Shown one piece after another: positions 1 to 64,000 of a stretch of 64,000 nt of DNA; within the stretch, counting starts at the first letter, position 1, and each line of letters opens with the position of its first letter. The stretch covers positions 41,686 through 105,685 of the forward strand of contig DASRFK010000179.1 in the NCBI GenBank assembly GCA_035651635.1. The letters are read 5' to 3'. Under the pieces are notes generated by a model. It saw only the letters and a list, made by a program, of their open reading frames with translations, was not told the DNA's origin and did not search any database. The position numbers and the translations under genes were made by a program. The stretch comes from Verrucomicrobiia bacterium. Its GTDB lineage: Bacteria; Verrucomicrobiota; Verrucomicrobiia; Limisphaerales; UBA8199.

Positions 1-182
1 TGGTCCGCAACCGGGCGCGGCGCCTCATGCGCGAGAGCTTTCGGCTGCATCAGCACGAGCTGGTACATCCGGTTGATTTGATATTGATTGCCAGGCAATC
101 CATTGCGGGCAAAGCTTTGGTGGACGTCGAGAAGGATCTTTTGACAAGCCTGCGGAAAGCGGGATTGTTGAGACCTGTTTAA
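1..182 (+). CDS. rnpA: RNase P protein component, C-terminal fragment (gene starts upstream of window)
   Basis: Frame-3 ORF running from the window edge to TAA at 180-182. Basic C-terminal tail (...RRLMRESFRLHQHE...LLRPV*). Position immediately upstream of yidD-yidC matches the conserved rnpA-yidD-yidC-jag order. Confidence 0.5.
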   Translation, partial: VRNRARRLMRESFRLHQHELVHPVDLILIARQSIAGKALVDVEKDLLTSLRKAGLLRPV

Positions 183-188
183 CGGGAA

Positions 189-635
189 ATGAATCTTGCA
201 CAGCACATCCTGGTATTCGGGGTTCGGATGTATCGCTGGATCCTCTCTCCGGCCAAGCTGTTCTTGTTCGGATCGCTGAGCCAGTGCCGCTTCAATCCCA
301 CCTGCTCGGCCTACGCGATTCAAGCCATTCAGCGACACGGCGCGTGCCGTGGCACTTGGCTGGCCCTGAAGAGAATCTGCCGCTGTCATCCGTGGGGTGA
401 TTGTGGGCAAGACCCTGTCCCGCCACAGAACAGGCACTCTGAATGCCTTCAAGCGCAGGAGCATGCGAATAGCCTCCACGTGACACCCGCAGATTCGGGG
501 CAACCGCAGATAAGAAATGAGAAGAGGTTCAGGGGTTTTCGGCGTGAATCTTTTCGGGGAATCCACTTGCGGTTTCACACCGCCCAGACCCGCCGCCCTG
601 CCGAACTGAGGGCCCTGGCTCATTCCTGCCACTAG
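189..635 (+). CDS. yidD: Membrane protein insertion efficiency factor YidD (with unusually long low-complexity C-terminal tail)
   Basis: N-terminal ~75 aa match the YidD family (ILSP...CRFNPTCSAYAIQAIQRHG...CHPWG). Located between rnpA and yidC. The ORF continues to 635 without a stop. Confidence 0.75.
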   Translation: MNLAQHILVFGVRMYRWILSPAKLFLFGSLSQCRFNPTCSAYAIQAIQRHGACRGTWLALKRICRCHPWGDCGQDPVPPQNRHSECLQAQEHANSLHVTPADSGQPQIRNEKRFRGFRRESFRGIHLRFHTAQTRRPAELRALAHSCH

Positions 636-641
636 GCTCTC

Positions 642-2441
642 ATGGACCGCAAATCATTCATCATTCTCGCTCTTTGCCTGCTCGCGTTCCTGTTCGTCCC
701 GCGGCTGGTAAACAAAATCTATCCCCCCAAACCGCTTCCTGCGGTTTTCACGAATATCCCCAATGCCGAAGTCTCCTCGACCAACAGCTCCGCCGTAACC
801 CCGCCCAGTTTCCAGCCGTCCGAGCCTGGAGCGACTCACGCTCAAATCGCGTTCAATTCTTCGCAACCCGAACAACTGATTGAGGTTACGAACTTGACCG
901 CGCATTACACTTTCAGTTCGTACGGTGGCGGGCTGAAAGAAGTCGAACTGCTCCGATATCCCGAAATCGTCTCCACAATCCGGCACCGCAGAACAGAGAC
1001 CAATCGAGTCGCTACTCTTAACACAGTCACTCCGGCTCCAACCCTCGCCATTCTCGATGGTCCTGAAGTTCAAGGGGATGGGGTTTTCAAGCTCACGCGC
1101 ACCACCGATGGGATTCGCGCTGAAAAGGAGCTCACCAACGGGCTTGCCGTGGTCAAAACGTTCGAAGTGAGTACCAATTACCTGATCCTGGCGAGTGTTC
1201 AGCTCGAAAACCAATCTGACAAGGCATTGTCATTACCTGGCCAGGCGTGGTTCGCCGGAACCGCCACGCCCATGAACGCACGCGACGATGGTTCTGCGGT
1301 GGATGTCATGTGGTACAATGGCACCAAGGCGCAGGACATTGGCGCGAGAGGCGTTTTCGCAACGAAGGGCTTTGCCTGCACGCCGCGGGTACCGCCGTCC
1401 GAGTTTCGCGCCGGCCAAAGCAATGTCACTTGGGTGGCAGTGCACAACCAGTTTTTTGCTTTGGCGGTCATGCCATCCCTGAAGGAGCCCGCCGAACAAA
1501 TCCTGGTCAGGACGAATCCGTTGCCCCGGCCCAGCGAGGAGGAGTTGACCTACCGATCCGTTCGCGAGCCAGTCGGTTACACCGCTGAACTGCTTTACCC
1601 GGCCCTGACCCTGGCCCCGCACCAGAAGCTACAGCGCCAGTTCATCATTTTTGCCGGGCCCAAGGAATACCGCACGCTGGCCACCATCGCCGCAGCCCTG
1701 AACAACAACGTCGATGCCATTATGGGATACGGCGGCTTTTTCGGCTTCTTCTCGAAGGCCCTGCTGCTCGGGATGAATGCCCTTCACCAGTCCCTGGGAC
1801 TGCCTTACGGGTGGGTGATTATTGCCATCACGGTGATTATCAAGGTCGTGTTCTGGCCGCTCACACAGGCCAGCACTCGCTCGGCCAAACGAATGCAGTT
1901 GCTCCAGCCCCAGATCAAAGCCCTGCAGGAAAAATATAAGGATGACCCCGTCAAAGCGCAGCGCAAGATGATGGAGTTCTGGAAGGAGCATAAAATCAAC
2001 CCAATGAGCGGTTGTTTGCCTACCCTCATTCAGATGCCCGTATTTTTCGGGTTCTTTTTCATGATCCGCAGCGCCATCGAATTGCGCGGCGCTCCGTTCC
2101 TGTGGGTCGGTGACCTTTCCAGCCCCGACACTCTCTTTATCATCCCCGCGCTTAACTTTCCCTTCAATCTGCTGCCATTGATCATGGGAGCGACCATGCT
2201 CTGGCAGGCTCACCTCACGCCGCCTTCGCCGGGCATGGACCCCGCTCAAGCCAAGATGATGCGGTACATGCCGCTAATGTTCCTGGTTTTCCTGTACAAT
2301 TACTCGGCCGGCCTGACCCTCTATTGGACCGTCCAGAACCTCTTGAGCATCGTGCAAACCAAGTTGATCCGCACCATGCCCGAACCGTCCATATCCCCCA
2401 AAGGTCCGGTATTGACGTCTCCGCCAAAAAAGAGGAAATAA
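642..2441 (+). CDS. yidC: Membrane protein insertase YidC
   Basis: 599 aa with an N-terminal signal anchor and large periplasmic domain. Conserved C-terminal core (WGWAIIxxTxxIKxxFWPL, KMQxLQPxIKxLQEKYKDDP, NPxxGCLPxLIQMPVFxG). Confidence 0.95.
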   Translation: MDRKSFIILALCLLAFLFVPRLVNKIYPPKPLPAVFTNIPNAEVSSTNSSAVTPPSFQPSEPGATHAQIAFNSSQPEQLIEVTNLTAHYTFSSYGGGLKEVELLRYPEIVSTIRHRRTETNRVATLNTVTPAPTLAILDGPEVQGDGVFKLTRTTDGIRAEKELTNGLAVVKTFEVSTNYLILASVQLENQSDKALSLPGQAWFAGTATPMNARDDGSAVDVMWYNGTKAQDIGARGVFATKGFACTPRVPPSEFRAGQSNVTWVAVHNQFFALAVMPSLKEPAEQILVRTNPLPRPSEEELTYRSVREPVGYTAELLYPALTLAPHQKLQRQFIIFAGPKEYRTLATIAAALNNNVDAIMGYGGFFGFFSKALLLGMNALHQSLGLPYGWVIIAITVIIKVVFWPLTQASTRSAKRMQLLQPQIKALQEKYKDDPVKAQRKMMEFWKEHKINPMSGCLPTLIQMPVFFGFFFMIRSAIELRGAPFLWVGDLSSPDTLFIIPALNFPFNLLPLIMGATMLWQAHLTPPSPGMDPAQAKMMRYMPLMFLVFLYNYSAGLTLYWTVQNLLSIVQTKLIRTMPEPSISPKGPVLTSPPKKRK

Positions 2442-2447
2442 AGGGCC

Positions 2448-2512
2448 GTTAATGCGTGCGGAATTCGGAGTGCGGAGTGCACCCAAAGCTGTTAATGAGT
2501 GCGGAATTCGGA
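2448..2512. repeat. Two copies of a 22-bp direct repeat (GTTAATGMGTGCGGAATTCGGA), 43 bp apart, in the yidC-jag spacer
   Basis: Seen directly: 2448-2469 and 2491-2512 differ at one position. Confidence 0.6.
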
Positions 2513-2557
2513 AATTCGGAACACGCGGAACAACAGTAAACAATCAATTAACTGCCG

Positions 2558-3007
2558 ATGTCTGCTGAACCAAGAGCCACACTTGAACAGCTTTTAAACC
2601 TGCTCGGATTCCCGGCCACCGTTGAGGAGCATCACATGGAGGATGGGATTCTGCTGGACGTGAAGACGGAGGACTCCGGCCGCTTGATCGGCCGTCAGGG
2701 CCAAACGCTCTCCGACCTGCAGTACATCACTAACCGGCTGCTCTTTCAGCATGACCCTTCCGCGCCAAAAATCATGGTCGACGTCAGCGGCTACCGCGCT
2801 CAGGCCCGCGAGGCACTGGTCAAAAAAGCCAAGGAAGCTGCCGAGAAGGTCCGCCGCTGGGGGGACGTCGTGGAACTTGAACCCCTGAGCGCCTTCGACC
2901 GCCGCATCATTCACCAGGCGCTCAAAGACGATCCAACCATCGAGACCCACAGCGTCGAAGTGGAAGGCACCGATAAAAAAGCAATCCTCCTGCGCCCAAA
3001 ACATTAA
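2558..3007 (+). CDS. jag: Jag/KhpB-type RNA-binding protein (KH + R3H domains)
   Basis: 149 aa with a C-terminal R3H-like segment (RRIIHQALKDDPTIETHSVEVEGTDKKAILLRP). Conserved position after yidC. Confidence 0.8.
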   Translation: MSAEPRATLEQLLNLLGFPATVEEHHMEDGILLDVKTEDSGRLIGRQGQTLSDLQYITNRLLFQHDPSAPKIMVDVSGYRAQAREALVKKAKEAAEKVRRWGDVVELEPLSAFDRRIIHQALKDDPTIETHSVEVEGTDKKAILLRPKH

Positions 3008-3019
3008 GTGGTTTGTCCT

Positions 3020-3106
3020 GGCGGCATCTCGGAAGAGTGCCGCCATTTCTCATCCTCCAGCCCCCAAGTCCCTGAATACATAGCGGCACTCTCCCGAGAT
3101 GCGCTA
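3020..3106. terminator. Candidate bidirectional terminator: ~20-bp inverted repeat (GCATCTCGGAAGAGTGCCGC / GCGGCACTCTCCCGAGATGC) with an internal small hairpin, between convergent jag and moeB
   Basis: Arms at ~3024-3043 and ~3084-3103 are complementary with one mismatch. Arm 1 also folds on itself (GGCGGCA...TGCCGCC). No clean T-run. Confidence 0.4.
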
Positions 3107-3120
3107 CGTCCCTTCGATCG

Positions 3121-4275
3121 TTAATACTTCGGCACACTCGCGTCAATTTCGTTGGACCACGCGGTGATCCCGCCGGCCACGCTTTTGAGATTCTTGAACC
3201 CTTGTAGGCGCAGGAATTCCAGCGCTTTCATCGAGCGCCCCCCCATTTTGCAATGGATGTAGTACGCCTGGTGCGGGTCCAACTCGCTAAACCGCTGCGC
3301 CAACTGGCTTAAGGGCAGCAGCGTGGCGCCACTAATGTGGGCGATTTGATGCTCGTTAGGTTCGCGCACATCAATGACCTTGATGCCCAGATTCGGATTA
3401 TCTAAGGCCTGCTTGAGCTGTTGAACACTGACTTCATCTGGATGCATGGATTGGGTGGTTGAGGGTTCATTCAGACCGCAAAAGGCTTCATAATCGATGA
3501 GACGCGTGATGCTGGGCTGCTCGCCACACAGGGGGCATTGCGGATCGCGCCGTAACTTGAGCTCGCGAAACTTCATTTCCAAGGCGTCGTACAGCAGCAA
3601 CCGGTTCAGGAGCGGCCGGCCCAGCCCGGCAGCCAGTTTCAGCACCTCGGTCGCCTGGACTAACCCAATTAACCCCGGCAGCACTCCCAATACCCCGCCT
3701 TCGGCGCAACTGGGCACCGCCCCTGGCGGCGGCGGCTCGGGATATAAACAGCGGTAACAGGGCGCGCCGAGATGCGGCGCAAACACACTCGCCTGACCTT
3801 CGAAACGGAAAATCGAGCCGTACACATTCGGCTTTTTGAGCAGCACACAAGCGTCATTCGTCAGGTAGCGCGTCGGGAAATTGTCGGTCCCGTCCACCAC
3901 CACGTCGTACTGGCCGAGGATCTCCAAAGCATTGGCGCTGGTCAGGCGGGTTTCATGCAGCACCACCTCCACGCCCGGATTCAGACGCTGCAACGTTTTT
4001 TTGGCCGATTGGGCCTTAGGCTCACCCAAGGCATCCGTCCCATGAAGGATCTGTCGCTGCAAATTCGAAAGTTCCACCTGGTCGAAATCCACGATCCCGA
4101 GCGTCCCGATTCCCGCCGCCGCCAGATACAACGACACTGGCGAGCCTAAACCCCCGGCTCCGACGCACAACACGCGGCTGGCGCAGATTTTCTTTTGGCC
4201 CTCGAGTCCGACTTCAGGCAGGATCAGATGCCGGCCATACCGGCGGATCTGTTCGTTAGTTAATTCCACAATCAA
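3121..4275 (-). CDS. moeB: Molybdopterin-synthase adenylyltransferase/sulfurtransferase (MoeB/ThiF E1-like domain + C-terminal rhodanese domain; MoeZ-type)
   Basis: 384 aa. Contains the ThiF nucleotide-binding motif (VLCVGAGGLGSPVSLYLAAAGIG), CxxC pairs, and a C-terminal rhodanese-like region with active-site Cys (HCKMGGRS). Confidence 0.9.
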   Translation of the reverse strand: MIVELTNEQIRRYGRHLILPEVGLEGQKKICASRVLCVGAGGLGSPVSLYLAAAGIGTLGIVDFDQVELSNLQRQILHGTDALGEPKAQSAKKTLQRLNPGVEVVLHETRLTSANALEILGQYDVVVDGTDNFPTRYLTNDACVLLKKPNVYGSIFRFEGQASVFAPHLGAPCYRCLYPEPPPPGAVPSCAEGGVLGVLPGLIGLVQATEVLKLAAGLGRPLLNRLLLYDALEMKFRELKLRRDPQCPLCGEQPSITRLIDYEAFCGLNEPSTTQSMHPDEVSVQQLKQALDNPNLGIKVIDVREPNEHQIAHISGATLLPLSQLAQRFSELDPHQAYYIHCKMGGRSMKALEFLRLQGFKNLKSVAGGITAWSNEIDASVPKY

Positions 4276-4300
4276 TTGAAAGCGCGCATAAAAAGGGCGG

Positions 4301-4343
4301 TGTCAAGTGGGTTATCAAGTTATCACGTTTTAAGTTATCAAGT
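4301..4343. repeat. Short tandem array of the octamer GTTATCAN (4 units) in the divergent moeB/PNP intergenic region
   Basis: tgtcaagt gg gttatcaa gttatcac gttttaa gttatcaa. Same repeat family as at 17432-17590, 18352-18372 and 20844-20902. Confidence 0.55.
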
Positions 4344-4654
4344 CGAGCCGCCCGGAAGCGGCGGGTGTGATTAAATCTGTCGGTCATTCTGCGTTGATCG
4401 GCAGAAAAGCGGCAGAGAGCTGCCGCAGTGCAAACCTTCGGTTCTCGAGGCCCGCACCCGTGTCGCGCTCGCGTTTTGGACTGCGGCAGTCCTCTGCCGC
4501 CTTTTTTCGGCTTCCAGCCACGACCGACGCTGTTAATCGCACCCGGAACCGGCGTGCCCACGCTGCAAAAACAGACCTTCTTCCAACAAATCCAAAGCTC
4601 AAGGACTCTAGACCAATTCCCTGCCGCCGGCAACGGGATCGCTCGTTTTAATCT

Positions 4655-5494
4655 GTGATGAAACCAGCCTCACCTCAGGTCGCCGCAGCCAAACTGCTGG
4701 CCATGACCTTCCTTCGTCCGAAACTGGCCATTATACTTGGGACAGGTTTCAACCGCGCCCTGGCTTCCCTGAAACCGCAGGTCCGAATCGATTATAATCG
4801 GATTCCAGGCTTCCCTGCGCTCGGCGTGGAAGGCCACGCGGGCGAGATCCTCTTCGGTTGCCTTGCAAACCATCCGGTGCTGCTGCTCAGTGGCCGGGCG
4901 CACTTTTATGAAGGACACCCCATGTCCGTCGTCACGTTTGCCGTCCGAACTCTCGCTGCTTTTGGCATCCAGGCACTCCTGCTCACCAACGCCGCCGGCG
5001 CGATCAATCCCAAGCTCCGGCGAGGTGATTTTATGGCGCTCAAAGATCACATTAATTTCATGGGCGAAAATCCGCTGCGTGGCAGCCCGGGTGGCGAGCC
5101 AACAGGGTTTGTTGATCTGTCCGAGGTCTACGACGCCCAATTGCGCCGCCTCCTCGTCGGGGCAGCCAGGGAATGCGGCGTGAGACTTCGCAGCGGGATT
5201 TATATCGCCGTGAGGGGGCCGAGCTACGAAACGCCAGCCGAAATAAATGCGTTTCACCGCTGGGGCGCTGACGCGGTCGGCATGAGCACTGTGCCTGAGG
5301 CGATGGTGGCCCGCCAATGCGGTCTGCGCGTCGCGGCTCTGTCCCTTATTACCAATCTCGCAGCCGGTCGAAACCAGGTTGAACTGAGCCACAAGGAGGT
5401 GCTCGAAGCGGCGGCCTTGGCCAAAAAAGATTGCAACCGGCTGCTTGAGAGCTTTGTCGGGCGGTACGCCGCACTGGCCGAAGTTTCGGATTGA
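4655..5494 (+). CDS. Purine nucleoside phosphorylase (PNP/MTAP family I, trimeric type)
   Basis: 279 aa. PNP family motifs present (AIILGTGFN, FYEGH, LLLTNAAGA, RGPSYETPAE, GADAVGMSTVPE). Confidence 0.85.
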   Translation: MMKPASPQVAAAKLLAMTFLRPKLAIILGTGFNRALASLKPQVRIDYNRIPGFPALGVEGHAGEILFGCLANHPVLLLSGRAHFYEGHPMSVVTFAVRTLAAFGIQALLLTNAAGAINPKLRRGDFMALKDHINFMGENPLRGSPGGEPTGFVDLSEVYDAQLRRLLVGAARECGVRLRSGIYIAVRGPSYETPAEINAFHRWGADAVGMSTVPEAMVARQCGLRVAALSLITNLAAGRNQVELSHKEVLEAAALAKKDCNRLLESFVGRYAALAEVSD

Positions 5495-5539
5495 GAAAGC
5501 AGGTGCGCTCTGCAACTCTGAACCTGGAAGCTGGTACAG

Positions 5540-7033
5540 ATGAAGTCGAGCCTCGTGTTTCAGTTGGAGAATGCCGCCTGGCCAGCGCTCTTGCTTGATT
5601 CCGCCACCACGGTTTGTCGTGCCAATCCCGCCGCCATTCGGTTGTTTGGCCCCGCTCTCGAAAGTTCCACCGCCCTGCTGGCGGCTATTTGGTCGCCCGA
5701 CAACACCGCCACCCCGGAGCAATTCCTCGCCCAGTGGGAGCGGTCACCCACTCAGACGGTTTCCCTCAAGCTGCGCACCCGCGGCGGCAATGCCTGGCTC
5801 GCTTCGGCTTCCATCTGTTCATTCACCAAAGAAGGCCAGCGATTCTTTCTGCTTCAAATCCTCCCGGATGCGCCTGCGGCCCAGGCCGAAGAGGCCAGCA
5901 CTTCCTCAGATGCCAGCCTGGCTCACAAGCAAAAACTGGATTGCGCGCTCCAACTCGCGCGCACCGTCGCCCTGGATTTTAACAATGCTTTGACCAGTAT
6001 TCTCGGGCACACCTCGTTGGTGTTGAGCCAGGCCGAACCTAACAATCCGTGGCGCACTTCCTTGTTGGAAGTCGAAAAATCGGCGGCACGAGCGGCGGAA
6101 ATCGCCAATGACCTCGGCATGTTCAGCCGTCAGGAGAAAGAACCGCGCGCCCAAGCCATCGGCAATCTTAACCAACTCGCTCAAAGAACCATTGACCTCT
6201 TCCAGCAACAGGCGCCTTCAGTCCAGGTTTCGTGGAGCCTTTTGCTCGAAAAGACGCCGTTCACTTGCCGGTTCGACGAGGCCAAGCTGCAACAGGCCCT
6301 GATGCGCATTCTCGAAAATGCAGTCCAGGCCATTAAAAGCAGCGGCCGCATCACCATCCAGACCCGCAATGTCGAGCTGACCGACCCGGCCCAGGACCAA
6401 AACGTGCGCCTCGCTCCCGGCGCATACGTTTCGCTCGAAGTCACCGATGATGGCGAAGGCATCGCACCCGAGGTCCTGCCGCGCGTGTTCGAGCCCTTCT
6501 TCACCACCAAGGGCAAGGACCACCGCGGCCTCGGCCTGGCCTGGGTCTATGGCGTGGTCACCAACCACGGCGGCGGCGTGGCCATCTCCAGCCGCTTGGG
6601 CGCCGGCACCGCGGTCCGCCTTTATCTGCCCGCGGAAAAACTGGTCCTCAAAGAAAACGGCATTGCCGCCGATGATCTGCGCGGCACTCAAACCATCCTG
6701 ATGGTCGACGATGAAGATTTGCTACTTACCATGGGCCAGACCATCCTGTCGGCATACGGCTATCGCGTGCTGACCGCCAACAGCGGTCAGAAAGCCCTCG
6801 ACGCCCTGACCGCCCAGGGACCCGTGGACCTCATCATTACCGACCTGGTCATGCCCGCCATGAGCGGCCGGGAATTGGTCGAGCACATCCACGAGCAATC
6901 CCCGGGCACGCCGATCCTGTGCACCAGCGGCTACGTATGGCCCGCCGGCCATCACAACGACTCTGCTTACCTTCAAAAGCCGTTTACCAGCCACGACTTG
7001 CTGCTCAAAGTAAAACAGGTCCTGGCGGCCTAG
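5540..7033 (+). CDS. Hybrid sensor histidine kinase (PAS-like N-terminus, HisKA, HATPase_c, C-terminal receiver)
   Basis: H-box (DFNNALTSILGHTSL), G1/G2 boxes (DDGEGI; GLGLAWVYG), receiver with the phospho-accepting Asp (LIITDLVMP). Confidence 0.85.
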   Translation: MKSSLVFQLENAAWPALLLDSATTVCRANPAAIRLFGPALESSTALLAAIWSPDNTATPEQFLAQWERSPTQTVSLKLRTRGGNAWLASASICSFTKEGQRFFLLQILPDAPAAQAEEASTSSDASLAHKQKLDCALQLARTVALDFNNALTSILGHTSLVLSQAEPNNPWRTSLLEVEKSAARAAEIANDLGMFSRQEKEPRAQAIGNLNQLAQRTIDLFQQQAPSVQVSWSLLLEKTPFTCRFDEAKLQQALMRILENAVQAIKSSGRITIQTRNVELTDPAQDQNVRLAPGAYVSLEVTDDGEGIAPEVLPRVFEPFFTTKGKDHRGLGLAWVYGVVTNHGGGVAISSRLGAGTAVRLYLPAEKLVLKENGIAADDLRGTQTILMVDDEDLLLTMGQTILSAYGYRVLTANSGQKALDALTAQGPVDLIITDLVMPAMSGRELVEHIHEQSPGTPILCTSGYVWPAGHHNDSAYLQKPFTSHDLLLKVKQVLAA

Positions 7034-7097
7034 GCCTCCATAACCAAGCCTAACGGCGGCCGGCGGGGAGGGGGCGAGCTCATCTGCCGACCGATCA

Positions 7098-7126
7098 TCA
7101 ACTAATGTTTAAGAAAACATTAGTTG
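7098..7126. promoter_or_regulatory. Perfect 13-bp inverted repeat (TCAACTAATGTTT-AAG-AAACATTAGTTGA) ~35 bp upstream of the LysR gene; candidate LTTR (T-N11-A-type) autoregulatory operator
   Basis: Seen directly in sequence. Location and dyad symmetry are typical of LysR-family binding sites. Confidence 0.4.
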
Positions 7127-7160
7127 ACTCACTGAACCCGTGCAGGTATTGATTACACTT

Positions 7161-8054
7161 ATGCAGATTGAAAGCCTAAAAGTCTTCTGTGACCTGGCCG
7201 AGACCGAGAGTTTTACCAAAGCCGCGCAAATCAACCAGGTCACTCAGTCGGCCGTGAGCCAGCAGATCAGCTCGCTCGAGCGGTTGTTCAAGTCGCTGCT
7301 GATCGAGCGCAGCAAAAAACGGTTCCGGCTCACCCGGGAAGGCCAGGTCCTTTACGATTACAGCAAGCAGGTCGTCCACACCTACAACGCGCTTCACCAT
7401 AAGCTCCAGGAAATCAAGGAACTAATTTCGGGAACGATTCGGGTGGCCACCATCTACAGCGTCGGCTTGCACGATCTGCCGCCGTACGTGAAGAAATTCC
7501 TGAAGAACTATCCCACCGTAAACGTCCACGTCGAATATCGGCGCGCCAACCAGGTGTACGAGGATGTCATCGGCAATGTCGTCGACCTGGGCCTGGTGGC
7601 TTATCCGGTGCGGGACAATAAGCTGGAGATTGTCCCCTTGCGCAAAGATCCGCTGGTCTTGATTTGTCACCCGCAACATCCGTTGGCCAAATCCAAAAAC
7701 GTCCGCCTCAAAGCACTTTCCGGGCAAAAATTCATCGGGTTCGAGCCGGATATTCCCACCCGCAAGGCTCTGGATAAAATCCTCAAGGACCACTCCGTCC
7801 AAGTCCAGCATGTGATGGAGTTCGACAACATCGAAACGGTCAAACGCGCGGTCGAGATCGATGCCGGGGTTGCGATCGTCCCACAGGGAACCGTACTGCA
7901 GGAAACCGCCAAAGCCACGCTGGCCCAGGTGGCGCTCGACGATGGCGAGTACTACCGTCCGTTGGCCGCTATTTACAAAAGGAACAAAGTCCTCTCGCCG
8001 GCCATGAAAGAATTCATCTCCACCTTAAAAGAGGAAAAACCTCCGCAAGGTTGA
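7161..8054 (+). CDS. LysR-family transcriptional regulator
   Basis: N-terminal HTH (MQIESLKVFCDLAETESFTKAAQINQVTQSAVSQQISSLE) plus a C-terminal substrate-binding domain. Start moved to the internal ATG at 7161. Confidence 0.85.
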   Translation: MQIESLKVFCDLAETESFTKAAQINQVTQSAVSQQISSLERLFKSLLIERSKKRFRLTREGQVLYDYSKQVVHTYNALHHKLQEIKELISGTIRVATIYSVGLHDLPPYVKKFLKNYPTVNVHVEYRRANQVYEDVIGNVVDLGLVAYPVRDNKLEIVPLRKDPLVLICHPQHPLAKSKNVRLKALSGQKFIGFEPDIPTRKALDKILKDHSVQVQHVMEFDNIETVKRAVEIDAGVAIVPQGTVLQETAKATLAQVALDDGEYYRPLAAIYKRNKVLSPAMKEFISTLKEEKPPQG

Positions 8055-8213
8055 GAAGTGGAAACGTTCAAACGCGGCAACGTGAAAATGCTAAAACGGA
8101 ATCAGCCCACTTTGGCAGCGCCAAGAAGTGCCCCGACGCATGGCAGAAGATTCGCTCGCGCGATTTTGACGTTTCAACGCTCTAACGTCTTCCCGTTTTA
8201 AAGCCTCAACGTC

Positions 8214-9323
8214 TCACTTAAGGTTCACCGGGTTCAGCGGCTTGAGGTCCTTGGGCAGGAATAACCCGTTCTTACGGATGAGTTCGTCGTCGAACCAGAT
8301 CTCCCCTCCGCCCCACTCGGGGCGCTGGATCAGGACCATGTCCCAATGGACGGCGGAACGGTTGCCGTTGTCGCATTCCTTGTAGGCCTGGCCGGGCGTG
8401 AGATGCAGGGAGCCGGCAATCTTCTCGTCGAAGAGGATATCGCACATCGGATTCAGAATGTACGGGTTGAAGCCCAGCGAGAACTCACCGGTAAAACGGG
8501 CGCCGGCGTCCGTATCCAAAATCTCATTCAGGCGTTTGGTATTATTTGAAGTGGCCTCCACTACCCGTCCGTCCTTGAACCCAAGACGCACATTCTCAAA
8601 CCTCGTTCCGGAATAAAGCGTGGGCGTGTTGAACTGAATCCGGCCGTTGATCGAATTCTTCACCGGACACGAGAAAACTTCGCCATCGGGAATATTGCGG
8701 TCGCCTTTGCACATTTTGGCCCCGATTCCCTTGAGGCTGAAGCTCAGGTCGGTGCCGGGCCCTTTAATTTGGACCCGGTTGGCTTTTCTCATGCGCCGTT
8801 CGAGCGGCACCATGGCTCGGGCCATTTTGCGATAATCCATCGTGCACACCTCGAAGTACAGATTCTCGAACGCTTCGGTGCTCATCCCGGCGCCCTGGGC
8901 CATGCTCGGCGTGGGCCAGCGCAGCACGCACCAGCGCGTTTTATTGACCCGCTGGTTGAGCACCGGGCGGGTCAGCCGCGAATACAACCCCATGCGGTCC
9001 GGCGGCACATCCGCATTTTCATTGGCATTGGCGCTCCCGCGAATCGCAATGTAAGCCTGCATCTTTCGCATCCGGGCCAGTTCGATATCTCTCACCAGCC
9101 GGGCGTGGTCCGCGTCGGTTTCCCGCAGCAACTCACGGGTCACCCGCGTATGCCGCACTTCGACCAGCGGCACCGCTCCGGCGTCTCGCGCGGTCCGGAC
9201 TAACTCGACGGTGAATTCGTCCGGCACATCGATCATATCGAGCAACACGCGCTCCCCCTTTTTCAGGGCCGTGGAATACTCGACCAGCAGCCGAGCCAAT
9301 TTCTTGTAACGCGGATCTGTCAT
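8214..9323 (-). CDS. Aminopeptidase, M29 family (AmpS/PepS-like, aminopeptidase T)
   Basis: 369 aa with overall similarity to the thermophilic aminopeptidase T family (segments ...EFSLGFNP..., ...HWDMVL...). Confidence 0.8.
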   Translation of the reverse strand: MTDPRYKKLARLLVEYSTALKKGERVLLDMIDVPDEFTVELVRTARDAGAVPLVEVRHTRVTRELLRETDADHARLVRDIELARMRKMQAYIAIRGSANANENADVPPDRMGLYSRLTRPVLNQRVNKTRWCVLRWPTPSMAQGAGMSTEAFENLYFEVCTMDYRKMARAMVPLERRMRKANRVQIKGPGTDLSFSLKGIGAKMCKGDRNIPDGEVFSCPVKNSINGRIQFNTPTLYSGTRFENVRLGFKDGRVVEATSNNTKRLNEILDTDAGARFTGEFSLGFNPYILNPMCDILFDEKIAGSLHLTPGQAYKECDNGNRSAVHWDMVLIQRPEWGGGEIWFDDELIRKNGLFLPKDLKPLNPVNLK

Positions 9324-9506
9324 GCCTTGCCCCGAAAGTTAGTGAATTCCCCTCGTTTGTCGAGCGCCGCTTCACTCCAACTGCGCGGAGGCAAAGCCCC
9401 CCCGATGATGAATGCTCCACCGTTCATATCCGGCGGCGACGAAGGGCCCATTAGCCTGGCGTGGAACCAGCGTGGTGTCTCCCAATTGGCTGATGCTATT
9501 TCTTAC

Positions 9507-9562
9507 AGGAGGAAACAGAGAAAACAGAGTTTTTTTGTCTCTGTTCCCTCTGTTTTCTCCTG
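9507..9562. repeat. Long imperfect inverted repeat (AGGAGGAAACAGAGAAAACAGAG-T7G-TCTCTGTTCCCTCTGTTTTCTCCT) in the divergent aminopeptidase/arsR region
   Basis: Seen directly. ~23-nt arms around a T7 loop. Function unknown. Confidence 0.4.
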
Positions 9563-9621
9563 TTCAATTGAGAGCAGAGCAAGCGGAGCAGCAGGTGGTT
9601 GACAACGGACTTAAGGGGCGG

Positions 9622-9649
9622 CTATATTTCGTTTAATGGCGAAATATAG
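9622..9649. promoter_or_regulatory. Candidate ArsR/SmtB operator: perfect 10-bp inverted repeat CTATATTTCG-N8-CGAAATATAG ending 10 bp before the arsR start
   Basis: Seen directly. ArsR-family repressors bind dyad sites overlapping their own promoter. Confidence 0.5.
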
Positions 9650-9658
9650 AAAAACGAT

Positions 9659-10024
9659 ATGCGCGACTTGCTGAAGATCACCAAGGCGCTGGCGGATGAA
9701 AACCGCATTCGCGCGCTGCTGGCTTTGCGAGAAGGCGAATTGTGCGCCTGCCAAATCACCGAACTGTTCGGGTTGGCGCCTTCAACCATGTCGAAGCACA
9801 TGTCGATTCTTTACCAGGCTGGATTGGTGGACTCCCGCAAGGAGGGGCGGTGGATTTATTTCCGGTTAGCTGATGGGGAGGCCCCAGCCGTGGTGAAAAA
9901 GGCAATCGATTGGATTTGCAAAGCCGCCGCAGACCAGCCTCGAGTTCAGAAGGATACGAAGCAATTGAAAAAAATCATGAGGATGAACCCGAGCGAAATT
10001 TGCAAGCGGCAATGTTGCCCATGA
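9659..10024 (+). CDS. arsR: ArsR-family arsenic-responsive transcriptional repressor
   Basis: wHTH protein with the ELCACQITE metal(loid)-binding Cys pair motif. First gene of the arsR-arsC-acr3 cluster. Confidence 0.85.
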
Positions 10025-10464
10025 AAAAACCCACCATTCTGATTCTCTGCACGGGGAACTCGTGCCGCAGCCATCTGGCCGAGGGCGTGCTGCAAAAGGC
10101 TCTGGGCGAACGTTATGACGTGCAAAGCGCGGGGTCGAAGCCGGCTGGCTACGTGCATCCTTTGGCGATTCGGGTCATGAACGAGCTCGGGATCGACATT
10201 TCCGGCCACCACTCAAAGCATCTCGAACAATTTTTAAACCAACCCGTGGAAACAGTGATTACGGTTTGTGGTAATGCCGACCAGGTCTGTCCGGTCTTTC
10301 CCGGGCAGGTGAACCGTTATCACTGGGGGTTTGACGATCCTGCCCAGGCCACGGGAACTGACGAGGAAAAATTGGCCGTGTTCCGGCGAGTGCGGGATGA
10401 GATCAAGAAAGTATTCGAGGCCTACGCGGCCGGACGACGTGACCAGGCCAAATCGCTAAAATGA
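10021..10464 (+). CDS. arsC: Arsenate reductase, LMW-PTP family (thioredoxin-coupled type)
   Basis: CX5R P-loop ([14 protein letters not shown]) plus the downstream Cys pair ([10 protein letters not shown]). The likely start (ATG at 10021 or 10012) overlaps the arsR stop. Confidence 0.85.
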
Positions 10465-11576
10465 GCACCTCATCTGTCGCCGCACAGGAGTTTCCCGTTC
10501 CTGTGAAAAAGCGCCTCGCCTTTTTTGAGCGCTACCTGACCCTCTGGGTCCTGCTCTGCATGGTCGTCGGCGTCGCGTTTGGCAAAGTATTTCCAGACCT
10601 GACCGCGACTCTCAGCAAACTGGAATTCGGCCAGGGATCGCAAGTGAACGTGTCCATTGGAATTCTACTCTGGCTGATGATCTACCCGATGATGCTGAAG
10701 GTGGATTTCGGTTCGATTGGCGGCATTGCCCGCAGACCCAAAGGGCTGCTCGTCACATTGCTGGTAAATTGGCTGATAAAACCTTTCAGCATGGCGCTGC
10801 TGGCCTGGGTCTTCATGCAGCACGTGTTTGCCGCGTGGATCGACCCTGAAACGGCGAGGAACTACACGGCCGGGTTGATTATCCTTGCTGCAGCTCCTTG
10901 CACGGCCATGGTTTTTGTTTGGTCCTACCTTACCGAGGGCGACCCGGCTTATACGCTGGTTCAGGTCGCCGTGAATGATTTGATCATGCTCATCGCCTTT
11001 GCGCCCATCGTGATGTTCCTATGCGGTGTCGCCCACGTGGTTGTGCCAGCAAAGGTCCTCATCACCTCGGTCGTCGTGTTCATCGTGATCCCGCTGACTG
11101 CCGGGTGGCTTACGCGAACGGTCTTGCTGAAATCCCAGGGCCAGGCGTGGTTCGAACAGAACTTCCTTCCCAAGTTTCACCCAGTGATGATTGGCGCGCT
11201 TCTGCTCACGCTGGTGCTTATCTTCGCTTTTCAATCCGAAAACCTCATCAAACGGTGGATCGCCGTGCTGCTCATCGCCGTGCCGATCGTCATCCAAGTG
11301 TACTTTAATTCAGGCCTGGCGTACCTGTTGATGCGGCTGCTGCGCGTCGAACATAACGTCGCTTCCCCAGGCGCGCTGATTGGTGCCAGCAACTTTTTTG
11401 AGCTGGCCGTCGCCGTGGCCATTACCCTCTTTGGCGCCAATTCTGGCGCCGCATTGGCCACCGTAGTCGGAGTGCTCGTGGAAGTCCCGGTAATGCTCTC
11501 AGTCTGCAGCTTCTGCAACCGGACCCGTCATTGGTTTCCAGGACAATTGGACTCGGCCTCCGCGCCCCCGGGCTAG
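10461..11576 (+). CDS. acr3: Arsenite efflux permease, ACR3 family
   Basis: 371-aa polytopic membrane protein matching the ACR3/ArsB-BART family ([17 protein letters not shown]...). 4-nt overlap with the arsC stop. Confidence 0.9.
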
Positions 11577-11657
11577 TCGGCGACCCCTGGCGCAGCGTTC
11601 TTGCCGCACCGTGCACCGGAGGTCGGCACTGCGTTCCGACCCCTCTGGGTACTGTCT

Positions 11658-11677
11658 GGCAACCCTCGCGGGTTGCC
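11658..11677. promoter_or_regulatory. Perfect 8-bp inverted repeat GGCAACCC-TCGC-GGGTTGCC between acr3 and phoU
   Basis: Seen directly. Could be a weak terminator hairpin (no T-run) or an operator. Confidence 0.3.
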
Positions 11678-11759
11678 TGCCAAACCCATGGACCCTCGCA
11701 ACAGATCCAATCCATCAACCCGCTTTACAAATGTTGAAGGAAGTTCATGTGACGAACGC

Positions 11760-12989
11760 ATGACATCAGCGGCTTTGGAATCGCCCACAAATGTAACAAA
11801 ACATCCGAGATTAGCCGGCATAAATTCATGGCCTTGGCACATTCGGCATGATAAGAATTCAACCCGATTGAATCAGCGTTCACATCTTGAAGAATCGTTG
11901 CAGCGTGATATCGATGCCATCCGCGCCAAAGTCACCGAGATGGCCGGGCTAAGCGAAAGAGCGCTCAAAGCCAGCCTGGAAAGCCTGACGGAGGGAAACC
12001 GGCAATTGGCCTATTCCATCATTCTTCGGGACCGGTATATCGATGAACTGGAGACGGAACTGGATCGGCTCTGCCTGCAATTCCTGGTGCGCCAGCAGCC
12101 GGTAGCCGGACATTTGCGATTGGTCTTTGCGACTATTCTGATCAACCGGGAACTGGAGCGCATTGGGGACTACGCGGAGAGCATTGCGCGTCAGGTCCTG
12201 TTGTTGGGAACCCTTGAGGCTCGGCCAAATTACGGCAAGATCATCGAGCTTGGCAATTTGTCCGTTCACATGCTTCAGGATGCGGTACGGTCGTTTCTGC
12301 AACAGGACGGTGATCTCGCGGCCCGCACCATCCCGATTGAAGAGCGAGCCAACTCCATGCGTACCGCGATCAATGCCGAGCTGAAAGAGTTGGGCGACTC
12401 CGGCAAGCTCCCGCTGGCCGCGGTCGAGCCGCTGATGACCATTGCCCGGCGCCTGGAGCGCGTCACCGATCAGGCCAAGAACCTTTGCGAAGAGGTCCTC
12501 TACATGTGCACGGGTGAATTCGCCAAGCACAAGGGCACCGGCGAGTTCCGGATCCTCTTCTTTGATGCGGAGAACAAATGCTTGAGCCAAATGGCCGAAG
12601 CCATCGCCAAATCACTGCGGCTGCAGGGTTTTGTTTTCAGCAGCGCGGGAATTACGCCGCAACCCGTGGATGCGCGCCTGGTGGATTTTATGGCCACCAA
12701 AGGCATCGATATCTCCGCCCAGTCCGCCAAGTCGATCGAACAAGTGCAGCCGTGGGAGCAGTACCAAGTCATTGTGGCCCTCGGGACTCAGGCTCAGGAA
12801 ACCCTCCCTCCCCGCCCGTTCAAGCCGGTCATTTTTGCGTGGTCCATCACGGATCCATCGGGGGCGAGAGGTGAGCCGGAGGTTGTTCGTGCCGCGTTCG
12901 AATCGGCTTACCAATCTCTGGAATCCCAAATCCGCGAATTGATGGCGGCAGTTTTGCTGGAACCTCAACAGCCAGAATTCAAATTATGA
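11760..12989 (+). CDS. phoU: PhoU phosphate-signalling regulator fused to a C-terminal catalytically degenerate LMW-PTP/ArsC-like domain
   Basis: N-terminal ~230 aa are PhoU-like (two repeats with the ERIGDYAE / ERVTDQA motifs). C-terminal ~150 aa align to LMW-PTP (ILFFDAENKCLSQMAEA vs consensus CTGNTCRSPMAEA), with the nucleophile Cys replaced by Asp and the Arg by Leu. Start placed at ATG 11760; the ORF could begin earlier (11601). Confidence 0.75.
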   Translation: MTSAALESPTNVTKHPRLAGINSWPWHIRHDKNSTRLNQRSHLEESLQRDIDAIRAKVTEMAGLSERALKASLESLTEGNRQLAYSIILRDRYIDELETELDRLCLQFLVRQQPVAGHLRLVFATILINRELERIGDYAESIARQVLLLGTLEARPNYGKIIELGNLSVHMLQDAVRSFLQQDGDLAARTIPIEERANSMRTAINAELKELGDSGKLPLAAVEPLMTIARRLERVTDQAKNLCEEVLYMCTGEFAKHKGTGEFRILFFDAENKCLSQMAEAIAKSLRLQGFVFSSAGITPQPVDARLVDFMATKGIDISAQSAKSIEQVQPWEQYQVIVALGTQAQETLPPRPFKPVIFAWSITDPSGARGEPEVVRAAFESAYQSLESQIRELMAAVLLEPQQPEFKL

Positions 12990-13921
12990 TCCATTACACA
13001 ACAAATTCATCGCTTCTGAAGCTTGGAATTCTGTCCGCGTCTCTCGCCTTTTGCCTGCTGCCCATGGGTTGCGGCAAAAGTGGAAACAGCACCGGCACTG
13101 GCTCAGGCCAAAAGGTTACCCTGCAGAATAAAGGGTCCGACACCATGGTGAACCTAGCTCAGGCTTGGGCCGAGGAATACAAGAAAGTTGCGCCGGACGT
13201 CGAGGTCGAAGTGTCCGGTGGCGGTTCGGGAGTGGGCATCGCGGCGCTGGTCAAAGGAACCATCGATATCGCCAATGCCAGCCGCAACATGAAGCCGGAG
13301 GAGATCGAGGAGGCCAAGAAGAACACGGGCAAGGAGCCCAAGGAGATTGTCGTCGGCTATGATGCTCTGGCCATTTACGTTCACAAATCCAATCCCCTGG
13401 ATGAAATCACCCTGGATCAACTGGCCCAGATTTACGCCGAAGGCGGGAAGATTACCAAATGGTCTGATTTGGGTGTTAAAATCCCCGGCACGGCCAACGA
13501 TGAAATTGTCCGGGTCAGCCGCCAATCGAACTCGGGCACCTATGAGTTCCTGCGCGAGCACGTGCTGAATAAAAGGGATTTCAAGCTCGGCTCGCGGGAT
13601 ATGAACGGCTCGAAAGAAGTGGTCGAGTTGGTCTCCTCGACACCCACGGCCATTGGCTATAGCGGTATGGGCTATGCCACCCCGGCGGTGAAGATGCTTA
13701 AAGTCAAAAAGACGGCCACGGATCCCGCTTACGAGCCAAGCGTCGCCACGGCGTTGGCCAAGACCTACCCCATTGCCCGCACGCTGCAGGTTTACACTCT
13801 CGGCGAGCCCCAGGGCGCGGCCAAGGCCTATATCGATTGGATTCTATCTGATGCGGGCCAAAAAGTGGTTGAAGCCAGCGGCTACGTTCCGCTTCCCGCC
13901 GCGGCACGGATAAAGCCCTGA
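12986..13921 (+). CDS. pstS: Phosphate ABC transporter substrate-binding (lipo)protein PstS
   Basis: Signal peptide with a lipobox-like LPMGC, then the PstS family fold (SGGGSGVGIAAL..., ...IGYSGMGYA...). Confidence 0.85.
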   Translation: MIHYTTNSSLLKLGILSASLAFCLLPMGCGKSGNSTGTGSGQKVTLQNKGSDTMVNLAQAWAEEYKKVAPDVEVEVSGGGSGVGIAALVKGTIDIANASRNMKPEEIEEAKKNTGKEPKEIVVGYDALAIYVHKSNPLDEITLDQLAQIYAEGGKITKWSDLGVKIPGTANDEIVRVSRQSNSGTYEFLREHVLNKRDFKLGSRDMNGSKEVVELVSSTPTAIGYSGMGYATPAVKMLKVKKTATDPAYEPSVATALAKTYPIARTLQVYTLGEPQGAAKAYIDWILSDAGQKVVEASGYVPLPAAARIKP

Positions 13922-13961
13922 CGCCCCGGTAACGGCGGAGACTTTTTCTCGAAGCAAGTGA

Positions 13962-14951
13962 GTGGCCTCGGACGTATTTGTATCGGGCCAAGGCCAACCC
14001 GGAATGAACTCAATCACGCCACCCGAGCCAGCCGAGCGGAGTTTAAACGTCCGGCGGTCTGTGCGGCCTGCCTGGGCCGTGGTCGGTGAACGTGCCCTGG
14101 AATCATTGATTCACCTGTGCGGTGTCAGCGCGATCATTTTCGTGATCGGCATTTTCTTTTTCGTTTTCAAAGAGGCCTTTCCTGTCCTGCTCGGTGGAAA
14201 ATTCAGTTTGAGCCAGTTTCTTTTCAGTGATCAATGGTATCCCACGTCCGAGGTCAACAAGCGGTACGGGGTGCTCGCGATGATCGCCGGAACCTTTAGC
14301 GTAACCGGATTGGCCATGTTGATCGCCGTGCCGTTTGGGCTGGGCGCGGCTATTTTCCTGTCTGAGTTCTGTGGATCCAAAGCGAAGGAAACGCTCAAGA
14401 TCGTCATTGAGTTGCTGGCGGCCATTCCCAGTGTGGTTTGGGGATTTGTGGGTTTGACGGTGATGAGTCGCCTCATCACCAAGTACACCGGCGCTCCGGT
14501 CGGTGTGAATGTTCTTAATGGCGGGATCATCCTGGCGCTGATGAGCGTGCCCATCATCGTGTCCATCGGCGAGGATGCCCTCAAGGCCGTGCCCGATGCT
14601 TACCGCGAAGCCGCTTTGGCCCTGGGCGCCACCCGCTGGCAACTGATCTGCCGCGTCCTGTTGCCGGCGGCAAAAACCGGGCTGCTGGCCGCCGTTCTGC
14701 TCGGCGTCGCCCGCGCCGTGGGGGAAACCATGGCCGTCCTGATGGCCACCGGGCATGCCGTCCATATTCCCCATAGTATCTTGGACTCGGTTCGCACCCT
14801 GACCGCTAACATCGCGGCCGAGCTGGGGGAAGCGCCGGCGAACTCCGTCCATTACCGGGTTTTGTTTCTCACGGGTGTGCTGTTGTTTTTGATGACCTTC
14901 ATCGTCAATCTAACGGCGGATTTAATCGTGCGGGGCACTCGAAGGAGATGA
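13962..14951 (+). CDS. pstC: Phosphate ABC transporter permease PstC
   Basis: Polytopic permease with an EAA-like loop (...ALALGATRWQLI...). Operon position matches. Confidence 0.9.
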   Translation: MASDVFVSGQGQPGMNSITPPEPAERSLNVRRSVRPAWAVVGERALESLIHLCGVSAIIFVIGIFFFVFKEAFPVLLGGKFSLSQFLFSDQWYPTSEVNKRYGVLAMIAGTFSVTGLAMLIAVPFGLGAAIFLSEFCGSKAKETLKIVIELLAAIPSVVWGFVGLTVMSRLITKYTGAPVGVNVLNGGIILALMSVPIIVSIGEDALKAVPDAYREAALALGATRWQLICRVLLPAAKTGLLAAVLLGVARAVGETMAVLMATGHAVHIPHSILDSVRTLTANIAAELGEAPANSVHYRVLFLTGVLLFLMTFIVNLTADLIVRGTRRR

Positions 14952-15853
14952 GCGACCATCCCAACCAGCTTTTTGCCGAGACGTCCTTCGTCCGGCGCAA
15001 GCAGCGACAGGAGGGCGTCGCGAAATGGGTTTTGGGCAGCATGGCAGGACTGATGATCATCCCCTTGGTTTTGATTGTCGGCTACCTGATCGCGCGCGCC
15101 TGGCCATCGCTCAGCCTGAGCTTTATCACCCAAGTGCCCATTCGGGGTATGCGCGAAGGCGGCGTGTGGCCGGCGTTTGTCGGCACGATTTATCTGGTGT
15201 TCCTTTCGCTGGCGGTAGCCGCCCCGATCGGGATCCTGGCGGCGGTTTACCTCAACGAATATGCCCGGGATAACTGGCTTAACCGCCTGATCAACCTGGC
15301 GGTGATCAACCTGGCCGGTGTGCCGAGCATTGTCCACGCCCTGTTTGGGCTGGGCGCATTCGTTTATGCGGCAAAGTTTGGTTACTCGATCATTTCGGCT
15401 TCGCTGACGTTGGCCATCATGACGTTGCCTGTGATCATCGCGAGCACGCGCGAGGCGCTTGCCAGCGTGCCGCGCAATTTCCGGGAGGCCTGTTGGAACG
15501 TAGGGGCCACCCGCTGGCAAACGATCCAAGCCGTCGTCCTGCCTAACGCCATCAGCGGCATTCTGACCGGTGTCATTCTGCAAGTGAGCCGCGCCGCCGG
15601 CGAGACGGCACCGATTATGTTTACCGGCGCGGTCTTCTTCAAGGCGGTCCAGCGAGGCGACCTCTTCCCTTACGCTCTGCATGACCAATGCATGGCCTTG
15701 TCGATGCATCTTTATGTGCTCTCGACCCAAGTGCCCGATGTGAAGGAATCCATTCCCTTCGCCACCGCGGTCGTGTTGTTGGGTTCGGTCCTGCTGGTCA
15801 ATGCCACCGCCATCACGGTGCGGGTGTATCTGCGCTCGCGCAAAAAGTGGTAG
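14948..15853 (+). CDS. pstA: Phosphate ABC transporter permease PstA
   Basis: Permease with the EAxxxxGATRWQ motif. 4-nt overlap with pstC. Confidence 0.9.
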   Translation: MSDHPNQLFAETSFVRRKQRQEGVAKWVLGSMAGLMIIPLVLIVGYLIARAWPSLSLSFITQVPIRGMREGGVWPAFVGTIYLVFLSLAVAAPIGILAAVYLNEYARDNWLNRLINLAVINLAGVPSIVHALFGLGAFVYAAKFGYSIISASLTLAIMTLPVIIASTREALASVPRNFREACWNVGATRWQTIQAVVLPNAISGILTGVILQVSRAAGETAPIMFTGAVFFKAVQRGDLFPYALHDQCMALSMHLYVLSTQVPDVKESIPFATAVVLLGSVLLVNATAITVRVYLRSRKKW

Positions 15854-15879
15854 TGTTCGAGCCGCAAAACCGTGGTCAC

Positions 15880-16641
15880 ATGAGTTCCGAAAAGCACATC
15901 CAGGTTGACGGCCTTCGCCTCTCCTACGGGCCAAAGGAAGTCATTCATGGTATCTCCTTCCATATTCTTCGGAACGAAATCTTCGGCATCATCGGTCCCG
16001 CGCAATCCGGCAAAACCTCGCTCCTGAAGTGCATCAACCGGACGATTGATTTTTCTCCTGAGGCCCGGGTTAGCGGGAGCATCAAAGTCGATGGCCACGA
16101 CGTGCGGGAAACCAAAAGCATTTACGAACTACGCCGCAGGATTGGGATGGTTGCGCCATTGCCGGTCGGCTTGCCGCTCAGCATTTACGATAACGTCGCG
16201 TTCGCTCCCCGGTGCGCCGGCATTCGGCGTAAGGGGGAACTCAACGAGATCGTCGAACAGTGCCTGCACCAGGCAGCCCTCTGGGATGAGGTCAAGGACC
16301 GGCTCGACAGCCTGGGGACCAAGCTTTCCGGCGGCCAGCAACAACGCCTCACCATCGCCCGCGCCCTGTCGCATCAACCGGAGATTCTTTGCCTGGACGA
16401 ATTCTCGATCGCCATCGACCCGGTCACCACCATGCGCATTGAAGACGTTCTCAAGGTGCTCCGCCGGCAGATGACCATCATCCTGGTCACAAATCTCACT
16501 CAGCAGGCCCGGCGTTTGGCCGATCGCACCATGTTCCTTTGGAATGGCGAAATCGTTGAACTCGATCGCAGCGAGGTCGTCTTTTCCGACCGTCCAGGCA
16601 ATCCAAAGACCTACGACTATGTGAACGGCATTTTCGGATGA
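15880..16641 (+). CDS. pstB: Phosphate ABC transporter ATP-binding protein PstB (copy 1)
   Basis: Walker A (GPAQSGKTS), ABC signature (LSGGQQQRL), Walker B (ILCLDE). Start reassigned to ATG 15880, since the longer ORF overlaps pstA. Confidence 0.9.
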   Translation: MSSEKHIQVDGLRLSYGPKEVIHGISFHILRNEIFGIIGPAQSGKTSLLKCINRTIDFSPEARVSGSIKVDGHDVRETKSIYELRRRIGMVAPLPVGLPLSIYDNVAFAPRCAGIRRKGELNEIVEQCLHQAALWDEVKDRLDSLGTKLSGGQQQRLTIARALSHQPEILCLDEFSIAIDPVTTMRIEDVLKVLRRQMTIILVTNLTQQARRLADRTMFLWNGEIVELDRSEVVFSDRPGNPKTYDYVNGIFG

Positions 16642-17414
16642 GCGATTCCCTCCAAAGCGGCATCTCGACCCACAACCTGAATTTGTGGTACGCCAAATTT
16701 CAGGCGTTGATCAATGTAACCGTAAACATCAAGGACGGGTTGATCACCTCGCTGATTGGACCTTCGGGTTGCGGCAAGACCACGCTGCTGCGTTGCTTCA
16801 ACCGGGTCAACGAACGCTACAGTTACGTCACCACCACCGGCCAAATCCGAATTCTGGGCAAAAACATCTACGATCCGGACGTTTCGCTCATTGAGCTGCG
16901 CAAATCAGTAGGCATGGTTTTTCAACGACCCAACCCGCTGCCGATCTCCGTTTACGAAAACGTCGTGTTCGGCTTGCGCATTCACACTCGCGGCCGGGAT
17001 TTGAACCGAGCCAGCCTCGATCAAGCCGTGGAAACATCGCTGACCGAGGTGGGGCTGTGGAAAGATCTCAAAGACCGGCTCCAGGCCAAAGCCACCGGGC
17101 TTCAGCTCGAACAACAACAGAAGCTCTGCATCGCGCGGCTCTTGCCCCTCAAACCTCGAGTGATTCTGATGGATGAACCATGCTCCGCGCTGGATGTGGA
17201 GGGCACCCGCGCGATTGAGGAATTGATGTTCGGGCTGAAGGGCCGCTACACCCTTCTCATCGTCACCCACAATATGGCCCAGGCCCGCCGGGCCAGCGAC
17301 GAGTGCATCTTCATGCTGCTCGGCGAGATGATCGAACACAGCCGGACCGAACAACTCTTCCTCGCTCCAAAACATCCGAAAACCGCCGAATACATTGAAG
17401 GGCGTTACGGATGA
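16638..17414 (+). CDS. pstB: Phosphate ABC transporter ATP-binding protein PstB (copy 2)
   Basis: Walker A (GPSGCGKTT), signature (LQLEQQQKLCIAR), Walker B (VILMDEP). 4-nt overlap with copy 1. Confidence 0.9.
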   Translation: MSDSLQSGISTHNLNLWYAKFQALINVTVNIKDGLITSLIGPSGCGKTTLLRCFNRVNERYSYVTTTGQIRILGKNIYDPDVSLIELRKSVGMVFQRPNPLPISVYENVVFGLRIHTRGRDLNRASLDQAVETSLTEVGLWKDLKDRLQAKATGLQLEQQQKLCIARLLPLKPRVILMDEPCSALDVEGTRAIEELMFGLKGRYTLLIVTHNMAQARRASDECIFMLLGEMIEHSRTEQLFLAPKHPKTAEYIEGRYG

Positions 17415-17431
17415 GCTCAGGGAATTGTTAG

Positions 17432-17590
17432 CAGGTGATCAGGTTTTCAAGTTATCACGACTGAGCTCTCTGGAACTTGTAACATCCCGCGTGGATGAAT
17501 AAAAATAGCCCGGTTCTTCAAGGGTCGCAGCCCGCGCAGACCTCCGGTTAACGCCTTGATAACCTGATACCCTGATAACTTGATAACCCT
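17432..17590. repeat. Two clusters of the GTTATCAN-family octamer repeat (17432-17459 and, on the minus strand, 17554-17590: GTTATCAA GTTATCAG GGTATCAG GTTATCAA)
   Basis: Seen directly. Intergenic region between pstB2 and the ORF6N gene. Confidence 0.55.
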
Positions 17591-17601
17591 CGGTCCACAG
17601 C

Positions 17602-17768
17602 CGCCCTCTGGGATTCCTTGCAGGATGGGGGCTGAAATCCAGAGGAGGTTGGGTTGCCAAGCTCGCGGGCAGACTCTAGTAAGCCAGTTTAGCTTTTGCG
17701 TTCTTGCGCTCCTTCGCGGCAACCTTCTCGCGTTTGCGCAGGCGCGCTCGTGGCGATGAGTTTCAGAA
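17602..17768. repeat. Copy A of a ~165-bp diverged direct duplication of the mazG 3' end plus downstream sequence (partner at 18662-18819)
   Basis: Blocks such as CTCYGGGATTCCTTSCAGGATGGG, AGWSYCTAGTAAGCCAGTT and CGCGGCAACCTTCTCSCGTTTGCGC.AGGCGCGCTCGTGGCG.TGAGTTTCAGA are shared in order between the two loci. Confidence 0.7.
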
Positions 17769-18347
17769 GGCGAACTTCATCGCCGGAGTGTGGATTTTGG
17801 TTTGGCGCGGTGAGGGTCGGCATCCTTTGACGTGGAAGCCGATTTCGCGCGGCGGCTGTTGAGGAATGGACGGATTCATGAGTTGCCGAATGGCTTCGAA
17901 AAGGGAGCGGATGGCGTCGTCATGACCTTCGATGCGTTTTTCCAGTTCGGAGAGCTTGCGAGCGAGCTCGACGTGGCTGCCAAGCACCCGGCGGAGTTGG
18001 ACGAAGGCGCGCATGATGGCGATGTTGACCTGAACGGCGCGGTCGCTGTGGAGCACGGTGGAGAGCATGGCGACTCCTTGCTCCGTGAAGGCGAACGGGA
18101 GATACTTGAAATGCTGTCCGCGCCTTAAGCTTCCAAATTGGAATCTTAAAGCCTCGGACTCTTCGGGCGTAAGCTGGAACATGAAATCCGGCGGAAACCG
18201 GCCGAGGTTGCGCTTGACCGCTTTGTTGAGGTTGCCCGTCGAAACGCCATACAAGATGGCCAAGTCCCGATCGAGCATTACTTTCTCGCCTCGGAGCAAG
18301 TAGATTGTTCTTTGGATTCGCTCGATCGGAATAAGTGAGGATTGCAT
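17763..18347 (-). CDS. ORF6N (KilA-N-related) domain DNA-binding protein
   Basis: 194 aa. N-terminal ORF6N-like region ([49 protein letters not shown]...) with a coiled C-terminal half. Lies inside the segment bracketed by the mazG-3'-end duplication. Confidence 0.7.
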
Positions 18348-18351
18348 ATAA

Positions 18352-18372
18352 GGTTATCAAGTCATCAGGTGG
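18352..18372. repeat. GTTATCAA-GTCATCAG octamer pair immediately upstream of the ORF6N start
   Basis: Same octamer family as the other loci. Confidence 0.45.
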
Positions 18373-18661
18373 GAGCGTGGGGTTTTGGGCGGGCTGTGTC
18401 GAATGCCGATACATGATGATTTCTGTCGATTCTGGGCGGGGTGCAATCATTTCTGTGGTCATTAACCGGAGGTCCGCGCTGCCTTGCCTCCGGCTGCTAT
18501 CTGGCAGTCCTGACCGGTTACAGGCTTAGCTGCGGGTGGAACTGAAATTTCTGGTGAGATTAGGTAAGAAACGGGCTGGAGTATCGGCCGTCCCTTCGGG
18601 ACTTGGGGGTTTTCCGATGCCACAACCCAGCGCTGAAGCGCTGGGCTATTTTCGGTCATCC

Positions 18662-18819
18662 CTCCGGGATTCCTTCCAGGATGGGATTCAGACGATGTTG
18701 GATTACCCAGTCCTCAGGGCAGAGCCTAGTAAGCCAGTTCACCTTTTGCGTTCTTTGCGCTCTTTCGCGGCAACCTTCTCCCGTTTGCGCCAGGCGCGCT
18801 CGTGGCGCTGAGTTTCAGA
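18662..18819. repeat. Copy B of the ~165-bp duplication; overlaps the 3' end of mazG
   Basis: See copy A at 17602-17768. Confidence 0.7.
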
Positions 18820-19416
18820 GCGCAACAGGTCTTCGGCGGACCAGCCATTCTTCTGCGCCTGGGCCGCTAATGAGAAAAGTTGGCGGCCAAGTTCGCGGCG
18901 GTTCAGCGTTTTCCGCGGCGGTGCCACGTTATCGAGCTTCGCTCGCCGCGCTTTTTTGAGGAGCTTTTCGGCGCGCAACAGAGCCGGCAGATGTTTGGGC
19001 ACGCCGTCCAGGGCGGAGGCGCGGGCGTGGCGTGTGCCGTGTTTCTCCGCGCGCTTGATCTTTTCCCAATTGGCCCAAACCTGGTCGACGTCTTTGACTT
19101 TGACGTCCCCAAAAACGTGAGGATGGCGGCGGATGAGCTTTTGCGCAATGCGCCGGGCGACCTTTTCGAAATCGAACGCGCCGCGTTCCTTCGCCAATTG
19201 GCAATGAAAGACGACCTGCAACAACAGGTCGCCGAGTTCTTCTTCCAGCTCGTGGTCATCGTCGGATTCGATGGCATCCATCAACTCGTAGGCTTCCTCA
19301 ACGGCATGCCAGCGCAAGGATCGATGATCCTGCTCGCGGTCCCAGGGACACCCCTTGGGGCTGCGCAGTTTGGCCATAATCCTGATCAGTTCATCGATCG
19401 CTGCTTTTCTTCTCAT
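18739..19416 (-). CDS. mazG: Nucleoside triphosphate pyrophosphohydrolase MazG
   Basis: 225 aa with the MazG EExxE/ELGDLL motifs (EEAYELMDAIE...ELEEELGDLLLQVVFH) and a Lys/Arg-rich C-terminal tail. Confidence 0.85.
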   Translation of the reverse strand: MRRKAAIDELIRIMAKLRSPKGCPWDREQDHRSLRWHAVEEAYELMDAIESDDDHELEEELGDLLLQVVFHCQLAKERGAFDFEKVARRIAQKLIRRHPHVFGDVKVKDVDQVWANWEKIKRAEKHGTRHARASALDGVPKHLPALLRAEKLLKKARRAKLDNVAPPRKTLNRRELGRQLFSLAAQAQKNGWSAEDLLRSETQRHERAWRKREKVAAKERKERKR

Positions 19417-19714
19417 GCAATTGTTTAAGAGCGTGTTTTAGTCCCGTCTTCAGCCGTAACGATGCAGTTCAACCACGGATGGACACGGATGAACACTGAT
19501 AAAATGAGCGGATTGCCATCAACTTGGCTGCCTGAGCTCGCATCACCTTTAGGTGAACGGAGCAGCCTTGCCCGAGATAGCTTCTGCCCCTCTCTGATCC
19601 GTGCGAATCGGTGTTCATCGGTGGTTTTTAGCTGCATGGTTTGGGCTTTAGGTGGCCCGGCGCCGAAACCGCCTGAAGGCGGGATTCCAAACCCCCAGGC
19701 GCAATCGAAACCGA

Positions 19715-20806
19715 TTAAAGTATCACCAGGTCATCGCGGTGTACCACTTCCACCCGCTTCAAAGCGCCGGCCCGAATCTCGCTCGAGCCAAAGCCGGCGA
19801 TCCCGCGGGCAAATTCCATTCCATCGGCATCGCAAATTCGGACCACTTCGCCGGCGTTGAACTCGCCGTCACAGCGAGCAATGCCTGGGGGCAAGAGGCT
19901 CTTGCCATTTTCGCGCAAGGCTTTTCGGGCGCCGGGATCCACGAAGAGCGTGCCTTTTGGGTGATGAAAAAAAGCGATCCACCGTTTCCGGCTCTGCATC
20001 CGGCTGGTTTGGGGCACGAACAAGGTGCCTTCGTCCTGCCCGGCCAGCACGCGAGCCAATGCGTCCTTTTTTTTGCCCGACGCAATGACCAGAGGAATGC
20101 CCGAGCGCACCACAATTTTGGCGGCCTGGATCTTGGAAGCCATGCCGCCGACGGCCGTGGCGCTGTCGGTGCCGCCGGCGATTTTTTCGAGGGCACCGTC
20201 GATCCGGTCGACCAACGGGATGGTTTTGGAATCAACCTTGCCAAAATTTTGCAAAACGCCGTCGACGGTGGTCAGGATCACCAATAGATCCGCCGGCAAT
20301 AACGAAGCGACCAGGGCGGAGAGCTTGTCGTTGTCACCGAATTGCAGTTCGGTCGACGAGACGACATCGTTTTCATTAATAATCGGCACGATGCCATGTC
20401 GCAAAAGTGTGACCAGGGTGTTGCGGGCATTCAGGTGGCGTTCGTGGTGCTCGAGATCGTCGTGAGTCAGGAGGATCTGGGCTACCGACAAACCAAAAGC
20501 GCTGAACAGCTCCTCGTAGCTGGCCATTAACCGTGATTGGCCGATGGCCGCGCAAGCCTGCAGCTCGGCCAATTCGGCAGGCCTGCGGGTGTGGCCCAAA
20601 ACGCCCATGCCGGCCCCCACTGCGCCGGAAGAAACCAGTAGCATTTCCTTGCCAGCCTGGCGCTGCTGGGCGATTTGCTCGACCAGCTGTTTCATCTGGT
20701 TTACGTCGGGGCGTTTCTGGGCGTCAGTCAGAACACCAGTGCCGAGCTTGACGACGATGCGGGCGGCGTTTTTGAGCAGTTTAGAACGCACAGGGTTTGG
20801 TAACAA
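19715..20806 (-). CDS. proB: Glutamate 5-kinase (with C-terminal PUA domain)
   Basis: 363 aa. Amino-acid kinase fold (VVKLGTGVLT...SSGAVGAGM) plus a C-terminal PUA segment. Confidence 0.9.
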   Translation of the reverse strand: MLPNPVRSKLLKNAARIVVKLGTGVLTDAQKRPDVNQMKQLVEQIAQQRQAGKEMLLVSSGAVGAGMGVLGHTRRPAELAELQACAAIGQSRLMASYEELFSAFGLSVAQILLTHDDLEHHERHLNARNTLVTLLRHGIVPIINENDVVSSTELQFGDNDKLSALVASLLPADLLVILTTVDGVLQNFGKVDSKTIPLVDRIDGALEKIAGGTDSATAVGGMASKIQAAKIVVRSGIPLVIASGKKKDALARVLAGQDEGTLFVPQTSRMQSRKRWIAFFHHPKGTLFVDPGARKALRENGKSLLPPGIARCDGEFNAGEVVRICDADGMEFARGIAGFGSSEIRAGALKRVEVVHRDDLVIL

Positions 20807-20843
20807 ACCCGCCGAGAAGTGTCGAGGCGTCGTTGGCCAAATC

Positions 20844-20902
20844 GGTTATCAGGTTGTCAGGTTATCAGGTTGTCAGGTTATCAGGTTATCAGGTAGTCAA
20901 GG
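20844..20902. repeat. Tandem array of 7 octamer units (TRTCAGGT / GGTTATCA register) in the divergent proB / phosphoesterase promoter region
   Basis: ggttatcaggttgtcaggttatcaggttgtcaggttatcaggttatcaggtagtcaagg. The largest array of the GTTATCAN family in the window. Confidence 0.65.
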
Positions 20903-21347
20903 AGGCGGCAGGAGATGTTCCAATGATGTCACCCAAAAGTCACTGCTTCGGAGTGAGCATCTATGAGGGTACGGCGTCTAAGTTGACGGGATGAAACATA
21001 ATCCGATGCGAACGATAGCCCTGACGTATCCGGGCTTCCACGCCCTGCCGTCCGGGGTGAAGCGCCTGCTTGTGCTTTCAGAGAGCTTCTTTTTTGAAGA
21101 GGAAGGGGGCCGGCCGGGAATTGCGCGCGAACCGCAAAGGAACTGCGCCGCGAAGGCCTGTGCGAACCAGGCGGTCGCCCACCCTTTTCGAACCCGGAAT
21201 GGCTCAACTAATGACGCGGCACCGCGCGGTTGAACCTCGCGATTGTTCCGGTTAGCCTTCTCATGTTCCCGACGTATTGGTCTCAGGAAATCCGAAGGCA
21301 AATAAATCCGCTAACCGGAAGCCGGATGCGCGGAACGCGACCCGATC

Positions 21348-24077
21348 ATGCTGAATATAAAACTTAACGAACTGGCGAAAACCGCAGTTTGTATCGGCCT
21401 GGGCTTTGTTTCGTTTGCGGCATTGCCTCAAGCGACCCATGATTCATTGGACTGGTCGGAAAATGTCGGCCGGAGCCGCGCGGAGCGAGTGGTGTTACCG
21501 GTTAACCAGGTGATTACACCCGTCGGCAAACAAATCGAGCTGCACGGGCTGCGTCCGCAAGTGCTCGCGTTGAGTCCCGACAAACGAATCCTGGTCACCT
21601 CGGGTAAAACGCGTGATCTGGTTGTGATCGACACGGAAACGGAGACGATAGTGCAGAAGGTCGCGCTGCCCACAAATGGTCCATTGCAGTCGTTGCCGCA
21701 AGAGGGTACCGGCCACATTCTCAAGCCGGATAAGGACGAACAAGCCAGTTACACAGGGCTGGCTTTCTCCCCGGACGGTGCGCGTCTGTATCTGTCGAAT
21801 GTGAAAGGGAGCATCAAGGTGTTTGCGGTGGGAGCGGATCATCGAGTCCAAGGTCTCGGGTCAATTTCATTGCCGGAGGCCAATGCGCCTCTGCGGAAGG
21901 AGGAGATTCCCTCAGGCTTGGCGATTTCGGCAGATGGCAGGCGTCTTTATGTCGTCGGGAGCCTGTCCAACCGGCTGTTGGAGTTTGAGTTGCCGGCAGG
22001 GAAACTGGCCCGCACGTTTGAGGTCGGCGCGGTGCCTTATACCGTGGCGCTGGCGGGGCGCAAAGCGTACGTGAGCAACTGGGCCGGGCGCCGCCCGGAT
22101 GCGACCAGCCTGACGGGCGCGGCTGGCCGGGGCACGGTTGTGCGGACCGATTCGCGGGGAGTGGCCAGCGAAGGCTCGGTTTCGGTGATCGACCTGGAGA
22201 CCGGCAAGCAGGTCGCCGAAATCATGACCGGCCTGCACGCCTGCGCATTGCAGGTGACTCCGGACGGCCGGTATGTCTGCGTCGCGAACGCGAACAGTGA
22301 CACAGTGAGTGTGATCTCCACCTCGACCGACCAGGTGGTCGAGACATTGCCCGTGAGCTGGCAGCCCCAGGATATTTTCGGCGCCTCACCCAATGCGCTG
22401 GCCATGGATAAGGCGGGCAGGACGCTCTACGTCTGTGACGGGACGCAAAACGCCGTGGCCGTGATTTCGTTTCATCCGGGCCGATCTCGATTTTTGGGGT
22501 TGCTGCCCCTCGGGCAACGGGGAGGTTCCAAGCTGGCCGGCCTGATTCCCACCGGTTGGTTTCCAGGGGCCATCGTGTTTGACCACGAACGCCGGAAACT
22601 GTATGTGGCAAACATAAAAGGCACACTACCCGACCCGAAATATGATCCGGCTCACCGTGGGTACAACTCGCACCAGCATCTGGGCACGGTTTCGGTCATC
22701 CCGTTGCCGGACAAAGTCGAGCTGGAACGCCAGACGAGGGTCGTGAATAAAAATTACCGGCGCGCTGTGGCTGAGAACGTGTTCCTGCCCGCCCGGCCCG
22801 GTCAACCGGCCCGGCCGGTGCCCGAGCGGATAGGGGAGCCCTCGGTTTTCAAACACGTCGTCTATTTGATCAAAGAGAATCGCACCTACGACCAGGTTCT
22901 CGGCGACATCAAAGAAGGCAACGGCGACCCGCGGTTGTGCGTCTTTGGTGAACGCGTCACCCCCAATCAGCACAAGCTGGTTCATGATTTTGTGCTGATG
23001 GACAACCTGTATTGCTGCGGCATCCTGAGCGCCGACGGTCATCAATGGGCCGACACCGCGCTGGCTACCGATTACATGGAAAAGTCGTTTGCCGATTTCC
23101 CGCGCAGCTACCCGGATCTTCAGGACCCGGACGATTTCGACGCGGTGGCCTATTCGCCGGGCGGATTCATCTGGGACAATGCCCTGAGCCACGGCAAAAC
23201 CTTCCGGGATTATGGTGAAGGCACCGTGGCGGTGAAGGCCTGGAAAGATCCCGGCCGCAAAGCGCCAGTCACCTTTCTGGATTCGTACCGCGATTTTATC
23301 AATCACACCGGTTTGATCACTTACAGCAACTACCCGGGTCTAAAATCGCTGGCGCCGTATATGATGACTAATACAGTGGGGTGGGAGATGGCGATTCCCG
23401 ACGTTTACCGCGCGGCTCAGTTCCTGAGCGAATTCAGGAAATTTGAGGCCAATGGCGACCTGCCCAACTTGATTGTCATGGATTTGCCCAATGATCATAC
23501 TTCCGGCACCGATCCGGGGCTGCCGACGCCGCCTGCCCAAGTGGCGGACAACGATTTGGCTTTTGGCCAAATTGTTGAGGCGATCAGCCACAGCCGGTAC
23601 TGGAAGGACACCTGCATTTTCGCGGTGGAGGACGATCCGCAATCGGGCTGGGACCACGTGAGCGGCTATCGCACGACGGCCTATGCGATCAGCGCCTACA
23701 CCAAGCGGCACGCGGTTGTGAGCCTGAACTACAACCAAACCAGCATCCTGCGAACGATGGAATTGATGCTGGGCCTTCCCCCAATGAACCTGTTCGACGC
23801 CACCGCCACGCCGATGACCGAGTGCTTCACGGAGCAGCCTGATTTCGCCCCATTCGCATGTCTCACCAACAATATTCCCCTGGACCAGATGAACCCAACC
23901 ATCTCAAGCATTCGGGACCCGCGACAAAGGCATGATGCAATCCTGTCCGCGCGGCTGCCCCTGCAAAAGCCGGACCAATGTCCCGAGCGCGTTCTCAACA
24001 AGATATTGTGGCATGCGCAAAGAGGCTTTCAGGAGCCTTACCCCGACTGGGCGATCACGGAAGCGGATAACGATTGA
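21348..24077 (+). CDS. Secreted fusion protein: N-terminal YVTN-type beta-propeller (lactonase-like repeats) + C-terminal Phosphoesterase-family domain (PF04185 phospholipase C / acid phosphatase AcpA type)
   Basis: Signal peptide followed by repeated YV(S/C)N-type blades. The C-terminal half carries the phosphoesterase family hallmark (VVYLIKENRTYDQVLGD...GHQWADT...DDPQSGWDHVSGYRT). Confidence 0.8.
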   Translation: MLNIKLNELAKTAVCIGLGFVSFAALPQATHDSLDWSENVGRSRAERVVLPVNQVITPVGKQIELHGLRPQVLALSPDKRILVTSGKTRDLVVIDTETETIVQKVALPTNGPLQSLPQEGTGHILKPDKDEQASYTGLAFSPDGARLYLSNVKGSIKVFAVGADHRVQGLGSISLPEANAPLRKEEIPSGLAISADGRRLYVVGSLSNRLLEFELPAGKLARTFEVGAVPYTVALAGRKAYVSNWAGRRPDATSLTGAAGRGTVVRTDSRGVASEGSVSVIDLETGKQVAEIMTGLHACALQVTPDGRYVCVANANSDTVSVISTSTDQVVETLPVSWQPQDIFGASPNALAMDKAGRTLYVCDGTQNAVAVISFHPGRSRFLGLLPLGQRGGSKLAGLIPTGWFPGAIVFDHERRKLYVANIKGTLPDPKYDPAHRGYNSHQHLGTVSVIPLPDKVELERQTRVVNKNYRRAVAENVFLPARPGQPARPVPERIGEPSVFKHVVYLIKENRTYDQVLGDIKEGNGDPRLCVFGERVTPNQHKLVHDFVLMDNLYCCGILSADGHQWADTALATDYMEKSFADFPRSYPDLQDPDDFDAVAYSPGGFIWDNALSHGKTFRDYGEGTVAVKAWKDPGRKAPVTFLDSYRDFINHTGLITYSNYPGLKSLAPYMMTNTVGWEMAIPDVYRAAQFLSEFRKFEANGDLPNLIVMDLPNDHTSGTDPGLPTPPAQVADNDLAFGQIVEAISHSRYWKDTCIFAVEDDPQSGWDHVSGYRTTAYAISAYTKRHAVVSLNYNQTSILRTMELMLGLPPMNLFDATATPMTECFTEQPDFAPFACLTNNIPLDQMNPTISSIRDPRQRHDAILSARLPLQKPDQCPERVLNKILWHAQRGFQEPYPDWAITEADND

Positions 24078-24123
24078 GCATCCAAATCGCTTGCAACCGC
24101 ACGTCGGTACTGCACCGTTTGGC

Positions 24124-25332
24124 ATGCTCGAACTTGAAGAAGCCGTCGGGCGCATTCTCTCGCGGGTGCCGCCAGCCGAGCCGGAGAGCGTCCCCCTGGC
24201 TCAGGCTCACGGGCGAGTGCTTCTCGAGGCGGTCAGGGCATCGATCGATTTGCCTCCCTTCGACAACTCCGCGATGGACGGCTATGCGGTTCGCTCGGAG
24301 GATACCGCAAACGCGCAGCCAGACAAACCGGCCCTCCTTCGGCTGACGGGCCGGGTGGCGGCGGGAGAGGCTTTCTCCCAGGAAGTCAGCGAAGGTTGCT
24401 GCGTTCGCATTTTCACGGGTTCGGCTCTGCCAGCCGGAGCCGATTGCGTGGTGATGCAGGAAGATACCCGCGTCGCCCCAGGCAACCCATCGGAGATTCT
24501 CGTCCTCGAAAAGGCCACGCCCTGGGAAAATGTGCGTTTGCGCGGCGAAGATGTTCGCGCAGGAACGGCCGTCGGTTTAGGTGGAAAGGTGTTGAACGCG
24601 GGGACGCTATCGGTCCTGGCCGCGGTTGGAGTGAGGGAGGTTAAAGTAGGGCGGCAACCGGCTGTGGGGCTGCTGGCCACCGGCTCCGAACTGCGGGAGC
24701 AGGGCAAAGGTTTGCGGGAGGGCCAGATTTACGAAAGCAACCGGGTCGGGTTGTCTGCGCTGATTAGGTGCGCCGGCGGACGTCCCGTGGTATTGCCGAT
24801 CGTGGCGGATCTCCTCGAGAGCACCACGCAGGCGCTGACGGAGGCGCTCGCGCGATGCGATATGGTCGTAACTGTCGGAGGAGCTTCGGTTGGAGACCTC
24901 GACCTGGTGAAGCCGGCGTTGGAAAGAGTTGGGGCCAGGCTTGATTTCTGGAAAGTGGCGATCAGACCAGGCCGCCCGTTCGTCTTTGGCCAGGCTGGCG
25001 AAAAGCTTTTGTTTGGTCTGCCGGGCAACCCTGTGTCGGCCCTGGTGACGTTTCTGCTCCTGGTGCGACCGGCGTTGCGGCGGTGGCAAGGCGCTGAGGC
25101 CACTGGTTTGCCTGGTTCTCACGGGATCCTGGCAGAACCATTGGTCAACACAGGCTCGCGGCGGCATTTCGTTCGCGTCCAAATGAGCGGAGACGGAAGG
25201 GTGTCTCGGGCCGGAGCGCAGGCTTCACATGTGCTGAGTTCGTTTGCGGCCGCGGGAGGCTTGGTGGACGTGCCGGCTGACGCAACGTTACCTGCCGGAA
25301 CACCGGTCAAAGTACTGTTCTGGGAAGTCTGA
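24124..25332 (+). CDS. moeA: Molybdopterin molybdotransferase MoeA
   Basis: MoeA N-domain (SIDLPPFDNSAMDGYAVRS) and central MoCF-binding domain. Start set at ATG 24124, since the longer ORF overlaps the upstream gene. Confidence 0.85.
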   Translation: MLELEEAVGRILSRVPPAEPESVPLAQAHGRVLLEAVRASIDLPPFDNSAMDGYAVRSEDTANAQPDKPALLRLTGRVAAGEAFSQEVSEGCCVRIFTGSALPAGADCVVMQEDTRVAPGNPSEILVLEKATPWENVRLRGEDVRAGTAVGLGGKVLNAGTLSVLAAVGVREVKVGRQPAVGLLATGSELREQGKGLREGQIYESNRVGLSALIRCAGGRPVVLPIVADLLESTTQALTEALARCDMVVTVGGASVGDLDLVKPALERVGARLDFWKVAIRPGRPFVFGQAGEKLLFGLPGNPVSALVTFLLLVRPALRRWQGAEATGLPGSHGILAEPLVNTGSRRHFVRVQMSGDGRVSRAGAQASHVLSSFAAAGGLVDVPADATLPAGTPVKVLFWEV

Positions 25333-25342
25333 CCAAGCGAGC

Positions 25343-26425
25343 TTAAAAGTGGCGGCGTGGGAAGTCGAAGTTCGGCGGCGTTGGCGGAGTGATCTTGGGC
25401 GGTTCGATCTTGGCAGGAGAATACAACGGATTCCATCGATTAAGCACGGCCGCATTGACATCCGGAAGGGTGGCGGGGCTGGCAATCGAGGTAACGGTTC
25501 CGGGGGTGGCGCTTTGCGTAAACTCGTGGCCCGATGAGGTGGGCAGCTGCTCGACGGATGGGCGGACCACGGCACGCGGCGTGCTGCCGGCTGGCAGCAA
25601 GGCATTCAGACCGGAATTAAGCTGCACCGCCGGGCCGGATCCATCGAGGACCTTTTTGAATTGGTCCATGAATGATTCCATCGAAGTTTTTGGGCCCCGC
25701 GCGTCGTCGGAGGCCGCATTGCTCTCTTTCAATCCAAAGAAGTTGTCGAAACTCGTTTTCGGCTTGGAACGGTTAAAAATGCTGTCCGGGTCCTCGTTGA
25801 CCAATTCGCGGAGCTTTTCAGCTTTATCACGCAAACCGGGCGGCAGCTTGGCATCGTCTCCAAACTCGTCCATCTTCGGCAAATCCGACCGTTTGTTCAG
25901 GTCGTTCGAACCGCTATTGTCGGAGGGTCGGTTCGGATTCTGGTGTCCGGTACCGGAACGGTTCAGATTATCATAAAACTGTTGCAGGGATGAGCTCTTG
26001 CCGCCGAGTTTCTCGTCGCCGTACAGGGAAAGCAAATCCAGGTCCTTGGAAGAACCAATGGGTCCGCCTAGTTCCTCCGCGGTCATGCCCCAATTTCTTT
26101 GACGGTCCAACAGTTCCATCAAGGTCTTGCGCGGAACTACCGTCGGATTGTTATAGGGCGCATTGAATCTCGTTTCGAGGTTCTTCGGAGTCAGGCTCCG
26201 AATCACCCGGAGTTGGTCTTCGAGTTGGTCGACCCCCTCTTTTCGGGCGGTGATCCGATTGAGATTGGTAAGGATCTCGCCACTATTGGTTTCGGAGAGT
26301 TCGATGAAACGCCGCGGCTTCTGCTGGCCTTGCGCCTGGACACGAGGGCCGGCCAAGCCCAGGCAAAGCAAAGCTGAGATGGCCGCACACACTCCAAACT
26401 TGGAAAATCCGAAACTCATTTCCAA
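25343..26425 (-). CDS. Secreted Ser/Pro/Asn/Asp-rich low-complexity protein of unknown function, last gene of the pseudopilin operon
   Basis: Signal peptide (MEMSFGFSKFGVCAAISALLCLGLAGPRVQAQ). No recognizable domain. Same strand as gspK, 60 bp downstream of it. Confidence 0.5.
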   Translation of the reverse strand: MEMSFGFSKFGVCAAISALLCLGLAGPRVQAQGQQKPRRFIELSETNSGEILTNLNRITARKEGVDQLEDQLRVIRSLTPKNLETRFNAPYNNPTVVPRKTLMELLDRQRNWGMTAEELGGPIGSSKDLDLLSLYGDEKLGGKSSSLQQFYDNLNRSGTGHQNPNRPSDNSGSNDLNKRSDLPKMDEFGDDAKLPPGLRDKAEKLRELVNEDPDSIFNRSKPKTSFDNFFGLKESNAASDDARGPKTSMESFMDQFKKVLDGSGPAVQLNSGLNALLPAGSTPRAVVRPSVEQLPTSSGHEFTQSATPGTVTSIASPATLPDVNAAVLNRWNPLYSPAKIEPPKITPPTPPNFDFPRRHF

Positions 26426-26486
26426 ACGATACCCTAAACGAACTGGAGCGAGGCGTAAAGTTAAAACTCGCCGGCGTTATAACGGA

Positions 26487-27626
26487 TCAGTTGGTCCAGT
26501 AAAAGCTGAGGATTTGTACGTCCCGCGGGTTATTGCGGCCGATGACGCCAACGAAGTGGCGGTGATATCCGGCCACCTGAGCATCAACGTGGACTTCGAA
26601 GGTGCTGCTGCGCACGCCGCAGAATTGTTGCAATGCTGCCAGCATGGGCAAACTGACTTCCGGAACGCGGCGGACCTCGCCGAGATTTCGATAAGGCCCG
26701 AACATGCCGCTGCCGTCATCCTCGCCTTGGCGGGCCGCAACGATGGCCTGAGCTACCTCGGGCGTAATGGAAGGGACCAACTGCAAAACTTCGGCCGAGG
26801 CGGTATTGATATTGATCATCCCGGTCGAAAGGGGCGTAAACAGGTTTGTTAACCCCACGGCGGGGGACGGGAGGCTGACGCCGGAGGAGCTGAACCGGCT
26901 AGTCAACGGATTATAAATTTTTTGTCCGACCTCAGGATTATCCCCAGCGGCGTAAAAATCGGCCGCGCCTTTGATCAGCAACAACTCGGAAATGTCATCA
27001 ATCGGGCCGTTCTTGGCGTAGTATGGCGGATTGAGCCCCTGGTAGAAATCGCTCTCGGCGCCCTGTATGCGAGGCGTCTCGTCGCGGTCGATCCAATCGA
27101 GAATGCAATTGATGACGGGAGTTATCTGGCCGGCATCGACCCCCATGACGAGGAGCGACTGTTGGAGGACGGCTTCGTTGGCGACGTTGATGTTGGCCTT
27201 GCTTTCGAGGTCGGTAATTTTCCAGGTGGCGCCGCCGTCCTGGATTTGAATTTCGTTTTTGAAATCGGCTAATGGGCTGTTGGAAGTGCCGGCGCCGCCC
27301 AGGCCACCGGCCCAGACTTGATTCATAGCGTCGTAGGGCTCCTGCGGGATCATGAGTTGTTGCGCCAATTCCCAGCGCGCGCTTTCAACCGCGGAGCGTC
27401 CAAGCCATTCGAGCTGGCTTTCGCTGTTGGCATTGCGCGCGAGTTTGGTCTCGACCTTCATCGAATAAGCGAAGCCGCCGGCCAGGATGGTTAGCACGAA
27501 GATCGAGATCATTACGATAATCAGCGCGATACCGGCCTGGGCTGAAGCAGCCATACCTCCTCGGCCGGTGCCACGGCGGTGCCCTGGCGGTGCAAACCCG
27601 TTTATCGAGTGAATAAGCGGTTTCAT
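26487..27626 (-). CDS. gspK: Type II secretion minor pseudopilin GspK-like protein
   Basis: N-terminal hydrophobic anchor (GIALIIVMISIFVLTILAGGFAYSM) followed by a GspK-like body (...KANINVANEAVLQQSLLVMG..., tandem helix-hairpin-helix region). ATGA start/stop overlap with the upstream gene. Confidence 0.7.
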   Translation of the reverse strand: MKPLIHSINGFAPPGHRRGTGRGGMAASAQAGIALIIVMISIFVLTILAGGFAYSMKVETKLARNANSESQLEWLGRSAVESARWELAQQLMIPQEPYDAMNQVWAGGLGGAGTSNSPLADFKNEIQIQDGGATWKITDLESKANINVANEAVLQQSLLVMGVDAGQITPVINCILDWIDRDETPRIQGAESDFYQGLNPPYYAKNGPIDDISELLLIKGAADFYAAGDNPEVGQKIYNPLTSRFSSSGVSLPSPAVGLTNLFTPLSTGMININTASAEVLQLVPSITPEVAQAIVAARQGEDDGSGMFGPYRNLGEVRRVPEVSLPMLAALQQFCGVRSSTFEVHVDAQVAGYHRHFVGVIGRNNPRDVQILSFYWTN

Positions 27627-28552
27627 CGAGGTCCGAACCCTCCCACGCTCGGCGGCAGCCCGGGTATGACGGGGCTATTTATAACTCCGGGCGAGCCTGG
27701 AGGCGTTCCAGGAATATTGGGATTAGCGGGATTGTTGCTGCCGGCTTGCTGACGGGGAGATTGCCACATGGGCGCCACCATCACCGAGGGCAAGCTCACG
27801 ATGCGGGTGACCGCCTGGCGCACCTGCGACGAGAATTTGTTGTCGGCCAGCGCCAGGCTAACCTTCACCAGCGTCGGTATCTGATTAGTGAACTTCCATT
27901 CGTCGGTCCAATCCTGCAAACGCGGATCCCAGAGCTCGGTCTTGAACTCTTTGACATTCTTGGCCAGCACCAGGGGGTAGTTCTGTTCGTCCTTGTCCAT
28001 ATCCATCAACAACGCGTTCTGGCGCAGGACTAACTGACGGCCGCCTTCGGGAGCCGATTCAAGGGAAAAGGTCACGCGCCGCACATCAAGTCCGGCGAAT
28101 TTGCCGCTGCGTGGAAAAGACGGCGATAAACGGCTGACGAAGCTCAGCATGGCTTCATTACCGTTTTCGACAACGAACGCGTAGTACTTTTGGTTCAAGG
28201 CAAAGGATTGCACCGAGCCGAGAGTCTCTTCGATGGTCCGGCCGGTGATTCTCGCGCGTTGAACGGCGGCGGCGGCATCCCCCCCCACCTTCCTTGCCCG
28301 CAAAATCGCCGTCCAGGTCGAGTAGATCGCCGCCAGAACCATCGAGAAAATGCCGATGGCGATCAGGATCTCGACAAGTGTGAAGGCGCGGACGGATCTG
28401 ACTGCCGGTTGCAGATTGCCGGTTGCAGGTTGCCGGTTATCAAGAACCGCACGTTTGTCTGCTGGGGAGTCCACTTGGAACTTGCCACTTGGAACTTGCA
28501 ACCTGCAACCGGGAAGGCGGCCGTCTCTAATAATTTTACGGGAGCACTTCAT
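27623..28552 (-). CDS. GspJ-like pseudopilin (prepilin-type N-terminal motif RA|FTLVEILIAIGIF) with 56-aa N-terminal extension
   Basis: Prepilin methylation-type hydrophobic segment. ATGA overlaps with both neighbours. Confidence 0.65.
   Translation of the reverse strand: MKCSRKIIRDGRLPGCRLQVPSGKFQVDSPADKRAVLDNRQPATGNLQPAVRSVRAFTLVEILIAIGIFSMVLAAIYSTWTAILRARKVGGDAAAAVQRARITGRTIEETLGSVQSFALNQKYYAFVVENGNEAMLSFVSRLSPSFPRSGKFAGLDVRRVTFSLESAPEGGRQLVLRQNALLMDMDKDEQNYPLVLAKNVKEFKTELWDPRLQDWTDEWKFTNQIPTLVKVSLALADNKFSSQVRQAVTRIVSLPSVMVAPMWQSPRQQAGSNNPANPNIPGTPPGSPGVINSPVIPGLPPSVGGFGPR
28402..28512. repeat. Repeat cluster in the 5' region of the gspJ-like gene: three tandem 14-mers (GCCGGTTGCAGRTT) then two tandem 14-mers (CACTTGGAACTTGC) followed by an inverted copy (AACCTGCAACCGG)
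   Basis: Seen directly. Corrected coordinates: 28402-28444 and 28472-28512. Confidence 0.6.
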
Positions 28553-29085
28553 CGGAAAGTAGGTTGGCCGGGGCCGGTCTTGGCGTCCGGGCTGTAGATC
28601 CAGATGGTCATGGTATCGACCGGTTTTTGGAGACCCCGGCGGTTAACGACGATGCCTACCTTCAAAAGACCATTTGTTTCAGCCTGCTCGCTGACAAATT
28701 CGTAGCTATAATCGGGGTAGGCTTCACCGAAGTTGCCGGAGCCGGAGATCTCCGCTTGCCGGTTGGTCTTGAGCGTCTCATAAATCTGGGAGGCAGCCAT
28801 GCCGGCATCGACATCGCCCCGCTGCAGCGCCCGTGCGTTGCGCAGAGTCGTCGAAACCAAGGCCAGGATGGCGAAGGTGGCCATGAAGAAGATGCCGCAG
28901 GCGATCATGACTTCGATGAGGCTAAAGGCCGAGGTAAGACCGAAGGCCGAAGACCGAAGGCCGAAAGAAGGCCGAAGGCCGAATGCCGAACGGAGTGTCG
29001 GGATCCGCGGGAAAGCGGCTGCGAGAGGCGGCACTGTCTGAGCGGCTGCTGAAGCGGCGGAGGATTGGAAACGCGAAATCATCAT
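28549..29085 (-). CDS. GspI-like pseudopilin (SA|FSLIEVMIACGIFF) with 53-aa repetitive N-terminal extension
   Basis: Prepilin-type motif. The N-terminal extension encodes SAFGLRPSFGLRSSAFGLTSAF from heptamer DNA repeats. ATGATG start overlapping the upstream stop. Confidence 0.65.
   Translation of the reverse strand: MMISRFQSSAASAAAQTVPPLAAAFPRIPTLRSAFGLRPSFGLRSSAFGLTSAFSLIEVMIACGIFFMATFAILALVSTTLRNARALQRGDVDAGMAASQIYETLKTNRQAEISGSGNFGEAYPDYSYEFVSEQAETNGLLKVGIVVNRRGLQKPVDTMTIWIYSPDAKTGPGQPTFR
28926..28993. repeat. Heptamer tandem repeat (CCGAAGR x ~8) inside the 5' part of the gspI-like ORF
   Basis: aggccgaggtaagaccgaaggccgaagaccgaaggccgaaagaaggccgaaggccgaatgccgaacgg. The unit length is not a multiple of 3. 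Confidence 0.6.
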
Positions 29086-29804
29086 TTGAAACGCCTCGGG
29101 TCGGACTCGACGCTGAGTAGTCCCGTGGTGACTTCGAGCGTCAATTCACGCCGCTCGCTCTGGTCGGAAACTAAAATCAGGGTCAGCTCATCACAAGTGC
29201 CATTGGGAAAAAAGCGCACGCGGGCGAGGTCGTCCTCGCGGAATTCATGCGGCAGCTTGTTAATGTCCATCAGCTCGATGGCAATTTTGCCCGACAGCTG
29301 GCCCGAAAGGCCTGAGCCGCTGGCCGGGGCGATGCCGGCCGGGGCCGGGGTTGTGGATCGGGTTGGCGGCCCGGAGGTGGCGGGCTGGGCGGCCGTTACC
29401 GCGGAAGCTGAACCGACTTCGAACCGCCCTTCGCGAGGATGAAAAATGACATCGACTTCGTGGCCTTGCAAGATCGCCCTGGCCCGAGCGTTGCTGCAGA
29501 CTTCCCTGAGATCGGATACGGCTTCGCTCATGGGAGCTTTGTGCCAGGTTTTATAGACAATCGGCACACCCATGCTCAGGACGATTCCCATGATCGCGAC
29601 CACGATCATGATCTCGATTAGCGTAAAGGCGGTTGAGTGTCTGTAACGGGTGATCAGCCCAGGCGCGCGGCAATGGGGACTCGCTGGGTTTGTCCCCCCG
29701 GCGCATGGCTGAAGGCGGAGCGCTTTCCATCGCCCGGGCGGAAGATTTGGACACGCGAGCATGTGCAATGGGTCAGCAGGCCAACCCGTGAGACATTCGA
29801 TCAC
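29082..29804 (-). CDS. GspH/GspG-like pseudopilin (TA|FTLIEIMIVVAIMGI) with 57-aa N-terminal extension
   Basis: Prepilin-type motif. GTGA start/stop overlap with gspF. 240 aa is larger than a typical GspG. Confidence 0.65.
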   Translation of the reverse strand: MIECLTGWPADPLHMLACPNLPPGRWKALRLQPCAGGTNPASPHCRAPGLITRYRHSTAFTLIEIMIVVAIMGIVLSMGVPIVYKTWHKAPMSEAVSDLREVCSNARARAILQGHEVDVIFHPREGRFEVGSASAVTAAQPATSGPPTRSTTPAPAGIAPASGSGLSGQLSGKIAIELMDINKLPHEFREDDLARVRFFPNGTCDELTLILVSDQSERRELTLEVTTGLLSVESDPRRFK

Positions 29805-31081
29805 CTGGCAATATTGGAAGTAATGGCGAACATGGCCGAGAGCACGCTCAGGAGCAAAAACCCGACTCCGATCGCCATCACGATGATCATCACCGGCTCG
29901 ATCATGTTGGTCATGACGCGCAAAGCGATGCTGAGCTCGTTTTCGTAGGTATCGGCCACGTTTTTTAACGCGCCGGGGACGTCTCCGGTGTCCTCACCGA
30001 TTTTGACCAGGTCGACCATGAGCTGCGGGAAGACCTTGCTGCGCGCCAGCGGTTGGGCGATGGTTTTGCCGTCAGTAACCTCTTCGCGGGTCTTGGCGAT
30101 GGCCTCTTTGACGATCACATTTGGCAGGATCTGTTCGGTGATCTTGAGTGCCGTGAGGACCGGGACACCATTTTCGAGCAAGGTCGAGAGCGTCCGGGCA
30201 AACTGGCCGAACAGGTTGAGTTTGACGACTTTTCCAAAGACCGGCGCGTTCATTTTCCACTGATCGAGTTTGCGGCGGCCTTCCGGGCTGGCCTGAAAGC
30301 GTTTGAACAGAATGACGATCACCGCAACCAACAGGAGCATGAGCCACCAATAGCTGGAGAAAAGATGGCTGATCCCGATGAGCATCTGGGTCATGACCGG
30401 GAGATCCACATTCAAGCCCTGAAAAATGGTCATGAATTTGGGAAGCATGTAGGTCATGAAGAAAAACATGATCGAAATGCCAACGACGGACACGAACGCC
30501 GGGTACACCAACGCGGAGGTGAACTTTGATTGGACCTGGGCGAAGCGTTCGAAATGGTCGGCCATGCGCCGCAACACTTCGACCAGGGCCCCGCTGGATT
30601 CACCGGCACGCACCATGTTGATGTACAGATCCGAAAAAATCCGGGGTTGTTTCGACATCGCATCCGAGAGGCTTCGGCCTTCCATGACGTCCTGTTTGAG
30701 CTCGCGGCTGACCTCGGCGGGAATGCCTTTGGTTTCCAGATGAGTCATGCTGTTCAGAGCCACGGTTAAGGGCATGCCTGAATTGAGCAGATTCGCCAAC
30801 TGTTGCGTGAAGGTGGCCAGTTCCTGAAGCTTTGGTTTGCGCTTGCGGGTCAGAGCCTCCCGGACCGCCGGCGGCAGAATCGCGCGCCAGTCGGTTTTTT
30901 GGCCCGTGGGCCGCTCCAGCGCCATCACCGCGCCCCCCTTGGCGGCATCCACGGCGACCGGGAACAAGCCGAGGCGCTCGATTTGAATCAGAGCCGCCGA
31001 GCGGTCCGCAACTTCAAGGACACCCTCGACAACTTCGCCCGTGCGCCGCCGGGCTCTGTACGAAAACTGTGGCATAACCAA
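29801..31081 (-). CDS. gspF: Type II secretion system inner-membrane platform protein GspF family
   Basis: 426 aa with the two T2SS_F repeats and three TM segments (e.g. GMPLTVALNSMTHLETKG..., ...NGVPVLTALKITEQILPN...). Confidence 0.9.
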   Translation of the reverse strand: MVMPQFSYRARRRTGEVVEGVLEVADRSAALIQIERLGLFPVAVDAAKGGAVMALERPTGQKTDWRAILPPAVREALTRKRKPKLQELATFTQQLANLLNSGMPLTVALNSMTHLETKGIPAEVSRELKQDVMEGRSLSDAMSKQPRIFSDLYINMVRAGESSGALVEVLRRMADHFERFAQVQSKFTSALVYPAFVSVVGISIMFFFMTYMLPKFMTIFQGLNVDLPVMTQMLIGISHLFSSYWWLMLLLVAVIVILFKRFQASPEGRRKLDQWKMNAPVFGKVVKLNLFGQFARTLSTLLENGVPVLTALKITEQILPNVIVKEAIAKTREEVTDGKTIAQPLARSKVFPQLMVDLVKIGEDTGDVPGALKNVADTYENELSIALRVMTNMIEPVMIIVMAIGVGFLLLSVLSAMFAITSNIAR

Positions 31082-31307
31082 TTAAACTCAAACACAAAAT
31101 TTAGCAAAAAGTTGCGGTATTCCAAGCCACAATTTCCGCGCGCGCGGACTTGCATTCCACCGAGATCCAGGAATCGAACCTGGCGAAGCGAAGGGTTTGG
31201 CATCGGCGGGTGACCGGGCGTCGCTGCGGGCAGGATGCCGGCGGGCCGCTGAAAGTGTTTGACCCTGGAATGAAAAAGATCGAGCTTCAGTCAAACCAAT
31301 AGTTATC

Positions 31308-31973
31308 ATGAATGTTTCTTTTACTCCACCCTCCCGCCGCCGTTTTCTCTCCGCGCTCGGGCTCGGGTCGGTGGCGCTTTTCGCCCCCGGCGCTTTCGCC
31401 GAGGAATTGCTGCGCACCGCCCACGTTGAAGAAGGGCCATTTTATCCGGACAAACTGCCGTTGGATACGGACAATGATTTGCTGATCGTGAATGATGCGC
31501 TCACGCCGGCGATTGGTGAAGTCACGCATTTGAGCGGGCGGCTCCTGGATGCAAAAGGCGACCCGATCAAGAATGCGTTGATTGAGATCTGGCAAGTGGA
31601 CAGCAAAGGGGTCTACCTGAGAGACCGTCCGGCGCATCCAGGCAATTTTGACAATAATTTCCAGGGATTTGGCCGGTTTTTGACGGGGTCAACTGGTGAA
31701 TATTATTTCCGAACGATAAAACCACTCCCCTACGAGCGACGGCCGGCCGGACACGTGCATTTTGCCGTGAAAGTGAAGGGACGTGAGAAGTGGACCACAC
31801 AACTGTTTGTGAAAGGCGCGCCGGGCAATGAAGTGGATCAGGTTTACAAGAGCATTCGTGAGCCAAAAGCCCGAGAATCAGTGACAGTGGACTTTCTGCC
31901 CGTTAAGGGTTCACGAGTCGGGGAGCTGACCGCCAAGTTCGACATGGTCATGGGTTTCACGCCGGAAACCTGA
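31308..31973 (+). CDS. Tat-exported intradiol ring-cleavage dioxygenase-like protein (protocatechuate 3,4-dioxygenase beta-subunit-like fold)
   Basis: Twin-arginine signal (SRRRFLSALGLGSVALFAPGAFA). Intradiol dioxygenase core pattern (LSGRLLDAKGDPIKNALIEIWQVDSKGVY...HVHFAV). Confidence 0.6.
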   Translation: MNVSFTPPSRRRFLSALGLGSVALFAPGAFAEELLRTAHVEEGPFYPDKLPLDTDNDLLIVNDALTPAIGEVTHLSGRLLDAKGDPIKNALIEIWQVDSKGVYLRDRPAHPGNFDNNFQGFGRFLTGSTGEYYFRTIKPLPYERRPAGHVHFAVKVKGREKWTTQLFVKGAPGNEVDQVYKSIREPKARESVTVDFLPVKGSRVGELTAKFDMVMGFTPET

Positions 31974-33194
31974 GGCCATGGCGCGGCCAGCCAGCCAGCC
32001 GGTGGTCCAGGCGGCTTGAAAGTTAAATCCTCCGGTCAGGCCGTCGAGGTCGAGGAGTTCCCCGCCAAAGAACAGGCCCGGGCACAGGCGGCTTTCCATG
32101 GTTTTGAAATTCACCTCACCAAGCCGCACACCGCCGCAGGTAACAAATTCGTCCCGATTGAGCGTTTTGCCCGCAACGGCCAGTTCAGTGCGGGAGAGTT
32201 GCTGTATGAGCCGGTGCTGAGCCGAGTTCGACAGGTCAGCCCAGCGAGTTTCTCGACCAACGTCCGACGCCTGGACGAGACGTTCCCAGAGTCGGGCCGA
32301 GAGCGGGCTTACCGTAACATTAACGACGAGGCGAGCCGCGTGGGCTTGTCGCAGCGCGCTCAACTGATTCGCCAGACCGGTCTGGTCCAGGTCCGGCAGC
32401 CAATTGATCCGCAGCGCAAATTGGTAATTAACTTCGTGTAAGAGCCGTGCGCCCCAAGCCGAAAGTCGCAGGATGACCGGGCCGCTCACGCCTTGGTGGG
32501 TAATCAGCAACGGGCCGCGCTCGCTGAGCTTTAGTTCCGGCACGGTTGCTTGGACCCGTTCGACGGAAATGCCAGCCAACTCGCGCAGCCAAGGGTGTGA
32601 GACGTGGAAACTAAAGAGCGATGGCACGGGCGGCTGCAGAGTATGGCCCAAGGAAACAGCCAGAGTGCCGGCCGCCGCTGCGCGGCAGCCGCCGGTGGCC
32701 AGCATCAACCGGTCGCAGGCGAGCAGTTCGCCGCGGTGGAGTTTCAGGATAAAGGCACCGCTGGGATTGCGCGCAACGCTCTGAACCTCGCAATGGGTTC
32801 GGAGAGCAACACCCGCGCCGCGAGCTGCGTGCAACAGACAATCGATGATGGTTTGGGCGGAGTCGGTTACCGGGAACATGCGGCCGTCTGCCTCGGTCTT
32901 AAGCCTTACACCGCTCGCTTCAAACCAACGAACGGTGTCAGCCGGTTGAAAGGCGTGCAATGGGCCGCGGAGGGCCGGGCCGCCGCGGGGGTAGTAGCCG
33001 CTGAGCGCGTCTGGATCGAAGCACTCGTGGGTGACATTGCAACGTCCACCGCCGGAAATGCGCACTTTGGATAAAAACTGCGGGCTTTTCTCCAGGACAA
33101 GGACTTCCAAATCCGGATTGGTTTCAGCGCAGGTGATGGCGGCAAAAAACCCGGCGGCGCCACCGCCCACTACCACAATGCGGCTTTTGGACAT
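31911..33194 (-). CDS. NAD(P)/FAD-dependent flavoprotein, HI0933/BaiN (aminoacetone oxidase-like) family
   Basis: Rossmann GxGxxG (IVVVGGGAAGFFAAI), ...RISGGGRCN... and a C-terminal FAD-binding segment. Start assigned to ATG 33194. Confidence 0.8.
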   Translation of the reverse strand: MSKSRIVVVGGGAAGFFAAITCAETNPDLEVLVLEKSPQFLSKVRISGGGRCNVTHECFDPDALSGYYPRGGPALRGPLHAFQPADTVRWFEASGVRLKTEADGRMFPVTDSAQTIIDCLLHAARGAGVALRTHCEVQSVARNPSGAFILKLHRGELLACDRLMLATGGCRAAAAGTLAVSLGHTLQPPVPSLFSFHVSHPWLRELAGISVERVQATVPELKLSERGPLLITHQGVSGPVILRLSAWGARLLHEVNYQFALRINWLPDLDQTGLANQLSALRQAHAARLVVNVTVSPLSARLWERLVQASDVGRETRWADLSNSAQHRLIQQLSRTELAVAGKTLNRDEFVTCGGVRLGEVNFKTMESRLCPGLFFGGELLDLDGLTGGFNFQAAWTTGWLAGRAMASGFRRETHDHVELGGQLPDS

Positions 33195-33600
33195 GCGCGC
33201 CAAGAATAATGAAACATTGAATATAACGGAAGATGCCAAACCTCGACTGCGCATAAAAAAGAGACTGCCGTGTAAACCCACGGTGGTGCCGCGCGCGACG
33301 CGGGGCGTCGGTCGGGTCGCTTGACAAAGACGGCTTTTCTGCGATGGGTTTCTCAGCAGTAATGCAGCCTAAGTTCGCTTCCCTTCCTGGGAGCCAACGC
33401 GGGGGACCCAAAGTCCTCAACAGAGTTGAGGCTGGGGCGAACGGCCGGACCGAGTATCGGGATGGCCCAGGTCACTTCCATGACCGAGCCCGTCAGCTAA
33501 CCTCGTCGGCATTTGGAAGGGCGATCCTCTAGGGTCCCGCTCGGGCGGGACACCACGTTCTCCCGGTAAGAACAATGCGCTGCGGGATTGTATCCCGCCG

Positions 33601-35451
33601 GTGCGGCATGCCTTCCCGCAGCCACATCGGAGATGGTGTATGAGAACAATGTTGATGATATTCGGGCTGAGCCCGCTGGCTACCTGGGTGGCCGCGCTGC
33701 TCGTGTTCATTGGGTTGCTGCCGCTTCTTCCCGTAATGCTGGGAGCCGTGTTAATCCGGGAACGGCAAGTTGGGATTGTTGTTAAGAAGTTCGGCGGCCA
33801 GCCTTTACCACCGGGCCGTTTAATTGCTTTGGCTGGCGAAGCTGGTTACCAAGCCGACGCCTTGGCGCCCGGGTTGCACTTCGGGTATTTCCCATGGCAA
33901 TTCCGGATTCTCAAAGTGGCAGTGACAGTAGTGCCGCAAGGCGAAATTGCCCTCGTGGTCGCCGCGGATGGCGCGGCGATTCCCGCCGAGCGGATCCTGG
34001 GACGAGTAGTCGATTGCGACAATTTCCAGGATGCGCGCAAGTTCCTCGCGAATGGCGGCGAGAAAGGCCGCCAGCTTGGGATTTTGACCGCGGGAACGTA
34101 TCGGATCAACCTGGCCTTGTTCACCGTGATCAACTCGGCAACAGCGGCGGAGCACGAGATGGTTTCGGCTCAGCTGCATTTACATCGCGTCGAACCAGAC
34201 ATGGTGGGAATCGTCACGACCCTCGACGGCCAGCCGATTGAGGCGGGTGAGATCGCCGGGCCAGCTATTGCCGGACACGAAAACTTCCAAAACGCGCAGG
34301 CGTTTCTGGATGGCGGTGGCCGGCGTGGATTGCAGGAGCAGATCCTGCTGTCGGGCACGTGGAACCTGAACCCGTGGTTTGTCCAGGTGGAGCAGGTGCC
34401 GATGGTGCAGATTCCGATTGGCTACGTCGGCGTGGTCATCTCGTATGTGGGGCAGGCACACGTGGACGTCAGCGGCCTGGAGTTCAAGCACGGCGACCTG
34501 GTGGAATCCGGACACAAAGGCGTCTGGGTGACGCCGCTGTATCCGGGCAAACATCCGTTGAACACGAGCGTCATGAAAGTCGAGTTGGTGCCGACGACGA
34601 ATATCGTCCTTAACTGGGCGACTCGGACCGAAGCGCATCATTACGACGAAAAGCTCTCGTCCATTACGGTGCGGTCCAAAGACGGATTCGCCTTCAACCT
34701 GGATGTGGCACAGATCATTCACGTCGGCGCGCTGGATGCCCCGAAGGTGATCTCGCGCGTCGGGTCGATGCAGAATCTGGTGGATCACGTGCTGCAGCCG
34801 ATTGTGGGCAATTACTTCCGCAACTCGGCGCAGGATTACACGGTGCTGGACTTCCTCAGTGCGCGTAGTCACCGGCAGGAGGAAGCCGCGCAGCATATTC
34901 GTGAAGCAATTGGCGCGTATGATGTGCAAGCGATTGACACATTGATTGGCGACATCAACCCCCCGGCTCAGCTCATGCAAACGCAAACCGATCGCAAGAT
35001 AGCCGAAGAGCAGCGCAAGACCTACGAAATGCAGGAGGCCGCGCAGAAGCAACGGCAGCAGTTGGTGCGGCAGACCTCCCTGGCGGATATCCAGCACCAG
35101 GTGGTCGGCGCGGAGCAGGGCGTTATGATTGCCGAACTCCAGGCGAATGCCCAGGTGAAGCAAGCCACCGGCGAAGCCGAAGGCGTGCGGTTGCGCGCCC
35201 ATGGCGAAGCGGAGGCTATCCGCGCGACGGGTGCGGCCAAAGCCGAGGCTTACCGGGCCGGCGTCGAGTCGTTAGGCTCGCAGGCCTACACCACGATGCA
35301 GCTAATGCAAATCGTTGGTGAACGCAACGTGCGCATTGTGCCGGATGTGGCTGTGAGTGGCACCAATGCCAGTCCGGGCCTGGTCGATGGCCTGCTTGGA
35401 CTTATGGTCCGCAGCCAATCCAACGGGCACGGCGCGGCCAAGCCGGCGTAA
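33601..35451 (+). CDS. SPFH/band-7 domain membrane protein, flotillin/YqiK-like, with long C-terminal coiled-coil
   Basis: N-terminal TM helix, SPFH core, then an Ala/Gln/Glu-rich coiled coil (...EAEGVRLRAHGEAEAIRATGAAKAEAYRAG...). Confidence 0.8.
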   Translation: MRHAFPQPHRRWCMRTMLMIFGLSPLATWVAALLVFIGLLPLLPVMLGAVLIRERQVGIVVKKFGGQPLPPGRLIALAGEAGYQADALAPGLHFGYFPWQFRILKVAVTVVPQGEIALVVAADGAAIPAERILGRVVDCDNFQDARKFLANGGEKGRQLGILTAGTYRINLALFTVINSATAAEHEMVSAQLHLHRVEPDMVGIVTTLDGQPIEAGEIAGPAIAGHENFQNAQAFLDGGGRRGLQEQILLSGTWNLNPWFVQVEQVPMVQIPIGYVGVVISYVGQAHVDVSGLEFKHGDLVESGHKGVWVTPLYPGKHPLNTSVMKVELVPTTNIVLNWATRTEAHHYDEKLSSITVRSKDGFAFNLDVAQIIHVGALDAPKVISRVGSMQNLVDHVLQPIVGNYFRNSAQDYTVLDFLSARSHRQEEAAQHIREAIGAYDVQAIDTLIGDINPPAQLMQTQTDRKIAEEQRKTYEMQEAAQKQRQQLVRQTSLADIQHQVVGAEQGVMIAELQANAQVKQATGEAEGVRLRAHGEAEAIRATGAAKAEAYRAGVESLGSQAYTTMQLMQIVGERNVRIVPDVAVSGTNASPGLVDGLLGLMVRSQSNGHGAAKPA

Positions 35452-35518
35452 CTGCGCCAGAAAGCCAAGGCAAGGCGCCCGCGAGGGCGCCTTGCTCAGG
35501 TTCTTCTCCGGACTGCTT

Positions 35519-36325
35519 TCAAAATCGATAGCCGAGGATTAGTTTGATCAGCAGCCCGTCCGTGCTGCCGGTTAAACCGAATCCCACGCCGAAGTTAAAT
35601 TCCCAGTCAGGGGAGAAGTTGAGGTCAATGGTGGGAAAGATTTGTTGCTGCTGGTCGGACCAAGTGCTGAAACCGCCGATCGGACCGACCGAGCTGTAAT
35701 ACTCGGCACCCAGCGCGACGACCTTGGTGAGATCATAGCTGATCTTGGCGCTCGGCGCGAAGGCCCACCCCTGGTTTGAATTCAGCCCTTTGATCGATTT
35801 TTCCAGCGCCGGATTTACTGCAAAGTACCACCGGCCCCATTGTTTATCGATGATGGGGCGCAGTTCCCAGTTCCACGTGTCTTCCGAAAAGGAACGGCGC
35901 TGAAACCCGACTTCGGTCGAAAGGCTCACACCCACAGGCCAATGCCACTCGGCCGGGACAGCAACGCGCGGGCGAATGTGGTCCCCAACCCATTCCCAAC
36001 CATGGCCAGGCTGAATGCTCGAAAACACGTAAAAACCTGTCTCGAACCAGGGAGTGAAGCCGTGCGTGATTTCCAACGTTTCGTGAACCGCATGATGCGA
36101 TGGCAACACGCCATTAATTTCTTCCCGCTCTCCTTGCACGGCGAAATTGCTGTGGATTTCAATCATCGTCCTTCCCATGGGCACGGTATCCGAAGGGTAG
36201 ACCTGGATTTCGTAATTGTCCTGAGCGTGTGCGCAAAGACCGAACAACAGCCAAGCCGCCATCCGCACCCAAACGGCAGGAAGGGTGAAATACCCTCTGA
36301 GCGACGGTTTGGACGGGGACAGCAT
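35519..36325 (-). CDS. Outer-membrane beta-barrel protein (MipA/OmpV-like or related small OMP), C-terminal aromatic residue
   Basis: Signal peptide, alternating amphipathic beta strands, ends ...LILGYRF. Family assignment is tentative. Confidence 0.45.
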   Translation of the reverse strand: MLSPSKPSLRGYFTLPAVWVRMAAWLLFGLCAHAQDNYEIQVYPSDTVPMGRTMIEIHSNFAVQGEREEINGVLPSHHAVHETLEITHGFTPWFETGFYVFSSIQPGHGWEWVGDHIRPRVAVPAEWHWPVGVSLSTEVGFQRRSFSEDTWNWELRPIIDKQWGRWYFAVNPALEKSIKGLNSNQGWAFAPSAKISYDLTKVVALGAEYYSSVGPIGGFSTWSDQQQQIFPTIDLNFSPDWEFNFGVGFGLTGSTDGLLIKLILGYRF

Positions 36326-36651
36326 GGGTCCATTATTCCGCCGGTTTGGGCCGATTGCAACCTGAGCTTGCCGCAGGAGTTTCCTTACGCGGTTGCTCCT
36401 CGGTGACCTTGTGATGCCACGCGCGCGGGCTTCGCAAGCAAAGCAGGAACAGCTTCTGTTTTGGGAGGTGCCGGGAGTTCCTTGCGTCCGAGCTCGGCCC
36501 AGGCGAGCTCCGGTTGAGCGGCAATCTTCGAAACCAGTTCCAGCGGCGCTCTGCCGAGACGCCGCTACGGCGAGGTGAATCGAGCCTTTAGTTCTGGCCG
36601 TGGGGCCGTGAGTTTGGTCTTATTTGCCGAACCCGTTTTGAGGCCAAACGC

Positions 36652-45772: not shown

Positions 45773-47008
45773 ATGAAGTGTAATGCATGGACGTTAGGTT
45801 TGCTCAGTGCCGGGCTGGTGAGCTTGCCGGCAGTGATGCACGCGGAGGAAAAACCGAGTTCCGTTTTGACTGCCCTGTCTGCCACAACGCTCAGCGGGTA
45901 CGTGGATACCTCGGCGCAGTGGAACCTGGGCACTGGGAATGCAAACGTCCCTGGCTATGCCTGGAATACTCCCAGCAAAGCCGACGGTTTTAACCTCAAT
46001 GTTGTCGAACTGAACCTCGAAAAGACAGTCGAAGCGGCGGATCAGTGGGGAGCCGGATACAAGGTCAGCTTGCTGGCCGGGCCCGACGCGAGCCTGTTCA
46101 ACACCAAATCTCCGGTTGCAGGAGGCAACGCTGATTTTGCGGTCAAGCAAGCCTATGTGGCTCTGCACGCGCCGGTCGGCAATGGCTTGGATTTCAAGGT
46201 CGGCGTGTGGGATACGCTGATCGGGTATGAAGTCTTCGAGTCGGTCAACAATCCAAACGTGACGCGCTCTTACGGTTATTCGATGGAGCCGACGACGCAT
46301 ACGGGCATCCAGGCCACCTATCAGGTCTGTGATGTCGTTTCCGCCTCGGTGGCCATCGCCAATACGTACGGCCCGACGATCAATGGCCGCGCCTTCATGG
46401 GTCCCGCAAACACCGCCGCCGGAGTTCAAGGACCTCAGGCCGAGTCGTATAAGACTTACATGGCCTCGATGACCTTCACCGCTCCGACCAATTGGGGCGC
46501 GTTGTCGGGTTCGACCTTAACGGCTTGCATTATCAATGGATTTGATACTGCCATCGGCGGCAGCGGCGGCGCCAATGCCAATGGCTTCGACCAAACCAGC
46601 TTCTATGTCGGGGCTTCACTGGCCACGCCGGTGACCGGTCTTAAGCTGGGGGCGTGTTATGATTACGCGGCGCTCACGTCGCAGGCCGCCGGCCCGGGAA
46701 CGTCTGAGACTTCAGGCTACGCCAACGCTGTCGGGGCCTACATCTCCTATCAGCTCACCGAGAAGCTCAGCGTGTATGGCCGCGGCGAATACGCCTCTTC
46801 CACCTACGCCACCACGTTCGGTGCCCGCAAAGTTGTGGAAGGCACGGCCACCGTCCAGTATGACTTGTGGAAGAACCTCATGAGCCGAGTGGAATTCCGC
46901 TGGGACCACGCGGCCGACGATTCAAACGCCTATGGCGGAACCGTTGCGGGTTCGCCGACCAAGGGCAATGCTTACATGCTCCTGGCGGACTTTGCTTATA
47001 AGTTCTAA
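45773..47008 (+). CDS. Outer-membrane porin-like beta-barrel protein (paralog 2)
   Basis: Same architecture and N-terminus as paralog 1 (MKCNAWTLGLLSAGLVSLPAVMHAEEKPSSVLTALSATTLSGYVDTSAQWNLGTGN), ends ...ADFAYKF. Start set at ATG 45773. Confidence 0.55.
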   Translation: MKCNAWTLGLLSAGLVSLPAVMHAEEKPSSVLTALSATTLSGYVDTSAQWNLGTGNANVPGYAWNTPSKADGFNLNVVELNLEKTVEAADQWGAGYKVSLLAGPDASLFNTKSPVAGGNADFAVKQAYVALHAPVGNGLDFKVGVWDTLIGYEVFESVNNPNVTRSYGYSMEPTTHTGIQATYQVCDVVSASVAIANTYGPTINGRAFMGPANTAAGVQGPQAESYKTYMASMTFTAPTNWGALSGSTLTACIINGFDTAIGGSGGANANGFDQTSFYVGASLATPVTGLKLGACYDYAALTSQAAGPGTSETSGYANAVGAYISYQLTEKLSVYGRGEYASSTYATTFGARKVVEGTATVQYDLWKNLMSRVEFRWDHAADDSNAYGGTVAGSPTKGNAYMLLADFAYKF

Positions 47009-47025
47009 GAGATTCAGTCGGGATC

Positions 47026-47060
47026 AAGCCCCTTCACAATTGGTGAAGGGGCTTTTTTCT
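47026..47060 (+). terminator. Rho-independent terminator after porin paralog 2 (12-bp stem AAGCCCCTTCAC/GTGAAGGGGCTT + T6)
   Basis: Seen directly. Confidence 0.7.
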
Positions 47061-47127
47061 TTGTAAAAACCTTATTGACTTGAAGCTTTTGTTTGGTAGT
47101 TTCACCCCTCTTTTGATCAGGATTTCG

Positions 47128-47562
47128 ATGAAGACGCATTTACCGAAAGTGAATCTGGCGCAACGCAAGTGGCATGTGGTTAATGCCGAGGGCGCGGTTT
47201 TGGGACGCCTGGCGGCGCAGGTCGCCAATATTCTGCGCGGCAAAAACAAGCCCATCTATACACCACACCTGGACGCCGGAGATTTCGTGGTGGTCATTAA
47301 CGCCGAGAAGGTGGTGGTCACCGGCAAGAAGGAAACGGACAAGAAGTTCATGACTTATTCCGGCTGGAAAGGCGGCGAGAAGTACACCTCGGTGGAACAA
47401 ATCCGGGCGCGGCATCCGGAGAAGCTGATCACGCACGCGGTTCGGGGAATGGTGCCAAAAAACCGGTTGGGCCGGGTCCTGATGACTAAACTCAAAGTGT
47501 ATAAAGGCGGCGAGCATCCGCACGCGGCGCAACAGCCCGAAACCCTCGCGCCGGCCACCTAG
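47128..47562 (+). CDS. rplM: 50S ribosomal protein L13
   Basis: MKTHLPKVNLAQRKWHVVNAEGAVLGRLA... is the canonical L13 N-terminus. Confidence 0.95.
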   Translation: MKTHLPKVNLAQRKWHVVNAEGAVLGRLAAQVANILRGKNKPIYTPHLDAGDFVVVINAEKVVVTGKKETDKKFMTYSGWKGGEKYTSVEQIRARHPEKLITHAVRGMVPKNRLGRVLMTKLKVYKGGEHPHAAQQPETLAPAT

Positions 47563-47588
47563 CGTCCCTGCCCTAACTTCATTCTTCT

Positions 47589-48005
47589 ATGGCTGACATT
47601 AAGATTTCCGAACCAAAAACTCCCCAACACCTGGGGACAGGCCGCCGCAAAACCGCCATTGCGCGTGTGCGGCTGGCCACCGGCACCGGCAAAATTCAAA
47701 TCAACGGACGGTCGTTTGAAAACTACTTTCCCGCCGAGACGCAACGCGTGATCGCCGCGCAGCCGCTCACCGTTACCGGAACGGCTGACAAGTTCGACGC
47801 GCAGATCACGGTGACGGGCGGCGGCCCAAACGGTCAGGCCGGCGCGGTGCGGCATGGGATTGCTCGCGCGCTGCTGACCGTGGACGCGAATCTGCGTCCG
47901 ATCCTCAAGGCCGAAGGCTTTTTGACCCGCGACCCGCGCATGCGCGAGCGCAAGAAGTACGGCCAGCCCGGCGCTCGCAAGCGATTCCAATACAGTAAAC
48001 GTTAA
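47589..48005 (+). CDS. rpsI: 30S ribosomal protein S9
   Basis: Canonical S9 with C-terminal ...[18 protein letters not shown]. Confidence 0.95.
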
Positions 48006-48024
48006 TCGATCGAGATTTTGTGAA

Positions 48025-48054
48025 GCCCCGCTGGACCTCCGGCGGGGTTTTTTG
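48025..48054 (+). terminator. Rho-independent terminator after rpsI (stem CCCCGC/GCGGGG + T6)
   Basis: Seen directly: gccccgctggacctccggcggggttttttgc. Confidence 0.6.
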
Positions 48055-48085
48055 CTTTAAAACACTGATTAACCCTCCTGTCTTT

Positions 48086-49168
48086 ATGCAGAAACAGAAA
48101 GTCGCCGTAGTGGGAGCCTCGGGCTATTCCGGCGAGGAATTAGTCCGGTTGCTTCTGTCGCATCCCTTGGTCGAGCTGACGGAAGTGACGTCGCGTCAAT
48201 ATGCCGGCAAAAGCGTGGGCGAGATCTTTCCAAAGTTCGCCCACCACCCTGGCGCAAAGGCATTGCGATTCACCGAGCCGAAGGTGGAACAGCTTGCGGC
48301 CGGTCACCCAATCGTGTTCCTGGCGTTGCCGCACGGTGTGGCTGCGGAGTTTGCCGGTCCTCTGCTGAAATCCGGCTGCAAAGTAATCGATTTGAGCGCG
48401 GATTTTCGGGTGAAGAACCCGGCCGTATACGCCGAGTTTTACGGCCACGAACATCCGAAGCCGGAGTTGCTCGGGCAGGCAGTGTATGGTTTGCCGGAGA
48501 TCTACCGCGCGCAAATTCAAACCGCTTCGCTGATCGCGTCCCCGGGTTGTTATCCGACCAGTATTTTGCTGCCCTTGATTCCGCTCCTGAAAGCGGGCCT
48601 GGTTTCAAGCAGTGGGATTATCGCCGATTCCCTCAGCGGAGTTAGCGGAGCGGGGCGCAAAGTGGAGCTGGATTATTTGTTCGTGGAATGCAACGAGAGC
48701 GTCCGCCCCTATGGTGTCCCGAAACACCGGCACTTGTCAGAGATCGAGCAGGAACTCGCTCTGGCCGCAGGAGAACCGGTAATGCTTCAGTTCACGCCGC
48801 ATTTGATCCCGGTGAACCGAGGCATTTTAACCACCCTTTACCTGGAGCCGCGTGGCCCGACGCCGGGCGTCGCGGGCGCCAAACCCGACGGTGACAAGTT
48901 GCGGGAATGGGGAGAAAAAATAGCGAATTGTTATCGTTCTGAGTACGCGCAAGAGCCTTTTGTTCGGTTGCTCGAAGGCAAAGCGTTGCCGGATACAAAG
49001 AATGTAGTGGGGACAAATGGAATCGAGATTGGGTGGCGCCTGGACTCACGAACCGGCCGGTTAATCGTGATGAGCGCCGAGGACAACCTGCTCAAAGGCG
49101 CCAGCGGCCAGGCGGTGCAAAGCCTCAACCTCATGTGTGGTTTTCCTGAGACGACGGCCTTGCTTTAA
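48086..49168 (+). CDS. argC: N-acetyl-gamma-glutamyl-phosphate reductase
   Basis: Rossmann N-terminus (KVAVVGASGYSGEELVRLL) and active-site Cys region (SPGCYPTS). Start at ATG 48086. Confidence 0.9.
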   Translation: MQKQKVAVVGASGYSGEELVRLLLSHPLVELTEVTSRQYAGKSVGEIFPKFAHHPGAKALRFTEPKVEQLAAGHPIVFLALPHGVAAEFAGPLLKSGCKVIDLSADFRVKNPAVYAEFYGHEHPKPELLGQAVYGLPEIYRAQIQTASLIASPGCYPTSILLPLIPLLKAGLVSSSGIIADSLSGVSGAGRKVELDYLFVECNESVRPYGVPKHRHLSEIEQELALAAGEPVMLQFTPHLIPVNRGILTTLYLEPRGPTPGVAGAKPDGDKLREWGEKIANCYRSEYAQEPFVRLLEGKALPDTKNVVGTNGIEIGWRLDSRTGRLIVMSAEDNLLKGASGQAVQSLNLMCGFPETTALL

Positions 49169-49276
49169 GCAAAAACACGCGCGCAGATCTTCGAAGTCCC
49201 GCCTTCAGGCCGTGCGACAAGGGCATCGGAATTACCATAAGGCTCGATGCGATCCGGCGTTCGCCGGCGGCTCTTA

Positions 49277-49840
49277 TTAAGGGCCCGAGTCGAGCACGGC
49301 GTTGCCACCCGCGCCAGCAATTCTGACGCGGGTAATGTCCCGAGGGGCGAGTTGGCGGGCCAGGGTGATTGAGGCATCCGCCACCACCTGGGTAGACTCC
49401 GGATTGGCAGAAGCTTCCTTTTTATTGTCATTCGCCTGGCGACTGGGAGAAGAAGTTGGATCGGCAATCGTGATCGTGCCCAGCTTCTCGATCGTGCCAT
49501 CCGCCGAATGCACCGCTTGCACATCGTATTTACCCGAATCGAGTTGGCTCAGGTGAAGCATAAGGACGGTACCTTTGACTTCGGCCGAACCTGCGGCTCC
49601 AGCCGGGGCAATCGCTGTCGGTTTTAACTGAAACGAAACGGTGGCATTTGTGTTCGCGGCTGAGTTCGGGTGGGGGAACGTTTTCTGTTCCTGTCCTGTG
49701 GTGGAAAGATTGGCAGCGGAGTCTTGCCCCCAGCCGTGCAATTGAATCATCGCGACAGTGAACCCAACCAAACAAGTAACGGTCGCGGTCAACGATTTGG
49801 ATTTCCTGAGACAGGTCATCATTTGTGCCTCTCCACACAA
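49277..49840 (-). CDS. Hypothetical secreted protein (Ala/Ser/Thr-rich)
   Basis: ORF with signal-peptide-like N-terminus directly downstream of the histidine kinase gene. No recognizable domain. Confidence 0.3.
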   Translation of the reverse strand: MCGEAQMMTCLRKSKSLTATVTCLVGFTVAMIQLHGWGQDSAANLSTTGQEQKTFPHPNSAANTNATVSFQLKPTAIAPAGAAGSAEVKGTVLMLHLSQLDSGKYDVQAVHSADGTIEKLGTITIADPTSSPSRQANDNKKEASANPESTQVVADASITLARQLAPRDITRVRIAGAGGNAVLDSGP

Positions 49841-49920
49841 ACTTACTACCGAGGGAACCGAAGCGTTCTGGGGGAATGCCCTACGTTATCCGGGCCAGCC
49901 TCGCTGTGTCCTTCGCGGAC

Positions 49921-52455
49921 TTACGTTACGAGGGAATTTCGCGATGCGATCTGACTGAGAGTCTTTCGCAGGTCCTTCGCGCGTGGCGGTTTGCTTAACA
50001 CGCTGTCGACATGGCCTGGGAGATCACCATCCGCCTGCATAAAGGCGCCCCATCCCGTTAACATGATGATTGGGGTGGCGGGCGATTCCGCTTTCAAGAT
50101 CCGTGCGACCTGACGTCCATCCAGGAAAGGCATGCCCAAATCCGTTATGATGACATCAAAAGCCTGGCTCCGTTGCGCCGCTCGAAAGGCATCGATCCCG
50201 GTTTGACCCCCATCGGCGACCTGGACGGTATGTCCATCTGATTCGAGGATGCCTTTAACCAGATCTCTCAGAACGGGTTCGTCATCGATGCAAAGTATAT
50301 GCATGGGCGGGGGCAGGGCCGGTTCGATTGAGTCACTGGCGTTCTGGAGCGGCGTTCTGGTGAGCGGCAAAGTGAGCCGAACGGTGGTGCCTTTGCCCGG
50401 CTCGCTCTGGACCTCAATTCCACCTTCGTGTCGCTCCATCACGCCGTAAACCATCGCCAGCCCGAGACCCGTGCCACGTTTGCCCTTGGTCGAAAAGAAC
50501 GGCTCGAGGCAACGCCGGCGCGTCTCTTCGTCCATTCCTATCCCGGTATCGACGACCTCCAGCACTACGTGTGTAGGTCGTGGTTCTCCCTTCGAGGCGA
50601 CCTCCCCCAAACGCGTACGAATGTTGAGCTTGCCGCCGCCGGGCATCGCATCCACTGCATTCAGGACAATATTTGTCAATGCCTCTCGCAATTCACTCTC
50701 CGTGCCCGTGACCTCAGGCAAATCCGGAGTGAGCTCAGTCTGCATTTCTACCACGAAGCCCTTGCTTTGGGGCATGTCCCGCCAACGCGGGCGGGTCATG
50801 TCCATGACTTGCTGAACCAAGTGGTTCAATTGGACTGCAAGAAGGGGTTCCCGATCTTCGCGGCGGCGATAGAACTCCCGCAGGCGGGCAACGATCTGAG
50901 CCACGTCTTCGCCGGCGGTCTTGATATATGTCAATTGTTTCTTTGCGCGGGGGCTCAGGTCTTTTTCGAACTCGAGGAGCATCTGGGCAAAACCAACCAC
51001 TGGCGAGAGCGCATTGTTGATATCATGGGCAATGCCGCTGGCCATTTGACCCAGTGCGCGCAGCCGGTCCTGTTGCATGACCGTTTGCTGAGTTTGGCGG
51101 AGTTCGTTGTAGGCGGTTTCCAACTGGTTGTGCAGACGCGCCTGGTGAGCCGCCAGGGCCACGTGCTCTCCCAGCATTCGCAGGAACTCGCATTCGCCGC
51201 TGCTGAAACTATCGACCTGCGAACGAGCCACCACCAAAATGCCGAACAATTTATCCTCAACTGTCAAGGGCGCGCCCACGGCGCAGCGCATTCCCACCGC
51301 CGCCAAACCGCGCAGCAAGGTTGCGTCCGCCATAGTTGTGTCAGCCAGGTAAATCGTTTTACCGGCCTTGGCTTGTCCCAATCCGCTTTGGGCCAGCGAA
51401 ATGGTCTGGCCCTCGACCAGGTCGAGCTTGCCAAGCTGTTTGGGATTTTGTTCACGAAGCGCCGACACAATGAGTTCATCGGTTTCCGAGGCATACAAGC
51501 ACACCAGCCCGAGCTCGACGGGGAGATGATCCTCCAACTGGCGCAGGACCGCGTTGAGGATGCGTGGCAGGTCTTGGCGTTCGGACACGACATGCGTGAT
51601 TTGGTTCAACAAGCTGATCCGAGTCAATTGTTGCTGCAACGCATCTTGAGCTCGCTGCCGCTTGCCAATCTCGGACTGGAGATCCCGAGTTCGTTCTTCG
51701 ACGCGCCTCTCCAGTTTGTCCTGAGCCTGATGCAAAGCGGCATCCTGGTCCTGGATTTGCGCCAGCATCTCATTGAACCGATCGATGAGCTGCCCCAATT
51801 CATCATGGCTTCGCTTGACCGCTCGCAATGAATAGTTTCGCTGGGTTGAAACCGCCTGCGCGGTCGCAGTCAGCTCGTAAATAGGCTTTGAAATAATCCT
51901 TTGAAGATGAAACGACAGAAGGAATGTCAGGGGGAGGGCCAAGAGCATAAAAAGCCCGGTGATCTGTGAAAAATGCACCAGGCGCTCGTGGAGTTCCCCC
52001 AGATCCGAACTGAAGTAAACCGTCCCAATGGTTTCGCCTGCGCTGTCCACGATCGAGCGAAAAAGAACGAGGCGGTCCTTTTCAAATCGCAGCCCATCCG
52101 CTTCGGGCCGCGGCGGGACTCGTTCGTGAGCGGAGCTTTTGCGCGAATACTGGGCGAAAACCTTGCCATTCTTGTAAAGACAGGCGGAAAGGATATGGGA
52201 CTCCACCCGCAATGCGGTGAGCACCTCGCGGGCATTGGCCTCATCGTCGAATTTCAGCGCCGCCGTGCTCTGGTTGCCGACCACATCCGCCAAAGTCCAG
52301 ATATCGTGTGTCATCGACTCACGAAAGGTAAAATGATCGTAAAGGACGAAGGCACTGGAGACCAATAAGAGCGCGGCCAGACTGACCCCCATGATGATGA
52401 GCATGAGCTTTCGCTTGATCGAAGAGCTGGCGGGGGCTAACAATCGGGCAATCAT
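49921..52455 (-). CDS. Hybrid sensor histidine kinase (periplasmic sensor, HAMP, coiled coil, GAF, HisKA, HATPase_c, C-terminal receiver)
   Basis: 844 aa with two TM segments, H-box (GIAHDINNALSPVVGF), G-boxes (DTGIGM; GTGLGLAMVYG) and a receiver domain (ILCIDDEPV...DVIITDLGMP). Confidence 0.85.
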   Translation of the reverse strand: MIARLLAPASSSIKRKLMLIIMGVSLAALLLVSSAFVLYDHFTFRESMTHDIWTLADVVGNQSTAALKFDDEANAREVLTALRVESHILSACLYKNGKVFAQYSRKSSAHERVPPRPEADGLRFEKDRLVLFRSIVDSAGETIGTVYFSSDLGELHERLVHFSQITGLFMLLALPLTFLLSFHLQRIISKPIYELTATAQAVSTQRNYSLRAVKRSHDELGQLIDRFNEMLAQIQDQDAALHQAQDKLERRVEERTRDLQSEIGKRQRAQDALQQQLTRISLLNQITHVVSERQDLPRILNAVLRQLEDHLPVELGLVCLYASETDELIVSALREQNPKQLGKLDLVEGQTISLAQSGLGQAKAGKTIYLADTTMADATLLRGLAAVGMRCAVGAPLTVEDKLFGILVVARSQVDSFSSGECEFLRMLGEHVALAAHQARLHNQLETAYNELRQTQQTVMQQDRLRALGQMASGIAHDINNALSPVVGFAQMLLEFEKDLSPRAKKQLTYIKTAGEDVAQIVARLREFYRRREDREPLLAVQLNHLVQQVMDMTRPRWRDMPQSKGFVVEMQTELTPDLPEVTGTESELREALTNIVLNAVDAMPGGGKLNIRTRLGEVASKGEPRPTHVVLEVVDTGIGMDEETRRRCLEPFFSTKGKRGTGLGLAMVYGVMERHEGGIEVQSEPGKGTTVRLTLPLTRTPLQNASDSIEPALPPPMHILCIDDEPVLRDLVKGILESDGHTVQVADGGQTGIDAFRAAQRSQAFDVIITDLGMPFLDGRQVARILKAESPATPIIMLTGWGAFMQADGDLPGHVDSVLSKPPRAKDLRKTLSQIASRNSLVT

Positions 52456-52881
52456 TATTTAGTCTTATTAATATCCAGGTTGGAAATGGCGGGTCTGATT
52501 CCAACCGTCATTTCCCCCGTTGAAAGGATCGAGACTCTCGGACCTCGTGCTTTGTCTAAACGTAAGGTGTGAAAACGCCTGGCGGGCTTCAAACGTGAGC
52601 CATCGGTCAAAAGGCAAATGCATAGAGTAAAAATAGCATCTTTCACGCCAAGACCCCCCGTTTCTCAACGGCCGCCGATTAGGACGCCTACTTCGCGAGC
52701 TTGCAGCGGGTGACCTCCTGTTGAAGGGCGAATTTGGGCGAACGAGGTATCGTGAGGTCTCCATCTAAACGCGAGCCGGGAGGGGATTCACCGCAAAACC
52801 GGTCCTCGGCCAGGCCGTCCACTTGTCCGCAGGGGTCACTTTGGCATTGGAATGGGGGGCGTTTTCAGATAATCCCTCGTT

Positions 52882-54939
52882 ATGCGCGAACGGTTTCATT
52901 CGATCTACTCACATGGATTTGTCCGTGCAGCGGTTTGCATACCGTCGCTGCGGGTTGCCGATCCGGAATATAACCTCGAACACACCGTCGCACTGGCCAG
53001 GCAAGCTTCCGCTGAACATGTTGCGGTCGCGCTGTTTCCTGAACTGGGACTCTCGGCCTATTCGAATGAGGATTTGTTTCATCAGGACGCGCTGCTGGGA
53101 GCCACGGAGCAGGCGCTGGCACGATTAGTAAAACAGACCGAGGAGCTAACGCCGGTTTTGATTGTGGGCGCGCCGCTGCAGTTCGAGGCCAAACTGTTCA
53201 ATTGCGCCGTAATCATTTATCGCGGCCGGATTCTGGGGATTGCCCCCAAGAGTTACCTGCCCAATTACCGTGAGTTTTACGAGAAGCGGCAATTCACGTC
53301 CGGACGTGATGCCCTGGTCAACGAAGTCTTTTTGCTGGGCAACCGGGTTCCGTTTGGAAATAACCTGGTCTTCGAGGCCCCGAATTTCGAGGGGTTTAAG
53401 CTCCACGCGGAGATTTGCGAAGACATTTGGACGCCAATCCCCCCGAGCACCTACGCAGCGATGGCCGGAGCGACGATCCTGACGAACCTTTCAGCGAGCA
53501 ACATCACCATTGGGAAGGCGGAGTATCGGCGCGACCTGTGCGCGTCACAATCGGGCAAGTGCATCGCCGGTTACTTGTATTCAGCGGCCGGGCCGGGTGA
53601 GTCCAGCACGGACCTGGCGTGGGACGGTCATGCCTTGATCTACGAGAACAACGAGTTATTGGCGGAATCGAAGCGCTTTGCCGACGGCGAGCAGATGATC
53701 TCGGCTGACCTCGACCTCGGGAGACTGATCCAGGACCGGATGCGCATGACCAGCTTCAGCGACTGTGCCAGCGATTGTCGCGAGAAGGTGCAGGCGATTC
53801 GGCGGGTGAGTTTCGAGTTTCGCGTGCCGAAGGGCGTCATTCCGCTTCGGCGCGCGGTGGGGCGGTTTCCGTATGTGCCGAGCGAAGCGCGCGAGCGGGA
53901 TCAGCGGTGTTTCGAGGCTTACAATATCCAAGTACATAGTTTGCTCAAACGCCTGGCCAGCAGCGACACCAAACGCGTGGTCATTGGCATCTCGGGGGGC
54001 TTGGATTCGACTCAGGCGCTGATCGTGGCCGCCAAAGCGATGGACGGGATGGGGTTGCCACGCAAAAATATCCTGGCCTACACGATGCCCGGGTTTGCTA
54101 CCAGCGAGCTGACCTTGAATAACGCGCGCAAGCTTATGAAATCGCTCGGGGTGACGGCCACGGAAATTGACATCCGCCCGTCGTGCGAGCAAATGTTCAA
54201 AGACATCAAGCATCCCTTCGCCCGTGGGGAAAAGGTATTCGATGTCACATTCGAGAACGTGCAGGCCGGAGAACGGACGTCGCATCTATTCCGTTTGGCG
54301 AACCTGAACCAGGCCATCGTGCTGGGCACGGGCGACTTGAGCGAATTGGCCTTGGGTTGGATGACGTATGGCGTGGGCGACCACATGTCGCATTACAACG
54401 TCAACGTTTCGGTTTCCAAAACACTCATTCAATATTTGATCCGCTGGGTGATTGCGTCGGGGCAATTCGACTCCGAAACCAACGCCACTCTGCAGCGGAT
54501 TCTCGACACCGAGATCTCGCCGGAATTGGTGCCGCATGCCGACGGCGATTCGAGCCGGCCCGCCCAGAAAACCACTGAATCGGTCGGCCCGTATGAGTTG
54601 CAGGATTTCAATTTGTATTACCTCACCCGCTATGGATTTCGGCCCAGCAAAGTGGCGTTTCTCGCGCTGCACGCCTGGGGCAACAAGGATGCGGGTGATT
54701 GGCCGAATCTGTTGCCTCCCGAAAAACGCGTGCAATACGATCTGGCGACGATCAAAAAATGGCTGCGCGTTTTTGTCTTTCGCTTCTTCAAAATCAGTCA
54801 ATTCAAGCGCTCGGCGATCCCGAACGGCCCGAAGGTGGGATCCGGCGGGTCGCTCTCGCCGCGCGGCGATTGGCGCGCGCCGAGCGATTCCGAAGCCGAG
54901 CCCTGGCTCAAGGAATTGCAAGAGAATGTTCCCGAATGA
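52882..54939 (+). CDS. nadE: Glutamine-dependent NAD+ synthetase (N-terminal CN-hydrolase domain + C-terminal NAD synthetase domain)
   Basis: 685 aa. Nitrilase-type N-domain (catalytic Cys region ...EICEDIW...) and a C-terminal PP-loop ATPase (GISGGLDST). Confidence 0.9.
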
Positions 54940-55184
54940 CACTCCTAGGGTGAACTCCCTATTCCAGCGTGCGACCATTCAACGTAAGAATGGTACTCCA
55001 ACAGATTCTCAACCGCCTTTCCAGGGAGGGGCGGTGCGTACGGAATGGTGGCCAGGTTACAAGTTGCAGGTTGCCTGGCCGTGTATCTGACCGCCGGAAG
55101 GCCGGACTTTGAACCAAGCGGGCCGAAAGGTGCTTGCAAATTGATCGTGCTCTCGCACGAACGGTGCGTAGCATCAAGGGAAGC

Positions 55185-56081
55185 ATGACCGACGCTTACA
55201 ATCGACTCCTTGAAGCCACGATCCAACACCTTGAAGGGCTCAAGGCCAGAGGTGTGCGCTTTGTCTCGGTTTCGCCGGGCGCCCTGCGCGGGCTCAGCGA
55301 CGTTCCGGCCGCAAGCAAAACGCGATCTCGGCCAGGCTTTGCCGCGGGCGTAACCGGGCGAGAGCCGGCCCGAGCTGTTTCTACTTCCGACAATCTAGCG
55401 GTTGCGAGTGCCGATTTGGTCAAACCACCGATTCCACAATCCCAGCCGGGTGTGGGCGGCCTCGAAGCGAAAGCTGCCCAATTCGCACAGCTGCGTCAGC
55501 GGGTTCTGCCCTGCACCAAGTGCTCGCATCTCGCTTCTTCGAGAAAGAACGTGGTTTTCGGAGTCGGCGACCCCAATGCGCAGCTCATGTTCGTAGGCGA
55601 GGCACCCGGAGCCGATGAAGATGAGCGAGGCGAACCCTTCGTTGGCAAGGCCGGGGAGTTACTGACCAAAATCATCCAGACAATGGGGCTGACGCGCGGC
55701 TCGGTCTACATCGCCAACATTCTCAAGTGCCGGCCGGATACGCCCGGCCAATCGAGTGGCAACCGAAAGCCGACGCCCGAGGAAATGCAAACCTGTATTC
55801 CTTATTTGCACGAGCAGATCGACCTGATCGGTCCCAAGGTCCTGGTCGCCTTGGGTGCCACGGCGGTTGAAGGATTGCTGGGCAAGACGATCGGGATCAC
55901 CCGGCTACGCGGCCAATGGCGCACGTATCGCGGGATACCCCTCATGCCTACGTATCATCCGGCCTACTTGTTGCGCAACCAGGCCTTGAGCGAAAAACGG
56001 CGCGTGTGGGAAGACATGCTGCAAGTCATGGAGCGCCTCGGGCTTAGCATCAGCGAGAAACAGCGCAACTACTTCCGATGA
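55185..56081 (+). CDS. Uracil-DNA glycosylase, family 4 (Fe-S type), with a ~110-aa low-complexity N-terminal extension
   Basis: GEAPG motif (FVGEAPGADEDERGEPFVGKAG), conserved Cys residues (CTKC...) and the HPAYLLRN C-terminal motif. Confidence 0.75.
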   Translation: MTDAYNRLLEATIQHLEGLKARGVRFVSVSPGALRGLSDVPAASKTRSRPGFAAGVTGREPARAVSTSDNLAVASADLVKPPIPQSQPGVGGLEAKAAQFAQLRQRVLPCTKCSHLASSRKNVVFGVGDPNAQLMFVGEAPGADEDERGEPFVGKAGELLTKIIQTMGLTRGSVYIANILKCRPDTPGQSSGNRKPTPEEMQTCIPYLHEQIDLIGPKVLVALGATAVEGLLGKTIGITRLRGQWRTYRGIPLMPTYHPAYLLRNQALSEKRRVWEDMLQVMERLGLSISEKQRNYFR

Positions 56082-56356
56082 CGAGTTGATGTCGGCGCGT
56101 GGACTTCCCTGTCCAATGACACCGGGATTTTGGTTGGTATCCCGGAGGGATGAATGAGAAAGTCCCAACGTTTCAACGTTGGGTTTGGCGTTAGAGACGT
56201 CCACGAGTTCCGAAGGGACGGCCGGTGATGCGCTTCGGGACAAGGCCTCTGCATTCATGCGGGAATCAAATCCTGGTGGCGGGTTCGCCCGGACGCGCCC
56301 ATGAGCGGCGTGGATTCCGGATAGCTTTTCGATCAAATAAACCGCATTTTTAGGCC

Positions 56357-64000: not shown

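Follow-up and report, generated by a model that had tools for sequence, protein, structure and literature searches.

A PhoU paralogue with an ArsC-derived pseudoenzyme domain heads a pst operon encoding two paralogous PstB ATPases

Introduction

Why should a PhoU protein carry a C-terminal domain with the fold of arsenate reductase (ArsC) but without its catalytic residues, and what might such a protein do at the head of a pst operon? The question is raised by a 64,000-nucleotide stretch of a Verrucomicrobiia bacterium assembly (contig DASRFK010000179.1, positions 41,686 to 105,685; hereafter the window), in which the gene concerned lies between arsenic-resistance genes and genes for a Pst transporter. 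The linkage of the Pst transporter to phosphate signalling through PhoU, and the signal sensed, are still unresolved (PMC12976172). In arsenic islands ars genes adjoin pst and phoU genes, and arsenate and phosphate functions overlap (PMC3834237); those islands, however, are built around aio arsenite-oxidase genes and encode an ordinary PhoU. A literature search for PhoU-ArsC fusions or degenerate PstB pairs returned nothing specific, and the conserved design described here is apparently undescribed. Automatic annotation labels the fusion simply 'PhoU' or 'phosphate transport system protein'.

Results

A single gene encodes both domains

The features of the fusion gene are as follows.

11868..12989, plus strand: phoU::arsC* gene, 373 aa from TTG, stop TGA at 12987-12989; ATG 11760 would add 36 residues
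11868..12521, plus strand: PhoU domain, two PF01895 repeats, six-helix bundle (Pfam, TIGR02135, Foldseek)
12552..12944, plus strand: ArsC-like (LMWPc) pseudoenzyme domain, aa 265-395 in ATG-11760 numbering (profiles, BLASTP, fold, dN/dS)
12564..12587, plus strand: degenerate P-loop D269-A-E-N-K-C-L275-S276, replacing C-x5-R-S (sequence, alignment, conservation)
12852..12857, plus strand: Asp-Pro D365-P366, retained at the general-acid position of ArsC/LMW-PTP

The frame is uninterrupted from 11601 to 12989 on the plus strand and forms one ORF across both domains. Translation from ATG 11760 gives a product of 409 aa, but the true start is likely to be TTG 11868, because the start in the NCBI entry for a protein 100% identical to that of the window (P0002, 373 aa) lies there and homologues are mostly 372 aa, their modal length. 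The 36 residues between the two codons are not conserved, and ATG 11760 falls within a Pho-box-like site at 11749-11766. Residue numbers of the C-terminal domain (D269, L275 etc.) count from ATG 11760.

That assembly or frameshift merged distinct phoU and arsC genes, a concern raised in the first-pass annotation of this locus, has negligible probability and was ruled out by the unbroken frame, by recovery of the identical protein from independent sources (JGI, Logan, ENA and NCBI) and by a junction shared by hundreds of homologues, in which the PhoU C-terminal His and the nucleophile position are separated by 12 residues in 176 of 189 sequences. The fusion is real, with the same architecture in more than 120 close homologues and approximately 86 complete loci. 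As proof of one fusion event the junction spacing is weakened, the K-H motif being part of the PhoU C-terminus and the linker of one relative (P0327) being 3 residues longer.

A PhoU bundle is joined to a degenerate ArsC fold

A Pfam search matched PhoU twice (E 9.4e-35) and LMWPc (PF01451) over aa 265-395 (E 5.7e-10; 40 bits, gathering score 23.2), placing both domains above Pfam thresholds. The N-terminal half also scored 158.7 against the NCBIfam phoU_full equivalog TIGR02135, above its cut-off of 130.25, and E-x-x-x-D metal motifs were read from the translation in both repeats (ELERIGD and RLERVTD), E97, R98, G100, D101, E197 and D201 being invariant among 119 homologues. The C-terminal half scored 57.3 against arsC_pI258_fam (TIGR02691), far under the cut-off of 174.3, and 46.5 against TIGR02689 (cut-off 157.6). 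An AlphaFold2 model of the fusion protein had a mean pLDDT of 90.1 and a pTM of 0.66, the relative orientation of the two domains being undefined. The top Foldseek matches were PhoU and ArsC structures: 1t72, 4q25 and 1xwm for the N-terminal part (TM 0.90-0.96, rmsd 1.4-1.8; 1t72 and 4q25 at TM 0.94-0.96), and B. subtilis ArsC 1jl3 (TM 0.87, rmsd 1.7) and pI258 ArsC 1ljl (TM 0.91) for the C-terminal part. Profiles from Pfam and NCBIfam and the predicted fold thus agree with the initial proposal of PhoU joined to an LMW-PTP/ArsC-like domain.

The P-loop of the C-terminal domain (F-F-D269-A-E-N272-K-C274-L275-S276-Q-M-A-E; D269 codon 12564-12566, L275 codon 12582-12584) aligned column for column with that of a true ArsC encoded 2.5 kb upstream, to which the domain is 29% identical by BLASTP (E 2e-12), and with that of solved ArsC structures. 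Both alignments place Asp at Cys10 and Leu at Arg16, as the first-pass annotation had read them. The Cys82/Cys89 redox relay is also gone, the aligned segment VIVALGTQAQETLPP containing no Cys. Thioredoxin-type ArsC (S. aureus pI258 1ljl, B. subtilis 1jl3, Synechocystis 2l17) is the best match in both sequence and structure; the fold is common (TM 0.87-0.91) and the N-x-C-x-S-Q-M-A-E, SAG, GIDIS and DP motifs are kept. In contrast to these enzymes, the fusion domain has lost Cys10, Arg16, Cys82 and Cys89, lies far below the equivalog cut-off (57 versus 174), and is neither a stand-alone enzyme nor part of an ars operon. Because the Cys nucleophile and the Arg are absent, the domain is, judged from its sequence, unable to act as a Cys-phosphatase or arsenate reductase, in agreement with the earlier view that it is catalytically dead. 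The accompanying suggestion of a retained oxyanion-binding fold stands as regards the ArsC fold, whilst a carboxylate in the anion site and the lost Arg speak against anion binding.

The fusion is widespread and under purifying selection

The best 120 protein matches were all 348-409 aa long, and 118 of them contained both PF01895 and PF01451. Overall, at least 120 close homologues and approximately 86 complete loci with the same fusion were found in at least five phyla, the taxonomic distribution having been put forward for checking; every relative derives from a metagenome or a metagenome-assembled genome. When genomes were searched with only the C-terminal domain, 61 of 63 loci were PhoU fusions inside pst operons, the set covering Verrucomicrobiota, Acidobacteriota, Polyangia, KSB1 and Gammaproteobacteria. 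When this domain by itself was the query of a word-indexed protein search, the matches were only shortened fusion fragments and a few stand-alone LMWPc proteins, and relatives of this domain beyond that search were sought by exhaustive search of representative sequences.

Residues of the degenerate P-loop are conserved. D269, N272, L275, S276 and the QMAE motif were each present in 103-119 of the 120 close homologues (D269 and L275 in 115, N272 in 114, S276 in 103), as were D365 in 113 and P366 in 115, DP being missing in several distant fused clades. Asp occupied the nucleophile position in 61/61 fused genome loci; the genome scan pattern, L[SG]QMAE, has the Leu built in and so gives no independent measure of Leu conservation. 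The former active-site face was the most conserved surface, and one face of the C-terminal helix was also conserved. The domain is full length across at least five phyla at 30-65% identity, with dN/dS in relatives of 0.09-0.30, compared with 0.04-0.12 for the PhoU domain. Purifying selection on the dead ArsC-like domain is clear at the sequence level, and the C-terminal domain is a pseudoenzyme in the operational sense, with fold kept, catalytic residues lost and selection maintained. Pseudophosphatases such as the STYX-type dead PTP domains likewise keep a catalytic fold without the nucleophile and are still under selection, an analogy only, as they belong to a different protein family.

Intermediates between intact and dead forms

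Two relatives (P0235 and P0327) consist of a fully canonical ArsC (C-x5-R-S, Cys82/Cys89 and DP) fused to PhoU. They have the two-domain architecture of the window protein, P0235 also its junction spacing, branch basally within the PhoU clade that contains it, and are known from databases only, with no description in the literature searched. Their genes are the last in ordinary pstSCAB operons, after a single fully canonical PstB, and in L150 this arrangement lies inside a phoB-phoR-pstSCAB locus. The source of P0235 is a 'Deltaproteobacteria' metagenome-assembled genome. All D..R, C..I and D..L forms were found in operons with two PstB paralogues, PstB1 and PstB2, of the kind described below.

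In neighbour-joining trees of the PhoU domain (approximately 210 columns) the non-C..R fusions formed one clade (90% bootstrap), with C..R forms basal and Arg repeatedly lost; monophyly of all fusions had 51% support only. The Arg position was taken by L, A, T, V, I, F, C or Q, mostly hydrophobic or small residues, and D-x5-R was present in 30 of 48 relatives of P0235. The two basal relatives suggest a stepwise decay from C..R through D..R to D..L. The arsenate connection drawn in the first-pass annotation therefore holds historically, in that P0235 and P0327 carry an intact ArsC fused to PhoU.

The fusion gene belongs to a Pst operon with an asymmetric ATPase pair

Downstream of the fusion gene lie five further genes.

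12986..13921, plus strand: pstS, lipoprotein-type phosphate-binding protein (TIGR02136, 250.6 > 206.6)
13962..14951, plus strand: pstC (TIGR02138, 287.8 > 196.45)
14948..15853, plus strand: pstA (TIGR00974, 262.3 > 193.45)
15880..16641, plus strand: pstB1, degenerate ATPase (PstB model TIGR00972, 267.4 < 343.2)
16638..17414, plus strand: pstB2 (PstB model TIGR00972, 316.7 < 343.2)

The stop codon of phoU::arsC* overlaps the start of pstS (ATGA, 12986-12989), and the fusion gene leads the pst operon both in the window and in all non-gammaproteobacterial relatives. From the family membership of PstS, PstC and PstA and from Pho-box-like sites, the operon is predicted to import phosphate. PstB1 has Pro in place of the Q-loop Gln (MVAPLPVG), IAID as its D-loop and Asn in place of the H-loop His (VTNL), with its LSGGQ signature intact; PstB2 has canonical catalytic motifs and a degenerate signature, LQLEQ instead of LSGGQ. 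Rather than a canonical homodimeric PstB, the operon thus encodes two paralogues, approximately 35% identical, with complementary motif losses and both below the model cut-off. These complementary defects predict one consensus and one degenerate ATP site.

At every complete locus a PstB1 degenerate in the Q-, D- and H-loops with LSGGQ intact was followed by a PstB2 with intact catalytic motifs and an LQLEQ, LSLEE or LSLDQ signature. In the reverse test, starting from PstB1-specific motifs, the fusion was present in 25/25 metagenome loci with enough upstream sequence. Co-occurrence of the fusion with PstB1/PstB2 is therefore strict when tested both ways, and is the strongest contextual feature of the family, absent from the earlier annotation; common descent from a single mobile operon, without functional dependence, could explain it. 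The fusion gene heads the operon of a distinct Pst importer subtype with PstB1 and PstB2. The fusion family was abundant in soil, sediment and freshwater metagenomes, with at least 571 PstB1-type loci.

Canonical PhoU (E. coli; 1t72 from Aquifex, 4q25 from P. aeruginosa, 1sum from Thermotoga) likewise has two repeats, a six-helix bundle, both E-x-x-x-D motifs and linkage to pstSCAB. The fusion differs in having approximately 150 additional C-terminal residues with an ArsC fold, in a gene that heads its operon instead of standing last, in PhoU domains that form a separate clade in the tree, and in its partnership with PstB1/PstB2 rather than a PstB homodimer. Canonical PhoU and/or pstSCAB were also found within 8 kb at at least 11 fusion loci. 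The fusion protein is a dedicated PhoU paralogue with an ArsC-derived pseudoenzyme domain.

The ars genes appear to be incidental neighbours

One further feature lies between acr3 and the fusion gene.

11749..11766, minus strand: Pho-box-like dimer ATGTCATgcgtTCGTCAC, 119 nt before the TTG start

This site sits where relatives carry strong sites. TTGTMAC-N4-TTGTMAC with at most 2 mismatches was found in 22 of the 58 regions upstream of the operon, against 0 of 280 coding controls, an enrichment that is partly circular for the subset of these relatives from which the pattern was derived. A scan of the window for the dimer with at most 3 mismatches gave 5 matches where 8.6 were expected by chance. 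The Pho-box check proposed at the outset therefore found a site upstream that is a weak match and not significant by itself, and that is credible because of its position and the enrichment in relatives. PhoB probably switches the operon on under phosphate limitation. A terminator scan from acr3 to the fusion gene found none, so that transcriptional read-through from the ars operon is possible; folding of 11577-11700 was not significantly better than that of shuffled sequence (z -1.68), and an Rfam scan of 9000-22000 detected no riboswitch or leader near the fusion gene.

Gene order in the window agrees with the first-pass description, the fusion gene leading the pst operon with arsR-arsC-acr3 immediately before it. 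An ars gene was present within 8 kb at only 2 of approximately 86 related loci (L016 and L122), and conserved ars linkage was rejected on this count. Physical coupling of the ars and pst pathways looks incidental, as the Pho-box-like site separates acr3 from the fusion gene. The proposal of a module coupling phosphate and arsenate sensing is accordingly not supported: the adjacency is rare, a promoter of Pho-box-like type intervenes, and oxyanion sensing itself is doubtful. The arsenic islands mentioned above differ from this locus in this respect also, its ars neighbourhood not being conserved among relatives.

Discussion

The reading we favour, with moderate confidence, is that the protein is a PhoU paralogue in which an ArsC-derived pseudoenzyme acts without catalysis, as a module for regulation of, or docking on, an asymmetric Pst transporter. 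The fusion protein would be produced together with the transporter; translational coupling to pstS is suggested because the two genes overlap at the stop and start codons, the fusion start itself overlapping nothing upstream. Its PhoU half would have the usual PhoU role, binding the PstB dimer and restraining or reporting transport. The ArsC-like half would have lost its chemistry, with Asp269 filling the P-loop anion hole in place of the Cys thiolate or a bound oxyanion and so stabilising the fold, a structural inference. Its conserved ex-active-site face, partly hydrophobic through Leu275, may form a docking or regulatory surface that gives PhoU specificity for the PstB1/PstB2 dimer and insulates the fusion from the canonical Pst/PhoU system also present in many such genomes. 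Small-ligand binding is equally compatible with conservation of this face.

Next best, though unlikely, is an oxyanion sensor, in which the dead P-loop would still bind phosphate and/or arsenate and relay occupancy to PhoU, tuning Pst or the Pho response, or discriminating arsenate from phosphate. The domain has the fold of an oxyanion-binding enzyme and true ArsC ancestors; the backbone of the P-loop is kept, as are Asn272, Ser276 and Asp-Pro, the ex-active-site face is where conservation is highest, the large D-x5-R sister group retains Arg, and S-x5-R forms are similar to the classical substrate traps in which Cys is changed to Ser. The signal of PhoU and PhoR is, moreover, still unknown (PMC12976172). 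However, both main anion determinants are lost in the window protein, which has a carboxylate at the nucleophile position and Leu for Arg, and ars adjacency is not conserved. The many losses of Arg, mostly to hydrophobic or small residues, and of DP in several branches suggest that selection has been for something other than anion binding. A role of the ArsC-like domain in sensing arsenate or phosphate is thus possible but disfavoured.

It is improbable that the domain is a functionless relic, a decaying ArsC remnant kept only since its removal would destabilise PhoU. The many different ways in which catalytic residues have decayed across the family, and a dN/dS 1.5 to 4 times that of the PhoU half, would fit such decay, but clear purifying selection, full-length retention over at least five phyla and the focus of conservation on the ex-active-site face and one face of the C-terminal helix do not.

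Less probable again is residual or new catalysis, in which Asp269 would attack as nucleophile or accept a phosphoryl group, the domain being an Asp-based P-loop phosphatase or a phosphotransfer module whose substrate is a small phosphorylated molecule or a protein linked to phosphate signalling. The strong conservation of Asp at this position (115/120 and 61/61) and the D-x5-R forms, which keep Arg and the general-acid position, are in its favour, and a Cys-to-Asp mutant of PTP1B is reportedly weakly active. The window protein, however, lacks Arg16, essential for transition-state binding in all known LMWPc members, has no additional acidic residues clustered to hold a metal, and belongs to a clade in which the Arg and DP positions vary.

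For the favoured docking or regulatory module, the family suggests a history in which an active ArsC would first have been joined to a PhoU encoded last in a canonical pstSCAB operon, and could there plausibly have reduced arsenate entering via Pst; the domain would later have been co-opted as catalysis was lost stepwise, from C..R through D..R to D..L. A tandem pstB1-pstB2 with non-equivalent roles is known from the pst operon of E. faecalis, a member of the Firmicutes (PMC12096839). [quoted passage not shown]

ABC transporters with one degenerate ATP site include CFTR, TAP1/2 and TM287/288. These too have an asymmetric ATPase dimer with one non-hydrolytic site, an analogy only, since they are exporters of a different class whereas Pst is a type I importer. 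More tentatively, PhoU::ArsC* and PstB1/PstB2 might constitute a new regulatory class of type I ABC importer, in which the ArsC-derived pseudoenzyme would be the built-in allosteric partner of the degenerate non-hydrolytic ATP site, setting transport rate or Pho signalling asymmetrically and possibly still responding to a cytoplasmic ligand, the family recording the stepwise conversion of a Pst-tethered arsenate-detoxifying enzyme into a regulator.

The family provides a natural experiment on PhoU signalling, in which PhoU has permanently recruited an oxyanion-enzyme fold, the co-occurring transporter has two non-equivalent ATP sites, and intermediates span the range from catalytically intact to dead. 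The intact-ArsC forms suggest that some bacteria may reduce arsenate at its point of leakage through Pst. Docking of the ArsC-like domain on PstB1, if real, would open a concrete route to the PhoU-PstB interface and to the role that degenerate ATP sites play in importers.

The fusion gene and its product

A single uninterrupted plus-strand frame (11601-12989) encodes phoU::arsC*, and its product, 409 aa if translated from the ATG at 11760 chosen in the first-pass annotation, contains two Pfam PhoU repeats (E 9.4e-35) and, at residues 265-395, an LMWPc domain (E 5.7e-10; 40 bits, gathering score 23.2), confirming that the C-terminal region is LMW-PTP-like. The N-terminal half exceeds the NCBIfam phoU_full equivalog cut-off (158.7 against 130.25) and the C-terminal half is nearest to pI258-type ArsC, yet well under that cut-off (57.3 against 174.3). 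In Foldseek searches with a confident AlphaFold2 model (pLDDT 90.1, 119 homologues as input), the PhoU half matched 1t72 and 4q25 (TM 0.94-0.96) and the ArsC-like half matched ArsC of B. subtilis (1jl3, TM 0.87, rmsd 1.7) and S. aureus (1ljl, TM 0.91). The proposed fusion of PhoU to an LMW-PTP/ArsC-like domain is therefore borne out by frame, profiles and model alike, and as a PhoU the protein passes on every testable count. Translation probably begins at TTG 11868 rather than ATG 11760, since NCBI calls the identical protein at 373 aa, the modal homologue length is 372 aa, the 36 additional residues lack conservation and the ATG falls within a Pho-box-like site.

The P-loop, F-F-D-A-E-N-K-C-L-S-Q-M-A-E, aligns without gaps with that of the true ArsC, whose gene lies 2.5 kb upstream (E 2e-12, 29% identity over 122 residues), and the domain also aligns with ArsC proteins of solved structure (2l17 the best match, E 2.4e-10). 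Numbering from ATG 11760, Cys10 is replaced by Asp269 and Arg16 by Leu275, as had been read from the sequence at first pass; the redox pair Cys82/Cys89 is missing and the general-acid Asp-Pro is retained. The fold common to arsenate reductase and LMW-PTP is kept but the defining catalytic features have failed, hence the name ArsC-like pseudoenzyme domain rather than ArsC. Among the 120 best homologues, conservation extends to D269 (115), N272 (114), C274 (106), L275 (115), S276 (103), Q277 (117), M278 (114), A279 (119), E280 (118), D365 (113) and P366 (115). The nucleophile position is invariantly Asp in 61/61 fused loci of a genome scan, which says nothing independent on Leu because Leu was in the search pattern.

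For sequence pairs with unsaturated synonymous sites, dN/dS was 0.09-0.30 in the ArsC-like domain and 0.04-0.12 in the PhoU domain, indicating that purifying selection on the dead domain is clear, and only somewhat weaker than on the PhoU half. Across the 120 homologues the conserved positions cluster in the loops that follow strands 1 to 4, which make up the former active-site face, and along one side of the final helix, a pattern that would fit a binding surface. These data show a complete PhoU joined to an ArsC-like domain that is folded and under selection but lacks the catalytic residues.

Genomic context and distribution

Features of the ars and pst region
9659-10024, arsR (Pfam)
ending at 10464, arsC
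10461-11576, acr3
11868-12989, plus strand, phoU::arsC* (probable start)
15880-16641, pstB1 (NCBIfam PstB 267, below the cut-off of 343)
16638-17414, pstB2 (NCBIfam PstB 317, below the cut-off of 343)
17763-18347, minus strand, ORF6N-domain protein (PF10543), adjoining pstB2 downstream
18626-18671, plus strand, Acido-Lenti-1 RNA (RF01687; Rfam 57.8 bits against gathering 37, E 4e-11), between the ORF6N-domain gene and a mazG-like gene

The first-pass description of a gene set between ars and pst operons holds for the window, where the ars operon is real and canonical, but the adjacency is not conserved: any ars gene within 8 kb was found only at L016 and L122 among ~86 informative loci. The conserved context is the pst operon itself, ordered phoU::arsC*-pstS-pstC-pstA-pstB1-pstB2 in most phyla and pstS-phoU::arsC*-pstC-pstA-pstB1-pstB2 in Gammaproteobacteria; window PstS, PstC and PstA exceed their NCBIfam cut-offs. 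At least 11 loci hold a further canonical PhoU within 8 kb, sometimes with an entire canonical pstSCAB, and the fusion is therefore a dedicated paralogue, not the cell's sole PhoU; no second PhoU was found within the 64-kb window. ORF6N domains are typical of antirepressor-like proteins of phage and mobile elements, and the gene beside pstB2 may hint at a mobile-element boundary.

The 120 best matches in a whole-protein search were 348-409 aa long and 60-85% identical; 118 contained both Pfam domains, and the named sources were Verrucomicrobiae or Limisphaerales. A pattern-biased scan with the C-terminal domain only, covering one genome per GTDB species, gave 63 loci, all in metagenome-assembled or single-cell genomes. 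Of these, 61 are PhoU fusions; the sources are Verrucomicrobiota, Acidobacteriota, Polyangia, KSB1, unclassified bacteria and several gammaproteobacterial families (sources Sedimenticolaceae, Halieaceae, Chromatiales and Thiodiazotropha). Every relative comes from uncultured material, and some of the taxonomic assignments, such as 'Bifidobacteriaceae' for L016, are suggestive of mis-binning. With the fusion recurring in both collections, there is virtually no chance that it is a frameshift or assembly artefact.

One metagenome contig (L130, 1-9200) carries two PstB1/PstB2-type operons in tandem, the second preceded by an extra pstS and a PhoU::ArsC* gene. LMWPc proteins that are not joined to PhoU but have a C-x5-L-S P-loop (CADNSVLSQMAE, CAHNADLSQMAE) were also observed: P0136 and P0137, which stand alone at 139 aa, and one at L060 (~8001-8414). 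All three retain Cys and lack Arg, and may represent another non-canonical ArsC-family branch.

Complementary decay of the PstB pair

Motif inspection of 113 PstB sequences revealed strictly complementary decay of PstB1 and PstB2 in the window and in L001-L063, L066, L068 and L151.

Motif states of the paired ATPases
Walker A: PstB1 intact; PstB2 intact
Q-loop: PstB1 Gln lost (MVAPLPVG; canonical MVFQKSNP); PstB2 intact
Walker B: PstB1 altered context (LDEFS); PstB2 intact
D-loop: PstB1 altered (IAID); PstB2 intact
H-loop: PstB1 His lost (VTNL); PstB2 intact
Signature: PstB1 LSGGQ intact; PstB2 degenerate (LQLEQ, LSLEE or LSLDQ)

An ABC ATP site combines the catalytic motifs of one subunit with the signature motif of its partner, and the pair is therefore predicted to form one consensus site (PstB2 catalytic, PstB1 signature) and a second that is degenerate. 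At L024, L025, L031 and L046, which also hold a second pst operon, the canonical PstB of that operon has all motifs intact. In the reverse test, a pattern-biased metagenome scan for DEFSIA[IV]D and LVTNLxQQ, motifs specific to PstB1 (more than 571 loci, 80 kept, 25 informative), the fusion was present in all 25 loci with enough upstream sequence. Tandem pstB copies of Firmicutes both keep all motifs and are ~60% identical (PMC12096839), unlike the present complementarily degenerate pair, which is ~35% identical in the window.

Evolution of the P-loop

An exhaustive C-terminal-domain search of 1.84 billion representatives gave 1432 matches (138 at E <= 1e-10), from which, together with neighbours of P0235, P-loop states at the Cys10/Arg16 positions were read. 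D..L is common in fused proteins, as is D..R (30/48 fused homologues of P0235); D..A, D..T, D..V, D..I, D..F, D..C, D..Q, G..R, S..R, S..L and G..G are scattered, and C..I occurs once (P0189). Only P0235 (L064, 2977-4077) and P0327 (L150, 7427-8527) have C-x5-R-S with Cys82, Cys89 and DP. Their ArsC domain is apparently fully functional, and in such proteins the phosphate importer may have an arsenate reductase anchored to it. Both genes come last, behind a lone PstB whose motifs are all intact (L150: phoB-phoR-x-pstS-pstC-pstA-pstB, x being an unassigned gene), whereas D..R, C..I and D..L forms all head PstB1/PstB2 operons.

In a neighbour-joining tree of PhoU domains (65 sequences, 211 columns, 200 bootstrap replicates) all non-C..R fusions form one clade with 90% support, to which P0235 and P0327 are basal, although support for the fusions as a whole being monophyletic is only 51%. 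Within the Asp clade the D..R forms are basal, and there are several Arg losses. Counted from the His at the C-terminus of PhoU, the nucleophile position follows at 12 residues in 176/189 fused proteins, P0235 among them, and at 15 in P0327. The simplest history is that an active ArsC joined PhoU in an ordinary operon; on the main-clade branch Cys became Asp, pstB was duplicated with asymmetric decay and the gene came to head the operon; repeated losses of Arg and, later, of DP followed.

Promoter and regulation

Relatives carry three or four TTGT(A/C)AC heptamers with 11-bp spacing, ~90-130 nt ahead of the start (L001, for instance, has TTGTCACggaaTTGTCACaaatGCGACACcgatCCGTAAC), which by sequence is the classical PhoB-box layout. 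Heptamer repeats lie ~60-210 nt upstream of the operon in L001-L006, L014, L015, L019, L021, L023, L030, L053 and others. The dimer with at most two mismatches occurs in 22/58 operon-upstream regions and 0/280 coding controls from the same loci; the pattern derives from some tested loci, with many matches nonetheless in distant ones. The test for a Pho box proposed at first pass gives, at the expected position in the window, ATGTCATgcgtTCGTCAC (11749-11766, minus strand, at -119; relatives -113 to -128, four of them likewise on the minus strand), but this copy is weak, with three mismatches, and alone not significant. From these sites we infer that the gap between acr3 and phoU::arsC* contains a putative Pho-regulated promoter of its own. 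Transcription may also run on from the ars operon, since a terminator scan predicted none in this gap.

An imperfect 13-bp inverted repeat (TGTCTGGCAACCC / GGGTTGCCTGCCA, 4-nt loop, 11653-11682) lies 77 nt past the acr3 stop; it has no T-run, drew no call in the terminator scan, and the region around it folds not significantly better than shuffled sequence (z -1.68). Another Pho-box-like match, ATGTCACccaaAAGTCAC (20926-20943, plus strand, three mismatches), lies in the gap before ORF 21348-24077, whose 909-aa product has a beta-propeller and a Phosphoesterase-family (PF04185) domain and may be a Pho-regulon phosphatase. Two more, at 20331 and 20398, are probably chance matches inside an opposite-strand gene with amino-acid kinase and PUA domains resembling glutamate 5-kinase ProB.

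Discussion

phoU::arsC* is encoded together with an asymmetric Pst importer and is probably co-regulated with it. The PhoU half would bind the PstB dimer, as E. coli PhoU is cited as doing (Gardner et al. 2014, cited in PMC12976172). The ArsC-like half would be non-catalytic. Asp269 would most likely take the place of the Cys thiolate or bound oxyanion that, in the enzyme, fills the cradle of backbone amides in the P-loop. Three features would then be explained: the conservation of this Asp and of Ser276, to which it hydrogen-bonds; the fact that Arg could be dispensed with; and the mainly hydrophobic or small residues found in its stead. Because the association with PstB1/PstB2 holds in both directions and canonical PhoU/Pst paralogues are present, the ArsC-like half is most economically read as a module of specificity and regulation serving the asymmetric ATPase dimer, a reading with about an even chance of being right.

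The first-pass interpretation is partly supported, its oxyanion sensor being unlikely: relatives that keep Arg (D..R and S..R) may well be anion binders, but the D..L form found in the window makes an unpromising one. That the domain is an inert relic, under selection somewhat relaxed but clearly purifying, is decidedly improbable, and catalysis based on the substituted Asp is highly improbable.

Arsenic islands also link arsenic and phosphate genes (PMC3834237) but carry an ordinary PhoU, whereas the window encodes PhoU::ArsC*. Neither a PhoU-LMWPc fusion nor degenerate PstB pairs were found in open-access papers, and the architecture is visible in domain databases annotated simply as PhoU. 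The system is well defined, widespread and apparently undescribed. Its PhoU paralogue, carrying a pseudoenzyme domain derived from ArsC, marks a distinct Pst subtype, and the system bears on the question of how PhoU works.

Follow-up and report, generated by a model that had tools for sequence, protein, structure and literature searches.

The leader of a class III signal peptide remains cytoplasmic and is removed by prepilin peptidase. Its last residue is Gly or Ala, and the Com pilins carry a conserved Ala(-1) and are cleaved by ComC (PMC7212644); a review describes Gly(-1) as critical to cleavage in classical systems and gives known prepilin leaders a range of 6-26 aa, with type IVb pilins reaching ~30 aa (PMC4471445). 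[quoted passage not shown] In many bacteria, heptanucleotide arrays form the most abundant long-SSR class, most often located between genes and near start codons (PMC4679880).

The locus described here lies in a window of 64,000 nt, the whole stretch of DNA analysed, from a Verrucomicrobiota MAG of the class Verrucomicrobiia with subdivision 3/Limisphaerales-like relatives. The entire gsp operon is encoded on the minus strand in the order gspF, H-, I- and J-like genes and gspK (Table 1), which is the gene order of T2SS GspH-I-J-K loci and of Legionella lspFGHIJK, GspF being followed by H, I, J, and K. Also shared with these loci are class III signal peptides with Glu5, the GspJ fold and the GspK signature, and the remaining machinery would be encoded at other sites, as it is in Legionella. 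In contrast to the T2SS loci, the cluster has no gspG, its H, I, and J proteins score under the curated family cut-offs, its leaders have ~30-60 aa (up to 117 in relatives) instead of the textbook 6-26 aa, and its predominant residue at position -1 is Ala. The Com pilins of monoderms (ComGC-GG) have class III signal peptides with the same Ala(-1) ending, which a prepilin peptidase processes (PMC7212644), but they belong to a DNA-uptake pilus in another phylum, with leaders of 8-15 aa and no repeat-derived leader expansion. We consider it probable that the locus encodes the platform protein and the minor pseudopilins (tip complex) of a type II secretion-like system.

Table 1. Features of the gsp locus and its leader-coding segments in the window.
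Feature	Position	Strand	Evidence or remark
Conserved hypothetical protein, 360 aa, N-terminal signal-like segment	25343..26425	-	Co-directional with gsp operon
gspK	26487..27626	-	NF037980 134.1 bits vs 130 cut-off; PF21687 59.5 bits; PF03934 31 bits
11-nt tandem repeat in gspK leader	27566-27593	-	TRF
J-like gene, full	28552-27623	-	ATG start overlapping I stop
Mature GspJ-like minor pseudopilin	27623..28384	-	Foldseek of AF2 model; PF11612 in homologs
J leader-coding segment, 56 codons, ATG to VRA/F	28385..28552	-	Start overlaps I stop
Two inverted heptamer arrays (GGTTGCA-type and complement) in J leader ORF	28403..28515	-	TRF; fold
I-like gene, full	29085-28549	-	ATG start overlapping H stop
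Mature GspI-like minor pseudopilin, FSLIEVMIAC...	28549..28926	-	Synteny; TIGR01707 E 8.4e-5
I leader-coding segment, 53 codons, ATG to TSA/F	28927..29085	-	Start overlaps H stop
Heptanucleotide tandem array, TTCGGCC-type, ~8 copies, in I leader	28925..28990	-	TRF; 5 matches vs 1.6 expected
H-like gene, full	29804-29082	-	GTG start overlapping gspF stop
Mature GspH-like minor pseudopilin, FTLIEIMIVV...	29082..29627	-	PF07963 29.0 bits, over 21.2 cut-off
H leader-coding segment, 59 codons, GTG to STA/F	29628..29804	-	Without tandem repeats; RNA fold z -1.0
gspF (platform protein)	29801..31081	-	PF00482 E 1.3e-57, two stretches (two T2SSF domains)

GspF reaches 361 bits against TIGR02120, under the equivalog cut-off of 424; its longest ORF has a TTG start at 31081, and the metagenome gene call uses an ATG two codons downstream (424 aa). 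The H protein stays under the cut-offs of the GspH models (PF12019, 16.1 vs 21; TIGR01708, 36.8 vs 80), and the I protein under those of TIGR01707 (23 vs 44.35) and PF07963 (13.8 vs 21.2), so that the putative assignment of both rests on the conserved gene order between F and J. The J protein passes PF07963 (27.4, cut-off 21.2) and scores 33.5 against TIGR01711 (cut-off 64.85). The J alignment gave zero matches when searched against PDB sequence profiles, and the relationship came from the fold search, in which the top PDB matches of the AF2 model were EpsJ (3cfi, 2ret) and XcpW (5bw0), with Foldseek E-values of 2.6e-5 to 3.7e-3; the Pro/Gly-rich C-terminal tail is predicted to be disordered (pLDDT <50 at residues 263-309). 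The pseudopilins retain Glu5 and the hydrophobic helix on which filament assembly depends. Identification as a Verru_Chthon cassette (TIGR02596-02599) was rejected, with scores of 35.1 vs 70, 18.1 vs 51.4, and 13.3 vs 256.5.

GspD, GspE, GspG, GspC/L/M, and GspO were not found in the 64-kb window or in the flanks of the related loci, and the window holds no further prepilin motifs beyond those of the operon itself. The preliminary description had noted that gspD, gspE, gspG, gspL, and gspM are lacking here, and indeed no large ORF resembling gspD, gspE, or gspG occurs within the 64 kb; its conclusion that the operon is not a standard T2SS is not supported, as Legionella likewise scatters its T2SS genes (PMC6617341). 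By analogy with Legionella, the missing genes would point to a split locus and not to a non-standard machine. The operon had also been thought to end with a secreted low-complexity protein, namely the 360-aa ORF following gspK. This ORF has 62 homologs, none of which (0/62) carries a Pfam domain; it is missing after gspK in the relatives, and its homologs adjoin moeA with no gsp genes nearby. Judged by these gene neighborhoods, the ORF (26425-25343) is outside the gsp operon, and a role as a GspL/M substitute was ruled out by synteny together with zero family matches.

Four 4-nt start/stop overlaps join the genes from F/H to J/K, once as GTGA (F/H) and three times as ATGA (H/I, I/J, and J/K), all on the minus strand and as originally described. 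Three gene pairs on the plus strand of the window overlap by 4 nt too, and because such overlaps are common in this genome, they are ordinary when taken alone. What goes beyond chance is the retention, over long spacers in the relatives, of an open frame from the overlapping start through to the prepilin motif. The motifs (slash at the cleavage site) are STA/FTLIE in H, TSA/FSLIE in I, and VRA/FTLVE in J, each with Ala at -1, and their A/FTLIE, A/FSLIE, and A/FTLVE cores agree with the class III signal peptide motif as defined in PMC7212644, whereas the leaders of all three exceed the 6-26 aa (~30 aa in type IVb pilins) of PMC4471445. Counted from the overlapping start, the motif is reached after 59 codons in H, 53 in I, and 56 in J; the leader lengths of 53-57 aa proposed earlier thus hold for I and J, while H is slightly longer. 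The nearest canonical starts upstream of the motifs are found at 45 (ATG), 36, and 30 codons in H, I, and J, and the leaders are therefore long even on the shortest canonical reading. Residues 1-53 of the J extension are predicted to be unstructured (AF2, pLDDT <50). The coupled ATG of gspK gives a 32-aa leader ahead of G/IALII; another ATG inside the gene, at codon 25, would leave 8 aa. In the PGAP annotation J begins at a GTG further inside the ORF, which leaves a leader of 30 aa, and public annotations hold three different start choices for one gene family. A promoter/terminator consensus scan found nothing exceeding the shuffled background.

For comparison, 26 related Verrucomicrobiota loci were collected, in all of which the F-H-I-J-K order is conserved, and a metagenome scan gave at least five close loci; spacers of at least 90 nt were counted as long. 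An open frame runs from the start overlapping the upstream stop to the motif at 36 of the 39 junctions with a long spacer (33/36 in the relatives, 3/3 in the window), compared with ~1/10 expected by chance. Stop codons in the long spacers number 2/1685 in the motif frame, a ~14-fold depletion, the remaining frames having 18/1681 and 38/1676. Together, the stop depletion and the in-frame, open coupled starts argue that the long leaders are translated from the coupled starts, which we hold to be probable as part of the overall interpretation given below. The exceptions are the F/H and H/I junctions of locus L008 and the H/I junction of L079, whose 120-nt spacer has a TTG 6 codons ahead of the motif as its sole start codon. 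Across the clade, gene starts either share bases with the upstream stop or come right after it, at any distance from the motif. Most of the 105 called J homologs start with Met followed by Lys, Asn, Thr, Arg, Ile, Met, or Ser, as an ATGA overlap predicts, and for three J homologs whose calls lack the motif (P0042, P0107, and P0114), the DNA shows full coupled leaders. The long upstream starts are thus borne out in the relatives, where the stop-overlapping starts are conserved and the extensions are kept open.

In contrast to the starts, neither the sequence nor the length of the extensions is conserved. Short-spacer orthologs have canonical leaders of 10-14 aa with the same overlap, which identifies the long leaders as insertions into the canonical arrangement. 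Over the relatives, leader length varies from 9 to 117 aa and the sequences are unrelated between close relatives, to the point that leaders differ wholly between relatives 80% identical in mature J; locus L105 has an I leader of only 22 aa, and the start of its J leader (MKCS...) is kept. In clusters with 90% identity or more, leaders vary through in-frame indels (49 vs 69 aa), and one variant pair, RPGLRIYV vs RGGPRISNV, resembles a compensated frameshift.

At position -1, the J homologs have 77 Ala and 28 Gly, and the H/I/J junctions 48 Ala and 14 Gly, with the two residues alternating between orthologs; Arg is dominant at positions -2 to -5. The Gly(-1) regarded as invariant in the preliminary description is an outdated premise, since Com pilins carry a cleaved Ala(-1) and the clade itself mixes both residues, and Ala would simply be the prevalent allowed residue in this lineage. 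The net charge of the leader is alike in all three frames. Because the charge bias is not frame-specific, protein-level selection in the leader body was rejected, and signal is confined to the open frame and to the last few residues, which are rich in Arg and end in Ala or Gly.

Many leaders contain heptanucleotide tandem arrays, and some fold into hairpins. The I-leader array is translated as FGLRPSFGLRSSAFGL, and the J-leader arrays pair into a hairpin whose perfect stem measures 15 bp (fold z -3.31), an element which recurs in the J leaders of L105 (z -3.55) and L107 (z -2.6). In both the I and J leaders, an array whose unit is not a multiple of three lies inside an ORF. The arrays of the window are short and imperfect (76-80% matches, 2.6-8 copies), and 7-nt arrays also occur in leaders of relatives. 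Period-7/-14 arrays number 23 within H/I/J leader DNA, which makes up 2.1% of 255 kb, against 24 elsewhere, corresponding to a ~45-fold enrichment of heptamer arrays in leader DNA. Inverted pairs are frequent among the heptamer arrays, and heptamers predominate among short-period arrays. The same array type is found in intergenic DNA of the window at 55055-55075, and the genome has intergenic arrays of 7-, 8-, and 10-nt units. Cyanobacterial STRR and Beggiatoaceae TAACTGA arrays have the same 7-nt tandem units (PMC4679880), whereas the present arrays appear to lie inside translated leaders, are stop-free in all frames, and comprise several units, not one family. Arrays and hairpins are both missing from most long leaders, and the H and I leaders of the window are not structured by the fold test. 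A general RNA-structure role for long leaders was rejected, as only 7/26 fold better than shuffles (z below -2, down to -6.3; median z +0.5); strong hairpins like those in these seven are more usual in repeat elements that are not translated, and they could mean that the RNA itself has a function. An Rfam scan of 25000-31500 with E up to 1 detected no known RNA family in the leaders.

We propose, as the probable explanation, that translational coupling and a cleaved, unconstrained leader let in-frame, stop-free repeat insertions persist in a split type II secretion locus. Each pseudopilin would be translated by ribosomes passed on from the upstream gene, and this handover would lock the start to the junction. 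DNA landing between the start and the cleavage site would then either abolish expression or be translated as added leader. Remaining cytoplasmic, the leader would be trimmed away by the prepilin peptidase behind a tiny residue, here Ala or Gly, with Arg enriched ahead of it at positions -2 to -5; the sequence of a leader with this fate would be almost unconstrained. Short-period arrays, mostly of heptamers, are common in these genomes, also in intergenic DNA, and have repeatedly colonized the junctions, where insertions persist only if they are stop-free and a multiple of three in length; the outcome is a leader length of 9-117 aa, with differences even among close relatives. Processing of leaders of 50-117 aa is a prediction that goes beyond the 6-26 or ~30 aa of the reviews (PMC4471445).

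Other explanations start from the same observations. The spacers might be untranslated repeat/hairpin elements, the pseudopilins starting near the motif with short leaders, e.g., at a CTG or ATC ~10 codons upstream in H and J. The unconserved leaders, the occurrence of the repeats in intergenic DNA, the strong hairpins in some spacers, the disagreement of gene callers on starts, and the TTG of the L079 H/I spacer would all suit such elements, but untranslated DNA would hardly keep 36/39 long spacers open and in frame with a stop-overlapping start or deplete stops ~14-fold in the motif frame; in the window there is no ATG, GTG, or TTG within 30-45 codons of the motifs, and close variants differ by in-frame indels and an apparent compensated frameshift, which together make untranslated spacers quite unlikely. 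The extensions might also be functional cytoplasmic N-terminal domains on uncleaved signal anchors, with Ala(-1) blocking the peptidase; the preliminary description had raised cytoplasmic domains on uncleaved anchors as one of two options, the other being a divergent specificity of the prepilin peptidase. Their length and the critical role given to Gly(-1) in classical systems (PMC4471445) speak for such anchors, which nonetheless seem highly improbable to us, given that the extensions are unconserved in sequence and length, predicted to be disordered (as for J residues 1-53), and missing in many orthologs, that orthologs vary between Ala and Gly at -1, that Ala(-1) pilins are processed in Com systems, and that Glu5 and the hydrophobic helix are intact.

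A further possibility is that the arrays and hairpins are themselves functional, through phase variation by 7-nt slippage, or through slowing of ribosomes that tunes H-I-J-K stoichiometry or mRNA stability. The Neisseria opa genes, contingency loci with CTCTT repeats in the signal-peptide coding region, likewise have a non-triplet repeat unit after the start codon and ahead of the mature-protein region. Such units downstream of the start codon, the ~45-fold enrichment, the J-leader hairpin kept in three relatives in spite of differing lengths, and the rapid indel turnover are consistent with a function. In contrast to contingency loci, however, the arrays are short and degenerate and variation was seen between lineages and not within populations; no off-frame alleles were seen, every checked truncation among the J homologs being a gene-calling artefact, and relatives of at least 90% identity, a small sample, differed by in-frame changes only, with no copy-number variants that shift the frame. 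Besides, the H leader of the window has no array, the L105 I leader is down to 22 aa, and most long leaders lack both elements. We therefore think it unlikely that the leader segments are evolvable control modules whose heptanucleotide arrays and array-built hairpins set the ribosome flow of each tip gene or switch it off by slippage; to the same unlikely degree, pilus tip composition or secretion would be tuned or would vary by phase while the mature proteins stay as they are, and a prepilin peptidase that accepts Ala-ended leaders of >100 residues would belong to this adaptation. For the leader repeats, regulation or phase variation is a possible role, albeit an unsupported one.

On the explanation we favor, repeat insertion into coupled, discarded leaders, the operon is an unusual variant of an otherwise ordinary system. 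The prepilin leaders pictured in reviews are short, with 6-26 aa or ~30 at most, and Gly-ended, while open-frame leaders of 50-117 aa are maintained here, and long minor pseudopilin leaders are apparently kept open in some Syntrophales and other loci as well. If these leaders are processed, prepilin peptidases would tolerate far longer leaders than assumed, and pilin predictors and start callers expecting short leaders would mis-annotate such genes. The practical consequences are modest, consisting of better annotation and a question as to the substrate range of prepilin peptidases. The locus would represent a natural example of how coupling and a discarded peptide create a 'safe harbour' for tandem repeats inside coding DNA.

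Six co-directional ORFs occupy positions 31081-25343 of the window on the minus strand, and the first five of them, gspF, three minor pseudopilin genes resembling gspH, gspI and gspJ, and gspK, are joined by start/stop overlaps that read GTGA at the F/H junction and ATGA at the H/I, I/J and J/K junctions. The N-methyl motif model scored above its cut-off in H and J, and the AlphaFold model of J, with 37 homologs as input, gave EpsJ and XcpW as its best PDB matches. The overlapping starts lie 59, 53 and 56 codons ahead of the prepilin motifs STA↓FTLIE (H), TSA↓FSLIE (I) and VRA↓FTLVE (J; arrows, predicted cuts), and the closest ATG, GTG or TTG upstream of each motif is 45, 36 and 30 codons away, respectively. 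These junction sequences and motif distances bear out the preliminary description of overlapping starts, long leaders and Ala at position -1. As such, 4-nt overlaps are routine in this genome, as three further gene pairs on the plus strand of the window also have them. At its C-terminus, J has a Pro/Gly-rich tail (~45 aa), predicted to be disordered, whose PGxPGxP-like character is retained in the family consensus, and H contains an internal low-complexity insert rich in Ala, Pro, Ser and Thr (residues ~131-172).

Features of the pseudopilin operon and short tandem arrays in the window
Feature	Position	Strand	Remarks
gspF	31081-29801	minus	PF00482, E 1.3e-57
H-like gene, 240 aa	29804-29082	minus	GspH best model, below cut-off (Pfam/NCBIfam)
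I-like gene, 178 aa	29085-28549	minus	GspI best model, below cut-off (Pfam/NCBIfam)
J-like gene, 309 aa	28552-27623	minus	GspJ best model, below cut-off (Pfam/NCBIfam)
J tail, residues 263-309	27623-27764	minus	
gspK	27626-26487	minus	NF037980, 134 bits, above cut-off
360-aa ORF	26425-25343	minus	61-nt gap to gspK
GGTTGCA-type array	55055-55075		between NAD synthase gene and ORF starting at 55134
GGTTATCA array	4310-4343		intergenic
GGTTATCA array	17426-17457		intergenic; inverted pair with next, ~100 nt apart
GGTTATCA array	17557-17588		intergenic; inverted pair with previous
GGTTATCA array	18344-18367		intergenic
GGTTATCA array	20844-20899		intergenic
CACGGATGAA array	19474-19500		intergenic
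TAAACACGGA array	42350-42382		intergenic

We were interested in whether the long leaders are translated. J has more than 1000 homologs, nearly all from Verrucomicrobiota metagenomes, and among the 105 whose called sequence contains the motif, the leaders range from 3 to 76 aa (median 30), without sequence conservation upstream of the motif. Their starts are mostly Met followed by Lys, Asn, Thr, Arg, Ile, Met or Ser, the residues to which an ATGA overlap limits the second position. Because gene calls are biased, the DNA was analysed directly in 17 genome loci, five metagenome loci and five loci obtained via protein look-up, all of which keep the F-H-I-J-K order. At every junction, the spacer length between upstream stop and motif was measured, and a start at this stop, in frame with the motif and followed by an open frame, was sought. 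Nearly all junctions have one, at offset -1 (NTGA), +2 (TGATG or TAATG) or a few nucleotides beyond. Among spacers of at least 90 nt, the coupled start is in frame and the frame open in 33 of 36 from relatives and in all three from the window, and stop codons number 2 in 1685 codons of the motif frame, against 18 in 1681 and 38 in 1676 in the other frames. Between members of clusters with ≥90% identity, leaders vary by in-frame indels (49 vs 69 aa), and one variant pair resembles a compensated frameshift. The exceptions are found in two related loci: the first in-frame starts of L008 lie 43 nt (F/H) and 17 nt (H/I) past the upstream stop, and at the H/I junction of L079, where the H stop shares the frame of the I motif and lies 120 nt upstream of it, the sole start is a TTG six codons before the motif. 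These comparisons show that the frame from coupled start to motif is under selection, and hence that the extensions are most probably translated; the claim that the long upstream starts are the real ones is supported. An untranslated spacer is not favoured by the data. Pattern-matched pseudopilin genes of other phyla (L023, L031, L050, L070 and L020; Syntrophales, Betaproteobacteria and one Akkermansia-labelled MAG) also have open leaders, 60-72 codons long, in which the first start and the upstream stop share 4 nt, and long coupled leaders may not be limited to Verrucomicrobiota.

Public annotations of the operon starts conflict (L099, the window's own contig; P0121; L100-L102; the relative L105). 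The annotated H start is a Met downstream of the prepilin motif (175 aa), the PGAP start of J is an internal GTG (283 aa), and several J homologs are annotated without the motif despite a full coupled leader in the DNA; three called from downstream of the motif have such leaders of 38-52 aa.

Where the spacer is short, orthologs combine the same overlap with a canonical leader of 10-14 aa, and the long leaders are therefore insertions into a standard arrangement. They also evolve very fast. Compared with the window, L105 has a mature J that is 80% identical and retains the coupled starts, including the MKCS... beginning of J; the two H leaders, by contrast, show no sequence relationship, and the I leader of L105 has only 22 aa vs 53 aa in the window. 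Of the window's own leaders, that of I carries a TTCGGCC-type heptamer in about eight copies, that of J two inverted arrays of a GGTTGCA-type heptamer, which form a hairpin with a perfect 15-bp stem, and that of K an 11-nt repeat; repeats are absent from the H leader. In 255 kb of related sequence, the H/I/J leader DNA, which makes up 2.1% of it, contains 23 arrays of period 7 or 14; 24 lie elsewhere, several of these in K leaders. In addition, 12 of 29 long leaders show their best self-similarity at lag 7 or 14. L008 is the locus richest in repeats, with a K leader of 117 aa. As a 7-nt array cycles through the three phases once in 21 nt, homolog leaders show recurring seven-residue peptide repeats, such as FGLRPSA, CRLQVAG, HVSRFTF and SPKSKVQ. 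Presumably a heptamer can persist only if none of its phases contains a stop, and for inverted pairs this requirement would apply to both strands.

Similar arrays occur outside the operon, including a short intergenic one of the J-leader heptamer. The 8-nt unit GGTTATCA forms tandem arrays in at least four intergenic regions (15 matches vs 0.13 expected), and its inverted pair could form a long hairpin; its reverse complement contains TGA and TAA, so the inverted form could not survive in an ORF. Two intergenic 10-nt arrays, CACGGATGAA and TAAACACGGA, share a CACGGA core. The J-leader hairpin is kept in the two closest relatives (folding z against shuffled sequence -3.3, -3.55 and -2.6 for the window and these two). 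Overall, just 7 of the 26 long spacers were significantly more stable in folding than their shuffled versions. The data do not favour a regulatory or phase-variable role of the leaders, which keeps a low probability because conserved strong hairpins are present in a subset of them.

The J leader is predicted to be unstructured (pLDDT <50, residues 1-53), with a helix from residue 59, and positions -2 to -5 are Arg-rich. Class III signal peptide leaders are cytoplasmic and cut off by prepilin peptidase, and by analogy the same would apply here. Translational coupling would lock each pseudopilin start to the upstream stop, presumably giving equimolar production of the tip-complex subunits; with the leader removed by the peptidase, stop-free in-frame insertions of the short tandem arrays abundant in this genome would be tolerated and build up. 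Within this scheme, what is directly observed is that the frame is conserved and what repeats the leaders contain. An uncleaved cytoplasmic domain is not favoured by the data.

Gly had been regarded as invariant at position -1, in line with a major review that describes prepilin leaders as 6-26 aa long and invariably Gly-ending (PMC4471445). A later definition has the motif end in Gly or Ala, and all Com pilins, processed by ComC, have a conserved Ala-1 (PMC7212644). Ala prevails in this clade, both at the H/I/J junctions (Ala 48, Gly 14) and among J homologs (Ala 77, Gly 28); gspK has Gly before IALII without exception, and pattern-matched loci of other phyla have Gly in 54 of 58 cases. Given the Com precedent and these counts, an invariant Gly is not supported; Ala at -1 is a lineage preference and not new, and leader length is the unusual feature.

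The operon had further been considered non-standard and to end with the low-complexity 360-aa protein, neither of which we could uphold. No gspD, gspE, gspG or gspO was found in the 64-kb window or beside the operon in relatives; split T2SS loci including an F plus pseudopilin cluster are known from Legionella (PMC6617341). In the 360-aa protein, the N-terminus is signal-like and low-complexity regions are present, and its 62 homologs (41-100% identity), a Verrucomicrobiae-restricted conserved hypothetical family, contain no recognised domain. They adjoin moeA, an amino-acid kinase gene and mazG, where gsp genes are absent, and none was found downstream of gspK in the relatives' loci. Judged from this gene context, the ORF is a neighbour of the operon and not a component. 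The long coupled leaders are relevant to the substrate range of prepilin peptidases, to gene annotation and to repeat dynamics within coding DNA.
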